Assembly: GCA_044892505.1 (NCBI GenBank) | Contig: CM097882.1 | Span: 148,738,001 to 148,802,000 of the forward strand | Direction of reading: 5' to 3' | From: Schmidtea nova | Lineage: Eukaryota | Length of the DNA stretch: 64,000 nucleotides | In this document: piece by piece, positions 1 to 64,000 of the stretch | How positions within the stretch are numbered: position 1 is the stretch's first letter | Layout of the letters: the number at the start of each line of letters is the position of its first letter | The notes under the pieces: generated by a model | What the model was told of the DNA's origin: nothing | The model's input: only the letters and a program-made list of their open reading frames with translations | Databases searched by the model: none | Position numbers and translations under genes: made by a program

Positions 1-1839
1 AATTAATTAATAATAAAATAAAAATAATAATAAAAAATTCCAAACATTTAAACAAAACACATTTTAAAAATGGCGCCAAAAACGCGCGATAACTCATACG
101 GATCCAGACTCCTCACGTCCTTCTACTCACATCACTTTCTCCTTCTTGACTTCATATTTTAATATAATAATATTACTAAATTTTTTTTGAGACTCCAATT
201 TAAATATTTTCTACAGCTGTGATTCAAAATCATACATTTTAAATTCATCAGGCTAGATTTAAAAAATGTATTTTTATAAAACTGTTTTGAAATTTAAAAT
301 TCTTACATTTTTAATAAACTCCTACATTTGTACATTGTACTTTTAAAATTGAATATTACATTGGGCAAAAACTAGACCAACTAAGGGGTGTCTGAAATGG
401 ACTATAACACATCATGAAGAGACCACACACGAAGTGCATTTAAATAAAAACTACTTACTTTTTGCGAGTATCCACCCATTAGTTACATTACCAACGTTGA
501 TTTGCGATGGATAACTTGTCATTACGCAAAAGTTATGGAGTTACTTTGGTTATAGTTTCTGTTATAGTTTAGTTATACACCAAAAAATACATAATTAATT
601 TTATTTTCTTGAATTTATATTTTAATTTCTTGATTTATTTTTAATATTTAAATAATCACAGTTTGCTACAGACTTTTTCACACGAAAATAATGTTCGGAA
701 ATGTATTAAGATAAAAAATTTATTATATTTCAAAACTCATAATGAAAAAAATCTAACTTTGTTATCCAGGAAATATTACACGAAATAACCTGTATAAAAT
801 TGATTATTTAAAACAAATTTTAATTGCCAATTAAGTCGTTGATGGCAAAAACAATCTCACGAAAAGTATTATTTAGCAGGCAAGAGGAAATAATGCCAAA
901 ACACATCCGGTATTACTAGAATCGATTATCAACCCCCTTACCCGTTATAAGCGTTTCAAAATATTTACTAATCTTGGTAAATCATTGAAAAATGATCGCA
1001 GTTTCATAAAAGTTTTTGGTAAATAATATTTCCAACAGTTTAAAATTTTTTGAAACTTGTTTTAATTATAAACTTATTCATATTTATTATAAATGTAACA
1101 TGAAATTTTAAATTTTTGCGAATCATTGTGATTTATTTTGCGTGTATTTTCCCCAACTGCTTAATGTTGCGGATCAGAGATTTTATAACTTTTTCATAAT
1201 ATATGATTTACAATATATGTCTACAATAATGATGATTTTCTTTCCGTATTTTGAGCTCCAGATTTCTGATTCCGTAGAAAAAGAGTTAATTAAAATAAAA
1301 TATAACTTGAGAAATAAATAATGTTAATAATAAAATTAAAGTTGGATTTTTACTGTTTGCAAATTTAAGATATGAATATTTATATTTAAAATTATATAAT
1401 TACGGTTATACATTTATNNNNNNNNNNNNNNNNNNNNNNNNNNNNNNNNNNNNNNNNNNNNNNNNNNNNNNNNNNNNNNNNNNNNNNNNNNNNNNNNNNN
1501 NNNNNNNNNNNNNNNNNNNNNNNNNNNNNNNNNNNNNNNNNNNNNNNNNNNNNNNNNNNNNGGTAGCGGAGTATTTTTAACATATAATAATATGATTATG
1601 CTATTATTCCTGATCTATGAGAGATATAATTTAAATTAATATTATTTAATTTACATTACGTGATTTTTCGTGGGTTTCAGTTAGTTTATATTATAAAAGT
1701 TAAAAGTGAATTTTTAAGCCCCTTTGAAATTTTTAGATAATATACGATTTGATGGTCGTTTTAAAATTTAAATTAATTATTATTAAAAGATTTAAATAAT
1801 TTAAATAATTCAAATAATTTAAATATTTAAATAATATTA

Positions 1840-2740
1840 ATTCTAGTAAGTGGTGATTCCTTGGTAGCAGCATTAAGTATTAAATAAATTAATAGATAAC
1901 AAAATAAGCCTTTGCTGCAAAATGTCTTTTATTAATGAAAAATCTTCGATTTTAAAATAATCCTCTTCAAATATAATTCGAAATATAAGTGGTATCTTCA
2001 TCCATTTCTACTGATTCTTTCTCGTGAATTATTTTTATTTTCATTGGATGTATATCCGATTAATATACATTTTATATTTTAAGATGTTTTTTGTTAAAAA
2101 TTTAAAAAACAAAATAAAAACTCTAAAATTTAAATTTTTCCGAACAAATATAAATTTTCTACGTTTTTTAAAAAGATCTTCTCAATTTCAAATAAAAAAA
2201 TTTTTTTTTTAATTTATCCGTTCTAAAATTAAAATTTTTCCCCTTTTATTGTCTGTATTCTATATTCTTATTTTTAACCTTTGATATTTGAATTTTAAAA
2301 TTAATTTAATTATATATCTCTTTGAAATACCCATATATTTTTTGTACTTTCTTTTTTCTTTACCTTTTCCTTTTTCTCTTTCTTCTTTGTAGAACAACAT
2401 GTTTTTAACAAGGTAATAAGTGGCTGATGCAGCTAACTTCCTCTTTAGAATTAAGTTTTGGGTGTTTGTCTCTAATGAAAATAGCTTCTTTCAGTCTGAG
2501 ATTTTTTTCATCATTTTCGCTTGTCAATATTCTCACTAATACTAAATTTTCTTTATTTTCTGTCTGACATTGGTGAAGATGTCAATATACAGATGACTTT
2601 CCACCAGGATCAAGATGTTCTTTAATTCTTTAATGTAAAGTTCGAAGAGTGCTTCCAATGTAAATTTCTTCGCATAATAAAAATGGTGAAATGCATTCAA
2701 TTTTCATTATTATCGATTTTTATAACTTTTTTGCTAAAAA
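1840..2740 (-). mobile_element. Penelope-like element (family A) 3' remnant: GIY-YIG endonuclease + pseudo-LTR
   Basis: Degenerate translation ...CEEIYIGSTLRTLH*RIKEH.../ILTSENDEKNLRLKEAIFIRDKHPKLNSKEE. The downstream sequence recurs at 58020-58500 and 8901-9056. Confidence 0.75.
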
Positions 2741-3029
2741 TTTAATTAAATTCTTCTTTTTCTTGATTTCATTTTTCGTGATTTCATTTTTAATGATTTA
2801 TTCTTTATAGATTTTTTTAATGATATTTTCTTTACCTTGTTAAAGATTTTTACTTTTTGTGGTTTTTGATCATCGGTTTTACCAATAATTGAATTTAAAG
2901 GTTGAAAAATAACTTTTTTGAATGACATTTTAATTAATTAATTTTACGCTTTCAATTTTATTTTTATTTTTTATTAAAATGATCAGTTCGAATACGTAAA
3001 TTATCAGGACATAAACATAATAAATAATA

Positions 3030-3091
3030 ATTACTCACCAATTGCCTGTAATAAGTGTCTTCGTGGCCCTTAATTGCAGACTGTTGGCGTA
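3030..3091 (+). mobile_element. Isolated right TIR of the Tc1/IS630-like family seen at 42933-46153
   Basis: gtggcccttaattgcagactgttggcgTA matches the ends at 44075-44103 and 46120-46153. Confidence 0.55.
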
Positions 3092-4826
3092 AAAGGATAC
3101 AGTTATACCCAACTATTAAAAACAGTCTTGATTATTGCGCTCCCAAGCTGTTAGTACATAAAATCTACCATTTTATTGGTATGAACATTGAGTAGCTGCT
3201 GGAAACGCACTACGATAAGGTGCTTAGAGATGAAGTGAAAACTTTGAAAACTACATTGTATGTAAGAATATAATTAGATTTTCTTGCACGACTGGCTGCG
3301 CTTGCTGTCACAATTTTAAAAGACAACATGCGCATCAAAACTGGTAGCGGAAATTTGAAAAGTCTACTAGCATATTTATAACGCAAAGAAGAATCAATTC
3401 AAAGATAATTTTTATTGAATAAAAATTTATTTTTTGATACGTGTTTAATATGTGTTTATTACTTTTTATAATCTACCGTTTTTATTGTAAGTTTTTAACT
3501 GTGTAATAAAACTTATTATTTTTGCTGGTAAATCTTGACTACTTTTACTTTTGAATTTTCTATTATGAACCTTTTGTCCGTCTTTGATTGAGGAATTTCG
3601 TTTTGAGGCTTTTTACTTGTAGATTTTTGTGAATTACGATAGTTTTTGTGTTTATTTTATCGTGTTTTTACTTGTGCAAGGTTTGAATTTGACGGTGTTG
3701 GCATGTTGACCCTTTTTATCGGTGATTTTGTTGAATTAATTTTAACTTGAAATTCAAAGATTTTTTAAAAATTAAATTAAAAAAGAAATTGTTACAAAAT
3801 CAGTTACGTCATTGATTGCATCGTTAAGTAAATCCACCAATCCCACAATAACATATTACATCATTGATTACGAAATAAAATATTTTATAATTGATTACAT
3901 AATTGTAAAGTATTAGGCGACGTTGCATGATTACATAATGAAAAAATTATTCCCCAATTTTTTTTGGGGCTACTGGATAATAATTACGTAATGTATACAG
4001 TTTAAAGATAAATTACTTGTGCCAGACGCGCTTACTTCCTTCTACTGTGGGATAAACAACTCCCAAATCAGTAAAAATCAAGAAACTAACATGTTGACAA
4101 TCATAGTTTATCTAAATACAAAAGTTAAAACCAGACCTCTATCGTCAGTTCTGCTCGGACGAATGCATATTAAAAATAAAAACTTGTGTTATTTTTAAAG
4201 TTTCCAATTTTATTTGCGTAAATCTACCAGAATTGATTTCACTCAATATTTCTAATAAATTTTGAAAAATGCATTTTAAAGAATGTTTTATAATTTCTAT
4301 GTAGAAAATTAAATTTCTTCATCAATAACCACTTTTATTTTGAAAACTTTTGATCTTTTATTTAAATTTCAGATATTTTTCGTCAAGCAATATTTTACTT
4401 ATTTATATATAATTCCAAACACGTGACCTCGAAACCAATATGCAATATTAAAACAACATTTACATTTTATAATTATTTTAAATTTTAATTTTAAAGTTCA
4501 GAAATTTACAGATTAAAAATATAATTCAGCAATTATTTATATTTTAAGGCTTTTTATTAAAAATTGCTTAAATGAAATAGAATTGCGCAATATTTCTTGA
4601 TAAATGTGATAAATTTACCATTCATTAAAATAGTATTAAAAATAATTAAAATTAATTTCCATTGTTTACTTATGGTTTTCTCATATTGAATGTATTAAAT
4701 TCGGGAAATGAAAACGATACAAATTCAATTAATGTATGATGTTTGGATAGAATAACAAGCCACAAAGATAATAGAAACGTATCATGTAAGTATCTCTGAG
4801 TAGTACGAGGATATCAGCAATCATGA

Positions 4827-5000
4827 TTAGTAATTATTATCATATATCCCATTTCCAGAATTGAGATTAGAATTTTTGAGGCGCATTTCCTTATCGTATA
4901 TGGAATTGTCACTATTTGGAAATTTATTCGGTTTTATGTTTGTCAATAAAAGACTATTTTCCTCGTTTGGCGGAATTGGTACTACAGTATTGTCAGGATT
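4827..5000 (-). CDS. nrg: nrg exon 8: cytoplasmic tail and stop
   Basis: After a 51-bp intron: tttctag|NPDNTVVPIPPNEENSLLLTNIKPNKFPNSDNSIYDKEMRLKNSNLNSGNGIYDNNY*. Confidence 0.85.
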   Translation of the reverse strand, partial: NPDNTVVPIPPNEENSLLLTNIKPNKFPNSDNSIYDKEMRLKNSNLNSGNGIYDNNY

Positions 5001-8000
5001 CTAGAAACACAAATAAATAACTAAAATTACTAAAAAATGTTTGTTCATTACAGAAATCTTAAATCCAATCTCTGACTTTTTATTCGCTTTACCTTCAGTA
5101 GTTCGTTTTCGGTGTCTATAAATAAACTTATAAAAATGATAACATTTTTAAAATTATCATCATTTAAAAAAAATAATATACATTCAAAATAAAAGCAGGT
5201 TTTTCAAGTAACCCAATTCTTTAAATTAGAAATTCTTGTGTTATCAAAACTTAAAAATTTCTCGAACTGTTTAAAGTAAGGCAAAGAAAATTTTCCTAGA
5301 TATTCAGAATATGAAAATAAAGCGAACAGTAATATTTTTGAAAGGTCATCTTTTTTTATATTGAATCTGCTATAACAGAAGAGTTAATAAAGTCGATCGC
5401 GTAATAATTGTTAGTCGATCCCCAAACATGTATAATAAGTGTTTTCTTACTGCATTTTTAAAAAAGCAATTTCTTAAGCAAAGTTTTAGAAAAAGGAGAT
5501 TACGGAGACTTTTTATTGATAAAAGTAGAATTTATGTAAAAATTAGTTAACATCTTTGTATCATAAACATGAAATTTGTTTGTGACACTCATGTGAGAGT
5601 TTTTGTGGTCTGTTAGGAAATAATTGAAAATAGTTTTTTCTCTATTTGAAGTTTGACGGTATGCTTAAATCATGATATATTTGTTTTTTGTTGTCCCCTG
5701 ATCCTGACTGCATGTTACTAATAAGTATGTGTGCACGGAGTTAAATATGTTAATTTAAATGCATTTTTATTATAACGGTCACACAACATTGATATAGAAT
5801 TTGTTGAAATATAAAATAGCGTTATTTAATATTTTGCAAAACTTAGATTATTATAAATATTTTTCTAGTGAAATATTCATTATCAAGTTCAAAATGGTTT
5901 TGTGAATAAAAATCTATTAAACCTTAATGGTGACGGTGTAATCTGGAGTCTGAGAATTCATCACGAACAATTACTTCATAACAGTCTAAAATCTCTAATA
6001 GTTTTAGATGTCAAACTTATTTTATATTTTTAATTATTCAAACTAATAATATTAAAACTGAAAAGTAAATAAAAATAAAAATTTATCTAAAATAAAAAAT
6101 ACTCATTATCTATCACTAATCATCGCGGCTTTGAAATTTGATAATATTTGTACGAAAAGCAACATTGTTGTATTTATTTTATGTAAAATATACCGGAAGA
6201 AATTATTTCATGGTCGTTAAAGTCAACTTTTACAAGTTAACACGTTTGAGTATTTCAGACATTCAACCTTTTTGTGAATAATCAACATATCTTTTCCATG
6301 AGGATTTCATAAACCTTTTCAAATATTACATACAATGACATAGGTAGTAGAACATATTTGTCAAGAGGTCACATTTTCGAAATTTTAACTCAAACGAATT
6401 CGAACATTGTATACGTTTTTCTTATAATGTATAAAACCCAACAAAAGCAAAAGAAAATTTCGTTACAAAGCGTCGGCGCGAAAGGATTTAATTTTATTTT
6501 GTTTTGAACAATTGTTTGAATAATGGCCATATACTTTATCAGACCATTTTGGTCGTAACGTTCCACAAAAATAAGACAAATATACCAAAAGATATGGATT
6601 TTTCTCGTGTAAAAATTCGAACTCTGAGTGGTAGAAAATGTAAAAAATTAACTAATTAATACAGTTTTCAAAACTTAGTAGGTCTTTTGGCACGGCACCA
6701 TGAACCAAAATGAGAAATGCACTAATATCGTACTGTAAATGGGTTTCATATCAAATTTATTAATAATTTTCATTTTATAATTTTTAATCAGTTTACAATA
6801 AGATAGTTAACAAAAATTAAATAATGTAAGAAATACTTTGTGAAATAAAATTTCCACAGGCAAACTATGACAATTAGAATTAAAATGCAGCCTGCCAAAA
6901 CAATAAGACATCCGATTATTATATATTTTACCGCTAATTTTGAGTTTTGTTCAGCTATGAATTCTNNNNNNNNNNNNNNNNNNNNNNNNNNNNNNNNNNN
7001 NNNNNNNNNNNNNNNNNNNNNNNNNNNNNNNNNNNNNNNNNNNNNNNNNNNNNNNNNNNNNNNNNNNNNNNNNNNNNNNNNNNNNNNNNNNNNNNNNNNN
7101 NNNNNNNNNNNNNNNNNNNNNNNNNNNNNNNNNNNNNNNNNNNNNNNNNNNNNNNNNNNNNNNNNNNNNNNNNNNNNNNNNNNNNNNNNNNNNNNNNNNN
7201 NNNNNNNNNNNNNNNNNNNNNNNNNNNNNNNNNNNNNNNNNNNNNNNNNNNNNNNNNNNNNNNNNNNNNNNNNNNNNNNNNNNNNNNNNNNNNNNNNNNN
7301 NNNNNNNNNNNNNNNNNNNNNNNNNNNNNNNNNNNNNNNNNNNNNNNNNNNNNNNNNNNNNNNNNNNNNNNNNNNNNNNNNNNNNNNNNNNNNNNNNNNN
7401 NNNNNNNNNNNNNNNNNNNNNNNNNNNNNNNNNNNNNNNNNNNNNNNNNNNNNNNNNNNNNNNNNNNNNNNNNNNNNNNNNNNNNNNNNNNNNNNNNNNN
7501 NNNNNNNNNNNNNNNNNNNNNNNNNNNNNNNNNNNNNNNNNNNNNNNNNNNNNNNNNNNNNNNNNNNNNNNNNNNATAACATTTTACATAGGAAGGATAT
7601 TCTTCACTATGATAGTTATGCAAATTTATTTTCTAATTACATTTTTTAATTAGCTTATTGTTATTTATGCAGTAAGTCGTCTGTATTTGTATTATTTATA
7701 AAATTATTGAAACTTTCAGTAATAAATATTATCGTAAAGTAATTGATTTTCACGGATTTTATAAAATGTATGATAAAAAAATAAATATTCAATGAGTAAC
7801 TAAAAATTTTACTTTATTTTTATTAATAATAATTTTGTAGACTCTTATTAAGCTTACCACATGTCCCGATTTCACAGGAATTGTTCCGCCGTCCAAATCA
7901 ATTTGAAATCTTGTCCTTGTTTTAATTAGAGTTTACTTAAAATTAACTTTTTCTGTTAGAAAGTGAGACTTTTTCACAGACAATAATATCAAAACTTTGG

Positions 8001-11000
8001 TAGTCATATTCTATTTGTGAAAAAACAAGTTCTATGCTTTGAATTACATTTCTTATGTTTTTTAAATATATTTGGATCAACAAATTTTGTAATGACGCCT
8101 GTCCCTGGCTGCAGGCTTTATTGCAAACAAATAGGGAAGCTTGTTCATTTTATAAAGGTCAGTGGTTGCAGTGGTCATTTATAAATTTCAATTTACTGTC
8201 CCTTTTGAAAAGACTTTGCAAAATTGCCAAAAAACTCGAAAATGATTACCTTTTTCTGAAATAAGCTCTATTTGGCAATGTAAAATGTTAGTAATATTTT
8301 GCGCAGTTCTCTGTGATTAATGGATAAATAAAATATTACACGTTCTTTAAAATATCAAAACCCCAATACAATATTTGCTTTTACTGCAAAATTGTCAAAA
8401 CTAAATACATACAAAAAGGTCGAAAACAACTGAAATGTACTAAAAAAATCATTGTTCATTTTCGTACAATTCTTCATGACTTTGGTTTCAATAAATTTGA
8501 CTGTCTGTCAAAATCTATCTCAAAACTCTTTAAATCAAAATTGCATTTTGAACGAACAAGGTATAAAAATCTAATGAAAAAATCTAGCTGGCTAAAAATT
8601 TAGTCAGAGTAAACCTTTGGAAATTTTCTATGCAAGCTTCGAACTGAAATGATGTTAGTAGAGGGATATGAGGGCATGAGAACAAAGACACACCGAGGAC
8701 GGGTAAACAAAAGTATTCTGAGTCATGATATGACTCATCATTTATCTAGAACAAAGGCAACAAGTCATGCGATGACTCATCGGATGTGTCATACATTTAT
8801 AGAACAAAGGCATAGAGTTATGCTTTTTAGAACAAAAACCATGGTCATCATCAAAAAAAATTCTAAGTTACTTTAAACAAAGAACTTTTAAGAGTATAAA
8901 ATGGTGATTCCTTGGTAGCAGCATTAAGTATTAAATTAATTAATAAATAAGTAACAAAATAAGTAACAAATTAAGCCTTTGCTGCAAAAATAATTTTATT
9001 AAGTGAGAAAATTATTTTTGCAGCAAAGGCTTATTTTGTTACTTATTTATTAATTAAAAGAACTTTTATTTAGACAAAGTAAACCTTTCAAAAATAAGTT
9101 TTAAATATTATTTTTTATATTATTTGCCACCCTGATAATTCCTCTTCTACTTCCTTATCAATATTTATATTTTTTTCCAACGAAAACTTTAGAGTATCAA
9201 AGTGAATGTTACATAATTTAATATATAATTTCAAATATTCTTGTTCAAATGTTCTTGTAGTAATGATATAAAAACGTCATTGAATTTTTTATTAAAAATT
9301 TTTAAATATTTAAAATAAGGAATTAAAATCATTAGCTGAAATTCCACAGAGACTCTCAGGCAATTTATAGTTGAGAAATTTTTAAAATAGTAAAATTCAT
9401 GATTTTTGGAAATAACTTTAAAGTTGAAAGAATTATATAGAAATATATTTTATAAAATAAAAATATTCATCCAGTGAAGGGTTGAATTTATTTAAAATAA
9501 TATATATTACCATTAATGGGTGTTTTCATATAGTATCTGTTTTCACAGTTATTGCCAAAAAAGTTCAAAAAACATCTTAAAAAAATTTACAACCATCAAT
9601 AAAATAATATTATGTAATTATTTTTCTTACTCGCAGTATGTCGTTTGAGTTGTATAATTTTTAAGAAATATTCCTTGATTATTGCAATATTTTTTATCCA
9701 TGTATTTTAATCTTTCCACTAAGTTATATGAAACTGAAAAAAAATCTTTAAAAACCAAAAATATAAACATTTATTTACCTGTTTTGGAAACGTCGACACA
9801 AGTCGGTCCCGCAAATCCTTTATTACACCTGGAAATTACACAAATAATATTTTCATTATGAAAATTATACCAAAAGAAATTAAATAATTTATTATTTATG
9901 TCAAATGGTGATCAAATAGTGAATACATTTGATACAAATAAATATCACAAATTCCTAGATAGAAAATTTCAAATAAATGAAAATTAGAATAGAATATTCA
10001 ATTACTTCGATAAACTTTGATAAAAATTGTTTTAGACATTCGCAATTGAAATAAACAATTACCAAATATTGAGCATTGATTTATTTTTATAATGTTAACA
10101 TTTTTATATAAACATTAATTGATATCAATAATTCCCATAATGGTAAGACTATAGATCAAATTTTTTTAACAAGTACACAATATTCCGGCACAGCCTTTAT
10201 CAAGTGTGTATTTGGTAATACACAATTGATAAAGGCTGTGCTTAAATAATGTGACTTTTAATATAATGATTACACATGGAACCGGTAATTCGAGTATAAA
10301 ATTACAAATTATAAAAATTACATTTACTTTGTAAGATTAATATAAAAAGTATTTTTAGTTGAGAATTCACCAAAACAAAAACAATTGAAAAATGAAAAAC
10401 AACAACAAAAATAAAACTCATTAAAGGATAATAATTGTCAATAAATATTTTGGAAAAAAACATTTGTCGAATGACTTATTTGTTTTTAACAAGTAAAGCT
10501 TGTGATTTTTTGTGATACCCAGTGCAAATCCCCAATAGCAGACTAGTTTCGAGCTTTTGGCTCTCATCAGTGCAATGCAGAATACGAGAAAATTTCTCTC
10601 CGCGCCTAGTAAGTATAAAACAAAGTCAAAAGATTTTTGTTATATACTATACCTGGTACACTGGATAACAAAAATATATATAATAAAAATCTTTCAACTT
10701 TGTTTTATACTTACCAGGCGCGGAGAGAAATTTTCTCGTCTTCTGCATAGCACTGATGAGAGCCAAAAGCTCGAAACTAGTCTGCTATTGGGGATTTGCA
10801 CTGGGTATCACAAAAAATCACAAGATTTACTTGTTAAAAACAAATAAGTCATTCGACAAATGTTTTTTTATTTAATACAGGAGTGTACAACCCGCAGCCC
10901 GAGGCACTCTTATATTTATAATCATGTTTTTTGTTGTTCGTTCATTATATGTTTTCTTTTTATATCTAGTTTCCCCCTCAAATTTACCATTGAAAAATTT

Positions 11001-14000
11001 GATAAGTACAAAGTTATTTGTAAAGCCAGTAAAAATAATAAGTAGGAAATTTTCCAATAATTCCTACTTATGCGCGGCCTTTGGTGCAATTTTAGTTGGC
11101 CAGCCCTGATTTAAGATATCGGAAAAGGAAATTTTTACCAAATAGTTCCAATTAATGAACCAATAAAACTGATGTCAATAATGATTTAAAACTTTTAAAT
11201 GATAGAGTTTATTGACTTAATTAATGAAGAAAACAATTTTATTTAGTATTTGTAAGAATAATTAAATAAAAATACTATTTAATTTTCAGTTTTAAATATA
11301 TTTAAGTACTATAATAAAATTAGATAATAAAATTATAAATTAGCATAATAAATTAAATATAAATATTGAATTATTAATTGGTGTAGGGGTTGCAACTTTC
11401 ATTGCAGATACCTCTAAAACAAAATTAAACAAGAAATATTCAATACACATTTATTTAAAAAAATATCTTCTTTTCTGAGTTTTCCAATTTTTTTGCGTTT
11501 ATAAATTTCTTGCGTTTGGGATTTCAAATCAATTATAAATTTCTTGTGTTTTGGATTTCAAATTTATTGTAAATTTCTTGCGTTTGGATTTCAAATTAGT
11601 TGTAAATTGCTTGCGTTTGGATTTCAAATTAGTTGTAAATTGTTTGCGTTTGGATTTCAAATTTATTGTAAATTGCTTGCGTTTTAATTTCAAATCGGAT
11701 CTCTTTTTCTTCTTTTAAACAAACTTTTTTATATATAAATATCTCTCTTTTTATTTAATATAGTTATGTAAATATAATGTATTAAATTAGTTAAAATATA
11801 AATAAATATATATATGACGGAGGCACTACAATTGGCTTGACTGTAAATTTCACATTTAAGAATGTTTGAAAATTAAAATATAAAATATTTATTGAATGCT
11901 TGTGTGTGAATATTCCCTATTCAATTTATAACTCATGCTTGTAAAAATATTAAATATGAAAAAGCAATTGTTTTAATAAATTTGTGTTGTGTTTAAAAAT
12001 ATCGTTTTTTGAAATTTTGATATGTTCGTAATCTAATAAACCAAACAAATAACATTATTTATAAAATTTTAATGATAAATCTTAGAATTTATTTCAAAAT
12101 TGGCAATTTCGTTTGATTCTAATCATCAATTTTGCAAATTGAGTAAGGTCGTATTTGCAAGATATATAACGAATTTCATTTTAATAATTTAAAAAAATAA
12201 TGAGTAACTTTATCATACTGCTTTTATAAATTTGGATTATGTAAAAAACAATTATTTTCTTTCAAAATATCTGAAAAGACTTTTCAATTTAATTATGACA
12301 TTAATTTAATAATTAAATTATTAATTTAGTATTATATTAAATAAACTTTTTTTCTTTTTGTTTTAAATAAGCAAATAAACGCACTTTTTCACTTTCAAAA
12401 ATAACCAACATGACGAACATGCTCCAAGAAGAATTTACAATTATCAAATCAAAATCGGAAATAAAATCTAATGAAATATTTTCAAATCCTGACGTTGTGA
12501 CGAATCAGAGATCTATGGAAATTCCGAGTGAAAAGAAGCTATCTTAATCCAATACTAATACTTATAAACTATCGGATTGTGTCAGTAACAATCGTCAGTC
12601 ATTGAATACGGGAATTCTTTCATCTTCATTTCAGTTATGTCCTCCGCCTGGAAGAGCAATAGCTCATTTACTCCAACAATTTGAAAACAATCCCCAATAT
12701 TTCTCATTGCTAACATTTCTAATGAGTCTTTGATTTTCAGTGTCTGCAATATGAGAGGTTAATGAGTTTTCCGATGTCGGTCCAATTGATGACAATCAGA
12801 CCCAGCAATCGTTTATGCATAGTGAAACCAATAATGAATTCAACCAAAACCATCGAATCCCGAACAAAATATGTGTAACGTGCAAACAATACCGAATCCA
12901 AGCACAATTAATCAAAGTCAACAAGTTATGCTGTAAAAAACTAGCGATTACGGAAGCCAAGCAATGCATTCATCAACTATAGTAGATTGGAATATAATGC
13001 ATTATGTTCTTAATCTTTTCCTTTTTCTACAACCCGCTGTAGTTTTAATATAAACAGCTGAATTTTTAAATTAAAAAAATTATCATAAATTAACCTTTTT
13101 AAACCTTTTTATAATATTATAATGTTGTAGCTTATATTTCTTAACAAATGTCATATTTTAATTAAATTTTAACTTTGACAATATATGTCGATTCTTTGAC
13201 GAGATATGACCATTTGAGCCAGCCACCGCTTCTTAAAGAAATTTTCACAAACTTTTTAAATTTATCATACTACAAAGATAAATAATTTCAAAGCCCATTT
13301 CCATCCAAACAAAGTACCATATCGAAAACATATTATCTGATAAAAATGTATTAGTATTGTTTTATTATTCCAAATCACTAAATGTTTGTTTCGTACGGCG
13401 TCCGGTTCTTGGTGTGAGGAGAGTCAGCAAAATTTCTTTTCAAAACTTTTGAAAAATATCTTGACTTTAACAGTGCATTTTTGTCGTGGTGGATATTATT
13501 GAAACAAGATACGTGTCTAATTGTAGCCCCACTCACGCTCTGTCGTATGAATAATCATTTACTTGCCATCACGATAAAAATGAAGAGAGAATAAATGTAA
13601 TTTTCAAAATTATATTTTTTAAAAATTTAATTTTTCCTGATTTTTTTAAAATTTTATTATTTTTAAATTAAATGGATTTTCTTAAAGTAGGAAAATAAAA
13701 ATAAAAATTACATAAAAATTCAATGAATAACAATGGGATAACAATTGATTACAATTTAAGTGATTTTCCAGTGATTTTCTAGAAATTTATTGACTGAAAA
13801 TTTCTTGTTTATATTAATTTATTTTCGGGGCCGAAATTAAATTACCATATTTAATCAAGTAAATAATATTGAAAAAATTGTCAAATAAAATTTATTCGAA
13901 TTGAATTTACCGACAAAATTTGGAGATTTTTTCTGATTTATCTTGATAACATTTTCCGTTGCCGTTGCAAAACTTTTCATCATTTGGTGAACACGAACTT

Positions 14001-14585
14001 ATCGGTGATTCCATTATTTTTCCCACTTAAATTGATTAAAACAAATTAATAAAACAATTAAATAAAAAACATTTAAAACAATTCAATTCAATAATAGATT
14101 TGCTATATTTACAATTAATTAAAGCCCTTTATAAATTCCCTAACTGATCCGTATAAACAATAATAAAATTAAAACTCGTCTAGCAAATGTCTTATTAAAA
14201 TATTTTCTTTTGTTGCTTTTGAAAACTTTCGAAATTTCTTTCATTTTTCACTTACTAATAATTAATTTAAATTGTATACATTTAAAATTTAGACATCTTT
14301 CATTCAATTATTTCGTGGATTGATATTTAGTTTAATAATTAATCCGGACGCAGAATTCTATAATAGAATTTCTTTAAGTTATTAAATAAAAATAATCAAT
14401 TTACTCTCATTAAATAATGTAATTGAATATTAAATTAATTATTTAATTTTGTAATTGAATATTAAATTAATTATTTAATTTTGATCTTCAAAGTACATAA
14501 TTTGTAGATCAATTATTAAATTTTTAATATATAAAGATTAAATATTAATATAAAGGTAAAAACGATAAGAGTTGATTTCATATAA

Positions 14586-14651
<66 letters not shown>

Positions 14652-17600
14652 TGTAGAGTAAATATAAACATGAAATCAATGATTTATGGGAGGCTTTAGA
14701 ATCTCAATCGATTAATTTGGTATTATTGGCTATTGCAAATAATAAATTATTTACTGAAAACAAAAATTCTTATTCTTTATATTCTTCTTATTATTTTTGG
14801 GCTGGCGAAATCGAAAATAAAGTTTGTTTGAATTTATCAAAAATTAAGTATATACAAAAAGGAACAAGTTTAAAAAACGTACGATAAAGCATTAAGCAGT
14901 AAACTAGCGCAAAAGAAAATGAAACAGTAAAATACAAATATTTTTGAGTTAAATTTTTTTTTCATTAGTTTCGGTCTATTTAATTGTTAGTAAACCATCA
15001 TAACCTCCTTTAGTACTCCATATGCTCCAGTGGTTTTAATGCAGAAATTGGCAGTACACACAGTAAGATTACATGGCTGAGGCATTACTCTATTCTCTCC
15101 GCCATAGACTAACTTTTCCAACCAATAAAAGTGTTTTATTGAATCACAAGCATAACAATGAAGACCATGTATTTTTAGAATTATAGCAATTAAAAAGCTA
15201 ATTAGAATCCAAAAACAGTTACAATACATAATAATTTCAAAAAATAGTAATATTTGATAATTATAAATCACAATTTTAAATCCAAAAAGTTTCTAATAAA
15301 ACAAAGTAATTGCGTCAAACAAACGCACATAAATGTCCAATTATAGTAATTTCTTTTAATTTCTTTTTTAAAAAACTTTTAAAAGTAATTAATTAGAAAA
15401 TGTCGTTATAACAATTAAAAATATAACAATGTCGTTAATAACAAAAATATATCAATGTCGTTACAGTTAGGAAATGAGATAAAAAGTAGAATTGAGACGT
15501 TCTTTCAAATGATACATTTTAATAATTGTGGATTTGATTTATTAAATTGGAATTGGGAATTAATTAAGTCGTTCATATCGTATTTAACTAAATTTAATTA
15601 ATAAATTTGTTTGTTTTGCTCTCTTCTTTCCACAACTGAATTAAGATTTAACAAGTTCCTATTTCATTGAAACATAGTGTTGTTCTGATAACTTGTTCCC
15701 AGACAGAAGTCAATTTTTAGACCACTACATCAGCCCCCATCGGAAGATGCAGAGCGCATTTTAAAATACTATATCTCCGCGGAAAAATCGATAAGGGCTC
15801 GTCCCGACGGTCTAAAGACCCTACGGGCGCTAAATGGACTCTCGTCCTGACTTCCTTCGGGAAGTTAGGCGATGCGGCGTACTTGAACCGAATTTTAGAC
15901 GGGAAAAAAAGGGGAATGCAAGGATTATTCATCGTTTTGGTGAATTATTTTTGAATGAATAAAAGTAGTCAGGAGCATTTTTGATTTAGTATACAATGGT
16001 TTGAAGATGAATAAGAATAGATAGAAGCATTTTGAATATTGATGTATCGTTTTTAAAGATGAATAAAGGTAGATTTTTATTAGCAAGGAATAATAGATAA
16101 TTGAGACGTGGAATAGAGATCGACATGGGATAGTCGGGGGTGATAGATAAGTAAGAGATATTTCATGCGATAGGACCGAAAAGTATGCAGATGCGCAAGT
16201 CCTTCTAGCAGCAGCAAAAACCCGAAAGAGAGAATTTAATGAGGAGTAGTTACGACAACTGATCTCACCTGCTCTCTAAATTCTCGCCATTATGTAAAGT
16301 ACCAGCATAGTTACTTGGGTAATAACTAGGGGTACAAGTGTGCGAGGGATTGATATTTATGTGGCGGTGTGGGTTGTATTAAGCCCTAGAAATCGGTAAT
16401 AAGTTTTTTTTTAAATACACATACCACCCCACNNNNNNNNNNNNNNNNNNNNNNNNNNNNNNNNNNNNNNNNNNNNNNNNNNNNNNNNNNNNNNNNNNNN
16501 NNNNNNNNNNNNNNNNNNNNNNNNNNNNNNNNNNNNNNNNNNNNNNNNNNNNNNNNNNNNNNNNNNNNNNNNNNNNNNNNNNNNNNNNNNNNNNNNNNNN
16601 NNNNNNNNNNNNNNNNNNNNNNNNNNNNNNNNNNNNNNNNNNNNNNNNNNNNNNNNNNNNNNNNNNNNNNNNNNNNNNNNNNNNNNNNNNNNNNNNNNNN
16701 NNNNNNNNNNNNNNNNNNNNNNNNNNNNNNNNNNNNNNNNNNNNNNNNNNNNNNNNNNNNNNNNNNNNNNNNNNNNNNNNNNNNNNNNNNNNNNNNNNNN
16801 NNNNNNNNNNNNNNNNNNNNNNNNNNNNNNNNNNNNNNNNNNNNNNNNNNACTGCGCAATATATTTCGAGAACTTAATTCTTTTCATCAGCTGCTACTCA
16901 ATCTTCCATTCAAATATAAATCAAATAAAATGATTTACGAAACAAATTAATAATAATTTTTATAATGAAATGCATATTATAAATTTTATAAAATAGCCAA
17001 AGAATTTAAAACAATAAAATCTTTTTTAAAAAAAAAATAAATTAATCTTAAAAATATAATATTTTCTTATTTATAAAAAAAATATTTTTTTAAGAATATT
17101 TTCATATTTATAAACAACAGAATGATTGAAAACAAAATCCATAATCCCCAATTGAAAATGCTCTAATACTCGACTACAGAAAAGACGGTTAGTCTTCTCC
17201 AAAGTATGTGACATTTCGTCCATGACATTTGAAATATTAAACGAGTATAGAACACAAATCAAAAGAAAAAAATAAACATCATCAACAATCACATCTAAAT
17301 GTATAGAGTTTTATATTGCTATATTAGTATTTCGATTTAATGATGAGGTTTACATTCGTGATGATTATTTCTCTTATTCTATTATTTATGAATTAATTTG
17401 TGTGACTGTTGGCGATTCTAAGTTTTCTGTATTGCTTAGTCAATTAATGGGATTTAGCGTTGTTTTCAGTCATATCGATGTTTGTAAATATGTGAGTGTG
17501 AGAATTTTGAGTGCGTGTGTTTGTCTCAATTTTGCGGTTTGAGTAAATTAACTGATGTGATTGTTGATGATATTTATTTTTTTCTTTTGATTTGTGTTCT

Positions 17601-20600
17601 ATACTCGTTTAATATTTCAAATGCCATGGGCGAAATGCCACATACTTTGAAGAAGACTGACCGTCTTTTCTGTACTCGAGTATAAATAATTTAAATTTCA
17701 TAAGTTTTAAAATAATTGTTATAATTAATGTACATTAATGTATATTTAAATTTTTATAATTTGTAATTTTTATTTTTAAAGCTTGTAATTTGAAGAGATG
17801 AAATAAATAATTAAATTTTAATACATTATAATTTATAAATAATTTTATACATTTTAGAATTTATAAATTGTCGTGAAAATATTTTGTTCAAGGCTGAAAA
17901 TTTGTTTGAAAATTATATAATATTTCATAAAATAAAAACTTGGAATTATGACTTCAACTTCTCAACCTGATTTAGAAAATAAATTAGAAGATGTTCTAGC
18001 AACATTTAATATGTCGATCACGTCAATGGAATTCTTCATAAAGAAGCTATTTCCGAGCGATTTCCATAGGGGAGATGATGTTGAGACATTCGTTAAAGAT
18101 GTGATAAATATTTTAAAGTAGTTCAAATGCCTACTTCAAAACAAAAGGTGATGGTCGATTTTCTGATCGACCAATGTTTTAGATAAATATATACAGGAGT
18201 TTTTCCAAATATTAAATGCCATAAGGAAAAATTGCGGAAAACATTAGTCAAAAAAAACAACGTTGGCAGAGGATTTACAATCGGCTATGTCCTATAGAAA
18301 GACGAGCGAGGAGGTCAAAAAGATGAGTTAGTTGATAAAATATTGGGACATGAGTTAAATAAGAAAAGCTTAACAGAATATTTGCTGGTACATTGTGCAG
18401 CCGAGAAGAATTTGAAGCGAAAATTGTGTTTAAGTGATACAAAAAGAAACAGTGGAAGTGTAGAGAAAAATCAAGAAGTTACACGAATCTCGTATAGTGG
18501 CAGAAGATATCTATGCAGTGAAAAAAAGAAGACCAGAACCGAATTTAATAAGAAGTTACAAAGACGCGGTTACAAATCAAACAAGAAATATTGTATCACC
18601 AAGATATAATAACGAGCCGAGAGAATATCGAGAGGAAAGACCGAATAGAACTAAGAAATAATGTTGGACATGTCACAAGGTAGGACATTTGAGTAGAGAT
18701 TGCATAACAAGGAAGGCAGTTACATGTTTTAAATGTGGAAAACAATAACATGTAAAAAGCCAGTGTCCACATGTGCAGAGAAAGGTAATTGAATGTTATG
18801 TTTGTGGTACCCCAGGACACGTGAGAAGAGATTGTCAAAAAATAAGCTGTACGAGATGTAGCTTAGGAGAACATAAAGAAGCAGATTGCTACACAAATTT
18901 TGGGAGAATGAGATATAGGAGAATCAATCAGAATTTTGGTAGGCAACAAGAGCAATACGAAATAGGAAATGGTTATCAAGGAGCGAGAAAGGAGACAAAA
19001 CAAGCAGACAAAAAATACGTTGCACTTATAGATGAACCAAGTGATGAAAGAATAAAAGATAAATACAGAGAATACCAAAACGTCAACGCCCCGATAGAAG
19101 AGAAAATAGTCGGGGCAATGTATTAAACAGCGTTGCTGACTCCCAAATTATTAATTTTTATAGTAACAGTAGAATATCATGTATTTTAAAGAAAGATATG
19201 AAAGATACAGAGGTAACGAAAGAGGATAATAATGTAATAAGGAAAGTAAACAGATTCATCAAAAAGGATTTTACAGAAAGAGAAAGAGATAAAATACAAA
19301 TACTGACATTAGATGAATGGAAAAATGATATTATTAGTTGTGATAAAATGCAAGGACGACGAAGATGGAATGATTGCTCGATACAGGAGCTACAGTAAAT
19401 TTCATGAATTGGAGCAAATTTGATAAAGTTAATGATGTAGAGCTAATAACAACGACTGATACATTGAGATGTGCGTATAATAATAGTGTTTTAGAAACGA
19501 ATGATATATGACTCAAAAGGTAATTGGTCATTTAGAGTTGCAAAAACAATTTGGTATATCACTAAAGTTACCAGTAGAAGAGGTCGAGATAATGAAGCAA
19601 GATCACACGTGCAGTATCGAAGCCAAATTTGAGAAGACAATAACGGAGATGGAGCGATTTCAAAGAGCAAAGAATACATTAAAGATAGATAATCCGATAC
19701 TACTGGACATTATAGAAAAGAATCAAAATGTTTTTATGGCAGATAAATGGGACATCGGTTACACAAAGCTGTTGAAGCATAAAATAGAAATTAAAGGACA
19801 ACCGATAAATATTAAACCTTGGAGACAATCAGTCAACTTGGAAGGTAAAATAGATGAAGCGATAAAATATTTATGGGAAAACAATATCAAAAAAGTGTAA
19901 TTCACCATGAAAAACTCCATTAGTATGCGCCTGGAAGAAAGAAAAGCAAGATATCGGATTATGCCTTGATTTCAGGCAATTAAACCCGGTAACAGAGAGA
20001 CAGGCGTTCCCTATGACAAATATAGCAGAGATGTTAGATAAATTGGGCGGAGCAAAGTATTTCAGTTCAATAGATCTTGGAAATACATATTATCAAGTAG
20101 AACTAGGAGAGGAATCAAAGTTAAAAACGGCGTTTTCAACCAAGTCAGGGCAATACTGTTTTAACAGAATTCTATTTGGAATAGCAGCGACACCTGGTAC
20201 TTTTCAGGAACTTATGGTAAAAGTATTAATAGGCATGAGATATGCAGCAGTATACCAGGACAATATTTTGATATTTACAGAGACGATCAATCATCATTAC
20301 GAAGTCTTAAATGAAGTGCTTGACAAAATTGAAAAGACGAGTCTTAGGATAAACCCTAAAAAGTGCCATATCCTTAAATGAGAAATCAAATGTTTAGGTT
20401 ACATAATCTATAAAGATGGTATACAGATGAACCCATCAAAGCTAGACGCGATTAAATCATTTTAAATGCCAAAATGTGTTACGAATCTGAGAAGCTTCCT
20501 AGGAATATGCAATTATTACAGAATACGCAAAAAAGGCAAGAGTTCTAGAAGATTTATGCGGGTTAAACAACAAAAGATTAATTTGGAATGATGGATGCAA

Positions 20601-23574
20601 CATCGCATTCGAAAATATGAAAAATGCTCTAATGTCCTCACCTATTCTAGGGTTTCCAGATTTCGAAAGAAAATTCATTCTGGTTACAGGTGTTAGTTTT
20701 GACACGATTGGTGCTGTATTATCACAGAAAGATGACAATAGGTGTGAAAAGTATTAGCATACGGTTCTCATGCAATGAACAATCATGAAAAGGGATATTG
20801 CATAACAAGAAAAGAGTTGCTGTCAATTTATTATTTTTGTCAACATTTCAATCATATGGAAAACGGTTCACTTTGAGAACGGATCATAAAGCTATCATGT
20901 TTATGCTATCTACAAAAGAAACCAATAACAACGCAATTTCAGATATGGATTAATTACCTCAGTAGTCTGGATATTAAAATAAGGTCTAGAAAAGGTACAG
21001 ATCATGCAAATGTAGAAATCTTGTCAAGGAGTACATGTGGAACATGAACACAATGTTTATTGGCACACGAAGACGCGAAAGTAGAAAGAATGAAAACTTG
21101 AATAATAAACACGATGGAAAAACTGAAGATTATAAGTGGCAAAACAATAATACAGAAATAGAAAAAATAAAAAAGGAAAGAGCACATCGTTCTAGTAGGA
21201 AATTTATACTGGTAGACAATGTGGTGAAAACTATAGACTCTATAGTATAGAGGGTAAGATATGGATACGTAGAGACAGAAGACAAGAAATGATAAAAAGT
21301 ATACATATTTTACTATCACACGCAGGAGCAGAAAAAGTGACAAAATATATAGCGGACAATTACGATATGAGAGACATAAAAAGAATCAGTAAAATAAACA
21401 ATTGCAAATTGCAGATCATGTCAAAGAACGAAAGTTCTAACAACAAAGATGAGGGAAGAGACAATAAAACTGACAGCAGGAGAACCGTGGGAAAAAGTGT
21501 ACATTGATATATGTGGCCCATTACAGGAAACATTCAGAAAGAAAAGATATAAAATCGCAATTATTGATCAATTTAGCAGATATATCTCTCTGACGGTTGT
21601 CGCAAAACAGAATGAAGAAACGGTGAAGGAAACAATACTACAAAAATGGATTCTTAGATTTGGAGCATCAAAGGAAATTCACATAGATTGTGGAGAAGTA
21701 TTTGAATCCAAGATGATGAAAGATTTTACAAAATTATTGGGAATTACACTATGCTTTTCAAGTCCATACCACCATAATGCAAATGGTTTGATAGAACGTC
21801 AATTCAGGACAATAAGAGACTATATAAAGGCACCATTAAAAGGGAAAAGTAGAACAGATTGGGCAGAGATCATACCGGAGATTGAATTTACCATGAATAC
21901 AACGTTTCAGAAATAATATTTGGAAGAAAAATAGCTCGAGAACAATTTCATAGTAAAACGCCAATTTCACAAAATGGAGATACACGAGAAACAACCCAGA
22001 CAAAAAAATCCATCAATATTGGAGATGAGATACTGGTAAAAGATAAGGAAAGATACAAAGGCCCATACATAATAATGCAGAAGATCCATGACCGCCAATA
22101 CCTGTTACAAGATGAAAGTGGGAAAATGATCCAGAGAAATGTTGAAAAGATGAAGAAATTTCATAAAGAAGAAGGATGTGAGGTGTTTTCAGCTGAGAAC
22201 TAAATATTTCAATGATTTATTACAATAATTTGAAATGATAAATAATTTAAATTTAAAATAATTGTTATAATTAATGTATATTTAAATTTTTATAATTTTT
22301 ATAATTTGTAATTTTTATTTTTAAAGTTTGTAATTTGAAGAGAGGAGATAAATAATTAATTTTAATAAATTATAATTTTATAAATAATTTTATACATTTT
22401 AGAATTTATAAATTGTTGTGAAAATATTTTGTTCAAGGCTGAAAATTTGTTTGCAAATTATATAATATTTCATAAAATAAAAACTTGGAATTATGACTTC
22501 AACTTCTCAAACTGATTTAGAAAATAATTTAGANNNNNNNNNNNNNNNNNNNNNNNNNNNNNNNNNNNNNNNNNNNNNNNNNNNNNNNNNNNNNNNNNNN
22601 NNNNNNNNNNNNNNNNNNNNNNNNNNNNNNNNNNNNNNNNNNNNNNNNNNNNNNNNNNNNNNNNNNNNNNNNNNNNNNNNNNNNNNNNNNNNNNNNNNNN
22701 NNNNNAGTGATGTGTGTAGAATAAACTTGATATCTTCGTAACTCTTGGTGATATCCTCACTCTAGTACCATTAGTTACTCTTTGGTAATTGTTAGCGGTT
22801 TGTGAACCAATCAGTAGGTGAAAAAAAACTAATCGTCAATATATTCTCCTTTTGGGATTATGGCTGGTGATAAAAGGTATTTCGCACACACTTACTCTAA
22901 GTGTTCCATTGCTATAATATATAAATTTATTATTTTTTCTAGTATTTCAATTAATATTTCACTATTTGGATAATCCGTAATTTAATATACTTATTTTCAA
23001 CCACGTCGTATAACCCCCCTCAAAATCACCATTAGAAAAGCCAAACCAAATCAAAATCAAGATTTATTTAATCAGTGTTATTTTACAAAAAAGAATATAA
23101 AGAACAGCAGAAATACGGAGAATTTTAAACAATTTACCAAACGGAATTTTACCAGAGTTTTCCAATTAGAAGACCAATTTTATTTTTCATAAAATATAAT
23201 AATTCAATGAAATCATTGTTTAATTGAAAAATTACCTTCCATTAAAAGTCAACAATTAATTAGTTTATTTGAAATCATCAATCTTTCTCAAAAAATACTT
23301 TTTGCCGACAATCAAAATTTTAGAATAATTACTTTTGCATTGATAAAAAAATGATTGTGAAAAGTCGGATTTTATGAAATTACGAAAAAACTCATTTAAA
23401 ACTTAGAAAATTGCCAAATTGAGATGAAATGATATTTAATTTGATTTTTATAAAATATTTTTTTAAAGGCTGTATCGAAATATTGTGTGCCTAACAACCA
23501 TAGTCTTACAAAAATTAATATGAAGATTATTGAATTAAAAATAAAAAACATTTCATTCTATGGTATTATGTTAC

Positions 23575-23655
<81 letters not shown>

Positions 23656-24008
23656 CTGTTTTTACGCGAATTGTTTTTACACGAATTTGTTTTAACACGA
23701 ATTAAAAAAATTTTGTTTTCTTTTTACACGAATTGCTTTGTATTAACACGATTTAATAATATATATAATAATATATTTAATGAATTAAAATGTGTAAGCA
23801 CGAAAAATAAATTCTTTTGTGAACTCTAATAAGGATTTTTTTATATTTATTATTATACTTTTGTTTGTTTATTGTATTTTTGTTGCTTTTTTAGGTATGG
23901 AACCAATCTACTATTTTTCCATTCAGCCAAATAGCTTTTTTACACGAATTTTTTAGGAACGTATCTATTGTGTAAAAACAGAATTATGTATATATATTAT
24001 GTATATAT

Positions 24009-24068
<60 letters not shown>

Positions 24069-27000
24069 CATGATTTATTTTAGAAATTTATGGAATAATC
24101 TGGTAATGCATTATATGTTTCTATGTCTATTATTTAAAACGTCCAAATAATTATTAGAGAACAAAGTCCACCAAGAGGCAAACATATATACAATGTATTC
24201 GTAAATTAGAATGTTGTAATAATAATTAGGCTGCTAAAATTTCGAAAAGTTATATTTGATAATATTATAATTTATTATAATTTATATTCAATGAATTATG
24301 TTTAGCGAAAAATTGGCATGTATTGTTATACATTTGATATTTGACCTGGTGGCATTGTATAAAATTCTTCTAATATCCGATGCTTATCTATATTACATTT
24401 TTGTGTATTATTTAATTTCACACTCACAAGACACGAAAAAATTACAAAATTAACCATTGATCAAAAAGAACAAAGAGGCCACGAGATAAAGTAAAATAGA
24501 GGGAAAAAATGTCAACAAAAAAAGGGAGCATGTTCTTTAAAAAAAGTCCTAGCAACCAAAGTTTGACGAAATATCTTTCTTTTTCTCGTCCACTTTCTTT
24601 TTTTCAGTTTAACTTTCGTTTTCTCTTCAGCCAGAATAGCACCTTAATTGAGGGGAATTCACTTTATCCCAATCTATAATTTAATTTGTTACCATTGAGA
24701 AAACGGAAAAATTAAATTGATTTGTTTTTCTGCTTGACAATCTGAAATTTTGCCTATCAAGTTCCGGGATTCCGTTAGTAATTAAATTTATTTATTTTTC
24801 CCAAATAATTAATTAATTAGTTTGTATACTTTAAAATAACTTTATCTGGGGACTCCCAACCGATTTATATACTGTATTCATGTTTGTCTCATAATTTCCC
24901 ATCTGCCATACCCATTTCCCCCGACAAAATATTATTTTCTTATTTATTTAATTTTTAATTAATTTTGATAATTCATTAATGATTTTTTTGAATTTTACGA
25001 AATTGTTATTATGCACAGTTTTTTGTGCATTTTTGCTCAATTAATTCAACCCAAATAAATATATTATTTAAATGTCAAAAATTCCAAATATTGCATCTGG
25101 GAAATACAAACAATTCATTTGCAGAAAAAACAAATATATATAATTCACAGTTGTATTTGTTGACAATACACGAGAAACATTGTAAACAATAGTTGTACGA
25201 TTTAGAAAACATTTTTAAAATTTATGTAATTAGTTGTATGTAATAATGTTGTAATGCATTGCAAATTTCTATGTCTATTATTTAAATCATGCGAATAATT
25301 ATTAGAGAACAAAATCCACCACGAGGCCAAGCATATATACTTTATATTCGTAAATTAGAATGTTGCAATAATAATTAGGCCGCTAAAATTTCCTTAAGTT
25401 ATATTGGATAAATCGAACAGTTCAGTGCACAATCCCCAACTAGTAAAAAGGTTGCTGCCTAGCATCAATGCCAAAGTGCACAATTGATCAATTATTAGTC
25501 CCCATAGCAACATAGTTAAAGATTTATAGAAGGTAATTTCAAATAAGGTATTATGCGAAAATTTTAAAACTATATTAGATTTCATTCAAAATATCAAAGA
25601 ATGAATTAAATTAAATTTTGAGTTTATATCTCAAGAAGTAAATTATATTTGGAGTGAGAAAACAAGAAAATCTTTATAGTAAAAATTAATGTAATTTAGT
25701 TTCGGGTAATTATTTTTACAAGTATGGATTTTAAAAAAAATGCTAAAATATTGTATTTATGCTTATTTTGGTTTGTATTGTTTTATTATAAGATAAAAAT
25801 ATACTTCAGTAATAAAAATGACTTAAGAATTTTGCTTTTAATATTGAAACTCAATTTTAAAAGCTAATTGTAAGAAAGTAAGATATTTTTCTTATTAAAT
25901 AATTTGATTATTTTAATTGTAAAAATTTAATTTAAAAAAATATTAAATATTTTAATAATCATTGCCAAATAAAATTTATTAAAAGATTTTATACATAGCT
26001 ATCGGTTACAAAAGTTATTGTTTCGTCAAATATTACAACCAACAAAAATTATGCTTTCAGCAATTAATTTACAAAGAATTTATTGTTTCTACAAAATATA
26101 TAAATTACCTTGTGCTTTGAAAATGACAGCTGAAAAAATAAAAACAATAATTAAAACAACATGAATGAAACAAAATAAAATAAATTGAAAGTACAATGTG
26201 AAATGTATAGCATTTTAAAGTTTAAAACTTTAAAACACGTGAGATTTTTAAAAAAAAGATGATCACAGAAAAGACGTGCTCGGGTTTATCTATGCGATTT
26301 TAGGGTACATTCATAGAATGTTCTAATTGAATCTATATAAGCAGGAAAATGTGCGGAGCATTTATGAGATTCACACACACAAGCATTTATAAAATGCAGT
26401 CAAATGTACTGGACAGCTAAGTAGACGGATAATAAATACATACGTATCTATTTACACTTGCCTAGCTTACAAGCTAAAGTCACGTGAACGTGAGGTAAAA
26501 ATTCTCTGTTTATAGAAATAGAAATAGTGTATTAATACTTAAAAGCATTGCGTATCTGGATTGCGTATCAGTCGTATCTGAATTGTTATAAAAACAACAA
26601 ACGGTTTATAGTACCAAAATGTCGAATTGGTACACAAAATCATCAATTATTTATTTCCAGCAGTCGAAAGTTTATTTAACAAATGCCGATGATAAAATAA
26701 ATTGGATTGAAAAGAATAAAAGTCATGCATATGGTTGCTATGGTGATGGGAAAAAATGTAAACGATTTATTTTGTTTAATAAATCTTATCATAAAAATGA
26801 TTTAGTCATTTATAATGTTTTAATGAAATTTTATATTATGCTTCGTAATCCAAATACTCAAAATTATTGTTAATAACTATTTTGTGTGTTCATTTATTAG
26901 TGATTTAAAAATGACTTTTTAGTATAATTTAACCAAAAGATTTTATTGACCTATTGTTAATATAAGACTAAGTTAGTACTTAAAGCAATGTGCCAAATTT

Positions 27001-30000
27001 TAATTAAATATATTTTAAGATTTAACCATACTTTATTTTCCAAGATCTCCACCAATCAATTGAAAATAAGTTATTTTGAAATCTCCGCCAAATTTTATTT
27101 AAACAAAATATTTAAAAATCACTTTGCTTAAACACACAAAATTTTCAAAGTGATTGAAAAAGATATTTATAAAAAAATATTTTACCAATATAAATAAATT
27201 TTTTTGTATTTATGAAATGTCATAAAAAAGATTATCAGACTATTTTCGGTAGTTAAATATAAATACGAAACAATAATAATATTAAAAATAATATATTTAA
27301 AAAATTACGTTTTACAACGATGGAATAAGAAGCAGATCCAATAACATTAACAGATTCGCACACTTGAACTTCATTAGTTGAATTATTAATCGGTTGTATG
27401 AGTCTCACTCCTCCTCTAAATAATAATAATATTAATAATCATAATAATAATAATAATTGAATCAAGCCAAGACAATTTTCAATGCATTTTTATTTTCATC
27501 ACTAAGCAATTCGTCTGTCAAAATGTCAAAGATTTCACTGTTTAACTCGAAATCATCAAAAGAAGCATTGGATTGTTGAAGTACGTCAGATCTTTGAATT
27601 CTCGGCTTTAATCACAATTAACTTTCTTAAATTGAAAAGAAGGATTGATATCTCTTGGGGATATAACATTATTTCCACAATCTATAGAAATACACTCTTT
27701 CGTTTCCAAAGCATCGTCTTCAGTTTGACTATCAACCATCGAATTAGAATCTTTTTGTATGAGAACGTTGCCGATATGATTAAAATGTGATGAAATCAAC
27801 TCTATAGTCACATGAAACGAATTCGAGTCAGTCATAACGAATACAAGAACAATTCCTTGAATCACAAAGAAAAATATCCCCTCAGACAGAATCACCAAAA
27901 CCCAATGTTGAAAATTTAAAAACCTTCCACTTAAAGCAAAATTTAAATCCAATTTTCCCAGAATTCTAAATCAAAAAGCTCAATAAAACAAATCTTCAAA
28001 AATACAATTAATAACCGAATTTTTATTCAACTCCTTCCAAACATCAAAAAGCCGTTGAACTAATCGCGCGCACAGACGCGAGGAAATCATAATGCGCACA
28101 CAGACGCGTATACAAACACCAAAACAAGCGTACACAGACACGTATATGCAGACCAAATATATAAAGGCGCATACAACAGCCGAAACAATAATAATAATAA
28201 TTATTATTAATAATAATAATAATTAATAATAATAGAAGAAAAATAAATAATCAGTAAAATGAATTCAATTAACATTAACAAGGAAGTTTTCACTCCTCGT
28301 TCAAACAAAAATTATGAAACATTTCTCTATCAAATTATTTTCATCAATTAGATCTACAGTACCAGTATACAAATAAATGAAATTATTTGAGTAACGTTAA
28401 TAAAACACTCGCAGAGTCAAAAAATACTTCAATTAAAAGTTACCTACTTGAATTGCAATGATGGTCGCCGCCATCATACTTGATATTATATATTAATAAC
28501 AAATCTATTTTAAGAAAACTTTTATTTATTAAAAACAGAAATAACGAAATGATCGACCTTCTATTATTGCAAAATATTTATTTTTAAGTCGTTATATAAT
28601 AAATATTGAATTAAATTAATTTAATTTTATATTCTAATTTTTTCATTTCTTATAACTTTCGAGTGTATATGTTGAGACCAAAGCTTCATTATATATGAAC
28701 AATGACATAAAAATTTTATTACTTTTATTCTGTCAATAAAATTGTTTCTTTTAACCAATGACCTACTGTCAATTATTTTTATTTTCAAATCATTTTTAAA
28801 TTGTTGATGAATATTTTGGAGTATTTTTAAATTTAATTCGTATTTGATTTTTGATTTATTCCACATTTTCTATATTAACCCTTTCAATGCTTAAGTCATA
28901 TGTACTCGTGAAATAATAGTGTGGCTCATTTTAAATTGTTTTTAAATTGTTCCCCAAGAAACGCGACTATTTACACTGTGTACTCAAACAAGTCATGTAT
29001 CTACTAGCACGATAGATGCCAAGGGACAATATAGCGCTTTTTGTATAGGGAAATCGGTGACGACCAACCACTACACGAATAAACTTTCACCGAAACATGT
29101 GCGCAGAGCGAGCACAAAATCTCAAATCGTATTGCGCAGTGGAAGGGTTAATATAAATCATATATTCATGTTTACTAAACTTATCTGATTAGCTATCTTC
29201 ATTAAATTTCATCCATCCCTCAAAATAAGTAACACTAAAGTTCCTTGGGTAAAATTAGACCAATATATGGATTTATATTAAAAACAATATTTTTTATTTT
29301 TTTGTTAATTTATTGTGAATGAATTCAAATAGAAGAGAACAAAATATTCCATATAAATTCAATAAGAAAAATTTTAACTTTATCGAAATAGATCTCAGGG
29401 ATGAATTGAGATTTAAATAGATCGGTTTTTCTCTTAATAAACGAAAGTATTTTAAACTATTGTTTGAATAGTAAAATGAAAACCAATAAAATTTTAAAAA
29501 AATCAAAGGTAAAGTAAATAAAAATAAAAATATTATATTTCTAAACAAGTTATAAAAAGGAACAAAATATTTAAATAATACAATTATTTGTAGTGCTATA
29601 ATTCTCAGGCTTTTGAAAATTTTATAACTTTCATTTCATTAGTTTTTACAACATAAAATTTTCACATATAATAAATACTGTAACGTGTTATCGTGTACCT
29701 AACAACCAAAAACAATTTTGATCTATAGTCATACAATTATTAATATGATAATTATTGATTTTAAAAAATAGGTCAAAGGTGAAACCAAAAAATAATTATG
29801 ATAATTTCCAACTTGACTTATAAACATCACGACAAAATAAATATCTATTAAATGTGCTGGGGTTGTTAAAATAAAAAGAGAATAAATTTAAAATGCACAA
29901 ATCTATGCGCAAATCAAAAAAAATACGAAAATTTGAAAAATAATAATTAAAGTGCAAACATTAATTAAAATTTATAAAATTCAAAAATAAAGATTTAGAG

Positions 30001-33000
30001 GCGAAAACTGGTATGGAAAGATGCCAAATGATGAGACAAATTCAGATATGGGTATATAAAATTAAAAATGGGCGCCCAGAAAGAAATATTAAGAAAATAC
30101 AAATTAATTAAAATAATTAATTACCTAATGGGAAACCCGAGCGACGTGGGAAACCCGGGCGTCAACAAATATATTAATTAAAAACTAAATTTACTAACTG
30201 AAGGGTGCCCCGGGGAAAGAAGCCACAAACTCACTTAGCGGCAACTCCCAATCTAATTAAGCAGTTGACAGTTTATTTAAGGCGTGACAGGACCAATCGA
30301 CAAGGCACTTAATAAACGGAGAGCAATTTGTCGATATTGTCAGTTGGTCGAAGCGAAACTTAAAATTTGAGTGAGAATCGTAAAGGACGAAAAGGAAGCT
30401 TGAACGGTAATTGCAAGTTAGAGTGTCGATTTACTAATTTCTCCTGGGATCCAGAAAGGGAGATCTTCCATTGGGTCTTCTACCCTAACGTAAGGAGAGT
30501 GCAGAAGATATTATATTGTGTAACTGTGTTTAATCAAGTGTGGTAAACTAATTTGAAAATAAAGATTATTGTGTTGGGTTGATTTCTTATTTTTAACCCT
30601 TTCTAAGGCAAAGGAAACTAAAAGTGATGTAAAACTCAAAGTTTATTAATAATAAATATAGCGGGAAAACACATCTATGGTTTCAAATACTATAAATTTG
30701 TTCTCTTGTGGCTCAATTTATGTCAGTAGTTGTACCAAAAGTAAAAACGATTACCGACAGCGTTACACTTAGATATTTTTATTAGTTTAAAATGGTGTAC
30801 AGTATATTGCCACCACCTTAGAAAGGGTTAAAGGAAAAACCGTAGTCAGATACCACCAGACTGTTCATTATTAACCCAACAAATGCATAATCATTATTAT
30901 AACAATGAAAATAATAATTTATAAAATTCATAAAAATTTTATAAAAGCCAATGTAATTTTAAAACAAACTAATTACTTAATAGGTTCAATAATTGTAGTT
31001 GGATAATGTTTTTGCACTTTCCATTTAGTTACCGGAACCGGATGTCCATTGCTTATACATTCTGCCACGAGAAAATCAAGTGACTTAGTCATATCTTTTA
31101 CAGTGACAGACGGTTTCTTTCCTGAAAATAAAATTTTAAAAATATTCGTTGATATCAAGTGAATAAATTTTTATAGACTTTATTTATAGAAAACATTGTT
31201 AGTTTAATTTATTATTAAAATTGCCTTCAATCAGTTTGAGGTGATGCAACTTTAAAAAAAATAATAAAATAATTAAGTCATTCTACCTTTACATGAATGC
31301 TTGCAATGCAATTAGTCTTTAAAGAGTGAGCGATTTAATGAAATATTCTAACACAAAATTACAAAAAGTGAGCGTAGTTTCATGAGAAAAGTTTTAAACA
31401 AAATTAATAAGTTATTATAAAAATCAATTGCGTTTTAACAATTTTGATTTTTTAATATTCATTCGAATATTTAATTTGAAAATTTGATCAATTTATGCTA
31501 CATGACTTCATGTGATTTAATAACTCAGAAAATGACTTAGATTTTTGATTTAAATCAATAATTTTTATATTAATAATTGTATGACTATAGATAAAAATTT
31601 TTCTTTGATTGTTTAGGTACACAATATTTCGACAAAGCATTTATTAAGTGCGTACGGATTTTTAAATAAATTTCACAAGAGACAATATTAATAAATATAA
31701 TAAAAAGAAAAAATAGAGATTGATATGTAAATATAGCTTTTATAAACAACACCTTTCAAACTTAATAACAATATTAGGAAAATCTGTTGAGATATATGAA
31801 AACTTAAATTTTTTATTTTGGAGGGAATAAGTCATTAATATTACTTCAACAATATTGTAATAAAATCATAACATATTATTTATAGTTACAAAAATATAGT
31901 TTGTTTTAATATGCACGTGCATATAAGCATGGGAGAGCATATTTTCAATTGCTTTATCAAATCATGCTACTACCTGTCGAGTATTGAAATGGGATTAAAT
32001 GCTTTATTTTGCGTGGTGATAACAGTCAACAAATATTGAATCAGTTGCAGGCAACTTAGACAGCATAAACCCCTCTCGTGCAACAATATATCATTGGATT
32101 AGTCAGTTCAAACATGTTTGTCAGTAAATGTTTTATTTTGAGAAGTTCGTGGTCCTGTGAAATTTCTGACCCAAAAAGAGAAAATTGCTTGCAATTCATG
32201 AAAGAAGAACGCCTAGTCAATATCAAGGATATCTCACAGCGGCTTTGCATAGGAGTTTGCATACCAACCAGAATGAATCTAGCGTAAAAAATTGGCCTCC
32301 AGATTTGTCCTATTTTTTCTTTCCTCTGAAATCTTTAAAGACCGATGGGAAACTGTCAGGCAAACCTTCTCATTTTCAATGAACATGGAGACCAATTGAT
32401 CAGAAATATCATTTCTGTGGATGAAACCTCTTTATCCCTGTATATTTCTAAGACAAAAAAGTGGAAGACAAAAAAGAAATGAGTTCAGGAAAATGAAATT
32501 TGGAACAGATCATCGGAAACCATTGATGTTAACAATTATTTGGGATCAGAGTGGCATTATTAATTCGGGTGCCAGTACCTGTATCGTAAAAATACTTATC
32601 GTAATATTGGAACTATATCGTAAAAATACTTTATCGTAAAAGTCAATATTAATTAATATCGTAATTCAAGTTATTCTTTTATATCGTAACAAGAATATCA
32701 TACAAAATATAATTACATATATCATCGTACTATAATTTAACAGTAATAAATCTTTAACTAATGAGCTTTTGCACATAAAAACCATCACAGAATAGGTTCT
32801 GCTACTAGGGTTCTGTTCGCAATGTGCTGCAAGCACTGTTCTGCTACTGAATTAATTTGATGAAAATAAAAACCATTTGTATCTCATGTGTCTCCAAAGT
32901 ACAAAATTCGGATAACCCAGTATGTCCATCTTGTGGCGAAAAAATTGAGCTTGTTATTAAACCTGTCATTTAATTTGATTTATTTATAAATACATTTTTA

Positions 33001-36000
33001 GTTTTATTTTTTATATTTAAATATAATTTAAGATGTAGACCATGTCATTAAATATTTTATTTTGTCTGATTATATAATGTTTATATAATAATATTTACGA
33101 TTTAGGTCCATTTTTTAATATTACGATATTGCTTACTTTTTAATCTTTACGATATTAATCTTAAGTGATATTACGATAAAGGTATGGCCTCTTATTAATT
33201 CCACCTACTACAGCAACTTTGTAGACAGAATTAAATGTTGGTGAGTTGTTTACTGTAAAAATTCCAAAATATTTTACTTGTTAATAATGAGAGAATATTT
33301 GATGACGGAAATGTTAAAAATCATCTTTATACTCCAAAATTTTCTCGCAACCGATTTTATTTCTCATCCTTGTTTTAATATTAGTTTTTAAAAGACATTG
33401 GAGACATAAAATTTATTATATCAACAATAGAGACTTATTTCAGGAGGAAATAAATATATAGTAAATACCTCCAGCAATATCAAAACATGCATGCATTATA
33501 CAATATTACACCTTTGACATTTAGACATACATTACATCATATTCAGTCATTACTACTTATTATAAAATTATAAATGGACCTTATTCTATAATCATCCTAT
33601 ATTAACGATACCAGAAACCCCAAACCGATTTAGATAGGACGTAAAAATATTTTCTCATTCGCTTCTATTTGAATATGAAAAAAAAGATCGTGAGGAATTT
33701 TTGAAAGTCTTAATCTTGCTGAACGATCATTATATATACATGTGTGTGTGCGGTCTATTGCCTTTCAGTTCATTGCCACCCATATTTTATTTATATTTAA
33801 TTAAATTTACCGTTAATTGACTAGAATTAAATTCAGCTTTGATCCTACGTAAGAGATGTAAAGATTTAGTTTGACAGATACCCAATTTATCTTTCTATAT
33901 CCAGTTAAGGCAGTTGTTCTCAAACTTTTTGAAGTCGGGGAACACTAAACTCTGATACATTTTTAGGCGGAACATCTACAATACAACATAAACTTTAAAA
34001 CAGGGGGTGCGGGTAGTTAACCTTTTTAAAATCAAAAGAGCAATAAAAAATAGAATAATGTTCGCAAAAACACTTCATTATTATAGAACAAAAAAGGGAA
34101 ACGGAATCGTGTTGCAGCGTGTAATTGGCAACCCCCTGTTTCAAAGTGCTACTTTTAGAAAAAATATGTATATAAATAAAATATGTACTAATATTGATTG
34201 ATGCAAATATATTTATTGAAAACACAATTAAAATTACAATACTTTGAAAAAATATCAAACTTAATGCGATACATGAGCTTGACGATCTTTACAGATCTCA
34301 GCGATATTGGGACGAATAAATGATAAAGCTACTCGCATTTCTTCTTCTAAATTGAGAAAATTAAAATTTGAACTGCATATGAATCACATTAACACGCGAA
34401 TATATTGTAAGAGATTTATTTAAATTATATGTATAGAGATCTTCGTATAAAGCAGATTCTACTATGACTGTCTTACAATTCGCAGCCGGGCAGATGTCGG
34501 GTGCTTGCGAGAAATGACATTAAATTTTAATTGTAGAATCTAATAAGTTGAATTTTGATAACTGCAATAATATTTTATGTTTCCAAGAAATAATTTTAAC
34601 CCGATTTGTATTTATACGAAGCCGAATGGTATGTATAAATTTTATATTGAATTGATTTTTATTTGCGAACAATTTTTATTTGAATTGTATATTTGATTTT
34701 TTCGCGGAACACTTGAAAGTGATCGCCTAAACACCAGTGTTCCGCGGAACACGCTTTGAGAACCACTGAGTTAAGGTAATAAAATACTAGACTTGCTGTA
34801 ACATAATTTGTATCATATATATACGTATTTTCGCATCATAGTTTATTTTACAAGTGTATATGCAAATATTAGATTGATCTACTAATTGTTCTTGATCTAT
34901 ATCAAAGCATGTAACAATTTATCTAAAGAATATCAAATAGTCTATATTAACAAGCAAAAATAAGACATAAATTGTAACGAAAAGTATTATGCAACAAAAT
35001 TTCTGAGAATTATATTAATAAAAATTTACAATTTGTAGAATAGAATCTAATTTTGTAAACATTAACAGTGAAAAAATTGAGAAAAAACAAATTTTGTCAA
35101 AAATTGCTAACATTTCAATATAAATTCTCAAAAGTAATGACTTGGATTTATTACAGATTTTTAAAATAATATCTTTAAATTATGCCAACACAGGGCTGGT
35201 GCAAGGGTACCTGGCGTCCCTAACCAAAGAAAAATTAATGCGTCCCTTATCAATACGTATACTTACATACTGAGTTAAAAAATTGAGTTAACAAAAAAGC
35301 TATTTAAAATGCACGATAAACGAAAGTTTTAACAATAATTTTCATTAACTTTTTTTAGAATCAATAATTCATTAGCAGACTTAATTGCAGCGGGCGACAT
35401 GCACATTTAGTGCAGTCCTTTTCGAAAGTAAAGAAAACGTGAAATTCGACCGGTAAATAAGCAAATTATGAGTTTTTTGTTTCTTTAACTCCTGAACGGC
35501 TCAAGGGCAGAAGTCCGATGAGCGAATGGCATTAATTGTCAAGCGCCCCATTGTTCTGGTGCCCCTATGCAGTCATCTAGGTACGCCAATTAGTAAAACG
35601 GCCCTGTGTTAACATAATAAAATATGACGGTCCACTGAGATATTTTCATTCAACTTTCAACATAAGCTAGAACAAAAATAACGCCAAAAGTTATATTTAT
35701 AAAAGTGTGGTAAATAAACGACTGTATTAGTTAAGAGATACGTGTTTTCGATTTGGTAGGAAGTGAGCCTTGTATATAAAATTAAGTATAAAGAAAAAGT
35801 TTGAATCTATCCCGAACGAAGCCCAGTAATGAAGCTAGTATCGACCACTTAGATTTCTAAAATTATTTTTGAAGTAATGCTATTTGTTGAGGATAACTAA
35901 ATAATAAATAATTTTATAAATAAATGGAATAATTTTGGGGGGAAATCGATAGGTTGATTGAGATGGCATTCTGGAACTTGGAGAAATAAACGGAAAAGCA

Positions 36001-38936
36001 AAAGATTGAGAAATGCAAAAGTAATTACAAAACAAATGTAATTCAACAATAAAGCGGAGAAAGGTCACTTATAATTAACAAGTGCAAGAAAACGAAAAGT
36101 AATTCGAAAATTGGAAAACAAAAAATGAAAACAAAATCGGCATCTCGACAACGGAAAAAACAAATTATCCCGAGCGGCAAAATAAAACGGGAAATGCCAG
36201 CGCACGAATGGGAATAAACGATTTATCATGAGTTCCGGAGAATGGCGAACTATAAAATTGAAAGACATCAGTTTTATGACAGAAGTTTTGTGGCAAGAAT
36301 TTGTGAGAGAAACTTATTGAAATATTTATTGAGAAATTGATTATTGAGAAAAGATTGTTGAGTTGAAGTTCAAATCAAAGCAAAGAAAGCAATAAGTTGA
36401 TTACCAATTGATGAATCGAAATCAGTAGCTAGTGGTTGTTAGACAAATACTATACACGAGTGCTATTCTTCACATAAGTGTCGAAATAAGCATTGTATAA
36501 TGGTCTCATATTGTTGATTGATTGTACCAGTTTAATAGTGAAACCAGTTGTGATATCAATAAAGATTCCTGTTGTAATTGTTATTCTATTAATTAATAAA
36601 GCACGCATTTGAAGTCAGAAATTTGATTGGTAACTTTTAAATTTCACCAACAACCCGATAATCCAACATGTTTAATTATTTCAATTATCATATATTTATT
36701 AAACACAAAATGTTTTTGTCATAAAAAATATAAATTAATATTTTGGCATGTGATAACTGTATTACCAAAATTATAATTTTTAGCAAGAAATAAGTATTCA
36801 GTCACTTATTATGAAATATTAATTTATCTTTACTTTTTACAATAAAAAATAAAATAATTCAATTCTTTTTTACTTTGATTCAACTAGTTTATTACAATAA
36901 TCAAAAGTAATAGAATTCCACCATTTTCCTTAATGTGCGGTAAAATTTTAATATTTTAAATATATTTCATATACATTTCTTTTTTAAATTGATACGTTAA
37001 ATTTTCAATTGGATTCAGATCTGGAATTTGAAGTTGGCCATGTAAGCACTTTTATTTTTTACTTTTGAACCATTTTTTCGTATTTTTTGGAATATTATTT
37101 GAGTCATTATCTTGTTGAAAATATGATGTTCTTAGAACATGTAAGAAAATCTTTAATAATATGAAAATCACCAATTCCATTACTATTGAATCTGCCCAGG
37201 ACATAACGGATTTATCATATTCAAAAGCCTGTTTTTTATTTTTTTATTTGTTGTTCTCTAGGCATCTTCCAAGTCCATCGCCTTCCATCACTGTAATGCA
37301 AGCATATATTTTATCTGGCCACATTATATATTTTTCATATTTACCGTTCAATTTTGATATGTTTGGGTAGAATTTAATCTTGCTTTAATAAGTATTTTTT
37401 AAATAAGTGGTCATTTAGTTTATTTTGAACTTTTTTTATTAAAATATCTGATAAATTCATCTTTGCTAACTGTTTATATATATTCGGGGTTCTTAGAGTT
37501 TAAGAATTTTTACATAAATGAAATATTTTGTTGTCAATTAGCTTAGTTTTCTAGGTAATTTGTGGTAAACTTTCAAGTGTTATATGAAATTTTAATTTTA
37601 ATAATGCATCATGCAGTGTTCTTTTTGGCATTTGAAGTTTATTAGAGATATATCTTTCAGGTTTTCCTACATTTGAAAGAATTTCAACTACTTTTCAAAT
37701 TGGTTTATTGAATTCTTCTATTTTAACCATACTCTAAATTAAAAAAAATAATTTATGGTGGAAATTCTATTTTTCAAAAAGAATATTAATGTTTACTTAA
37801 ATATTTTAATTTCTTGATTATATTTTTTAACTGAATATAAAAAACAATGAATAAAATATCATTATTAAAATCTAAAATTTCATAAAGTATTAGGATACTT
37901 TTTTCTTGATAAAAATTGTAATTTCCTTTATAAAGTTATCACATGCCGAAGTATTATTTAAGTAATATTGTATATGTTACGGTTATAGTACAAAATGTCA
38001 AAATGTACACATTCGCCGGTAAATGTACACAGACCACACCAATGGGTAAATGTAAGTTTACTATTTCGAAAAAGTTTGTTATACATACATTTACGGGTAA
38101 ATGTATACATTATATCAAGGTCTTGTAAAATGTAGAAATAATGTCAAAATGTACACATTCGCCGGTAAATGTTGTAACAAAATATTTGACGCTTGTGTCT
38201 CCATTGCTGTTACCAACTGGGAAAATTAAACGTTTTTCTTTGCCCATATTTAAAATATCATAGCGTTGTAGACGCCGATAGTCGAGTGGTGTTTTGAAAT
38301 GTTCTTTTTGTTTAGCATTTACCACTTCCTTTAAGATTTGTTCATATATTTTCTTACTCATATAAACATTATTTTTATTTTTACTCGCGATTATCTCATT
38401 TAACTGTTTGTTAAATTCTTCTCGTTGATTCATTTCTGCAATATTTAGTATTGAGGTTTATAAAATTATTACGTAAATCATGAACTATAATAAAACTTAC
38501 TTAAAATTGTAATATTTACAATAATTGCTGTTTAATAATGCACCTAGAAAATTTGTTGAGTTTTAATTTACGCTTAAAAACATAAACATAAAATAATAAA
38601 CATAACCTTAAAACAATTATTAAGAAATTTTGGTTTTGGTATAATAAACATTATTATCAATTATATTATACTCGAATAATTAACTTTATTCCTTTACACT
38701 TTTACCATTACCTCTAGGTAAAAGTATATATGATTACTAAATAATCGGTAAATGTATGTTATATGTACATTTGCCAAATCTTGCAGTTAATGTATACATT
38801 TACTGGTAAATATATACATTTACCTGGTAATGTACATTTACCGTAACATATATAACAATAACATTTTGTACTATTTATAAATTTATGATAATTTAAAACA
38901 GCATTACTTCAAAGTAATTGTAAAAAAATTAAGTTT

Positions 38937-38996
<60 letters not shown>

Positions 38997-41791
38997 TTGA
39001 TAAAGACTGCCGAAATATTGTGTACTTAACAACCAAAAACTCCCAAAAAATCTAAATTTATTGTCATGCAATTATGAAAATTATTGATAATTCTAAAAAT
39101 ATATATATTTTCAAAATATTAAAGCCAATGACATATTTAACATAATTTATTAATAATTAATATGTGTTATAAACAAAGTTCTTTTACCAAATTGATTATC
39201 AAATGTAGAAAACCCGAGTTTACCTGTTTTCAGAGAAATTCTAAACAGAAATAAATGATTTCTTATGGAAATTTAAAAATATATTTGTATTTGAATTACA
39301 AATCTAGTCAGCAGCCTTTGGCACTATTCAAAATGTTTTCATAATTCTAAATAACAACCTTTTGATGATTTTGAGCAGCTTTTGGTAAGTATTAGTCAAC
39401 AAATCTTAATTTATTTAATACAAATAAGTATAAGAAATATTTAGATTATATTTTAGAGTAATATGGAGTGTTTTTTGGGATAGGAGGTTAAACTTTAAAA
39501 ATAAGTTAAAAATTTTTTAGAATTAATATGATCTGTTATTAATTAATATTTTCTTCAAATTTTAGTTTGGAAATTTATTAAATAAATACATTTTTTATTG
39601 TTATATATATTTTTTAGTTATTTTATTTTATAATCTTTAAATGTTGCCTCCCCCGAAATTAAGACCTACATGTTATCTATTTTAGATTAATATTATTGGT
39701 TTTTGCAAGAAATACAGTGAATTATATTATTTGTTTATATTTTACGATACTCGGAGAAAATATTGAAATGTATTTATTAAATAATTTATTATTCAACAAA
39801 TTACTGTTTTGATATTTTTTATTACTTTACAAATTTTCAAAGAATTAATTGTTTAAGGTTTTATATTTCCTTATAATTTTAATATCATATTTACATGATA
39901 CTTAAAGTTTATAGAACATAAAAATTTGTATTTCAAAGTTTATATTTTTTTAATGAAATTTTATTTTGATTTTCAAATAGAAATATTAAAGCCAATAATA
40001 ATGAATTATTACTATTAGTCATTGGACAAACCATACTGGATCTATATAAACTTAGAATGTATCAGCTCCAGTATGAAGAGTTACAAAAATACCATAATGA
40101 CTTCAATTATGAGATAAACATAGTATCTGGTGATCCAGACTCTTTTCTTGGTTAAGAATTTTAAATTAGATGATTTTTTGGCGTCCATAGTTAATGATAG
40201 TCTTTTAGATACCTCGAATTATGACCTAAGTCATCAAATTTATTCTAGAAACCTAGATTCCGTCATTGATAAATTCAAAGACTCGAAAAAAGGACTTAAA
40301 TAAAAGGGTTTTGTGTTTCTTAGACGTAAGCATTATAGTCTTTTAGGCAAAAAACAAAGTATTACAGTTAACAGGATAACAGTGAAATGTACTGACCTTA
40401 AGCCTCAGTCGTACTTGGGTTGTTATCGTAATTATTTCAGTAGAAGAATCCAGAATAATCAGTAAGAACCACCAACATTTTGAGCACAAAAATTCTAAAA
40501 TAGGCTTGACAAACTTGGACGGTAAAAGATTATAGGTGTGTAAAAATGAGAGACTGGTTTATGGGCATTATAGGGATTATGGTGGTGCGTGATTCTTATG
40601 ATGAATCCGAATAAAATTTTATTTTAAAAAAATTGTAATTTTGTGTTTTTTTATTGATGTTTCTTTTTGTAAACAATTTTGTGAGTTTTTATTTTTAGTT
40701 GACGCTTGGCAATTTGTTTGTCAATCGTTTTTATGAATTTTAATGTTTATTGAAAACACGTGGGAGTTTTTATAGATGGAAAATTGTCAACAGGGAGAAA
40801 ATTTTTATGTGACTTGTAAAATGTACATGTTTTGTTAAAATTGTTGAAAAAATTATACACTTGAAAATTCATAAAAACAACTGACAAACATATTACCAAC
40901 TGACAATAAAAATCCATAAAAACTGATGACTCTCGGAAATGCAAAGCATCCGTAAAAATTCACAAAAATATTAACAAAAAGAAACATCAAAAAAACAAAA
41001 AATTTTAAAATAAACTTTTATTTAAGTAAAATCTTCTTCGACATCATCTTGATATTCTTCCGCAACTGAGTTCATTTTGTATTGGAAATATCAGAATATT
41101 ACTCATTTATCATTTCGGCTACTAAAATATGATCCGATCGTTGTCTTTTAAAATCATGACAGCAAGCGTTAGAATTGTCAATTTATAGGCTTTTCAAATA
41201 TTATTATTGGATAATTATGAATAAAGGATAATTCTTCCTTTTCTTAATGTTTAATTATTGTTTTAATCTCATTGGTTTTGGTTGATATTAAAGAGAAAAT
41301 TTTGAATTTATTGTTGAATTTTAAAACAAATGGTATAGCGCACATCATGATTGAAATGATGAAATAATTGCTACTTCGAATAAAAATGCTATGAACGGTA
41401 ATAATATACACAAATACCTTGTTATACAGCCTAGGTAAGTTCTTAGAAAATTTGACGTAAAGCGAAATACGGAATAACTAAGCAATCCAAAAAAAATAGA
41501 TTTTTTTCTAACAAAAGAATTGCTGAAATTTTGTTAGGATTGATTAGTTACACGGCTTTTCGATATAACACCAGTTTTATAAGAACGTACATAAGCCGTA
41601 TAACGAGGTACAGGAGTAGACAATAATATTGCTGATGAAATAGTTGAACTGTCCAAATTCGTAGTTATTTTCGTTGATGATAAAATAAATGATTTATGGA
41701 ATATGATTATTTTATATTATTTTTAGAAAAAGAATATTTTAAAAATATTAGATGATTTTAATTGATTTATAAATCACTATCAATATATTCA

Positions 41792-41859
<68 letters not shown>

Positions 41860-42316
41860 CATCGAATAATTATTTACCGCATCCTTGACAAATAGACGTA
41901 TAAATATTATCCAATTTCAAATCATTATACACTTCTGGATTGAACAAAACTTTGAATTCTCCATTCTTTACCGACACGACTTGTAAAAAATAAAGTTGTT
42001 CAACATTTGCAAGACTTTGAAATTGACAAGGACTGTTTGAATCGTTAAATATCGAAAATTCACCTGCCATCAAAATTGAAGATTTCCAATCACCTAAAGA
42101 ACCTTTGATTGTTTTGACAATGTCAACTGTCAGCTTATATTTGGCGTTGGGCAAGTCGATTTTCATTCCACCTTTTCCAATTATTATTATAGGCGATAAA
42201 ATTGCCTTTGTTTGAATGTTGTCACCGAAATCTTTTAATTTCTCACACAAATCTTCCGCGCCGATTTGATAAAATACAAAACAGCATTGACAAAGAAATA
42301 GTATTATGATATTCAT
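4827..42316 (-). CDS. nrg: Neuregulin/vein-like membrane-anchored EGF-family ligand, 8 exons: join(42316-41878,31121-30977,27415-27309,14025-13911,9828-9779,6963-6837,5115-5052,5000-4827), 406 aa
   Basis: Exon lengths 439+145+107+115+50+127+64+174=1221 nt give one open frame ending in TAA. All introns are GT-AG with matching phases (1,2,1,2,1,2,0). Domain order SP, N-terminal domain, Ig, EGF, TM, tail is that of neuregulins. The symbol is family-level only. Confidence 0.9.
5052..5115 (-). CDS. nrg: nrg exon 7: basic juxtamembrane segment
   Basis: tttatag|(K)HRKRTTEGKANKKSEIGFKIS|gtaatg. Confidence 0.85.
6837..6963 (-). CDS. nrg: nrg exon 6: transmembrane segment
   Basis: AG at 6965-6964 (gap edge), then (E)FIAEQNSKLAVKYIIIGCLIVLAGCILILIVIVCLWKFYFT aa|gtattt. 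Confidence 0.85.
8901..9056. mobile_element. Penelope family A fragment with inverted (fold-back) junction
   Basis: Homologous to 1852-1925 and 58440-58500. Arms 8937-8997 and 9008-9056 are reverse complements; aaagaactttta occurs on both sides as a possible TSD. Confidence 0.65.
9779..9828 (-). CDS. nrg: nrg exon 5: EGF domain C5-C6 + stalk
   Basis: atttccag|(R)CNKGFAGPTCVDVSKT g|gtaaat; 50 nt. Confidence 0.9.
10120..10254. mobile_element. U3-A8 hammerhead element, minus copy plus short inverted duplicate
   Basis: Minus 10174-10210 reads TACACAC-TTGATAA-A-GGC-TGT-GCC-GGAA-TATT-GTGTA (GAAA mutated). A degenerate plus copy lies at 10219-10254. Confidence 0.7.
10535..10576 (-). ncRNA. Minimal type I hammerhead ribozyme (second arm)
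   Basis: Same motif on the minus strand, with one mismatch in helix I (ATTGCA vs TGCTAT). Confidence 0.85.
10747..10788 (+). ncRNA. Minimal type I hammerhead ribozyme
   Basis: ATAGCA-CTGATGA-GAGC(CAAAA)GCTC-GAAAC-TA-GTC^-TGCTAT: full core, 6-bp helix I, 4-bp helix II, palindromic ACTAGT helix III, GUC cleavage site. Confidence 0.9.
10878..11108. mobile_element. hAT-type MITE
   Basis: Ends CAGGAGTGTACAAC / GTTGGCCAGCCCTG; 8-bp TSD atttaata / atttaaga. Confidence 0.75.
11495..11695. repeat. 33-bp minisatellite, about 6 units
   Basis: Unit ttgcgtttggatttcaaattagttgtaaattgc. Confidence 0.9.
13190..13570 (-). pseudogene. Highly degenerate Tc1/Tc3-like transposase fragment
   Basis: Remnants QDIFQKF...LTPRTGRRTK, a CLDGNGL*NY-like segment and SGGWLKW (cf. 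NLDGPDG and GGGSVMVW). Confidence 0.35.
13911..14025 (-). CDS. nrg: nrg exon 4: EGF domain C1-C4
   Basis: aatttaag|(L)GKIMESPISSCSPNDEKFCNGNGKCYQDKSEKISKFC cg|gtaaat. Phase-2 intron between C4 and C5, as in ErbB-ligand genes. Confidence 0.9.
14987..15229 (-). CDS. Ly6/uPAR (three-finger, LU-domain)-like first exon or gene fragment nested in nrg intron 3
   Basis: Signal peptide MYCNCFWILISFLIAIILKIHG followed by LHCYACDS...C-x4-C-x3-FCIKTTGAYG. The C-terminal half of the domain was not found. Confidence 0.55.
   Translation of the reverse strand: MYCNCFWILISFLIAIILKIHGLHCYACDSIKHFYWLEKLVYGGENRVMPQPCNLTVCTANFCIKTTGAYGVLKEVMMVY
15456..16391 (+). mobile_element. Solo LTR (family shared with 47737-50287 and 60283-61050)
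   Basis: Starts TGTCGTTACAG, ends ...gccctagaa. Shares the gtagtt...ctcacct and ctagcag/ctagtgg motif block with the other two copies; no TSD found. Confidence 0.55.
16856..16894 (-). ncRNA. Degenerate minimal hammerhead candidate
   Basis: GCAG-CTGATGA-aAAGAA(TTAAG)TTCTC-GAAA-TATA-TTGC; helix II closing pair imperfect. Confidence 0.4.
17167..17682. mobile_element. Fold-back/MITE with about 128-bp terminal inverted repeats
   Basis: 17167-17294 is the reverse complement of 17555-17682 (tactcgastacagaaaagacgg...); it abuts the truncated Gypsy 5' LTR. Confidence 0.75.
17948..19126 (+). pseudogene. Gypsy gag with four CCHC zinc knuckles
   Basis: CWTCHKVGHLSRDC, CFKCGKQ*HVKSQC, CYVCGTPGHVRRDC, CTRCSLGEHKEADC at 18662-18889. 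Confidence 0.85.
19370..22203 (+). pseudogene. Gypsy pol (protease, RT, RNase H, integrase)
   Basis: LLDTGATV at 19374; FSSIDLGNTYYQV, FGIAATPGTFQ and YQDNIL in RT; PILGFPDF in RNase H; IDICGP...HIDCG...NGLIER in integrase; GPY C-terminal module. Confidence 0.95.
23652..23985. mobile_element. Tc1/pogo-type MITE embedded in (TA)n
   Basis: TIRs aattctgtttttacgcgaa / tgtgtaaaaacagaatt; internal ttacacgaatt repeats; long (TA)n on both sides (23577-23651, ~24020-24065). Confidence 0.65.
24118..25392 (+). repeat. Diverged direct repeat pair of about 125 bp (24118-24243 and 25266-25392)
   Basis: Shared ttctatgtctattatttaaa...aataattaggcygctaaaatttc. Confidence 0.75.
27309..27415 (-). CDS. nrg: nrg exon 3: Ig domain, second half
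   Basis: attatttag|(K)GGVRLIQPINNSTNEVQVCESVNVIGSASYSIVVK c|gtaatt. Phase 2 in and phase 1 out; supplies the second Ig cysteine. Not in the ORF track. Confidence 0.85.
28879..29147. mobile_element. piggyBac-type MITE
   Basis: TTAA-CCCTTTCAATGC ... GCAGTGGAAGGG-TTAA. Confidence 0.85.
29870..30590 (+). mobile_element. Dispersed repeat family B, probably a Penelope pseudo-LTR
   Basis: Homologous to 46960-47735 (minus) and 54800-55150 (plus): shared ggtatgg, ccagaaa...attaag and ggaaacccg blocks. Confidence 0.5.
30597..30827. mobile_element. piggyBac-type MITE
   Basis: TTAA-CCCTTTCTAAGG ... CCTTAGAAAGGG-TTAA. Confidence 0.9.
30977..31121 (-). CDS. nrg: nrg exon 2: Ig domain, first half
   Basis: ttttcag|(G)KKPSVTVKDMTKSLDFLVAECISNGHPVPVTKWK...EPI aa|gtaatt. 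Contains the Ig C-x3-G-x-P-x-P-x3-W motif. Confidence 0.9.
31990..33450 (+). pseudogene. Degenerate mariner transposase split by a MULE
   Basis: DETSLSLYISKT, KMKFGTDHRKPLMLTIIWDQSGII and, after the MULE, NSTYYSNFVDR; collinear with the mariner at 47860. Confidence 0.7.
32567..33191. mobile_element. Non-autonomous Mutator (MULE)-like element with RING remnant
   Basis: 10-bp TSD ttattaattc on both sides; ends GGGTGCCAGTACC / GGTATGGCCTC; inverted arrays of tatcgtaa; CSQCA and CPSCGEKIELVIKP fragments. Confidence 0.75.
33911..34768 (-). mobile_element. Internally deleted hAT (Charlie/Buster-like)
   Basis: TIR CAGTTGTTCTCAAA / TTTGAGAACCACTG; perfect 8-bp TSD AGTTAAGG; minus-strand C-terminus LEEEMRVALSFIRPNIAEICKDRQAHVSH*. 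Confidence 0.9.
35191..35606. mobile_element. hAT-type MITE
   Basis: CAGGGC...GGCCCTG ends; TSD tgccaaca / tgttaaca. Confidence 0.7.
35885..36668 (+). mobile_element. Solo LTR
   Basis: TGTTG...CAACA termini, AATAAA signals near the 3' end, imperfect 4-bp TSD tatt/tgtt. Confidence 0.7.
36990..37730 (-). pseudogene. Degenerate Tc1 (DD34E-type) transposase
   Basis: N-terminal HTH-like MVKIEEFNK...GKPERYISNKLQMPKRTLH, then IMWPD, SDGRRWTWK, FQQDNDSK and KVLTWP...PDLNPIENL. Confidence 0.85.
37975..38848 (-). mobile_element. Non-autonomous Ginger2/TDD-like element
   Basis: TATA-TGTTACGGT ... ACCGTAACA-TATA (4-bp TSD, TGT/ACA ends, ggtaaatgt repeats). ORF 38433-38172 (YRRLQRYDIL...KRLIFP...VKYFV) resembles the N-terminus of KRBA2/Ginger2-type integrases. 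Confidence 0.8.
38992..39090 (+). mobile_element. U3-A8 hammerhead element copy next to (TA)n
   Basis: TACAC-TTGATAA-A-GACTGCC-GAAA-TATT-GTGTA (helix II shortened). Confidence 0.7.
39990..40580 (+). pseudogene. Polinton/Maverick (adintovirus-type) protein-primed DNA polymerase B, C-terminal fragment
   Basis: IGQTILDLYKLRMY, GDPDSF (cf. YxDTDS), LDTSNYDLSHQIYS, KFKD, FLRRKHYS, LTNLDGKR, VYGHY. Confidence 0.85.
40612..41020. repeat. Degenerate inverted repeat (arms about 40612-40745 and 40862-41020)
   Basis: gatgtttctttttgt and tttgtcartygtttttatgaatttt are mirrored. Confidence 0.65.
41795..41858. repeat. (ATT)n microsatellite just inside nrg intron 1
   Basis: About 21 units. Other simple repeats: (TA)n at 14590-14646, 38941-38992, 42893-42925; (ATT)n at 52935-52985. 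Confidence 0.95.
41878..42316 (-). CDS. nrg: nrg exon 1: signal peptide + NRG2/type-II-NRG1-like N-terminal domain
   Basis: MNIIILFLCQCCFVFYQIGA, then QTKAILSPIIIIGK...ICQGC G|gtaaat (phase-1 donor). It resembles, from memory, the NRG2 N-terminal domain (AYKAPVVVEGKV...CTDCA) that precedes the Ig domain. Confidence 0.85.
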
Positions 42317-42890
42317 GATTTTTAAATGATGAGAGAAAAAGAATTGATAAAAAAAATACAGCGATCAACTATAATATGTGATTCATCGTATGCTTCACTG
42401 AACAGTAAACCACATAGCATACTTCCAAGTGCTCCATAGCACAAAATATTATTAAAAGATTAGTCAGTAAATTTCAGTAGATTCTATGTCAATAGAATAG
42501 ATGAGACCAAATTACTGATATACCATGAATACTGATAGCCATTGTAATTTATAAATAAATAAATCAATTGGTTTAAATGACAACCATTTTCGTAAGGTGA
42601 AAAAATTTTCGCTTGTACTATCAATAAATTTATTAGCAATTTTCAGAAAATTTAAATTTATTTTAAAATAATTTTCTCAAATCTTTATTTTGAAAATTAT
42701 ATTATGTAAAAAGTTGTAATTGTGACGATTTTATTTCTTTATCGTTTGTAACTATCGATAAGTCTAGAACTCATGATATTTATCTCCATAATGGAATATG
42801 ATCACGTGATATGGAACATGATTCATACTAATTTCAAATTAATGCAGTTGCATTCACACATGTCAAACCTTTGATCATAATTATTATTCG

Positions 42891-42930
<40 letters not shown>

Positions 42931-43074
42931 CTTACACGAAAGGGCATAAATAAAGGCCAGACAGGCAACAATTAAGGTACATATAATAACAATTTAAATT
43001 GTCTATAGAAAAATTTACTTACCTACTGTAAATAAGGACAAAAATGAAAAGCGGTTATAAATTACGGGCCTATA

Positions 43075-44101
43075 CCCCAAAGCGCATAAATTAAGGGCCA
43101 GCAGGTAAAATGTAAAGTATCTATAATAACAAATTATTTTATATATAGAAAACATATACATAACTACTGCAGATCAGGACAAAGAAATAAACACGGTCAT
43201 AAATTACGGGCCTCTACTATAGAAAATAAGAAAAATAAATTAGGTCAAAAAAACATACACAACACACGAAAAACCTATAATGAAAAGTACAAACACGTGG
43301 ACATTATTTAAGTGACAGTCTTTAATTAAGGGATTTTCAAATTTTAAAAAATCATGATTTACGAAGATATTTCAGAAGCTTCGTCTGAATCAACCATGCC
43401 ATTTATTGGAGAAGATCAAGGAGAAATGTAAATTTACAATTATATTAAAAAAATAAAAATTAATATTTTTAGAAATGCAGAAAACGAAGCTATAATGCCT
43501 CAAATGGCCGAAACTGTAGAAAGAAAACATCGAAAAACGTAAAACAAATTTGAATTTTTAATTTTTAACTTAAATTTTTATAGATAATCTGAACTTGAAA
43601 AAACATTATTAATAGAAGTAATGAAACGCGGTGAAAATTATGAAGAATTCGGCAGGCAAATGTTTTTGAACCTAAAATTATTAAAGACATAGTGTCGAGG
43701 TAGAAAAAACTGGCATTCTTACAGCAGGGAAAAGAGGCAGATAACATGTTAGTCTAATAATGGAAAAAAATGGAATACAATGAATTGATTGTGTGGACCA
43801 CAATTATTGGATTACTTTGTAAGAAATGAAAAACTTCTTGGATACAATTAGCTGCAATGTATACACAAAAACAATAAGTTGATAAAATTATAGAGAATTA
43901 CTTTTTTCTGTATTTCATAAATATCTAAAAAATATCTAGATAAAATAAATTGGTATCTAACTTAAAATATTAAATAAACTTAAAATATGCTAAAATAGCT
44001 TAAATACATAGTTAAAAATTAAATTTAAAAAAATAAGTAGTAAATAAATACCAACTGCCTGTATTAAGTGTCTTTTGGCCCTTAATTACAGACTTTTGGT
44101 G
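43075..44101 (+). mobile_element. Tc1/IS630-like element (inner copy) nested in its own relative
   Basis: TA-CCCCAAAGCGCATAAATTAAGGGCCA ... TGGCCCTTAATTACAGACTTTTGGTG-TA; ATG at ~43355, two ~44-bp GT-AG introns, HTH-like RKT*SELEK..RGE..FGRQM..KTGILTAGKRG. Confidence 0.7.
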
Positions 44102-45796
44102 TACTATAGAATAAAAGAAAAATAAATTAAGTCAAAAAACAGACAACACACCCTAAAATACAAGCACACACACATAATTTAAGTGACAATCTTTAATTAA
44201 GGGATTTTAAAATTAAAAAATAAAATGATTTATGAAGACATTTCAGAAGTTTCGTCTGAATCAACCATGTAATTTATAGGAGAGGATCAAGGAGAAATGT
44301 AAATTTAAAATTATATTAAAAAATTTGATAAAAAAATATTTTTGAAATGCAGAAAATGAAGTTATTATGCCTCAACCAGCTGAACCTGCAGAAGGGAAAC
44401 ATCGAAAAACGTAAAATAAGTTTGAATTTTTAATTTTTAACTTAATTTTTTAAAGATTTACAGAACACGTCAAAAATTTCTTAATTAAAGTAGTGAAACG
44501 GGGTGAAGATTGTCAATGATTTGGCCGTCAAATGGGTTTTAAAACTGGGCTTCTTACAACAGGGAAAAGATGGAGAAAACATATCAGAAGAAAAAGGAAC
44601 GCAATTATTGTCAAATAAAAATTATAATGACTTGCTCNNNNNNNNNNNNNNNNNNNNNNNNNNNNNNNNNNNNNNNNNNNNNNNNNNNNNNNNNNNNNNN
44701 NNNNNNNNNNNNNNNNNNNNNNNNNNNNNNNNNNNNNNNNNNNNNNNNNNNNNNNNNNNNNNNNNNNNNNNNNNNNGAATAAGGGTTTTAAAATTAAAAT
44801 ATTATACAGTAGAAAATGGAAGGTACAGTATAAATATACATGTGGATCAGATGGCAATAACAATTCAATAATCAATGGAAAATATCAACTTCAACGACAT
44901 AATGATTTTAGTGATTTTATATGATGATATTTTACTGTTGATCTCATTTGACTTTTGTTTTATGATGATGAAAATTATGTGATTAAGATGTGACTATCTG
45001 GCAATTTTTATTTTTATGGGATAATTTTATTTTGTTTCTGTTAATAAAATATTGTTGACAATTAATTTTTGTAATGACAATTTATCAGCGTGACAATTTA
45101 TCATTTGACAATTTATCATTTGTGTTATTGCGAACATTTATTGACATTTTTTATGGTGATGGACAAAATTTTATATAATTTTGAAAAAATATTTTGTGTT
45201 GAAAATATTTTATGTAAATTAATTTTTAACTATTTGGAAAATGGATTATATTTTCATTTATATTTTAATATTTTAATTCAATAAATAATAATAATAAAAT
45301 AAATTAATAATACCGATTGTTTAAATAAATTAAAAATAAATAAATTACTGTTTGTTTAAATAAATTATAATTCTGACCTACAAGGTCAGAAAAAAGAAAT
45401 AATATCTCAAGGTTAAAAAATAATTTTGAAAACAATTCTGTTTTGAAAACAACTCTATTTTCAAAAACAATTTTAATCAACTCAAGAGGCAAAATAACAA
45501 TCATTATTGACAGATTAAGTGCCTTAAAATTTAGTATATAAACTGACTGATTTTTCAGTCAAAATCTTTGCGTAAGAAGAATTTCATAGTTGTTATCGAC
45601 TATTGAAATAATAATTTCGAGAATACAAGATATCGAGCTCAGAAGGCATTCACACATACACATGCATACATATATATTTACACATTAAAGGAACAATATT
45701 GTGAATCTGTAACAATTTTTTAGGTAATTTGTATTTGTTGTATTTGAATAAAATTCTTTGAACCAGTGTTATCTTATTTATTTATATAAGATACCA

Positions 45797-45934
45797 AATA
45801 CACACTTGATAAAGGCTGTGCCGAAATATTGTGTTATTGTTTAAAAAAAAAAATTTTTGATCTATAGTCATTATGAGAATTATTGATAATAATAATAAAA
45901 AAAGATCAAAGGTGAAAAAAGATAATTATGATAT
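45797..45934 (+). mobile_element. 138-bp hammerhead-bearing retroposon with 12-bp TSD
   Basis: TSD tataagatacca at 45785-45796 and 45935-45946; empty site in the paralog at ~52550-52570. Confidence 0.85.
45802..45834 (+). ncRNA. Minimal hammerhead, U3-A8 core variant
   Basis: ACAC-TTGATAA-A-GGC(TGT)GCC-GAAA-TA-TT^-GTGT: the C3-G8 pair is replaced by U3-A8 and helix III is the palindrome ATAT. Confidence 0.75.
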
Positions 45935-47736
45935 TATAAGATACCAAGTTGAGATTCTTGGAACCTCAACACACACACACACACACATATATATATAATA
46001 AATTGATATTTAACTTTTTTTAATAATATTAAATAAATTTAAAATAAGCTAAAATAGGTTAAAAATATGGTTAAAATCATAATAAATAGTTATTACTTAC
46101 CAACTGACAGTAATAAATGTCTTTGTAGCTCTTAATTACAGACTGTTGGAGTATAAACAGGAAACATAAAAAAGAATTTTAGGTTACATTTACATTGGAG
46201 GTGATTCAATAGATCGAGTTCATGAATATAGTTTTTTGTATTGTGTATTTTTAGGTTACTAATTCTAACAAAGTTTTTACATTTTATGTTTAAAACACAC
46301 AAGTGCATCCAACTCTTAGGGTAAGTATGTATTTTATTAACGCATAATTTATGTTGCATATTCTGATTTTGTTTTGCATTATTAATAAATTAATGCTGTG
46401 ACCACGCAAATTGATATGACTAATGACATTATGTTTGGAAGTATGCCAACTGTCATAAGAAACAAAATAGAAAGGGTTCAAATGAGACAGTAATTTAAGA
46501 GTACGAAGATCTATCTTTTTAATATATAAAAACATACACTATTTCAATTTTGGGATTATCCTGGTAACAGTGTCCTAGGATTAAAAAAGGAATCATCTAA
46601 ACAAAAATCTGAAGATCTAACAATAAAATATATTTTTTATTAAAAGTAAAAAGAGGAATTTTGTTAAGGTTTTCAAACCTATCATTTCTAACGGATATAT
46701 TGCAAAATACACTGCTCTTTGATCGTGACGGGCAGATTTTGGTGTTTCGTCTCTCATATAATCATTTCTGATCTGCGAGCTATATCAATGATTTTCCAAT
46801 TTTCTATAATATTTCTAAATCAATAAACTTAAACTTTTATTATTCTACAGAATCTTGATAAGGGGTGTCGCGTCTGATTAATTTTTCAAAAACGATAACT
46901 AATACTGACAAAATTTTAATTAACAAACTATTTTGTTGGGTTTTTTTCCAAAAATTATTATTAACGTCTGACTCCTCGTGATATGAATTTAAAATTAAAC
47001 GAATCACCCAACACAATAACTTTTATTTGACACAAAAAGTTAACACTTCGTTGCGCAAAGATGAATGTCACAATGGGAAATTTCCTAATGCTACACAGTG
47101 TCTTCGGTAACTTATCTCTTTTTATTTCAAATATTTAGAACGCTTCTTTGATCAACTAGTAATGTTATTCGTTTATCAACTCTTTTTATATTATTTTCCC
47201 ACTTTTCTTCAATCATAGGCTGACCTCTCAATCATCCATTGCGGTTCATCGGGCTTCCTATTTTAAGAAAATTTCTACAACAATTTAAATTTAATAAAAT
47301 TTCAGATCACCCATACATCTCGGGATCTTTTCTAATTTGCATTGGGTAATTAAATTATTTTGTTGTACACTTTGGGTTCCCGATGTATTTCGAATTTTCT
47401 TTTATTTCTGTCTTTCGCTACACGTATTTTGGCTAGGATAATCAAATCTATTTGTTGCTAACTCGGGTTTCTCACACTGTTTGTGTTTTCGATTAGGTAA
47501 TTTATTTTATTATTTTATTATTTTAAATATTTGTAGTTTCTTAATATTTATTTCTGTGGACTCCTATTGATTTTATATTGTTATATTTGAATTCTTCCCG
47601 TCATTTAGCACTCGTCCATACCGATTTCCGCGCAAGCTATTAATTATTAATTTTCTAAATTTTTATTATTAATGTTTGTCGTGTTGTTAAACAATCTTCA
47701 ATAAAGGTTACTATTCTCAGTTCCTCCTTCGCTCTA

Positions 47737-50287
47737 GGGTTACAACACTTACATAAAAACCTTATTGCCCGTGCACCCGTAAATACCCTATTTATTTACT
47801 TTGTTACTGTGCATGAGAGCTGACTGCAAATTAACAGGTGAGCTCCTTTCCAAGAACTACGTGGTGCGTTCAATAAGTACCCGACCAAAGGTAAAAAAAT
47901 GTAATGACAAATTTTAATTTTTTTGTATAAATAAATAAATAAATATAGGTTTTGATTTCAATTATTGTGTTATTTTATCAAAAGCATTTAAATTTTTATT
48001 GTGACATTTTGAATTTTCGTCGGTGTAATGATTTCAGACGTTGAGTATCGCAGCGTTATCAAGTTCTTTGTGTTGCAGAAGAAGACGTGCAGTGAAATCT
48101 ACGATCTTTTGCAGTCAACTTACCTACATGACTCCCCATCTCTGACAACTGTTAAATATTGGGTCAGAGAGTTTAAAGGTGGTCGCACCTCTGTTTCTGA
48201 TCAATAAAAATCCGGTCGGCCACAAGAAAGTTTTGACACAGTTTATGAAAAATTGGAGATGCTTTCCATTTTCTGGGATCATAAAGATGTTATTCTCATT
48301 GATTTCGCGGATAAAGGCATCACCATAATTGGATCATCCGCCGTACAGCCCAGATTTGGCACCAAGCGATTTTTACCTCTTTAGACACCTAAAGAAGCAT
48401 TTCAGAGGCACCCAGTTTGGATCCATAGACGATTTGAAGGTTGCCGTGGAGGATTTCTTCAATGCATGTCCCCGAGATTTCTTCAAAAATGCGTTTTCTG
48501 AGTTGATTATTCCTTGGCGGAAGTGTGTGGAGCGAAGATTGTCCAAGAACAGCGTCGAATCACCATGAAAATGCTGTCAACGAAGCTCAACATCAGTGTT
48601 GGTACAGCCCACGCCAAATTGAAATACATGGGTATCAGAAAACTGTGCTCCAGATTCGTACCCCGCTTCTTGACTGGTGAAATGATGCGAAACCGCTTGG
48701 AGTGCAGTCAGAACAACTTGAACCTGTGGGACCAGCATGGTGAGACTTTCCTGGCAAATTTAATAACGGAGGATGAAACCCCACTCAGTATGTATTTGCC
48801 GGAAACAAAGCGTGAGTCAGCAGAGTGGAAACTGCCTGGAGAGAAGCCATCTTTGAAGATGCGAACGGGGACAAGTCATGGGCGAGCGATGATGCTTTCC
48901 ATTTTCTGGGATCATAAAGATGTTATTCTCATTGATTTCGCGGATAAAGGCATCACCATCAACGCTGCCTATTACAGCCAACTCGTGGCAACCGCCAGAA
49001 AGAATAGACGGAAGCAGAAGAATACGCCACTATGGTTTTTCCACGACAATGCGCCAGTGCACAGAGCGGGCGTTTCTCGGGCCACAATTGAAGGTGCTAG
49101 ACTAGTGCTTGTGGATCATCCGCCGTACAGCCCAGATTTGGCACCAAGCGATTTTTACCTCTTTAGACACCTAAAGAAGCATTTCAGAGGCACCCAGTTT
49201 GGATCCATAGACGATTTGAAGGTTGCCGTGGAGGATTTCTTCAATGCATGTCCCCGAGATTTCTTCAAAAATGCGTTTTCTGAGTTGATTATTCCTTGGC
49301 GGAAGTGTGTGGAGCGAAATGGACATTATGTTGAAAAATGATGCCTACATACGTTAAGCTTGTTGTGTTATAAAAATGGCCCATTTTGGAATTCGTTTTC
49401 TTCGTCAGGTTGGGTACTTATTGAACGCACCACGTACTCTCGATTTGGCACTCGTACGGGTTCTACTGGACCGATAGAAGGTCTTATTATTCCCCACTCT
49501 CACCTTGGCGCTGCTCACTAATTTCTGGGTGTTAACTCCAAATCCGCTATGCCCTTCTTACTCGTCTTTTCGTCAGAAAATTACTCACAATTTCTGTTTT
49601 AAAATTACACTAAAGATAAAAGTTAACACTAACACAAAACAACAAATTACATTTTATAATACATATAACTGAACCTCATAACACATATACAACTCAAGTT
49701 TATTTAGCATTGTCATTTTCAATAGATAATGTATTTAGGCTGGTCGACGACTTCGTCTGTTCTTCTTCGAGGTGTTGCTTTGCACGAAGACGAGGTTGTG
49801 CGTGGGTCTTGCGCCTTTTTCTGGTTATTCGGGTGACTCCATCGGCTGTTCTGCTGGAATTCTCTTCAACTCGGTCTGATACTGGGAACCAAGTAGTTAA
49901 CGTTATTGGCCTGACCAGGTCCTTCAAATTATCGCCTATGAACCTTTGAGTAATCAACTTCTTACAATTTTTGAGTTCTATTTTTATGGCGGCTAATTCA
50001 ATCCGTTAGTCTTCGATGACTCCGACTGCCCGGGTCAGCTTATCTTTTGTCGCCTGCAATTTTGCTGACGAGAAGTAACTGCTTTTTAAAGTAAGGATCC
50101 TACTCTTCAACGTTCCTACGGTTTCCGTCTCCATGGCGATCGAATATGTTTTAAAGTTGACTAAATATTCAAATATTAAAAACAAATATTAAAACAAATA
50201 TTAAAACATGACGATTTAGGGAGCTCTCAGCTATACTAGACCGATCGGGTTATACCCTATTCCCCCTAAATCTAGATGTTACTGACA
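47737..50287 (-). mobile_element. Solo LTR (about 975 bp) interrupted by a mariner, with an internal ORF
   Basis: Minus strand starts TGTCAGTAAC (50287) and ends ...gtaaccctaga; shares the U5-like motif block with 15456-16391 and 60283-61050. Confidence 0.6.
47860..49434 (+). mobile_element. Mariner (DD34D), near full length, inactivated
   Basis: TA TSD; 27-bp TIR CGTGGTGCGTTCAATAAGTACCCGACC (1 mismatch); ATG 48028; one TAA; 276-bp internal insertion; motifs FVPRFL, TEDET, HDNA, YSPDLAPSD. Confidence 0.97.
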
Positions 50288-52933
50288 GATAAACCTCATC
50301 CAATGGGACTCCCAGTCCAAAGATCTACTCAACTATTTTTTTCAATTAATAAATTCATTCTTTTTTAAAATTTGAAAAATTGAAAAATCTTTAAAATTTT
50401 AAAACAGTATGAATTTATTTATTCGAACAAAGATTTTAGAAAATTTTTTTAAATTTTAAATTAAAAAAAAGCAAAACAAATGCGAGAGATCAGAGAATTG
50501 TTGACTAATGACTATCTAGTGCTGAAGAATCGCTTAGGACCCGTTCTGATCAATTTTTGGCGGAAGAATTTGCCACTTTATCTTCTATTTCGAGGAGGAC
50601 CCTGCAAATATTTTATGAAAGCATTATACTTGTGCAAGCATGTGCTCGCTGGTCAAGCCCCTTTGCTCATGCCAGTATTTATTTTATTGTTATCCTAGTG
50701 GATCTTATTATTATTATCTTATCATTATTAATTATGTCATTTCTATCATGTCGATTTAAATTTTGAAAAATTAATATTTTGTATATTCATTTCGTTTTTC
50801 TTTCTTATTGTATTGAATATACTACATTTTATGAAATTACGTCAAAGAAATTATTTTCTTTTTGAAAATCTGTTGCATTTTGCCCCACTTAATATTATCA
50901 AACTTAAATTAATTTTTACTCAAATTATTAATATCATTTATTACAATATATTTTTTTATATTAATAATTCCTCCATACGTCTGATGTTCGTCCAGCGAAA
51001 GTTGAACCTTCATTAGTCACTTTTGCTAATCATTAGTTAACTGGGGCTCTTCCAGTGATCTGATCCATTTTTCATCGAAGTGAGCGCAAACCTCGAATAA
51101 CGCTTCATCTCATACCTGGCTATATGAGGAGGAGTGGCTTGGCCAAGCGCAAGGTCTGTTCAAAATAATTAACGCCTAGAATCCTATTACATTTTTATTG
51201 AAATGCGATATGGTATTCAAAGATCCAAATGATTATTTTATTATAGTATTGTATTTATATTTTATTTATATCAAACAACATAACTCTCATAACTACATAA
51301 ATATTCGGACACAATAAAAGTTATCGAAACTATGCATTCATCTCCTAAATCGCCTTCGCTCAATGAACGTTGTCTTTACTTCACTATGAAAGAAATCGGC
51401 TAGTCATTTGAAGAGTCGAATGTGTAAAAGCTCTTAAATATCAATTCAAAGAGCAATAAAAATGTTCATATTGTATTATGTTTTCAGATTAAACTCGATA
51501 ATAGTCATGTTAGAGACAGGGAAAATAGTACAAACATTTGAGTTAGATGAAGACTATAGCATAGGAACAAATAAATATAGGCTAAACATGCACATAGACA
51601 CATCACCTAACAAGATCCCTCCCGATGAAAAGATGGAATTCAGACAATAATCTATTTTATCTTGAGACAATCTTATTATGGCACAAACTCATTCAGCCTC
51701 GTGATTCAAATAACAATTTATTCTATCTCTTGACAATCTTATTAAATGACAAATTTTTTATATCTTTTCTTTATTCAATCTATTTTATCTTTTGAAAATC
51801 CTATTTGTGTGACAAATTCATTCAGTTTTGTGATGTAAATAACAATCTATTTTATCTTTTGACAATTTATCATTTGTGATCTTGTGAACATTTATTGACA
51901 TTTTTTATGGTGATTGACAAAATTTGATATAATTTTGAAAAAATATTTTGTTTTGAAAATATTTTATGTAAATTAATTTTTTCAGCTATTTGGAAAATGG
52001 ATTATATTTTCATTTATATTTTAATATTCTAATTCAATAAATAATAATAATAATAATAAAATAAATAAATAATACAGATTGTTTAAATAAATTAAAAATA
52101 AATAAATTACTGTTTGTTTAAATAAATTATATTTATGACCTATAAAGGTCAGTAAAATGAAATAATATTCCAAGGTTAAAAAATAATTTTGAAAACAACT
52201 CTATTTTCAAAACAATTTTAATCAACTCAAGAGGCAAAATAACAATCATTATTGACAGATTAAGTATATAAATTTAGTATATAAATTGACTGATTTTTCA
52301 GTCAAATCACCATAAATATTTTACAAAGTTAGGAAGAATTACAAATTCGGTAAACGATTTGTAAATTAAAATCGAGCATGCAAAATATTTATATCCGAGC
52401 TCAGGAAACTGCAAGCACTTACACACACATACATATACATACAAAATAACAAAAAAATTATTATCCTTGAGGTAATTGTTTATTTTCATCAAATTTGTAA
52501 TTGTTATAAATAAATAAAGTCTTTGAAAAGAACCAGTCTTGTTTTTATTTATATAAGAAACATCAAGTTGAGATTCTCGGAAACTCAACATTCATTTGAA
52601 TTTCACGTTAAGTCGCAAACATTATTAATAAAAACCTTCTGAAAATTGTATCTAATATTTTAAGTGTTCGATATTTCCAAAAGAAATGTCTTGAAAATTG
52701 AAATGTAATTATCAAAAAATTTGCATATGATCGAAGCTAAATTTTGCAAAAAATAAAATTTATTTTTTATAGATAATATATTATGAAAAAAAATTAGATT
52801 AAATTATTAGAATATAAAAATTATAAATCTAAATATTTTATCATTATATTAATTTCATAGAATTTTAAATTTTAATTTATCTTGAAGAAATTATAAATAT
52901 TATAATTATTATAATTATTATTTTATTTCTGAA

Positions 52934-52990
<57 letters not shown>

Positions 52991-53079
52991 GAAATAATTA
53001 TCTTTTTGTTTCACCTTTGATCTTTTTTATTATTAATATCAATAATTCCCATAATGGATGACTATAGATCAAAATTTCT

Positions 53080-53975
53080 TGATCTTGAAAATTCTTTAGT
53101 GGATGCAAAAGAATTGGCTGAATCTTTGGAAGTTGAACCAATTTTTATTAAAAAAAAATTACGCCGTAAAAAACAAATGTTTGCTTATTAGAATAGAGAT
53201 GAGATTGTAATAAGTCCAAAGAACAATTTTAATAAAAACGTCTTTAATGTAATTTTTGATATTCTTAGATATATCTTTTCAAGAGCGATTTCAACAACTG
53301 AATGAATTTCACCAAACCTGGGGAATTTTATATAATCTGAAGAAATTACCTGCCGACAATGACTTGCTTAAGTTTTGAAAAGATCTGCATTTGAAATTAA
53401 AAATGGAAAATAATTGCGATAGTAATGGCTCACAATTATTTGACGAGTTGAAATCTGCTTCCACCCTTTTGCCTAAAGATATTCTTGGACCTCTAAATGT
53501 CTTGAACTTTATAAAATCCAGTGCATTGCAAAATGTGGTTCCAAATATTTGGATTTCATTAAGAATAATGCTTACCATACCAATTACTGTTGCAAGCGGT
53601 GAGAGAAATTTTAGCAAATTGAAGCTAATAAGAAACTATTTAAGATCTACTATGAGTGACGAACGATTGAATAACTAAGCGATATTATCCATCGAAGAGG
53701 TAATAGCAACACAATTAGACTAGAAAAATAAACTTTTAGTATTGTATTAAGTTTAAAATTTGTTCCTGTTTAATTTTATAAATAAATGATTTGTATTTGG
53801 ACTTTAATTTCCTTTGTTAATTAATTCTACCTTTAAAAGGCAAAACGTTCATATTTATTTTTACACATTAGGTTTTACTAATAACTACCAAGTTACTTAC
53901 AAATAAAATGCATAATTCATAAAGGGCGCAATTTAAATCCTTGTCCGGGAGCTAGAATTTCTTGGGCCGGCCCTG
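53080..53975 (+). mobile_element. 5'-truncated hAT with transposase dimerization domain
   Basis: PNIWISLRIMLTIPITVASGERNFSKLKLIRNYLRSTMSDERLN; right end GGGCCGGCCCTG. Confidence 0.9.
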
Positions 53976-54609
53976 ATATTGTTTCTTATAAGTACTTTGG
54001 AGTTTTATCTTATGGTTTCACCGTAAAGTTATTATTATTTATAATTGTATTATTTTGTATTAAAATCATTTAAAATTATTTTATTCAATAAGTTAAAAAT
54101 TATATTTATTTAATTATGTCAGACTGAAAAGTTATTAACCTTTTATTAAATATATTATAATTATATCATTATAATTTATGACTCTTAATGTTTTTAAAAT
54201 TTTTTCTTATGTCATCACTACTTTTTCAAAAACACTACGTAATATTTAACCATTATTCATTACAACTACCATTTAAATTGCTTTTTTTAAAGAAATAACC
54301 GATTTGGCCTTTACCTTAATTATTTTTTTATCTAATCAATGAATAATTTATAAAAAATTTACAACATCAAAAAACATTAAACAGAAAATTTAGCAAATTT
54401 TTAGATGGCAAAACTATAAATTTAAAATATTTAAATTCTTTTATTTCAAATACAATATTGTATCCTATAATTAAATAAAATTACGTGGTAAGGCTAGAAC
54501 GTATTTTGACTCGAATATAAAAGGTTATTAATATTTTATTAATCACGGTTATCTTTTAAAAAATGTTTGAGGCAGTAGAATTTAGAAGCCCAATACGATT
54601 TTACTTTTA

Positions 54610-55150
54610 AAGAAGATAAGAAAGAAATGAATAATTCAATGGATTGAAGAATCATATGAATAAGAAGGTTCTAGAAGAACAACAATGTGTAACTGGATTC
54701 GGGAGCTTTTTTCCAGGAAAACAAGTTTTTTTGACCGCCGAAGAAGTGGAAGTACTTGCAGAATTTGATGGAGAAAACATTGAAAATTAATGAAAAATGT
54801 GAAGACATTTAATAAGATAAGCTCAAATACAAAAATAAAAAGCACAAAAACTTTTAAAAAATTAATAAAATATAAACATTTTAAAAGTAATATTAAACCA
54901 TTGAAGATTAATTAAAATTTAGAAAATTTAGAAATAATCATTTAACGGGGGAATTGGTATGGGTGCATGCTGAATAGTGAAACGAACTAAAAATAGTAAA
55001 ATAAAATTAATCAGGAGTGTCCAGAAATAAATAAATTAAGAGTTATTTGGCTATGGGAACCCTGAACTAATGGAAAACCCGGGCCAATAGAGAACCATAG
55101 GAGCGTGGGAAGTTCGGATGATCAGCGAGAATTATGCCCGGAAAATTTAA
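54610..55150 (+). mobile_element. Family B repeat preceded by a GIY-YIG C-terminus-like remnant
   Basis: HMNKK...EVEVLAE...KTLKINEK-type remnant, then the block shared with 29950-30170. Confidence 0.45.
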
Positions 55151-56033
55151 TTTTAAACGAAACCTGAAAACCCAATTGATGGTGTTAATAATTGAAGGCT
55201 AATTGCTATTAAATTATATTCAAATAAAACTAATTGTGTAATAATTTATCTTATTCAAACAATGATTCAAAATGGCGAATTAATCAATCAAATAATAATG
55301 ACAATAATGCGTGCCAGCATTTATACTTATAATACTTTTACTGTATAATAATATTGATTACTTATAATACAATATATGTTGTTTATAAATTAGTTATTTA
55401 AATATCCCTAAGATCCTCCTGTTTAAAAGGCTTTAGCCGTTCCACGTTGCGAACCATAATTTTTCCATCTCTGTCACTTAATTCAGAGCTATTCGCATGT
55501 ATCTTTCTAACAACGATAAACGGTCCTATATATCCGTCTTCCTCTTGTTTCCTCACATCTACTTTAACTATAATTTTTTCATTTATATCAAATTCTCAGC
55601 GTATCTGGTTCTCATTTTTATAATTTAAATGTCTTTGTTTTGATTATACTTCTTCCACTATTTTACTCCTATCGTCGTATCCTCTATTATTATTGTTCCA
55701 TTCTCTAGATAACCGGAAACAAGTACTGCTTCTGAGGAGCTCTTTCCAATTGTGCTTTGAATAGTTGCATTTAAAGTAAACTCGATTTCAGGTAAGACTT
55801 CAACCCAATTCTTCTTAAGTTTGTCTTTTAATGATCTACTGATAATATCTCGTATTGTTCGAAATTGTCTTTCAATCAAACCATTAGTATTATGATGATA
55901 AGGGCTAGAAAATTGTAGCTGTATATTGTGATTCTTTGTCAACTCTTTTATCAAGTTAGACTCAAATGTTTTGCCACAATCAACATGGATAATTCTAGGT
56001 GCCCCATATTTTAACATCCAGAATTTCATTATA

Positions 56034-57365
56034 CAGGGTGGTCGCTAGAAAAGCGGAAAATTTGTTTGCCAGGTGAGATCATGAATAAAATGCGTGTATA
56101 CTCATTTATATTTTGATTTGTTTCAGGTTCTATTTGATACCCACATCATGGAAGGAAACAGGAAACAGCTTTCAGACTTTCAAAGGCAAATGATTTTTCT
56201 TTTCAAAAGTGAAAATCCGACTTAAGGACTGACAAAATGTCTAGCTGTGTTATCAACATTTTTTCAACGATTACAAGGCATCAATTTAATAATGTTGTTG
56301 CAACTTTGAAACGAAAAGATCCTGAAACAGCTGGTACACGCCAAAAAGGAACGGGTCCAAAAAAACGAATTTCGGACGAGGCACGTGCCACAGTGAAGTA
56401 TTTGGCTGTTTCGCATGTGCGACATGGTGCAATGAACATATCTAATTTCAGTCGACGAAAAATCGCTCGACATCTCAATATATCGAAAACATCAGTATTT
56501 GAAATTCTCAAAGAAAGTGAACTGAAATGCTATCGTCGGATAAAATGCAACCTTCTCAGTGAGCGACATCTGAAAATGCGTAAAAACTAGTCGCTTGCAC
56601 TGATCAATCGCTTTGAACCAGAGTATGCTTGGAAAAGAGTATGGTTTGGGGACGAAGCAAAGTTTTCATTGCGACCGCCTTCGAATACACAAAATGATCG
56701 CATTTACCGAAAAGTGCGAGTAAAAACTGACATACCCGAGAAAGGTTTGCTTGTGGAATATGACAATTTGCAGCCATCTGTTCTTTGTTCTGCTGCAGTT
56801 TCATGGTATGGCAAAACGGAGCTTCCATTTGTTCAAGGATATTATCAAAGTCCTGAAGACTGGAAGAAAAAAACAATAAACCAACAAGTTTATTGTGAAG
56901 AGATGCGTCCACAGATGTTCAGTGCTATTCGAAATGTAATAGACGACCAAATATGGACATGACAGCATGATAGTGCCAGGTCTCACACAGCAACGGCTTT
57001 CGTTCAATTTCTTCAGCCATTTCACTGAACCGGAAGATTGGCCCTCCAAAAGTCTAGACTTAAATGTCATGGATTACTGAGTTTGGAGCTTGTTATTAAC
57101 AGAGCTTCAGAATTTTTGACGTGACATAAACTCTGTTGATGATTAGAAAACGAGATTGAGAAGAGCTTGGAATGATATCTCACAAGTTACCCTTCAAAAC
57201 GCTACATGAGCTTGGATTTCAGGTTAAGAAGCTGCTCTGAAGTGCATGGACGACATTTTGAGCATCTATAAATGTAATATAACATATGCCTTTAAAAAGA
57301 CTTTGTAAAAGTTATTCTTCGTAAAAATAAGTAGATGTTTGACAAATTTTCCACTATTCTAGCGA
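56034..57365 (+). mobile_element. Degenerate maT/mori-like (DDxD) Tc1-mariner element
   Basis: TA-CAGGGTGGTCGCTAGAAAAGCGGAAAATTTG left TIR; right TIR lacks its last ~8 nt; VWFGDE, QHDSARSHT, EDWPSKSLDLNVMDY. Confidence 0.85.
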
Positions 57366-57472
57366 TAATTTCTTTGGTGTTTTATTGAATTAATATATTA
57401 CGAAATAAAGATTGTAAATTTAAAAAGATGTGGGGTTTACAAATGATTTTGTGAAAGGATAAAATTGAATTG

Positions 57473-57840
57473 ATGGGCGGTGTGTACAAAGGTCATTGAC
57501 GTAATCAGTGCAAGCTAGTGACTTGCGCTTACTAGGAATTTCTCGTTCAAGTGGAATAATTTCAATCCACTATTCCTGACACGACAGTGATTTAGCAGGT
57601 TACCCGGCCATTTCTAGCTAGGAATTAAACTCATTGTAACTGCCATTGTAGCACGCGTGCGGCCCCGGACATCTAAGGGCATTGCAGACCTGTTATTGCT
57701 CAATTTCAGTTAGTTAAACGCCATTTATTCCCTAAGAAGTCAGCATTTGCGTTAGAACACAAATGTACAATTTAGCAAGTTAGTCTCGTTCATTAACGGA
57801 ATTAACCAGACAAATCGCTCCACCAACTAAAACGGTCAAT
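57473..57840 (-). rRNA. 18S: 18S rRNA gene fragment (3' part, pseudogenic)
   Basis: Reverse complement contains TTAGTTGGTGGAGCGATTTGTCTGGTTAATTCCG, GCAATAACAGGTCTG, CCCTTAGATGTCCGGGGCCGCACG and TTTGTACACACCGCCC, with substitutions in conserved positions. Confidence 0.95.
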
Positions 57841-58019
57841 TTCTTTTTTCATCTTGCTTTGCAACTGCTGTTAACGAAATGTATCGACTACACATGTCAA
57901 TAATTTCCAAAATATATTTCTTTCCATGAATGTTCGCATGTAAAGGTCCACAAAAATCTATCGCTATAACTTTAAAAAAATGTGGTTCTACAAAGACGAA
58001 AGTATAAAAGTCAAAAGAA

Positions 58020-58500
58020 GATAACAAAAAAGAAGAAAGAAAAGTGATAGTACAGAGAATTTATGGGCATTTCAAAGAGTTATAATTAAATATTAAAATA
58101 AAAAAAAATTAAATTCAAATAAAAGGGCTGGAAAGTTAAAAGTGTAGAATACAGACAATGAAAAATTTAAAAATTTTCTATTTTTAAAAAAGGATAAATT
58201 TATTTATTCTGAAAAGAATTTAGAAAAAAATTTTAAGAATTTTTAGAGTTTTTATTTTTTATTTTAAATTTTTAACAAAAAACATTTTAAAACAATTAAG
58301 AATTTAAAAAATTTATATTAATCAGATTAACATCCAATGAAAAGGAAGAGAAATCACGAAAAAAGAAACAACAGAATGAATGAAGATACCAGTTATTTGC
58401 CAAATTAGAGATTGACGAGTATTATTTTATAATCGAAAATTTTCTCACTTAATAAAATTATTTTTGCAGCAAAGGCTTATTTTGTTACTTATTTGTTAAT
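58020..58500 (+). mobile_element. Penelope family A pseudo-LTR copy
   Basis: Collinear with 2390-1890 (minus); degenerate hammerhead-like GAGA-TTGACGA-G...C-GAAA-ATTT-TCTC at 58408-58446. Confidence 0.7.
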
Positions 58501-60282
58501 TTATTTATATAATAATAATAACAATAATAATAATAATAATATGTCCAAGATTAGTAACAATGATTATTATTACGCACATATTAATTCATAAAGACAAAAT
58601 AAATTGTCGTGTGATTATCTGTCTCTGTGACTAAGTTTCATTGTTTAAATATGGTGTAACTACCATTATGCACACTGATTTTCTAGTGAATTTTGACAAA
58701 GAAAAGCTTTTTGGCGTGGAAAATTTCTTATTTTTCCATGCTTTATATAAGGTTGCTTTCTATATATATGTGTGTGCCACAAAATTACAAATCAATTTTT
58801 TAGTGCTTTTCTCTCAACCGATTCACTTCAAATTTTGCACACTTGCTCACTTCCGGTGACAATACATGGAAATTGATAAATTTGACCAAAAAAAGTTAAT
58901 TAAGTTAACTAAATAACAATTTGAATTTCCCCATACATTTAACAATGGACGAGAGGTAAATGTGTTGGTGTCTTCAGAGAAATTTTGCGTGTAAATGTAA
59001 TATAAATTATTGTTCGAATCATCTCAAGTGAAATTTTTTTTTAATTTTTTTAATGCTTTTTTTTGCTTTTTTATTTAATTAATTTAACTTTTAATATAAA
59101 AATAAATGTTTTGAAAAAAAATTTGAAAACAAATTTTTTTTTAAAAATTTTTTTTGAGGACACACGAAAAATGTAATATAATTTTCCCTTCTACAAAATA
59201 TAACAAAAAAAAATTTCTCAACCAAGTGGAGTTCTGCTCGCATAAAGCATGGATTTGAAAAAAGAATTTTTTTTTGATTTACTAGTTTACCATATAAATT
59301 ATTACTAAAAATGATTTACATGTGGACTAAAGTATCATTCTAAAAAAGAATTTTGAAAAATAGGACAAAAAAATCTGTCCACTGCTATACATAATTAAAT
59401 TGTTGCATCAATCTAGTAAAATTCTAAATTTTTTGATTAAATTTATTTATTAATAATTTGTTTTTAACTTAATTTTTTCTCAAATTTGAAAATAAAAATT
59501 TTCAGTTAAAATATGCATAGAAGTGTTGACACGATAAAAATTACAAAATCTGCTTCTTTGTTACATGAAAATATATTTTTGATATCAGATTATGAATTTC
59601 ATTAAATTTTGATTCGAAATAATTGAAATCACAAAATAAAGGCATCAGTTCTCACATTTCAATCAATTTTTTTATGTTAGATTAGCTTTATGTTGCTCAA
59701 CGGAATTTACGTTACCCAGCGTGGAAATAATAAATTAAATATTTTTAATGAATTAAAGAAAATTTTTCAAAATAATCAAGTTACTTGCCAAATTAAATTT
59801 TCTTTTATCAAATATTTAGCTCTTTTATATATTAATATTTTATTCTAAACTTCCGAAATTGGTTAATGTTAATAAATATTAATAAGCATGTCATATATTT
59901 AAAATTAAATTAAAAAATAGCATTTAAAAATAAACTTGTTAGTGATAAGTTACAGCAGATTTTAATTTATATTTTCAATTCACTACATTTCTTGTAAAGA
60001 AATTGGTTATTGCAATGACTGAAGATTGTTTAATCGCATTAAAAATAAAATGATTGATTATAAATTTTGAAAATCTTCCAGAGATAAAATTTCAGATATT
60101 GACTTTAGGATCTTTAGCTCTTATCATAAATGCTTGGTAAATGACCTTTGTCAGTTATTTTTTATTTTTTTCGTTAAGATATTAAAATCAAACACAACTA
60201 GTTTTATTAAAACAAATACATTTTGCTGGGTTTATGGATGGGATTTAAATAATTAATAATAAATAAATAAAAAATAAATAAA

Positions 60283-61050
60283 TGTTAGGGATGCCTCACC
60301 CATAACCATACATAAAAACAAATTGTCTCACTCGCGCGCCCCTAACTATTCCCTATCTAGTTAGGTTGGAATTGCGCGTGGTGGTTGAAAAATGATGGGA
60401 AGGTGAGCTCCATCGCTGGAACTACTCCCCATTTATTTTCACGGGTTTCCGCTGCCACTAGAAGGTCTTACGCGTTATTCTCTCAATGTCTACGCTCAAC
60501 TTCTTTAAAAAAATAGCGAAACGTCTTTTCAATAGAGATTTGATTTAGCTACAAACTCCTTACGCTATATAAAACCCAAAATAATGCGCTGCACCTTAAA
60601 ATTATATTGATTTATAAAAACTCTCGAAAATCTCCTTTCCTAAGTATAACTATTCAAAACTCAAAATCACCGCTATGTTGTTGCATCGCTATGCAAAAAA
60701 AATCTATTGATCAAGTTCGCCTCGCTAACATTTTAATTCTGAAATTAAATCGCTACATGAGATGTAATATTCCTCTAAAATTATCGCTGAAAAATGCGCA
60801 AACCTCAAAACCTATCGTTCAACACTCAAAAATCCTATCACTATATGAAACCCTCAAAAACTATCGCAATTACCAAAAACTATTCTCTATGTGTAACGAT
60901 TCATTATGTGCAACCTCAAAATTATCTGAAAAATCTCAAAATACATAAATTATAAAAAGGTACAACCGCCGTGTGAAGCTACGAGGCTCCACGACGTCGA
61001 CTATGTCTCCCTCGCCGCGTTAGCAGCATAGGAAGCATATCTATATAACA
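60283..61050 (-). mobile_element. Solo LTR
   Basis: TGT...ACA ends (TGTTATATAG / CCCTAACA on minus); AATAAA before the conserved gtagttcc...ggagctcacct block. Confidence 0.65.
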
Positions 61051-62039
61051 ATTTTATATAATGACCACAATAATACGCATCATCGAATATTTATTTTCGG
61101 AAAATTTAGCCTCAAAACTTTATTATGACCATTGAATAACAATTTACCCAAAAATATCTCACAAGAATAACACGAAATACCCGTTCAGAATCGATCCACA
61201 CGACTGGCGAAATCAAAACCAAATTTTTGCTCTCAGTAAATTAATGCCAAGTAAGTTTTGATTGTGATTTTTCAGCGTCTATTTATACTAATTTTTCTGA
61301 CGCTAACATATTTTGTTATTTACATAATTTATTAACAATTTAAACTTACTTATTAGTTTTAATAAGTGATCATTTATTTATCTTTCATAAATTTAACTTT
61401 ATAATTTGATTTATTTATTTCGGAAATATTTGTTTTTAATTCTATTAAATTAGGTGTGTTTCCATTGTTTTATTGTGCATTTATTGATTAAAACAATTTA
61501 ATTTTAAATCTATTTTCATTCTTATCTCTGTTAATTTTTGCTATATTTCAATTGGGATTTATTCTATAATTTTTAATAAATTATTTTCTTTATTCTGATA
61601 CTGATTTTATTCTTTGATCATGCTTTTCATAATCACTTTACAAGCACTGATCTTCCCCATTCAATTTTCGTTCGGTCTTTCGTGTGTAAATCCGACTTGT
61701 ACTCAAATTGTGTGCTCTCCTTTGAGATGCCTCTTTTTATCGCTTCAACCCTATCTCGACAGACTTATAAGATGCGGTTCGAATGACTACTATTGTACTT
61801 AACTGTTTTTATTTTCCCTTGTGTTATTTTACTGCTTAACGTCTTGTCGTTCGTTTCTCTTTGTTTCTCTTTGTATGTATTTATTTTTTATTAAATTTTA
61901 ATTAAATTTTATTTTTGATTTCACCAGCCCAACAATTTTCGCAAATTTACCTGGTCTACTTATTCTGCAAAGAGCCGGAAAATTAGAAAGTTCTTAGCCA
62001 ATATTAAACTGCAAATGAAGATATAGCACATACTGTTGT

Positions 62040-62522
62040 TGAGTTATTGGGTTGTTGGCGAACTTTAGTAGTAATCAGTCAACTCTCTGACTCCAAAGCA
62101 TGTTTTATTTGATCCACCAAATAACAATTCTCAGAAAATATAAACTTTTATTGATTACCACAGTTGATTACAGTAATTATAATAACAATCAATTCAACAC
62201 TTAAATAGCCAATTTTACAAAGCTTGGATCTTATTTGCATATTGTAAGAAATGCTCTCGTCTTATTTTATTGGTCCAATTTACAATAACCGACGAAAGCT
62301 AATTAACAAACAAATGGCTACGCGAATAAACTTTGAACTAAACAAATTCTTCAAACTCAATATAACTGTTTCCCATCAACCACATCCTCATCTTTAGTAT
62401 CAAACCAACAATTTTGATTGTGGACCATTCACCTGTGCATACGCGGTGATAATCAGTAAAGATTGGAACAGCTTTCTTGATGGGTTCATCGAACAAATCC
62501 GAAGAGATATCCATCAATAGTA
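62040..62522 (+). pseudogene. Ulp1/SENP-like (C48) cysteine protease remnant, probably TE-borne
   Basis: QTNNFDCGPFTCAYA at 62401 (QxNxxDCGxF motif); upstream KAWILFAY at the HW-x-L position; stops and frameshifts. Confidence 0.6.
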
Positions 62523-62761
62523 GTACCATATGGGCTATCTAAACCACCAGTGCCCCCTCCCCCTACCCCCAATCCCCGACTTTTTAAAAAAAATCTTTGA
62601 AATTTTTGAAATTTTTTGAAATTTTTTAATTTTAAGGTCAAATTTTTACGCCATTTTGAATTTTAAGGTCAAAGTCAACGCCATTTTGAATTTTAAAGTA
62701 GGTAGTTAATGGCTCCCCAACCCACTGCCTTTCTAACTCACCAACCCCCCCCCTAGAAAAA

Positions 62762-63880
62762 GTGAGTTAGAAAATGTGAATTAGAAAGCCGCTATGTTTT
62801 TTCGTCGATCTTTTGTATAGGAAAATTTTGTCGGTCTTTTGAATAGGATTTTCTATTCCGAGATTTTTGTCGGGCAAAAAGGGACACTGGATTTTTGTAC
62901 AGGTGAGTTAGAAAATCACTGTTTTTTCGTCGGTCTTTTGTATAGGTGAGTTAGAAAGCCACTGTGTTTTTTGGTCGGTCTTTTGTATAGGAAAGTTTTT
63001 CTCGGTCTTTTGTACAGGTGAGTTAGAAAGCCACTGTTTTTTCGTCGGTCTTTTGTATAAGAAAATTTTTGTCGGTCTTTTGTATAGATGAGTTAGAAAG
63101 CCACGATGTTTGTGGTCGATCTTTTGTATAGGAAAATTTTATCAGTCTTTTGAATAGGATTTTCAATTCCCAGATTTTTCTAGGGCAAAAAGGGACACTG
63201 GATTTTTGTACAGGTGAGTTAGAAAGCCACTATGTTTTTTCGTCGGTCTTTTGTATAGGAAAGTTTTTCTCGGTCTTTTGTACAGGTGAGTTAGAAAGCC
63301 ACTGTTTTTTCGTCGGTCTTTTGTATAAGAAAATTTTTGTCGGTCTTTTGTATAGATGAGTTAGAAAGCCACGATGTTTGTGGTCGATCTTTTGTATAGG
63401 AAAATTTTATCAGTCTTTTGAATAGGATTTTCAATTCCCAGATTTTTCTAGGGCAAAAAGGGACTCTGGTAATTTTGAACTAAAATTTAAATGGTAAATA
63501 AAAAACACGTGTAAATTTTTTAAACTAGTAAAATAGATTGAAATTATTTTGAATATGATTTTCAATTCCCAGATTTTTCTTCGGGCAAAAATAGACTCTC
63601 GTAATTTTGAACTAAAACTTTTTATGGTAAATAAAAACACGTGTAAACTTTTTAAACTAGTAAAATAGATTGAAATTATTTTGAATAGGATTTTCAATTC
63701 CCAGATTTTTCTAGGGCAAAAAGAGACTCTGGTAATTTTGAACTAGATTTTTATGGTAATTAAAAAAAAACACATGTAAATTTTTTAAACTAGTAAAATA
63801 GATTGAAATTAATTTGAATAGGATTTTCAATTCCCACAATTTCTAGGGCAAAAAGGGACTCTGGTAATTTTGAACAGAAA
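62762..63880 (+). repeat. Composite higher-order satellite
   Basis: About 21-bp and 43-bp monomers (gtgagttagaaagccac, tcggtcttttgtatag) in blocks of roughly 270-310 bp, then about 3.5 copies of a ~131-bp unit sharing the gaataggattttcaattcccagatttttctagggcaaaaaggga module. Confidence 0.9.
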
Positions 63881-64000
63881 TTTTAAATAAAGATTTAAGA
63901 AAAGAGTATTAAACACGTGATTAAATTAAATAGGCAATAAAACATGGAGAATTTTACAAAAACAAAAGAATGACATAATTTTTAAAACTTAATGAAAAAG

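What the first reader, a model, noticed from the sequence alone, without database searches (positions are those of the whole stretch)
10454..10869. 415-bp hairpin carrying two outward-facing minimal hammerhead ribozymes
Each arm has a complete CUGAUGA/GAAA core, a GUC site and a palindromic helix III (ACUAGU), the form known from Penelope-like elements to cleave as dimers. The arms are about 97% identical. Read-through from either side gives a ~185-bp duplex that buries each ribozyme in its own antisense, a possible switch between cleavage and dsRNA/siRNA production. No Penelope ORF is attached here.
Basis: partly seen in the sequence, partly recalled or inferred. Interest (0 to 1): 0.75.

Follow-up and report, generated by a model that had tools for sequence, protein, structure and literature searches.

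The report
Head-to-head twin hammerhead retrozyme insertion
The 416-bp hairpin is real, but it is one ordinary copy of a very abundant short ribozyme-carrying retroelement, laid down as two truncated copies joined head to head, as Penelope-like retrotransposons are already known to do, and nothing shows a purpose-built RNA switch.

Summary
There are two 193-nt arms (10454-10646 and 10677-10869) that are 96% complementary. Each carries CUGAUGA/GAAA/GUC with the palindrome ACUAGU, facing outward. The left ribozyme has a U.U mismatch in helix I.

The arms are the 3' halves of a ~380-nt non-coding repeat with at least 1,513 first-look candidate matches in this 1.25-Gb genome. This repeat has a fixed 3' end that usually abuts (TAA)n or (TA)n microsatellites. 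Its 5' ends are variable, it forms partial tandems and arrays, and it has an optional 20-45-nt tail.

In an unselected sample, 10 of 28 insertions have an inverted, 5'-truncated partner abutting the 5' end; none is tail-to-tail. The window's two arms are truncated at different points (unit positions 166 and 187). They share four rare variants that no other sampled copy combines, and have since diverged by 8 substitutions. I read this as one old twin insertion that has decayed since.

All of this matches the published Penelope-like-element insertion signature and the non-LTR retrozyme class. Intact RT+GIY-YIG Penelope-like elements with the same architecture and target abound in the genome, but I found no sequence-level parent. 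Each transcript strand holds a single ribozyme with no partner in cis, so cleavage is unlikely. This scan has met the same family and the same twin arrangement before in this genome.

The parts
10448..10668 (-). Copy A: 5'-truncated copy of the ~380-nt hammerhead repeat (unit positions about 166-380). Its 3' end (T-run plus CCAAAAT) points left.
   Evidence: blastn to a natural unit (L015): unit 166-378 = window 10668-10456, 92%. The 3'-end motif is read (L001 row).
10669..10675 (.). 7-nt junction between the two 5'-truncated heads. Together with 10665-10668 it repeats an 11-nt piece of the element (ATAACAAAAAT), which suggests microhomology or template switching.
   Evidence: Coordinates; sequence read. 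The mechanism is inference.
10676..10869 (+). Copy B: 5'-truncated copy of the same repeat (unit positions about 187-380). Its 3' end (T-run) points right.
   Evidence: blastn: unit 187-378 = window 10676-10867, 92%. The arm matches other genomic copies at 94-96%.
10747..10788 (+). Hammerhead motif of copy B: helix I 6 bp, CUGAUGA, helix II 4 bp, GAAA, ACUAGU, and the cleavage site 3' of 10782.
   Evidence: weak Rfam HH9 hit at 10735-10804, 24.1 bits.
10535..10576 (-). Hammerhead motif of copy A: identical core, but with a U.U mismatch in helix I (10574). The cleavage site would be 3' of 10541 on the minus strand.
   Evidence: weak Rfam HH9 hit at 10518-10587, 19.6 bits.

Best explanation
The hairpin is a fossil 'twin' insertion of a non-autonomous, ~380-nt hammerhead-carrying retroelement (an animal non-LTR retrozyme). 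It was most likely mobilised by the reverse transcriptase/GIY-YIG endonuclease of Penelope-like elements (PLEs). Proposed steps, all inferred from anatomy plus published biochemistry: the PLE protein cuts both strands of an AT-rich target; each exposed 3'-OH primes reverse transcription at the fixed start site near the 3' end of a retrozyme RNA; the two cDNAs stop early, at unit positions 166 and 187; and their heads are joined through a few bases of microhomology. This leaves two copies head to head with both 3' ends, and therefore both ribozymes, facing outward. The pair has since drifted neutrally by about 2% per arm. The hammerhead serves the family's life cycle at tandem loci, where it processes multimeric transcripts. 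In this copy each strand has one lone ribozyme with no cis partner for the helix-III dimer. Any read-through RNA should therefore fold into the ~200-bp duplex and not cleave. At most it is an incidental dsRNA source.
For: The arm is a repeat: at least 1,513 first-look candidates, and the 40 scored are 94-97% identical (38 of them full-length arms). The unit period is 380 nt, with a shared 3' end and variable 5' ends. The 3' ends abut (TAA)n, (ATT)n or (TA)n in most copies. In the unselected sample L003-L030, 10 of 28 loci have an abutting inverted partner at the 5' end and none is tail-to-tail. Junction gaps are mostly -6 to +25 nt. 18 of 73 copies lack the last 20-45 nt, and 13 copies are 388-433 nt, i.e. 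one unit plus a short tail. The window arms share A227, T247, T253 and T364, which no other sampled copy combines. Their identity to each other is 0.958, above the maximum of 0.953 to 54 other copies. Their private differences include a CpG decayed to TG on one arm and CA on the other. The genome holds at least 3,406 GIY-YIG candidates. One is an intact 856-aa ORF with RVT_1 plus a C-terminal GIY-YIG domain, arranged in tandem and head-to-head, ending in (TTA)n, with a hammerhead-like motif about 110 nt from its 3' end. Literature: PLE insertions are 5'-truncated and form partial tandems, often have an inverted 5'-truncated copy at the 5' end, carry a 30-40-bp tail and favour microsatellites (PMC8557442). 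Purified PLE protein cleaves and extends both DNA strands and starts reverse transcription internally (PMC11167929). Non-LTR retrozymes of 170-400 nt are reported in platyhelminths among other phyla, with PLEs as the suspected mobilisers (PMC7229834; bioRxiv 10.64898/2026.07.22.740005).
Against: No sequence-level autonomous parent was found: 31 PLE loci share nothing with the 380-nt unit. Mobilisation by PLEs therefore rests on the insertion signature, the shared target and co-occurrence. No target-site duplication is recognisable at the window copy, and the site is not an obvious microsatellite. Only about 70 of the thousands of copies were sampled.
Confidence: 0.85

Rival explanations
1. A functional ribozyme/dsRNA switch: the locus is kept because transcripts either self-cleave through the outward hammerheads or fold into a Dicer substrate.
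For: The hairpin is extremely stable and both cores are intact. siRNAs map to inverted Penelope copies in transformed Drosophila (PMC3681739).
Against: The arrangement is generic for the family (10 of 28 loci). The arms carry 7-8 uncompensated differences, one of them inside helix I of a ribozyme. There is only one sense ribozyme per strand, so the required dimer cannot form in cis. PLE-type hammerheads cleave poorly even as dimers in vitro (PMC4209133), and no reads end at the ribozyme site in Anolis RNA-seq (PMC11167929).
Confidence: 0.05
2. Two independent insertions that happened to land next to each other in opposite orientation.
For: The family prefers particular AT-rich or microsatellite targets, so insertions cluster. 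Arm-to-arm identity (96%) is only slightly above family background (93-95%).
Against: The arms share four rare variants that no other sampled copy combines. The heads abut within 7 nt. Head-to-head pairs occur in 36% of sampled loci, with no abutting tail-to-tail pairs, which independent hits would not produce. Other twins are 99.4-99.6% identical between arms (L004, L057).
Confidence: 0.05
3. A post-insertion inverted duplication (replication template switch) or an assembly artefact that created a palindrome from one copy.
For: Palindromes are a known artefact of missed adapters in long-read data, and PLE structures are known to trouble assemblies (PMC8557442).
Against: Both arms end at the element's own 3' terminus and do not carry flanking DNA into the repeat. 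The arms differ in length (221 against 194 nt) and at 7-8 sites, which an artefact would not produce. The same structure recurs at many loci.
Confidence: 0.03
4. A MITE or foldback DNA transposon whose terminal inverted repeats happen to contain hammerhead motifs.
For: Long terminal inverted repeats with a short centre resemble foldback elements.
Against: Most family copies are single-armed, 5'-truncated or tandem. There is no target-site duplication. The 'termini' are the 3' end of a retroelement that abuts microsatellites. The inner ends of the arms are variable truncation points.
Confidence: 0.02

Closest known systems
Non-LTR retrozymes of animals (Cervera & de la Pena 2020, PMC7229834; Li, Clavereau & Pollet 2026 preprint, 10.64898/2026.07.22.740005)
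   Same: A non-coding ~380-nt unit (GC 35%, longest open frame 68 aa) with one type-I hammerhead whose helix III is 2 bp plus a palindromic loop. Tandem arrays exist elsewhere in the genome (L038, L057-L059). It co-exists with PLEs.
   Different: The window copy is neither a tandem nor a full unit: it is two 3' halves in inverted orientation. The papers I read do not mention inverted pairs for retrozymes (0 occurrences of 'inverted' in PMC7229834). Circular RNA was not tested here. Insertions end 87 nt downstream of the ribozyme site, not at it.
Penelope-like element insertion architecture (Craig et al. 2021, PMC8557442; Frangieh et al. 2024, PMC11167929)
   Same: 5' truncation, partial tandems, an inverted 5'-truncated copy abutting the 5' end, an optional 30-40-bp tail, a microsatellite bias, and a hammerhead near the repeat end.
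   Different: There is no RT/GIY-YIG ORF, and no sequence similarity to the sampled autonomous PLEs of this genome.
Penelope inverted copies as siRNA sources in Drosophila (Evgen'ev 2013 review, PMC3681739)
   Same: Inverted PLE-derived repeats that can give dsRNA.
   Different: Those are kilobase rearranged copies of an autonomous element, with measured siRNAs. Here the hairpin is 416 bp, non-autonomous and without RNA data.
Hammerhead satellites and SINE-like elements (newt satellite 2, Schistosoma Sm-alpha; from general knowledge and as cited in PMC4209133 and PMC7229834)
   Same: An abundant short repeat with a type-I hammerhead that needs a dimer for helix III.
   Different: The sequence is different, and those elements are described as tandem or dispersed, not as head-to-head twins.

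Membership tests
Hammerhead ribozyme, type I animal form with short palindromic helix III | Conserved core C3-U-G-A-N-G-A9 ... G12-A-A-A15.1 ... U16.1-H17 | tested here: met
   CUGAUGA, GAAA and GUC are present on both arms. In about 80 family copies the core varies less than the rest of the unit (0.8% against 3.4% per site, Mann-Whitney p = 0.002).
Hammerhead ribozyme, type I animal form with short palindromic helix III | Helix I (~6 bp) and helix II (~4 bp, G10.1-C11.1) can pair; helix III is 1-2 bp with a 2-4-nt palindromic loop | tested here: met
   Right arm: 6-bp helix I, 4-bp helix II, ACUAGU. Left arm: the same, but with a U.U mismatch in helix I at 10574. The feature list is from PMC4209133.
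Hammerhead ribozyme, type I animal form with short palindromic helix III | Reaches the gathering score of an Rfam hammerhead model | tested here: not met
   The best hit is Hammerhead_HH9 at 24.1 and 19.6 bits against a gathering score of 52, and there is no hit at gathering threshold. This is the expected outcome for variants with almost no helix III, so it weakens the call only slightly.
Hammerhead ribozyme, type I animal form with short palindromic helix III | Self-cleavage at the predicted site | not testable with these tools
   This needs in vitro transcription or RNA-end mapping.
Non-LTR retrozyme | Non-coding unit of ~170-400 nt with a type-I hammerhead, low GC, and no LTR, PBS or PPT | tested here: met
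   The unit is 378-380 nt with GC 35% and a longest open frame of 68 aa. PBS and PPT were not searched for specifically.
Non-LTR retrozyme | Occurs as tandem head-to-tail copies | tested here: met
   This holds for the family: arrays of 1.3 to 2.8 kb (L038, L057-L059) and many copies of 1.02-1.6 units. It does not hold for the window copy, which is an inverted pair of partial units.
Non-LTR retrozyme | Expressed as linear and circular monomer RNA | not testable with these tools
Penelope-like element (autonomous) | ORF with RT and GIY-YIG endonuclease | tested here: not met
   There is no PLE ORF in or beside the hairpin; the only window hit is a fragment at 2408-2719. Intact PLE ORFs exist elsewhere. 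The hairpin is therefore not itself a PLE.
PLE-type insertion signature (works like) | Fixed 3' end, 5' truncation, partial tandem, inverted 5'-truncated partner at the 5' end, optional 30-40-bp tail, microsatellite targets | tested here: met
   for the family. The window copy shows the inverted 5'-truncated pair with both tails present; its target is AT-rich but not a clear microsatellite.
MITE / foldback DNA transposon | Terminal inverted repeats with fixed ends, flanked by a target-site duplication, in most copies | tested here: not met
   Most copies are single-armed or tandem, and no duplication is seen at the window flanks.
Hairpin-RNA (endo-siRNA) locus | A long inverted repeat that is transcribed and yields small RNAs | tested here: inconclusive
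   The fold is very stable. No RNA data could be laid on it, and the genome has no relatives available for a conservation test (header).

The most novel reading that the evidence does not exclude
About one third of the insertions of this several-thousand-copy retrozyme family are born as head-to-head hairpins. The family may therefore be a built-in, genome-wide generator of dsRNA against itself and its Penelope-like helpers, so that twin insertion would couple transposition to its own small-RNA silencing. This locus would be one such source. A minus-strand host gene with EGF-like exons may read through it: candidate exons lie at 9774-9911 and 13910-14026, though Pfam does not support them.
Probability: 0.12. 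Interest if true: 0.45.

Novelty: new member of a known kind. Interest (0 to 1): 0.2.

Why it matters
As a single locus it matters little: it is an old, decaying copy of a repeat, and its structure is explained by published Penelope-like-element biology. The family-level data have some value. They show a non-autonomous hammerhead retrozyme carrying the full PLE insertion signature: twin head-to-head copies, the tail, and microsatellite targets. Its insertions end 87 nt downstream of the ribozyme cut site. This supports the current proposal that animal retrozymes are mobilised by PLEs. It also argues that reverse transcription starts at an internal site on an uncleaved, multimeric or circular template. 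Finally, it warns annotators that such hairpins are insertion by-products and not microRNA-like genes; Rfam plant microRNA models hit this hairpin below threshold.

Tried and rejected
1. Rfam at gathering threshold found no ribozyme. At E-value threshold it gave only weak HH9 hits, plus spurious long-hairpin matches to plant MIR families and an Enterococcus sRNA. I rejected those as generic hairpin scoring.

2. ViennaRNA does not predict the hammerhead fold for monomer or dimer. This is uninformative, because the core is not nearest-neighbour driven.

3. Search for the autonomous parent. Thirty GIY-YIG loci and one 10-kb PLE cluster showed no similarity to the unit and no CUGAUGA-type hammerhead. 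The PLE 3' UTR holds only a variant motif, read by eye.

There is therefore no test of the assembly by long reads, of transcription, of cleavage ends or of small RNAs.

5. No convincing target-site duplication was found at the window flanks.

6. Pfam on candidate EGF-like exons around the hairpin returned nothing, so the intronic location is unproven.

7. I considered and rejected the idea that the two arms come from different subfamilies. The variants T226 and T260 in the left arm are not linked in other copies.

8. The masked N stretches in the window were left untouched.

Full report
**Observation.** The arms are 10454-10646 and 10677-10869, 193 nt each and 96% complementary. The 30-nt string from CTGATGA to GAAACTAGTC occurs only at 10753-10782 (+) and 10541-10570 (-), with none expected by chance.

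Read off the sequence, the right arm has:
- a 6-bp helix I (10747-10752 with 10783-10788);
- the CUGAUGA box;
- a 4-bp helix II closed by G10.1-C11.1;
- GAAA;
- the palindrome ACUAGU (10776-10781);
- a GUC site that would be cut 3' of 10782.

The left arm mirrors this on the minus strand, except for an A-to-U change at 10574 that puts a U.U mismatch in the middle of helix I. Helix III would be 2 bp closed by a 2-nt loop. It cannot form alone, but it can form 6 bp between two copies. This is the published description of animal type-I and fly/mosquito Penelope-associated hammerheads (PMC4209133). Rfam supports the call only weakly (HH9, 24.1 and 19.6 bits, gathering score 52). The whole stretch folds as one hairpin of -307.9 kcal/mol.

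**What the arms are.** The arm is a repeat. A search of the window's own 1.25-Gb genome gave 1,513 first-look candidates, and the 40 scored were 94-97% identical, 38 of them over the full arm. Aligning 28 independent loci shows a unit of about 380 nt: L015 holds 1.63 units with period 380. Copies share one 3' end, a T-run followed by CAAAA. In most loci this runs straight into (TAA)n, (ATT)n or (TA)n. They start at variable points upstream, which is 5' truncation.

Further family features:
- 13 of 55 complete-3'-end copies are 388-433 nt, one unit plus a 10-50-nt terminal redundancy.
- 18 of 73 copies lack the last 20-45 nt.
- Arrays of 1.3-2.8 kb exist (L038, L057-L059).
- The unit is non-coding, with a longest open frame of 68 aa and GC 35%.
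- The hammerhead core varies less among copies than the rest of the unit (0.8% against 3.4% per site, p = 0.002).

**Anatomy of the window copy.** Against a natural unit, the minus-strand copy covers unit positions 166-380 (window 10668 down to about 10448, including a CCAAAAT end). The plus-strand copy covers 187-380 (10676-10869). Only 7 nt lie between them. The 'loop' is therefore mostly element sequence, and the two heads are truncated at different points. Both 3' ends face outward, which is why both ribozymes do.

**One event or two?** The arms share four states (A227, T247, T253, T364) that are rare in about 80 other copies and that no other copy combines. They are more similar to each other (0.958) than either is to any of 54 other copies (maximum 0.953). 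They differ at 7 sites within the 193-nt arms, and at 8 over the 192 nt aligned to the unit. One of these is a CpG that has decayed to TG on one arm and CA on the other, and there is no compensation that would preserve pairing. I conclude they are sister copies from one event that have drifted about 2% each since.

**How common the arrangement is.** In the unselected sample L003-L030, 10 of 28 loci have an inverted, 5'-truncated partner abutting the 5' end, and none has an abutting tail-to-tail partner. Junction gaps are mostly -6 to +25 nt. In young twins the arms are 99.4-99.6% identical (L004, L057). At L057 two multi-unit arrays meet head to head. With roughly one copy per several hundred kilobases, chance adjacency cannot explain this. 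It is a property of the insertion mechanism.

[quoted passage not shown] A biochemical basis exists. Purified Poseidon protein cleaves and extends both top and bottom strands, unlike R2 or L1. It also initiates reverse transcription at two internal sites whose spacing equals the tail (PMC11167929). Priming on both strands predicts two copies with 3' ends outward and heads joined, which is the window's structure.

The genome is rich in such elements:
- at least 3,406 GIY-YIG candidates, many in opposed pairs;
- ORFs that end just after the GIY-YIG domain;

I found no sequence similarity between the 380-nt unit and 31 sampled PLE loci. The helper is therefore inferred from signature, shared target and co-occurrence, not from a shared tail. 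Three of 56 family loci have PLE ORF fragments within 1.5 kb. At L025 a PLE fragment is joined through 15 nt of filler to the 5' end of a retrozyme copy on the same strand. That could be a template-switch chimera or a nested insertion.

**Function of this copy.** What is shown is the structure and its origin. What follows is inferred. A plus-strand transcript contains antisense ribozyme sequence first and one sense ribozyme second; a minus-strand transcript is the mirror image. Neither contains two sense ribozymes, so the helix-III dimer cannot form in cis, and the sense ribozyme would be made in the presence of its perfect antisense. PLE-type hammerheads cleave poorly even as dimers in vitro (PMC4209133), and no RNA-seq ends were seen at the Anolis PLE site (PMC11167929). 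The likely RNA product of read-through is therefore a ~200-bp duplex.

**Comparison and novelty.** The element fits the non-LTR retrozyme class, which is reported in platyhelminths among other phyla with PLEs as the suspected mobilisers (PMC7229834; preprint 10.64898/2026.07.22.740005). It shows the PLE insertion signature. It is not itself a PLE (no ORF), a MITE (no fixed inner ends, no target-site duplication) or a microRNA gene (Rfam MIR hits are far below threshold).

The retrozyme paper I read does not mention inverted pairs, so the twin frequency of 10 in 28 is a modest addition. So is the fact that insertions end 87 nt past the ribozyme site, which argues against a cleaved linear monomer primed at its 3' end.

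Earlier notes of this scan on the same genome reached the same reading on other DNA: a 382-nt retrozyme with Penelope-style insertion (s1-411042) and head-to-head twins in an (ATT)n microsatellite (s1-381105). I re-derived both points independently here. Those notes also call the organism a flatworm. I did not verify that; the window has GC 27.5% and the genome has three giant contigs.

**Verdict.** This is an ordinary, aged twin insertion of an abundant retrozyme. Interest is low at the locus level and moderate at the family level.

Noticed in passing
window 10707-10719 (+) and 10616-10604 (-): Each arm carries a near-copy of the first 13 bases of U1 snRNA (ATACTTACCTGGC, recalled from general knowledge), with 1 and 2 mismatches. 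The intact 13-mer is visible in other family copies (L015 and L025 printouts). Earlier scan notes flagged this.
   Followed up: partly
window 2408-2719 (-): A fragment of a Penelope-like element ORF: its last 100 aa, the GIY-YIG region, 77% identical to the 856-aa ORF of L091.
   Followed up: partly
L025:1499-2802 (-): A PLE ORF fragment with an internal deletion is joined through a 15-nt T-rich filler to the 5' end of a 1.12-unit retrozyme copy on the same strand, which ends in (ATT)n. It may be a template-switch chimera of PLE and retrozyme RNAs, or a nested insertion.
   Followed up: partly
L091:2372-6697 (-) and 6696-10000 (+): A cluster of near-identical (99.9%) PLE copies in tandem and head-to-head, with an intact 856-aa RT+GIY-YIG ORF. 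The 3' end abuts (TTA)n. A hammerhead-like motif with UUGACGA in place of CUGAUGA lies about 110 nt from the 3' end.
   Followed up: partly
L057-L059 (G000:C2:193.889-193.894 Mb): Arrays of at least 2.8 kb of the 380-nt unit. At L057 a minus-strand array meets a plus-strand array head to head, and the copies abutting the junction are 99.4% identical over 171 nt.
   Followed up: partly
Family-wide: Copy lengths cluster at 388-433 nt (one unit plus 10-50 nt), and 18 of 73 copies stop 20-45 nt short of the 3' end. This looks like the PLE 'tail' and two reverse-transcription start sites, possibly one turn around a circular template.
   Followed up: partly
window 11499-11714: About six tandem copies of a 33-34-nt AT-rich unit. 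It is unrelated to the retrozyme.
   Followed up: no
window 57545-57838 (-): Two fragments matching eukaryotic SSU rRNA (model positions 1285-1604; 77.5 and 71.3 bits), apparently an isolated rDNA fragment or pseudogene.
   Followed up: no
window 10176-10253: A second small inverted repeat (37-nt arms, 86% complementary, 4-nt loop) just upstream of the hairpin.
   Followed up: no
window 9774-9911 (-), 13910-14026 (-), 14990-15292 (-): Cysteine-rich open frames on the minus strand that look like EGF-like or other cysteine-rich exons. If they belong to one gene, the hairpin is intronic. Pfam gave no hit on the fragments.
   Followed up: partly

What the first reader, a model, noticed from the sequence alone, without database searches (positions are those of the whole stretch)
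45785..45946. A ~140-bp mobile element that is little more than a U3-A8 hammerhead
The insert starts with a variant minimal hammerhead (UUGAUAA core, compensatory U3-A8 pair, extra A before helix II, palindromic AUAU helix III). It is flanked by a perfect 12-bp TSD, and the pre-insertion site is visible in the paralog at ~52550. Related pieces occur at 10120-10254, 23465-23540, 29690-29815, 31575-31654, 38992-39090 and 53000-53080, i.e. seven in 64 kb. The TSD points to target-primed reverse transcription. It is either a recurrently truncated Penelope end or a tiny non-autonomous ribozyme retroposon (retrozyme-like, possibly with a circular RNA stage). Small Penelope-linked hammerhead variants are known, but this family may be undescribed.
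Basis: partly seen in the sequence, partly recalled or inferred. Interest (0 to 1): 0.8.

Follow-up and report, generated by a model that had tools for sequence, protein, structure and literature searches.

The report
Short Penelope-type retroelement with minimal hammerhead
The 137-bp insert is a real mobile-element copy from a small repeat family that begins with a degenerate "minimal hammerhead" motif of a kind already described in Penelope-like retrotransposons, so it is a new family of a known kind, not a new kind of element.

Summary
A 137-bp insert (45798-45934) is flanked by a perfect 13-bp (not 12-bp) target-site duplication. A paralogous repeat copy at 52552-52577 shows the empty site.

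The copies have discrete ends. Six of eight reach the same 5' terminus. The 3' ends fall into two classes that differ by about 31-42 bp, in both subfamilies. One locus is a head-to-head pair, and four of seven copies lie next to microsatellites. These are the published signatures of Penelope-like element (PLE) insertion, including the optional 30-40-bp "tail".

The 33-nt motif (45802-45834) matches the published PLE "min-HHR" class: the U3-A8 variant, an unpaired base before helix II, a G10.1-C11.1 pair and a palindromic helix III. It is weak, though. Helix II has only 3 bp and helix I 4 bp. The AUAU dimer helix is predicted to be unstable. No Rfam hammerhead model detects it, the copies show no covariation, and only this copy keeps the motif intact.

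The window holds no PLE ORF and no tandem array, and nothing points to a circular RNA. My best reading is a PLE-derived non-autonomous, pseudo-LTR-like (pLTR-like) unit: a new member of a known kind, of modest interest. A canonical type I hammerhead pair at 10454-10869 was found in passing.

The parts
45785..45797 (.). Left copy of the 13-bp target-site duplication
   Evidence: Perfect direct repeat with 45935-45947. Present once in the paralog at 52552-52566.
45798..45934 (+). The 137-bp element copy c1 (long form, subfamily A)
   Evidence: Bounded by the TSD and absent from the paralog. 95% identical to 10121-10217(-) and 91% to 52994-53089(-) over ungapped aligned columns.
45802..45834 (+). 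33-nt minimal-hammerhead-like motif. Helix I is 45802-05 with 45831-34. The 7-nt core with U3/A8 is 45806-12. The unpaired A is 45813. Helix II is 45814-16 with 45820-22 (loop 45817-19). GAAA is 45823-26. The palindromic UA is 45827-28, U16.1 is 45829 and U17 is 45830. Cleavage would be predicted after 45830.
   Evidence: Only descriptor hit in the window; 2 of 300 simulated windows give a hit. The isolated RNA folds into helix I plus helix II at -5.9 kcal/mol. No Rfam hammerhead hit at E<=10.
45856..45887 (+). Well-conserved central blocks of the family
   Evidence: A gapped pattern from these blocks hits 4 copies and no shuffles. See alignment A2.
45900..45934 (+). Optional 3' extension ('tail', bounds approximate), present in c1, c3 and c4 only. 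Its ends are complementary to the central blocks.
   Evidence: Alignments A6 and A7. Inverted repeats 45856-74/45892-910 and 45872-83/45922-33; the latter is also in c4.
45935..45947 (.). Right copy of the 13-bp target-site duplication
52552..52577 (+). Empty (pre-insertion) site in the paralogous repeat copy
   Evidence: Left and right flanks of c1 are contiguous here.
10118..10217 (-). Copy c2m (subfamily A, short form, full 5' end, one core change)
10218..10256 (+). Copy c2p: the first ~39 nt only, head-to-head with c2m across a 6-7-nt spacer
   Evidence: 87% identical to c2m and 89% to c1.
23464..23552 (+). Copy c7 (subfamily B, short form, lacks the first ~13 nt)
29663..29803 (+). Copy c4 (subfamily B, long form, motif degenerate)
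31556..31654 (-). Copy c5 (subfamily B, short form, core and helix II changed)
38991..39098 (+). Copy c6 (subfamily B, short form, 2-nt deletion in helix II), inserted in an (AT)n array
52994..53089 (-). Copy c3 (subfamily A, long form, 5'-truncated: lacks the hammerhead-like part). Its 3' end abuts an (AAT)n array.

Best explanation
The insert is one copy of a short, non-coding retroelement family that derives from, and is mobilised by, a Penelope-like element (PLE). It behaves as a pseudo-LTR-like (pLTR-like) unit. The unit has three parts. It starts with a 33-nt PLE-type minimal hammerhead of the U3-A8 kind. About 60 nt follow, holding two well-conserved blocks, which I infer to be the region a PLE reverse transcriptase binds and starts from. 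Last comes an optional tail of roughly 31-42 bp. Shown: insertion with a 13-bp target-site duplication; a discrete 5' end; two 3' end classes present in both subfamilies; a head-to-head pair; association with microsatellites. Inferred: a PLE GIY-YIG endonuclease makes staggered nicks, and reverse transcription starts at either of two neighbouring internal sites, giving tail-less copies of about 95-105 bp and tailed copies of about 137-141 bp. Also inferred: copying runs to the 5' end of a short template RNA, for example a transcript that starts in a pLTR. A solo pLTR left by recombination is a variant that cannot be excluded. In dispersed single copies the hammerhead is most likely a relic. 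It could act only as a dimer through a 4-bp A/U helix III, which is predicted to be unstable, and six of the seven copies that carry the region have it damaged.
For: TSD and empty site. Family of seven loci in two subfamilies. Same 5' terminus within about 2 nt in six of eight copies. Bimodal 3' ends in both subfamilies. This matches the optional 30-40-bp PLE tail and the two adjacent reverse-transcription start sites (PMC11167929, PMC8557442). Two copies are 5'-truncated with intact 3' ends (c3, c7), which sets the orientation. The c2m/c2p pair is head-to-head with 5' ends inward, as described for PLEs; PMC8557442. Four of seven copies lie within 40 bp of a microsatellite (P about 1e-4), and a (TA)n bias is known for PLEs (PMC8557442). 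The motif meets the features listed for PLE min-HHRs in PMC4209133: and direct reading. All copies that keep the core share T at position 3 and A at position 8, so this was the family's ancestral state. A canonical type I hammerhead pair in a PLE-like inverted arrangement lies 200 bp from c2, so hammerhead-bearing elements live in this genome.
Against: No reverse transcriptase other than that of an LTR element, and no GIY-YIG domain, appears among 219 open frames of 55 aa or more. The PLE partner is therefore inferred, not seen. No Rfam hammerhead model matches the motif even at E<=10 in a 191-nt search. Rfam does find the canonical hammerhead at 10747-10788. Helix II is 3 bp, against 6-8 bp reported for PLE min-HHRs. 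The seven copies show no compensatory changes. The short 3' ends lie in an A-rich tract, which also fits poly(A)-type LINE priming. c2p lacks a proper 3' end. Only eight copies were available, and the genome could not be reached.
Confidence: 0.55

Rival explanations
1. It is an ordinary SINE-like retroposon mobilised by a LINE, possibly read on the opposite strand. The hammerhead-like string is a chance or decayed resemblance with no role.
For: A 13-bp TSD is typical of LINE-type target-primed reverse transcription. The short forms end in an A-rich tract. c3 is followed by (AAT)n. No Rfam hammerhead hit, no covariation, and a predicted unstable helix III. PMC6155905 warns that relaxed minimal descriptors give many false positives. 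On the opposite strand, six copies would share a 3' end with variable 5' truncation.
Against: The descriptor hit rate is about 0.007 per window. The motif shows four independent published min-HHR traits at once (PMC4209133). There is no tRNA, 5S or 7SL head and no LINE ORF in the window. A long/short dimorphism recurring in both subfamilies is a PLE trait. On the opposite strand, c3 and c7 would lack their 3' ends.
Confidence: 0.22
2. The copies are simply severely 5'-truncated ends of a full-length Penelope-like element, with no discrete short unit.
For: PLE copies are heavily 5'-truncated, and most min-HHRs are solitary and were ascribed to truncated PLEs (PMC4209133, PMC8557442). c3 and c7 are truncated.
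Against: Six of eight copies stop at the same 5' nucleotide within about 2 nt, in two subfamilies. None continues upstream into shared sequence or an ORF.
Confidence: 0.1
3. It is a retrozyme-like element that spreads through a small circular RNA made by double hammerhead cleavage.
For: It is small and non-coding and has a hammerhead-type motif. Animal retrozymes are related to PLE pLTRs and leave dispersed monomers (PMC7229834; preprint 10.64898/2026.07.22.740005).
Against: There is no tandem or dimeric head-to-tail copy in 64 kb. Copy ends do not coincide with the predicted cleavage site. The motif lacks a canonical core, loop contacts and a stable helix III. The 137-nt RNA is not unusually self-paired (z = -0.84). 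At 137 nt it is below the reported 170-400 nt.
Confidence: 0.07
4. It is a MITE or other cut-and-paste DNA transposon remnant.
For: It is small, AT-rich and non-coding. mariner and hAT remnants lie in the window.
Against: There are no terminal inverted repeats, only internal ones. A 13-bp TSD is not typical of mariner (2 bp) or hAT (8 bp). Truncated copies with fixed opposite ends indicate retroposition.
Confidence: 0.03

Closest known systems
Minimal hammerheads (min-HHR) of Penelope-like elements, U3-A8 variant of the Cercyon PLE of Schistosoma mansoni (Cervera & de la Pena 2014, PMC4209133; dimeric small variants, Lunse et al., cited in PMC6765202)
   Same: U3-A8 in place of C3-G8. An unpaired base between positions 9 and 10.1. 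A G10.1-C11.1 pair. Palindromic 15.2-16.2 positions with no helix III loop. A 4-bp helix I. Mostly solitary, sequence-heterogeneous genomic copies.
   Different: Helix II is only 3 bp with a 3-nt loop, against 6-8 bp reported. Helix III would be 4 A/U pairs. No PLE ORF or pLTR pair is seen in this window. No sequence homology could be tested because no comparator sequence was available.
PLE insertion architecture (pLTR, optional 30-40-bp tail, inverted adjacent copy, variable TSD, microsatellite bias; PMC8557442, PMC11167929)
   Same: A 13-bp TSD. Two 3' termini about 31-42 bp apart in both subfamilies. A head-to-head pair at 10118-10256. Four of seven copies beside microsatellites.
   Different: The unit is only 95-141 bp with a fixed 5' end. 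No coding part is present. The inverted partner lacks its 3' end.
Animal non-LTR retrozymes and their dispersed monomers (PMC7229834; preprint 10.64898/2026.07.22.740005)
   Same: Small non-coding hammerhead-bearing repeats related to PLE pLTRs. Solo monomers are scattered through genomes, with TSDs longer than 4 bp.
   Different: No tandem arrays here. The motif is a minimal non-canonical one without loop-loop contacts. The unit is shorter than 170-400 nt. There is no sign of a rod-like circular RNA.
Sm-alpha / Sj-alpha SINE-like hammerhead retroposons of schistosomes (reviewed in PMC6765202, PMC6155905)
   Same: Short interspersed non-autonomous retroposons that carry a type I hammerhead.
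   Different: Those have a Pol III tRNA-like promoter and a canonical, highly active hammerhead. Here there is no tRNA-like head and no canonical core.

Membership tests
PLE-type minimal hammerhead (min-HHR) | Catalytic boxes with C3-G8 or the covarying U3-A8 | tested here: met
   c1 has T at position 3 and A at position 8, with the rest of both boxes present. Four of the six copies that keep this region have the same 7-nt box as c1, and the T3/A8 pair stands in six of seven aligned copies.
PLE-type minimal hammerhead (min-HHR) | [quoted passage not shown] | tested here: met
   A at 45813, G45814 pairing with C45822, and UA at 45827-28. The features are as listed in PMC4209133.
PLE-type minimal hammerhead (min-HHR) | Helix I of 4-5 bp and a long helix II (6-8 bp) | tested here: inconclusive
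   Helix I is 4 bp, which meets the feature. Helix II is 3 bp with a 3-nt loop, shorter than reported.
PLE-type minimal hammerhead (min-HHR) | Lies in the pLTR of an element encoding RT plus GIY-YIG endonuclease | tested here: not met
   No GIY-YIG and no second RT among 219 open frames of 55 aa or more in the window. Most published copies are also solitary, so this does not exclude descent from a PLE.
PLE-type minimal hammerhead (min-HHR) | Helices supported by covariation within genome families | tested here: not met
   No pair changed on both sides in seven copies, and shuffles do as well. The sample is too small to be decisive.
PLE-type minimal hammerhead (min-HHR) | Self-cleavage (as a dimer) | not testable with these tools
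   Prediction only: the AUAU/AUAU duplex is +1.6 kcal/mol, against -4.8 for the palindrome of the canonical hammerhead at 10747-10788.
Hammerhead ribozyme as modelled in Rfam (RF00163, RF00008, RF02275-7, RF03152) | Score against the covariance models | tested here: not met
   No hit at gathering score, nor at E<=10 in a 191-nt search, nor at E<=5 over the whole window. Positive control: 10747-10788 scores 27.6 bits with RF00163.
Penelope-like element insertion | Optional 30-40-bp tail at one end | tested here: met
   Three long and four short copies, spread over both subfamilies, differ by about 31-42 bp at the 3' end.
Penelope-like element insertion | Variable-length TSD, inverted adjacent copy, microsatellite bias | tested here: met
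   13-bp TSD. Head-to-head c2m/c2p. Four of seven copies within 40 bp of a microsatellite, P about 1e-4. The TSD is readable for one copy only.
Non-LTR retrozyme | Tandem repeats with a hammerhead in each unit | tested here: not met
   No tandem array of the unit and no head-to-tail neighbours.
Non-LTR retrozyme | Canonical type I hammerhead and a highly self-paired RNA of 170-400 nt | tested here: not met
   Non-canonical motif. The 137-nt RNA has z = -0.84.
Pol III SINE (tRNA/5S/7SL-derived) | Head related to a small-RNA gene | tested here: not met
   ARAGORN finds no tRNA-like sequence. Rfam gives no such hit at the copies.
MITE / DNA transposon | Terminal inverted repeats and a short fixed TSD | tested here: not met
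   Only internal inverted repeats. The TSD is 13 bp.

The most novel reading that the evidence does not exclude
The family is a free-standing, ultra-short (about 95-140 nt) ribozyme-headed retroposon. It would have its own master copies and be mobilised in trans by a PLE through internal initiation of reverse transcription. It would carry one of the smallest natural hammerhead variants (33 nt, U3-A8, 3-bp helix II), still functional in processing the template RNA, possibly with tandem masters and a circular RNA elsewhere in the genome.
Probability: 0.15. Interest if true: 0.6.

Novelty: new member of a known kind. Interest (0 to 1): 0.3.

Why it matters
If the PLE link holds, the family is a compact natural example of the minimum RNA a Penelope-type reverse transcriptase needs. 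That minimum would be a pLTR-like 5' piece with a minimal hammerhead, plus the start region with its two initiation sites. It would also add a very small U3-A8 hammerhead variant from an extremely AT-rich genome to the known spectrum. It does not open a new class: the motif type, its solitary dispersal and the tail signature are all published. Its practical value is mainly for repeat annotation of this genome.

Tried and rejected
Rfam searches gave no hammerhead hit on the element at gathering score or at relaxed thresholds.

Covariation on seven copies was uninformative.

The search for a PLE partner covered 219 open frames of 55 aa or more against Pfam. It found only LTR-element domains, mariner and hAT.

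Attempts to reach more of the genome all failed:
- The metagenome pattern scan gave two chance matches inside one bacterial gene.
- Two genome-contig scans gave nothing.
- The mariner protein search found 96-98% identical copies only on metagenome contigs of 3.8 kb or less, with no element copies.
- The integrase search gave no organism names. The organism remains unidentified, and no genome-wide census was possible.

There is no sequence similarity between this family and the canonical-hammerhead palindrome at 10454-10869.

An ATG is kept in six of seven copies inside the central block, but the frame after it is not conserved. I dropped the idea that it marks a PLE start codon.

A snap-back origin of the c2p arm was rejected, because c2p differs more from c2m (87%) than c1 does (95%).

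I did not scan viral contigs, so as not to fetch animal-virus contigs by pattern. I built no profile or consensus of the family.
Full report
**What is there**

The window is extremely AT-rich (about 22-30% G+C over most of its length), rich in repeats, and clearly eukaryotic. It contains a eukaryotic SSU rRNA fragment, an LTR-retroelement remnant, and mariner and hAT remnants.

At the finding's coordinates, a perfect 13-bp direct repeat lies at 45785-45797 and 45935-45947. It encloses a 137-bp insert at 45798-45934. The surrounding DNA is itself a repeat with a second copy at 52062-52590. In that copy the left and right flanks of the insert are contiguous at 52552-52577, with one diverged copy of the duplicated 13-mer. 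This is textbook evidence of a transposable-element insertion with a target-site duplication (TSD).

**The family**

The copies fall into two subfamilies:
- Subfamily A: c1 45798-45934, c2m 10118-10217(-), c3 52994-53089(-), and the 39-nt c2p 10218-10256(+). Identity is 91-95% over ungapped columns.
- Subfamily B: c4 29663-29803, c5 31556-31654(-), c6 38991-39098 and c7 23464-23552. These are 78-85% identical to subfamily A and to each other.

There is no tandem or head-to-tail arrangement.

**The ends**

Six of eight copies (c1, c2m, c2p, c4, c5, c6) reach the same 5' terminus within about 2 nt, just 4 nt upstream of the motif's helix I. c7 lacks about 13 nt, and c3 lacks about 42 nt, which is the whole motif.

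The 3' ends fall into two classes. Four copies (c2m, c5, c6, c7) end in an A-rich tract just after a conserved block. Three copies (c1, c3, c4) carry a further 31-42 bp and end at the same place. Both classes occur in both subfamilies. The dimorphism is therefore a recurrent outcome of insertion and not a lineage marker.

The extension is complementary to the conserved central blocks in c1 and c4, and one stem is kept in c3 and c4 with a G-U change (and direct reading). Only c1 has a readable TSD; c6 may have an (AT)n one.

c2m and c2p lie head-to-head with their 5' ends 6-7 nt apart. c2p is more diverged, so it is an older copy and not a snap-back product.

Four of seven loci lie within 40 bp of a di- or trinucleotide microsatellite. 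Random placement gives P of about 1e-4.

**Orientation**

The motif strand is taken as the sense strand, for four reasons:
- The two truncated copies (c3, c7) keep complete 3' ends.
- The 3' dimorphism and the head-to-head pair make sense only this way.
- The motif itself is on this strand.
- The opposite reading, with a fixed 3' end at the motif side and variable 5' truncation, needs two copies to have lost their 3' ends.

I hold the orientation with moderate confidence.

**Is it a hammerhead?**

- a 4-bp helix I;
- a 7-nt box with U at position 3 and A at position 8;
- one unpaired A;
- a 3-bp helix II with a 3-nt loop, closed by G10.1-C11.1;
- GAAA;
- a palindromic UA, then U16.1 and U17.

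PMC4209133 lists these same traits as emergent features of the minimal hammerheads of PLE pLTRs: the extra base between positions 9 and 10.1, the G10.1-C11.1 pair, the palindromic 15.2-16.2 positions and a short helix I. That paper also reports the U3-A8 covariation in the Cercyon PLE of Schistosoma mansoni, with about 1,300 mostly solitary, heterogeneous copies.

Three results favour the motif:
- A descriptor built from the window's motif plus these published features hits only c1 in the window and 2 of 300 second-order Markov windows. It is post hoc, so this is an upper bound on significance.
- The isolated 33-43-nt RNA has the helix I plus helix II fold as its minimum-energy structure, at -5.9 to -6.5 kcal/mol.
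- All copies that retain the box have T at 3 and A at 8, so this was the family's ancestral state and not a private decay.

Several results count against it:
- No Rfam hammerhead model matches, even at E<=10 in a 191-nt search or at E<=5 window-wide. RF00163 does score 27.6 bits on a canonical hammerhead elsewhere in the window.
- Helix II is much shorter than the 6-8 bp described for PLE motifs.
- The trans helix III would be four A/U pairs, predicted at +1.6 kcal/mol, against -4.8 for the canonical motif's palindrome.
- The seven copies show no compensatory change, and every copy but c1 has a damaged box or helix.
- PMC6155905 warns that relaxed minimal descriptors produce many false positives.
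- PLE min-HHRs cleave poorly even as dimers in vitro (PMC4209133).

My judgement is that the motif probably descends from a real PLE-type min-HHR (about 0.6). The chance that this copy self-cleaves is low (about 0.25-0.3).

**Context**

Pfam scans of all 219 open frames of 55 aa or more found one reverse transcriptase with RNase H and integrase (an LTR element at about 18.3-22.2 kb). They also found a second integrase fragment, a mariner transposase and a hAT dimerisation domain. There was no GIY-YIG endonuclease and no second reverse transcriptase. No copy is continuous with a PLE ORF, and no autonomous partner of any kind for this family is in the window.

The relaxed Rfam scan revealed two hammerhead matches 200 bp from c2. 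These are a canonical type I hammerhead at 10747-10788(+), with RF00163 at 27.6 bits against a gathering score of 34 and E = 2e-5 in an 85-nt search, and its mirror image at about 10535-10576(-). Both sit inside a 416-bp palindrome at 10454-10869 whose arms are 93% identical. The 3' ends face outward, which is the inverted arrangement described for PLEs (PMC8557442) and for dual motifs on opposite strands (PMC4209133). The palindrome has no sequence similarity to the c1 family. It does show that hammerhead-bearing retroelements of the PLE or retrozyme world live in this genome.

**Mechanism**

Shown: insertion with a staggered-cut duplication; a discrete unit with one 5' end and two 3' ends.

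Inferred from PMC11167929 and PMC8557442: PLE reverse transcription starts at two adjacent internal sites near the pLTR-ORF junction. This produces the optional 30-40-bp tail, needs only a short RNA segment there, and can prime on both target strands, giving inverted pairs. PLE transcription is reported to start inside the pLTR (summarised in PMC6765202).

A short RNA running from that start through the hammerhead to the initiation region would yield just such 95-141-bp copies. A solo pLTR left by recombination between the two pLTRs would look the same and cannot be excluded. The hammerhead is not needed for insertion in the one PLE tested in vitro (PMC11167929). Here it is best seen as inherited baggage.

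**Comparison and novelty**

It works like a PLE-dependent non-autonomous element. Membership in the min-HHR class is met on sequence traits. It is not met for Rfam score, pLTR context or covariation, and it is untestable for cleavage. It is not a retrozyme by the defining features: tandem units, a canonical type I motif and a self-paired RNA of 170-400 nt were all tested and not met. It is not a Pol III SINE or a MITE.

Dispersed monomers related to PLE pLTRs are already described (preprint 10.64898/2026.07.22.740005). Hence my rating: a new member of a known kind, interest 0.3.

**Limits and disclosures**

- Only eight copies could be studied. The source genome and organism could not be identified or reached. 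No repeat library was available, so I cannot say whether this family is already catalogued.
- Stretches of N were left untouched. No contig looked human.
- Slip: early in my reasoning I recalled the canonical 7-nt hammerhead box from memory. The regular expression was written from the window's own motif, the C3-G8/U3-A8 statement of PMC4209133, and my own knowledge that position 7 is variable.
- The statement that U3-A8 double mutants keep partial activity rests on my memory of the literature and was not verified here.

Noticed in passing
window 10454-10869 (hammerheads at 10747-10788 + and about 10535-10576 -): A 416-bp palindrome with arms 93% identical. Each arm carries a canonical type I hammerhead: standard core, 6-bp helix I, 4-bp helix II and a loop-less palindromic helix III. 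RF00163 scores 27.6 bits, below the gathering score of 34. The arms are head-to-head with 3' ends outward, like an inverted pair of 5'-truncated PLE or retrozyme units. It is the only copy in the window, is unrelated in sequence to the finding's family, and lies 200 bp from copy c2.
   Followed up: partly
window 57507-57838 (-): Fragments of a eukaryotic small-subunit rRNA (model positions about 1285-1642 of 1831, 77.5 and 71.3 bits). They stand alone in repeat-rich DNA, so this is an rDNA pseudogene fragment or a piece carried by an element.
   Followed up: no
window 47858-49437: A mariner-type element (HTH_48, Transposase_1 and DDE_3 domains) with an internal duplicated segment and a reading frame interrupted by stops. 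Copies 96-98% identical occur on short JGI, ENA and Logan metagenome contigs, where some are labelled SETMAR.
   Followed up: partly
window about 18300-22200 (+): An LTR-retroelement remnant with gag zinc knuckle, reverse transcriptase, RNase H and integrase domains spread over several separate open frames, so it is broken. The breaks were not counted. G+C and purine skew are raised relative to the surroundings. A second integrase fragment lies at 55661-56044 (-).
   Followed up: no
window 53379-53675 (+): A hAT-family C-terminal dimerisation domain (E = 7e-12) in an isolated open frame, about 290 bp from copy c3.
   Followed up: no
window 45300-45971 and 52062-52590: Two copies of another repeat, 87% identical in the best 265 bp and each starting with a 35-bp tandem duplication. 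These provide the filled and empty sites. Further pieces of the flank recur at 43934-44103 and 3013-3094.
   Followed up: partly
window 62893-63884: Nested tandem repeats with periods of 45, 70, 132 and 268 bp (up to 97% matches). This satellite-like array is of unknown nature.
   Followed up: no
window 8958-9047: A near-perfect hairpin that gives sub-threshold matches to several miRNA-precursor models on both strands. It is probably a foldback repeat and not a miRNA gene.
   Followed up: no
window 45872-45883 / 45922-45933 and 29744-29756 / 29791-29803: The last 12-13 nt of the long-form copies are complementary to the conserved central block (83% in c1, 92% in c4). A second stem (45856-62 with 45904-10) crosses the first. 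Together they may form a 3' structure or pseudoknot of the template RNA.
   Followed up: partly
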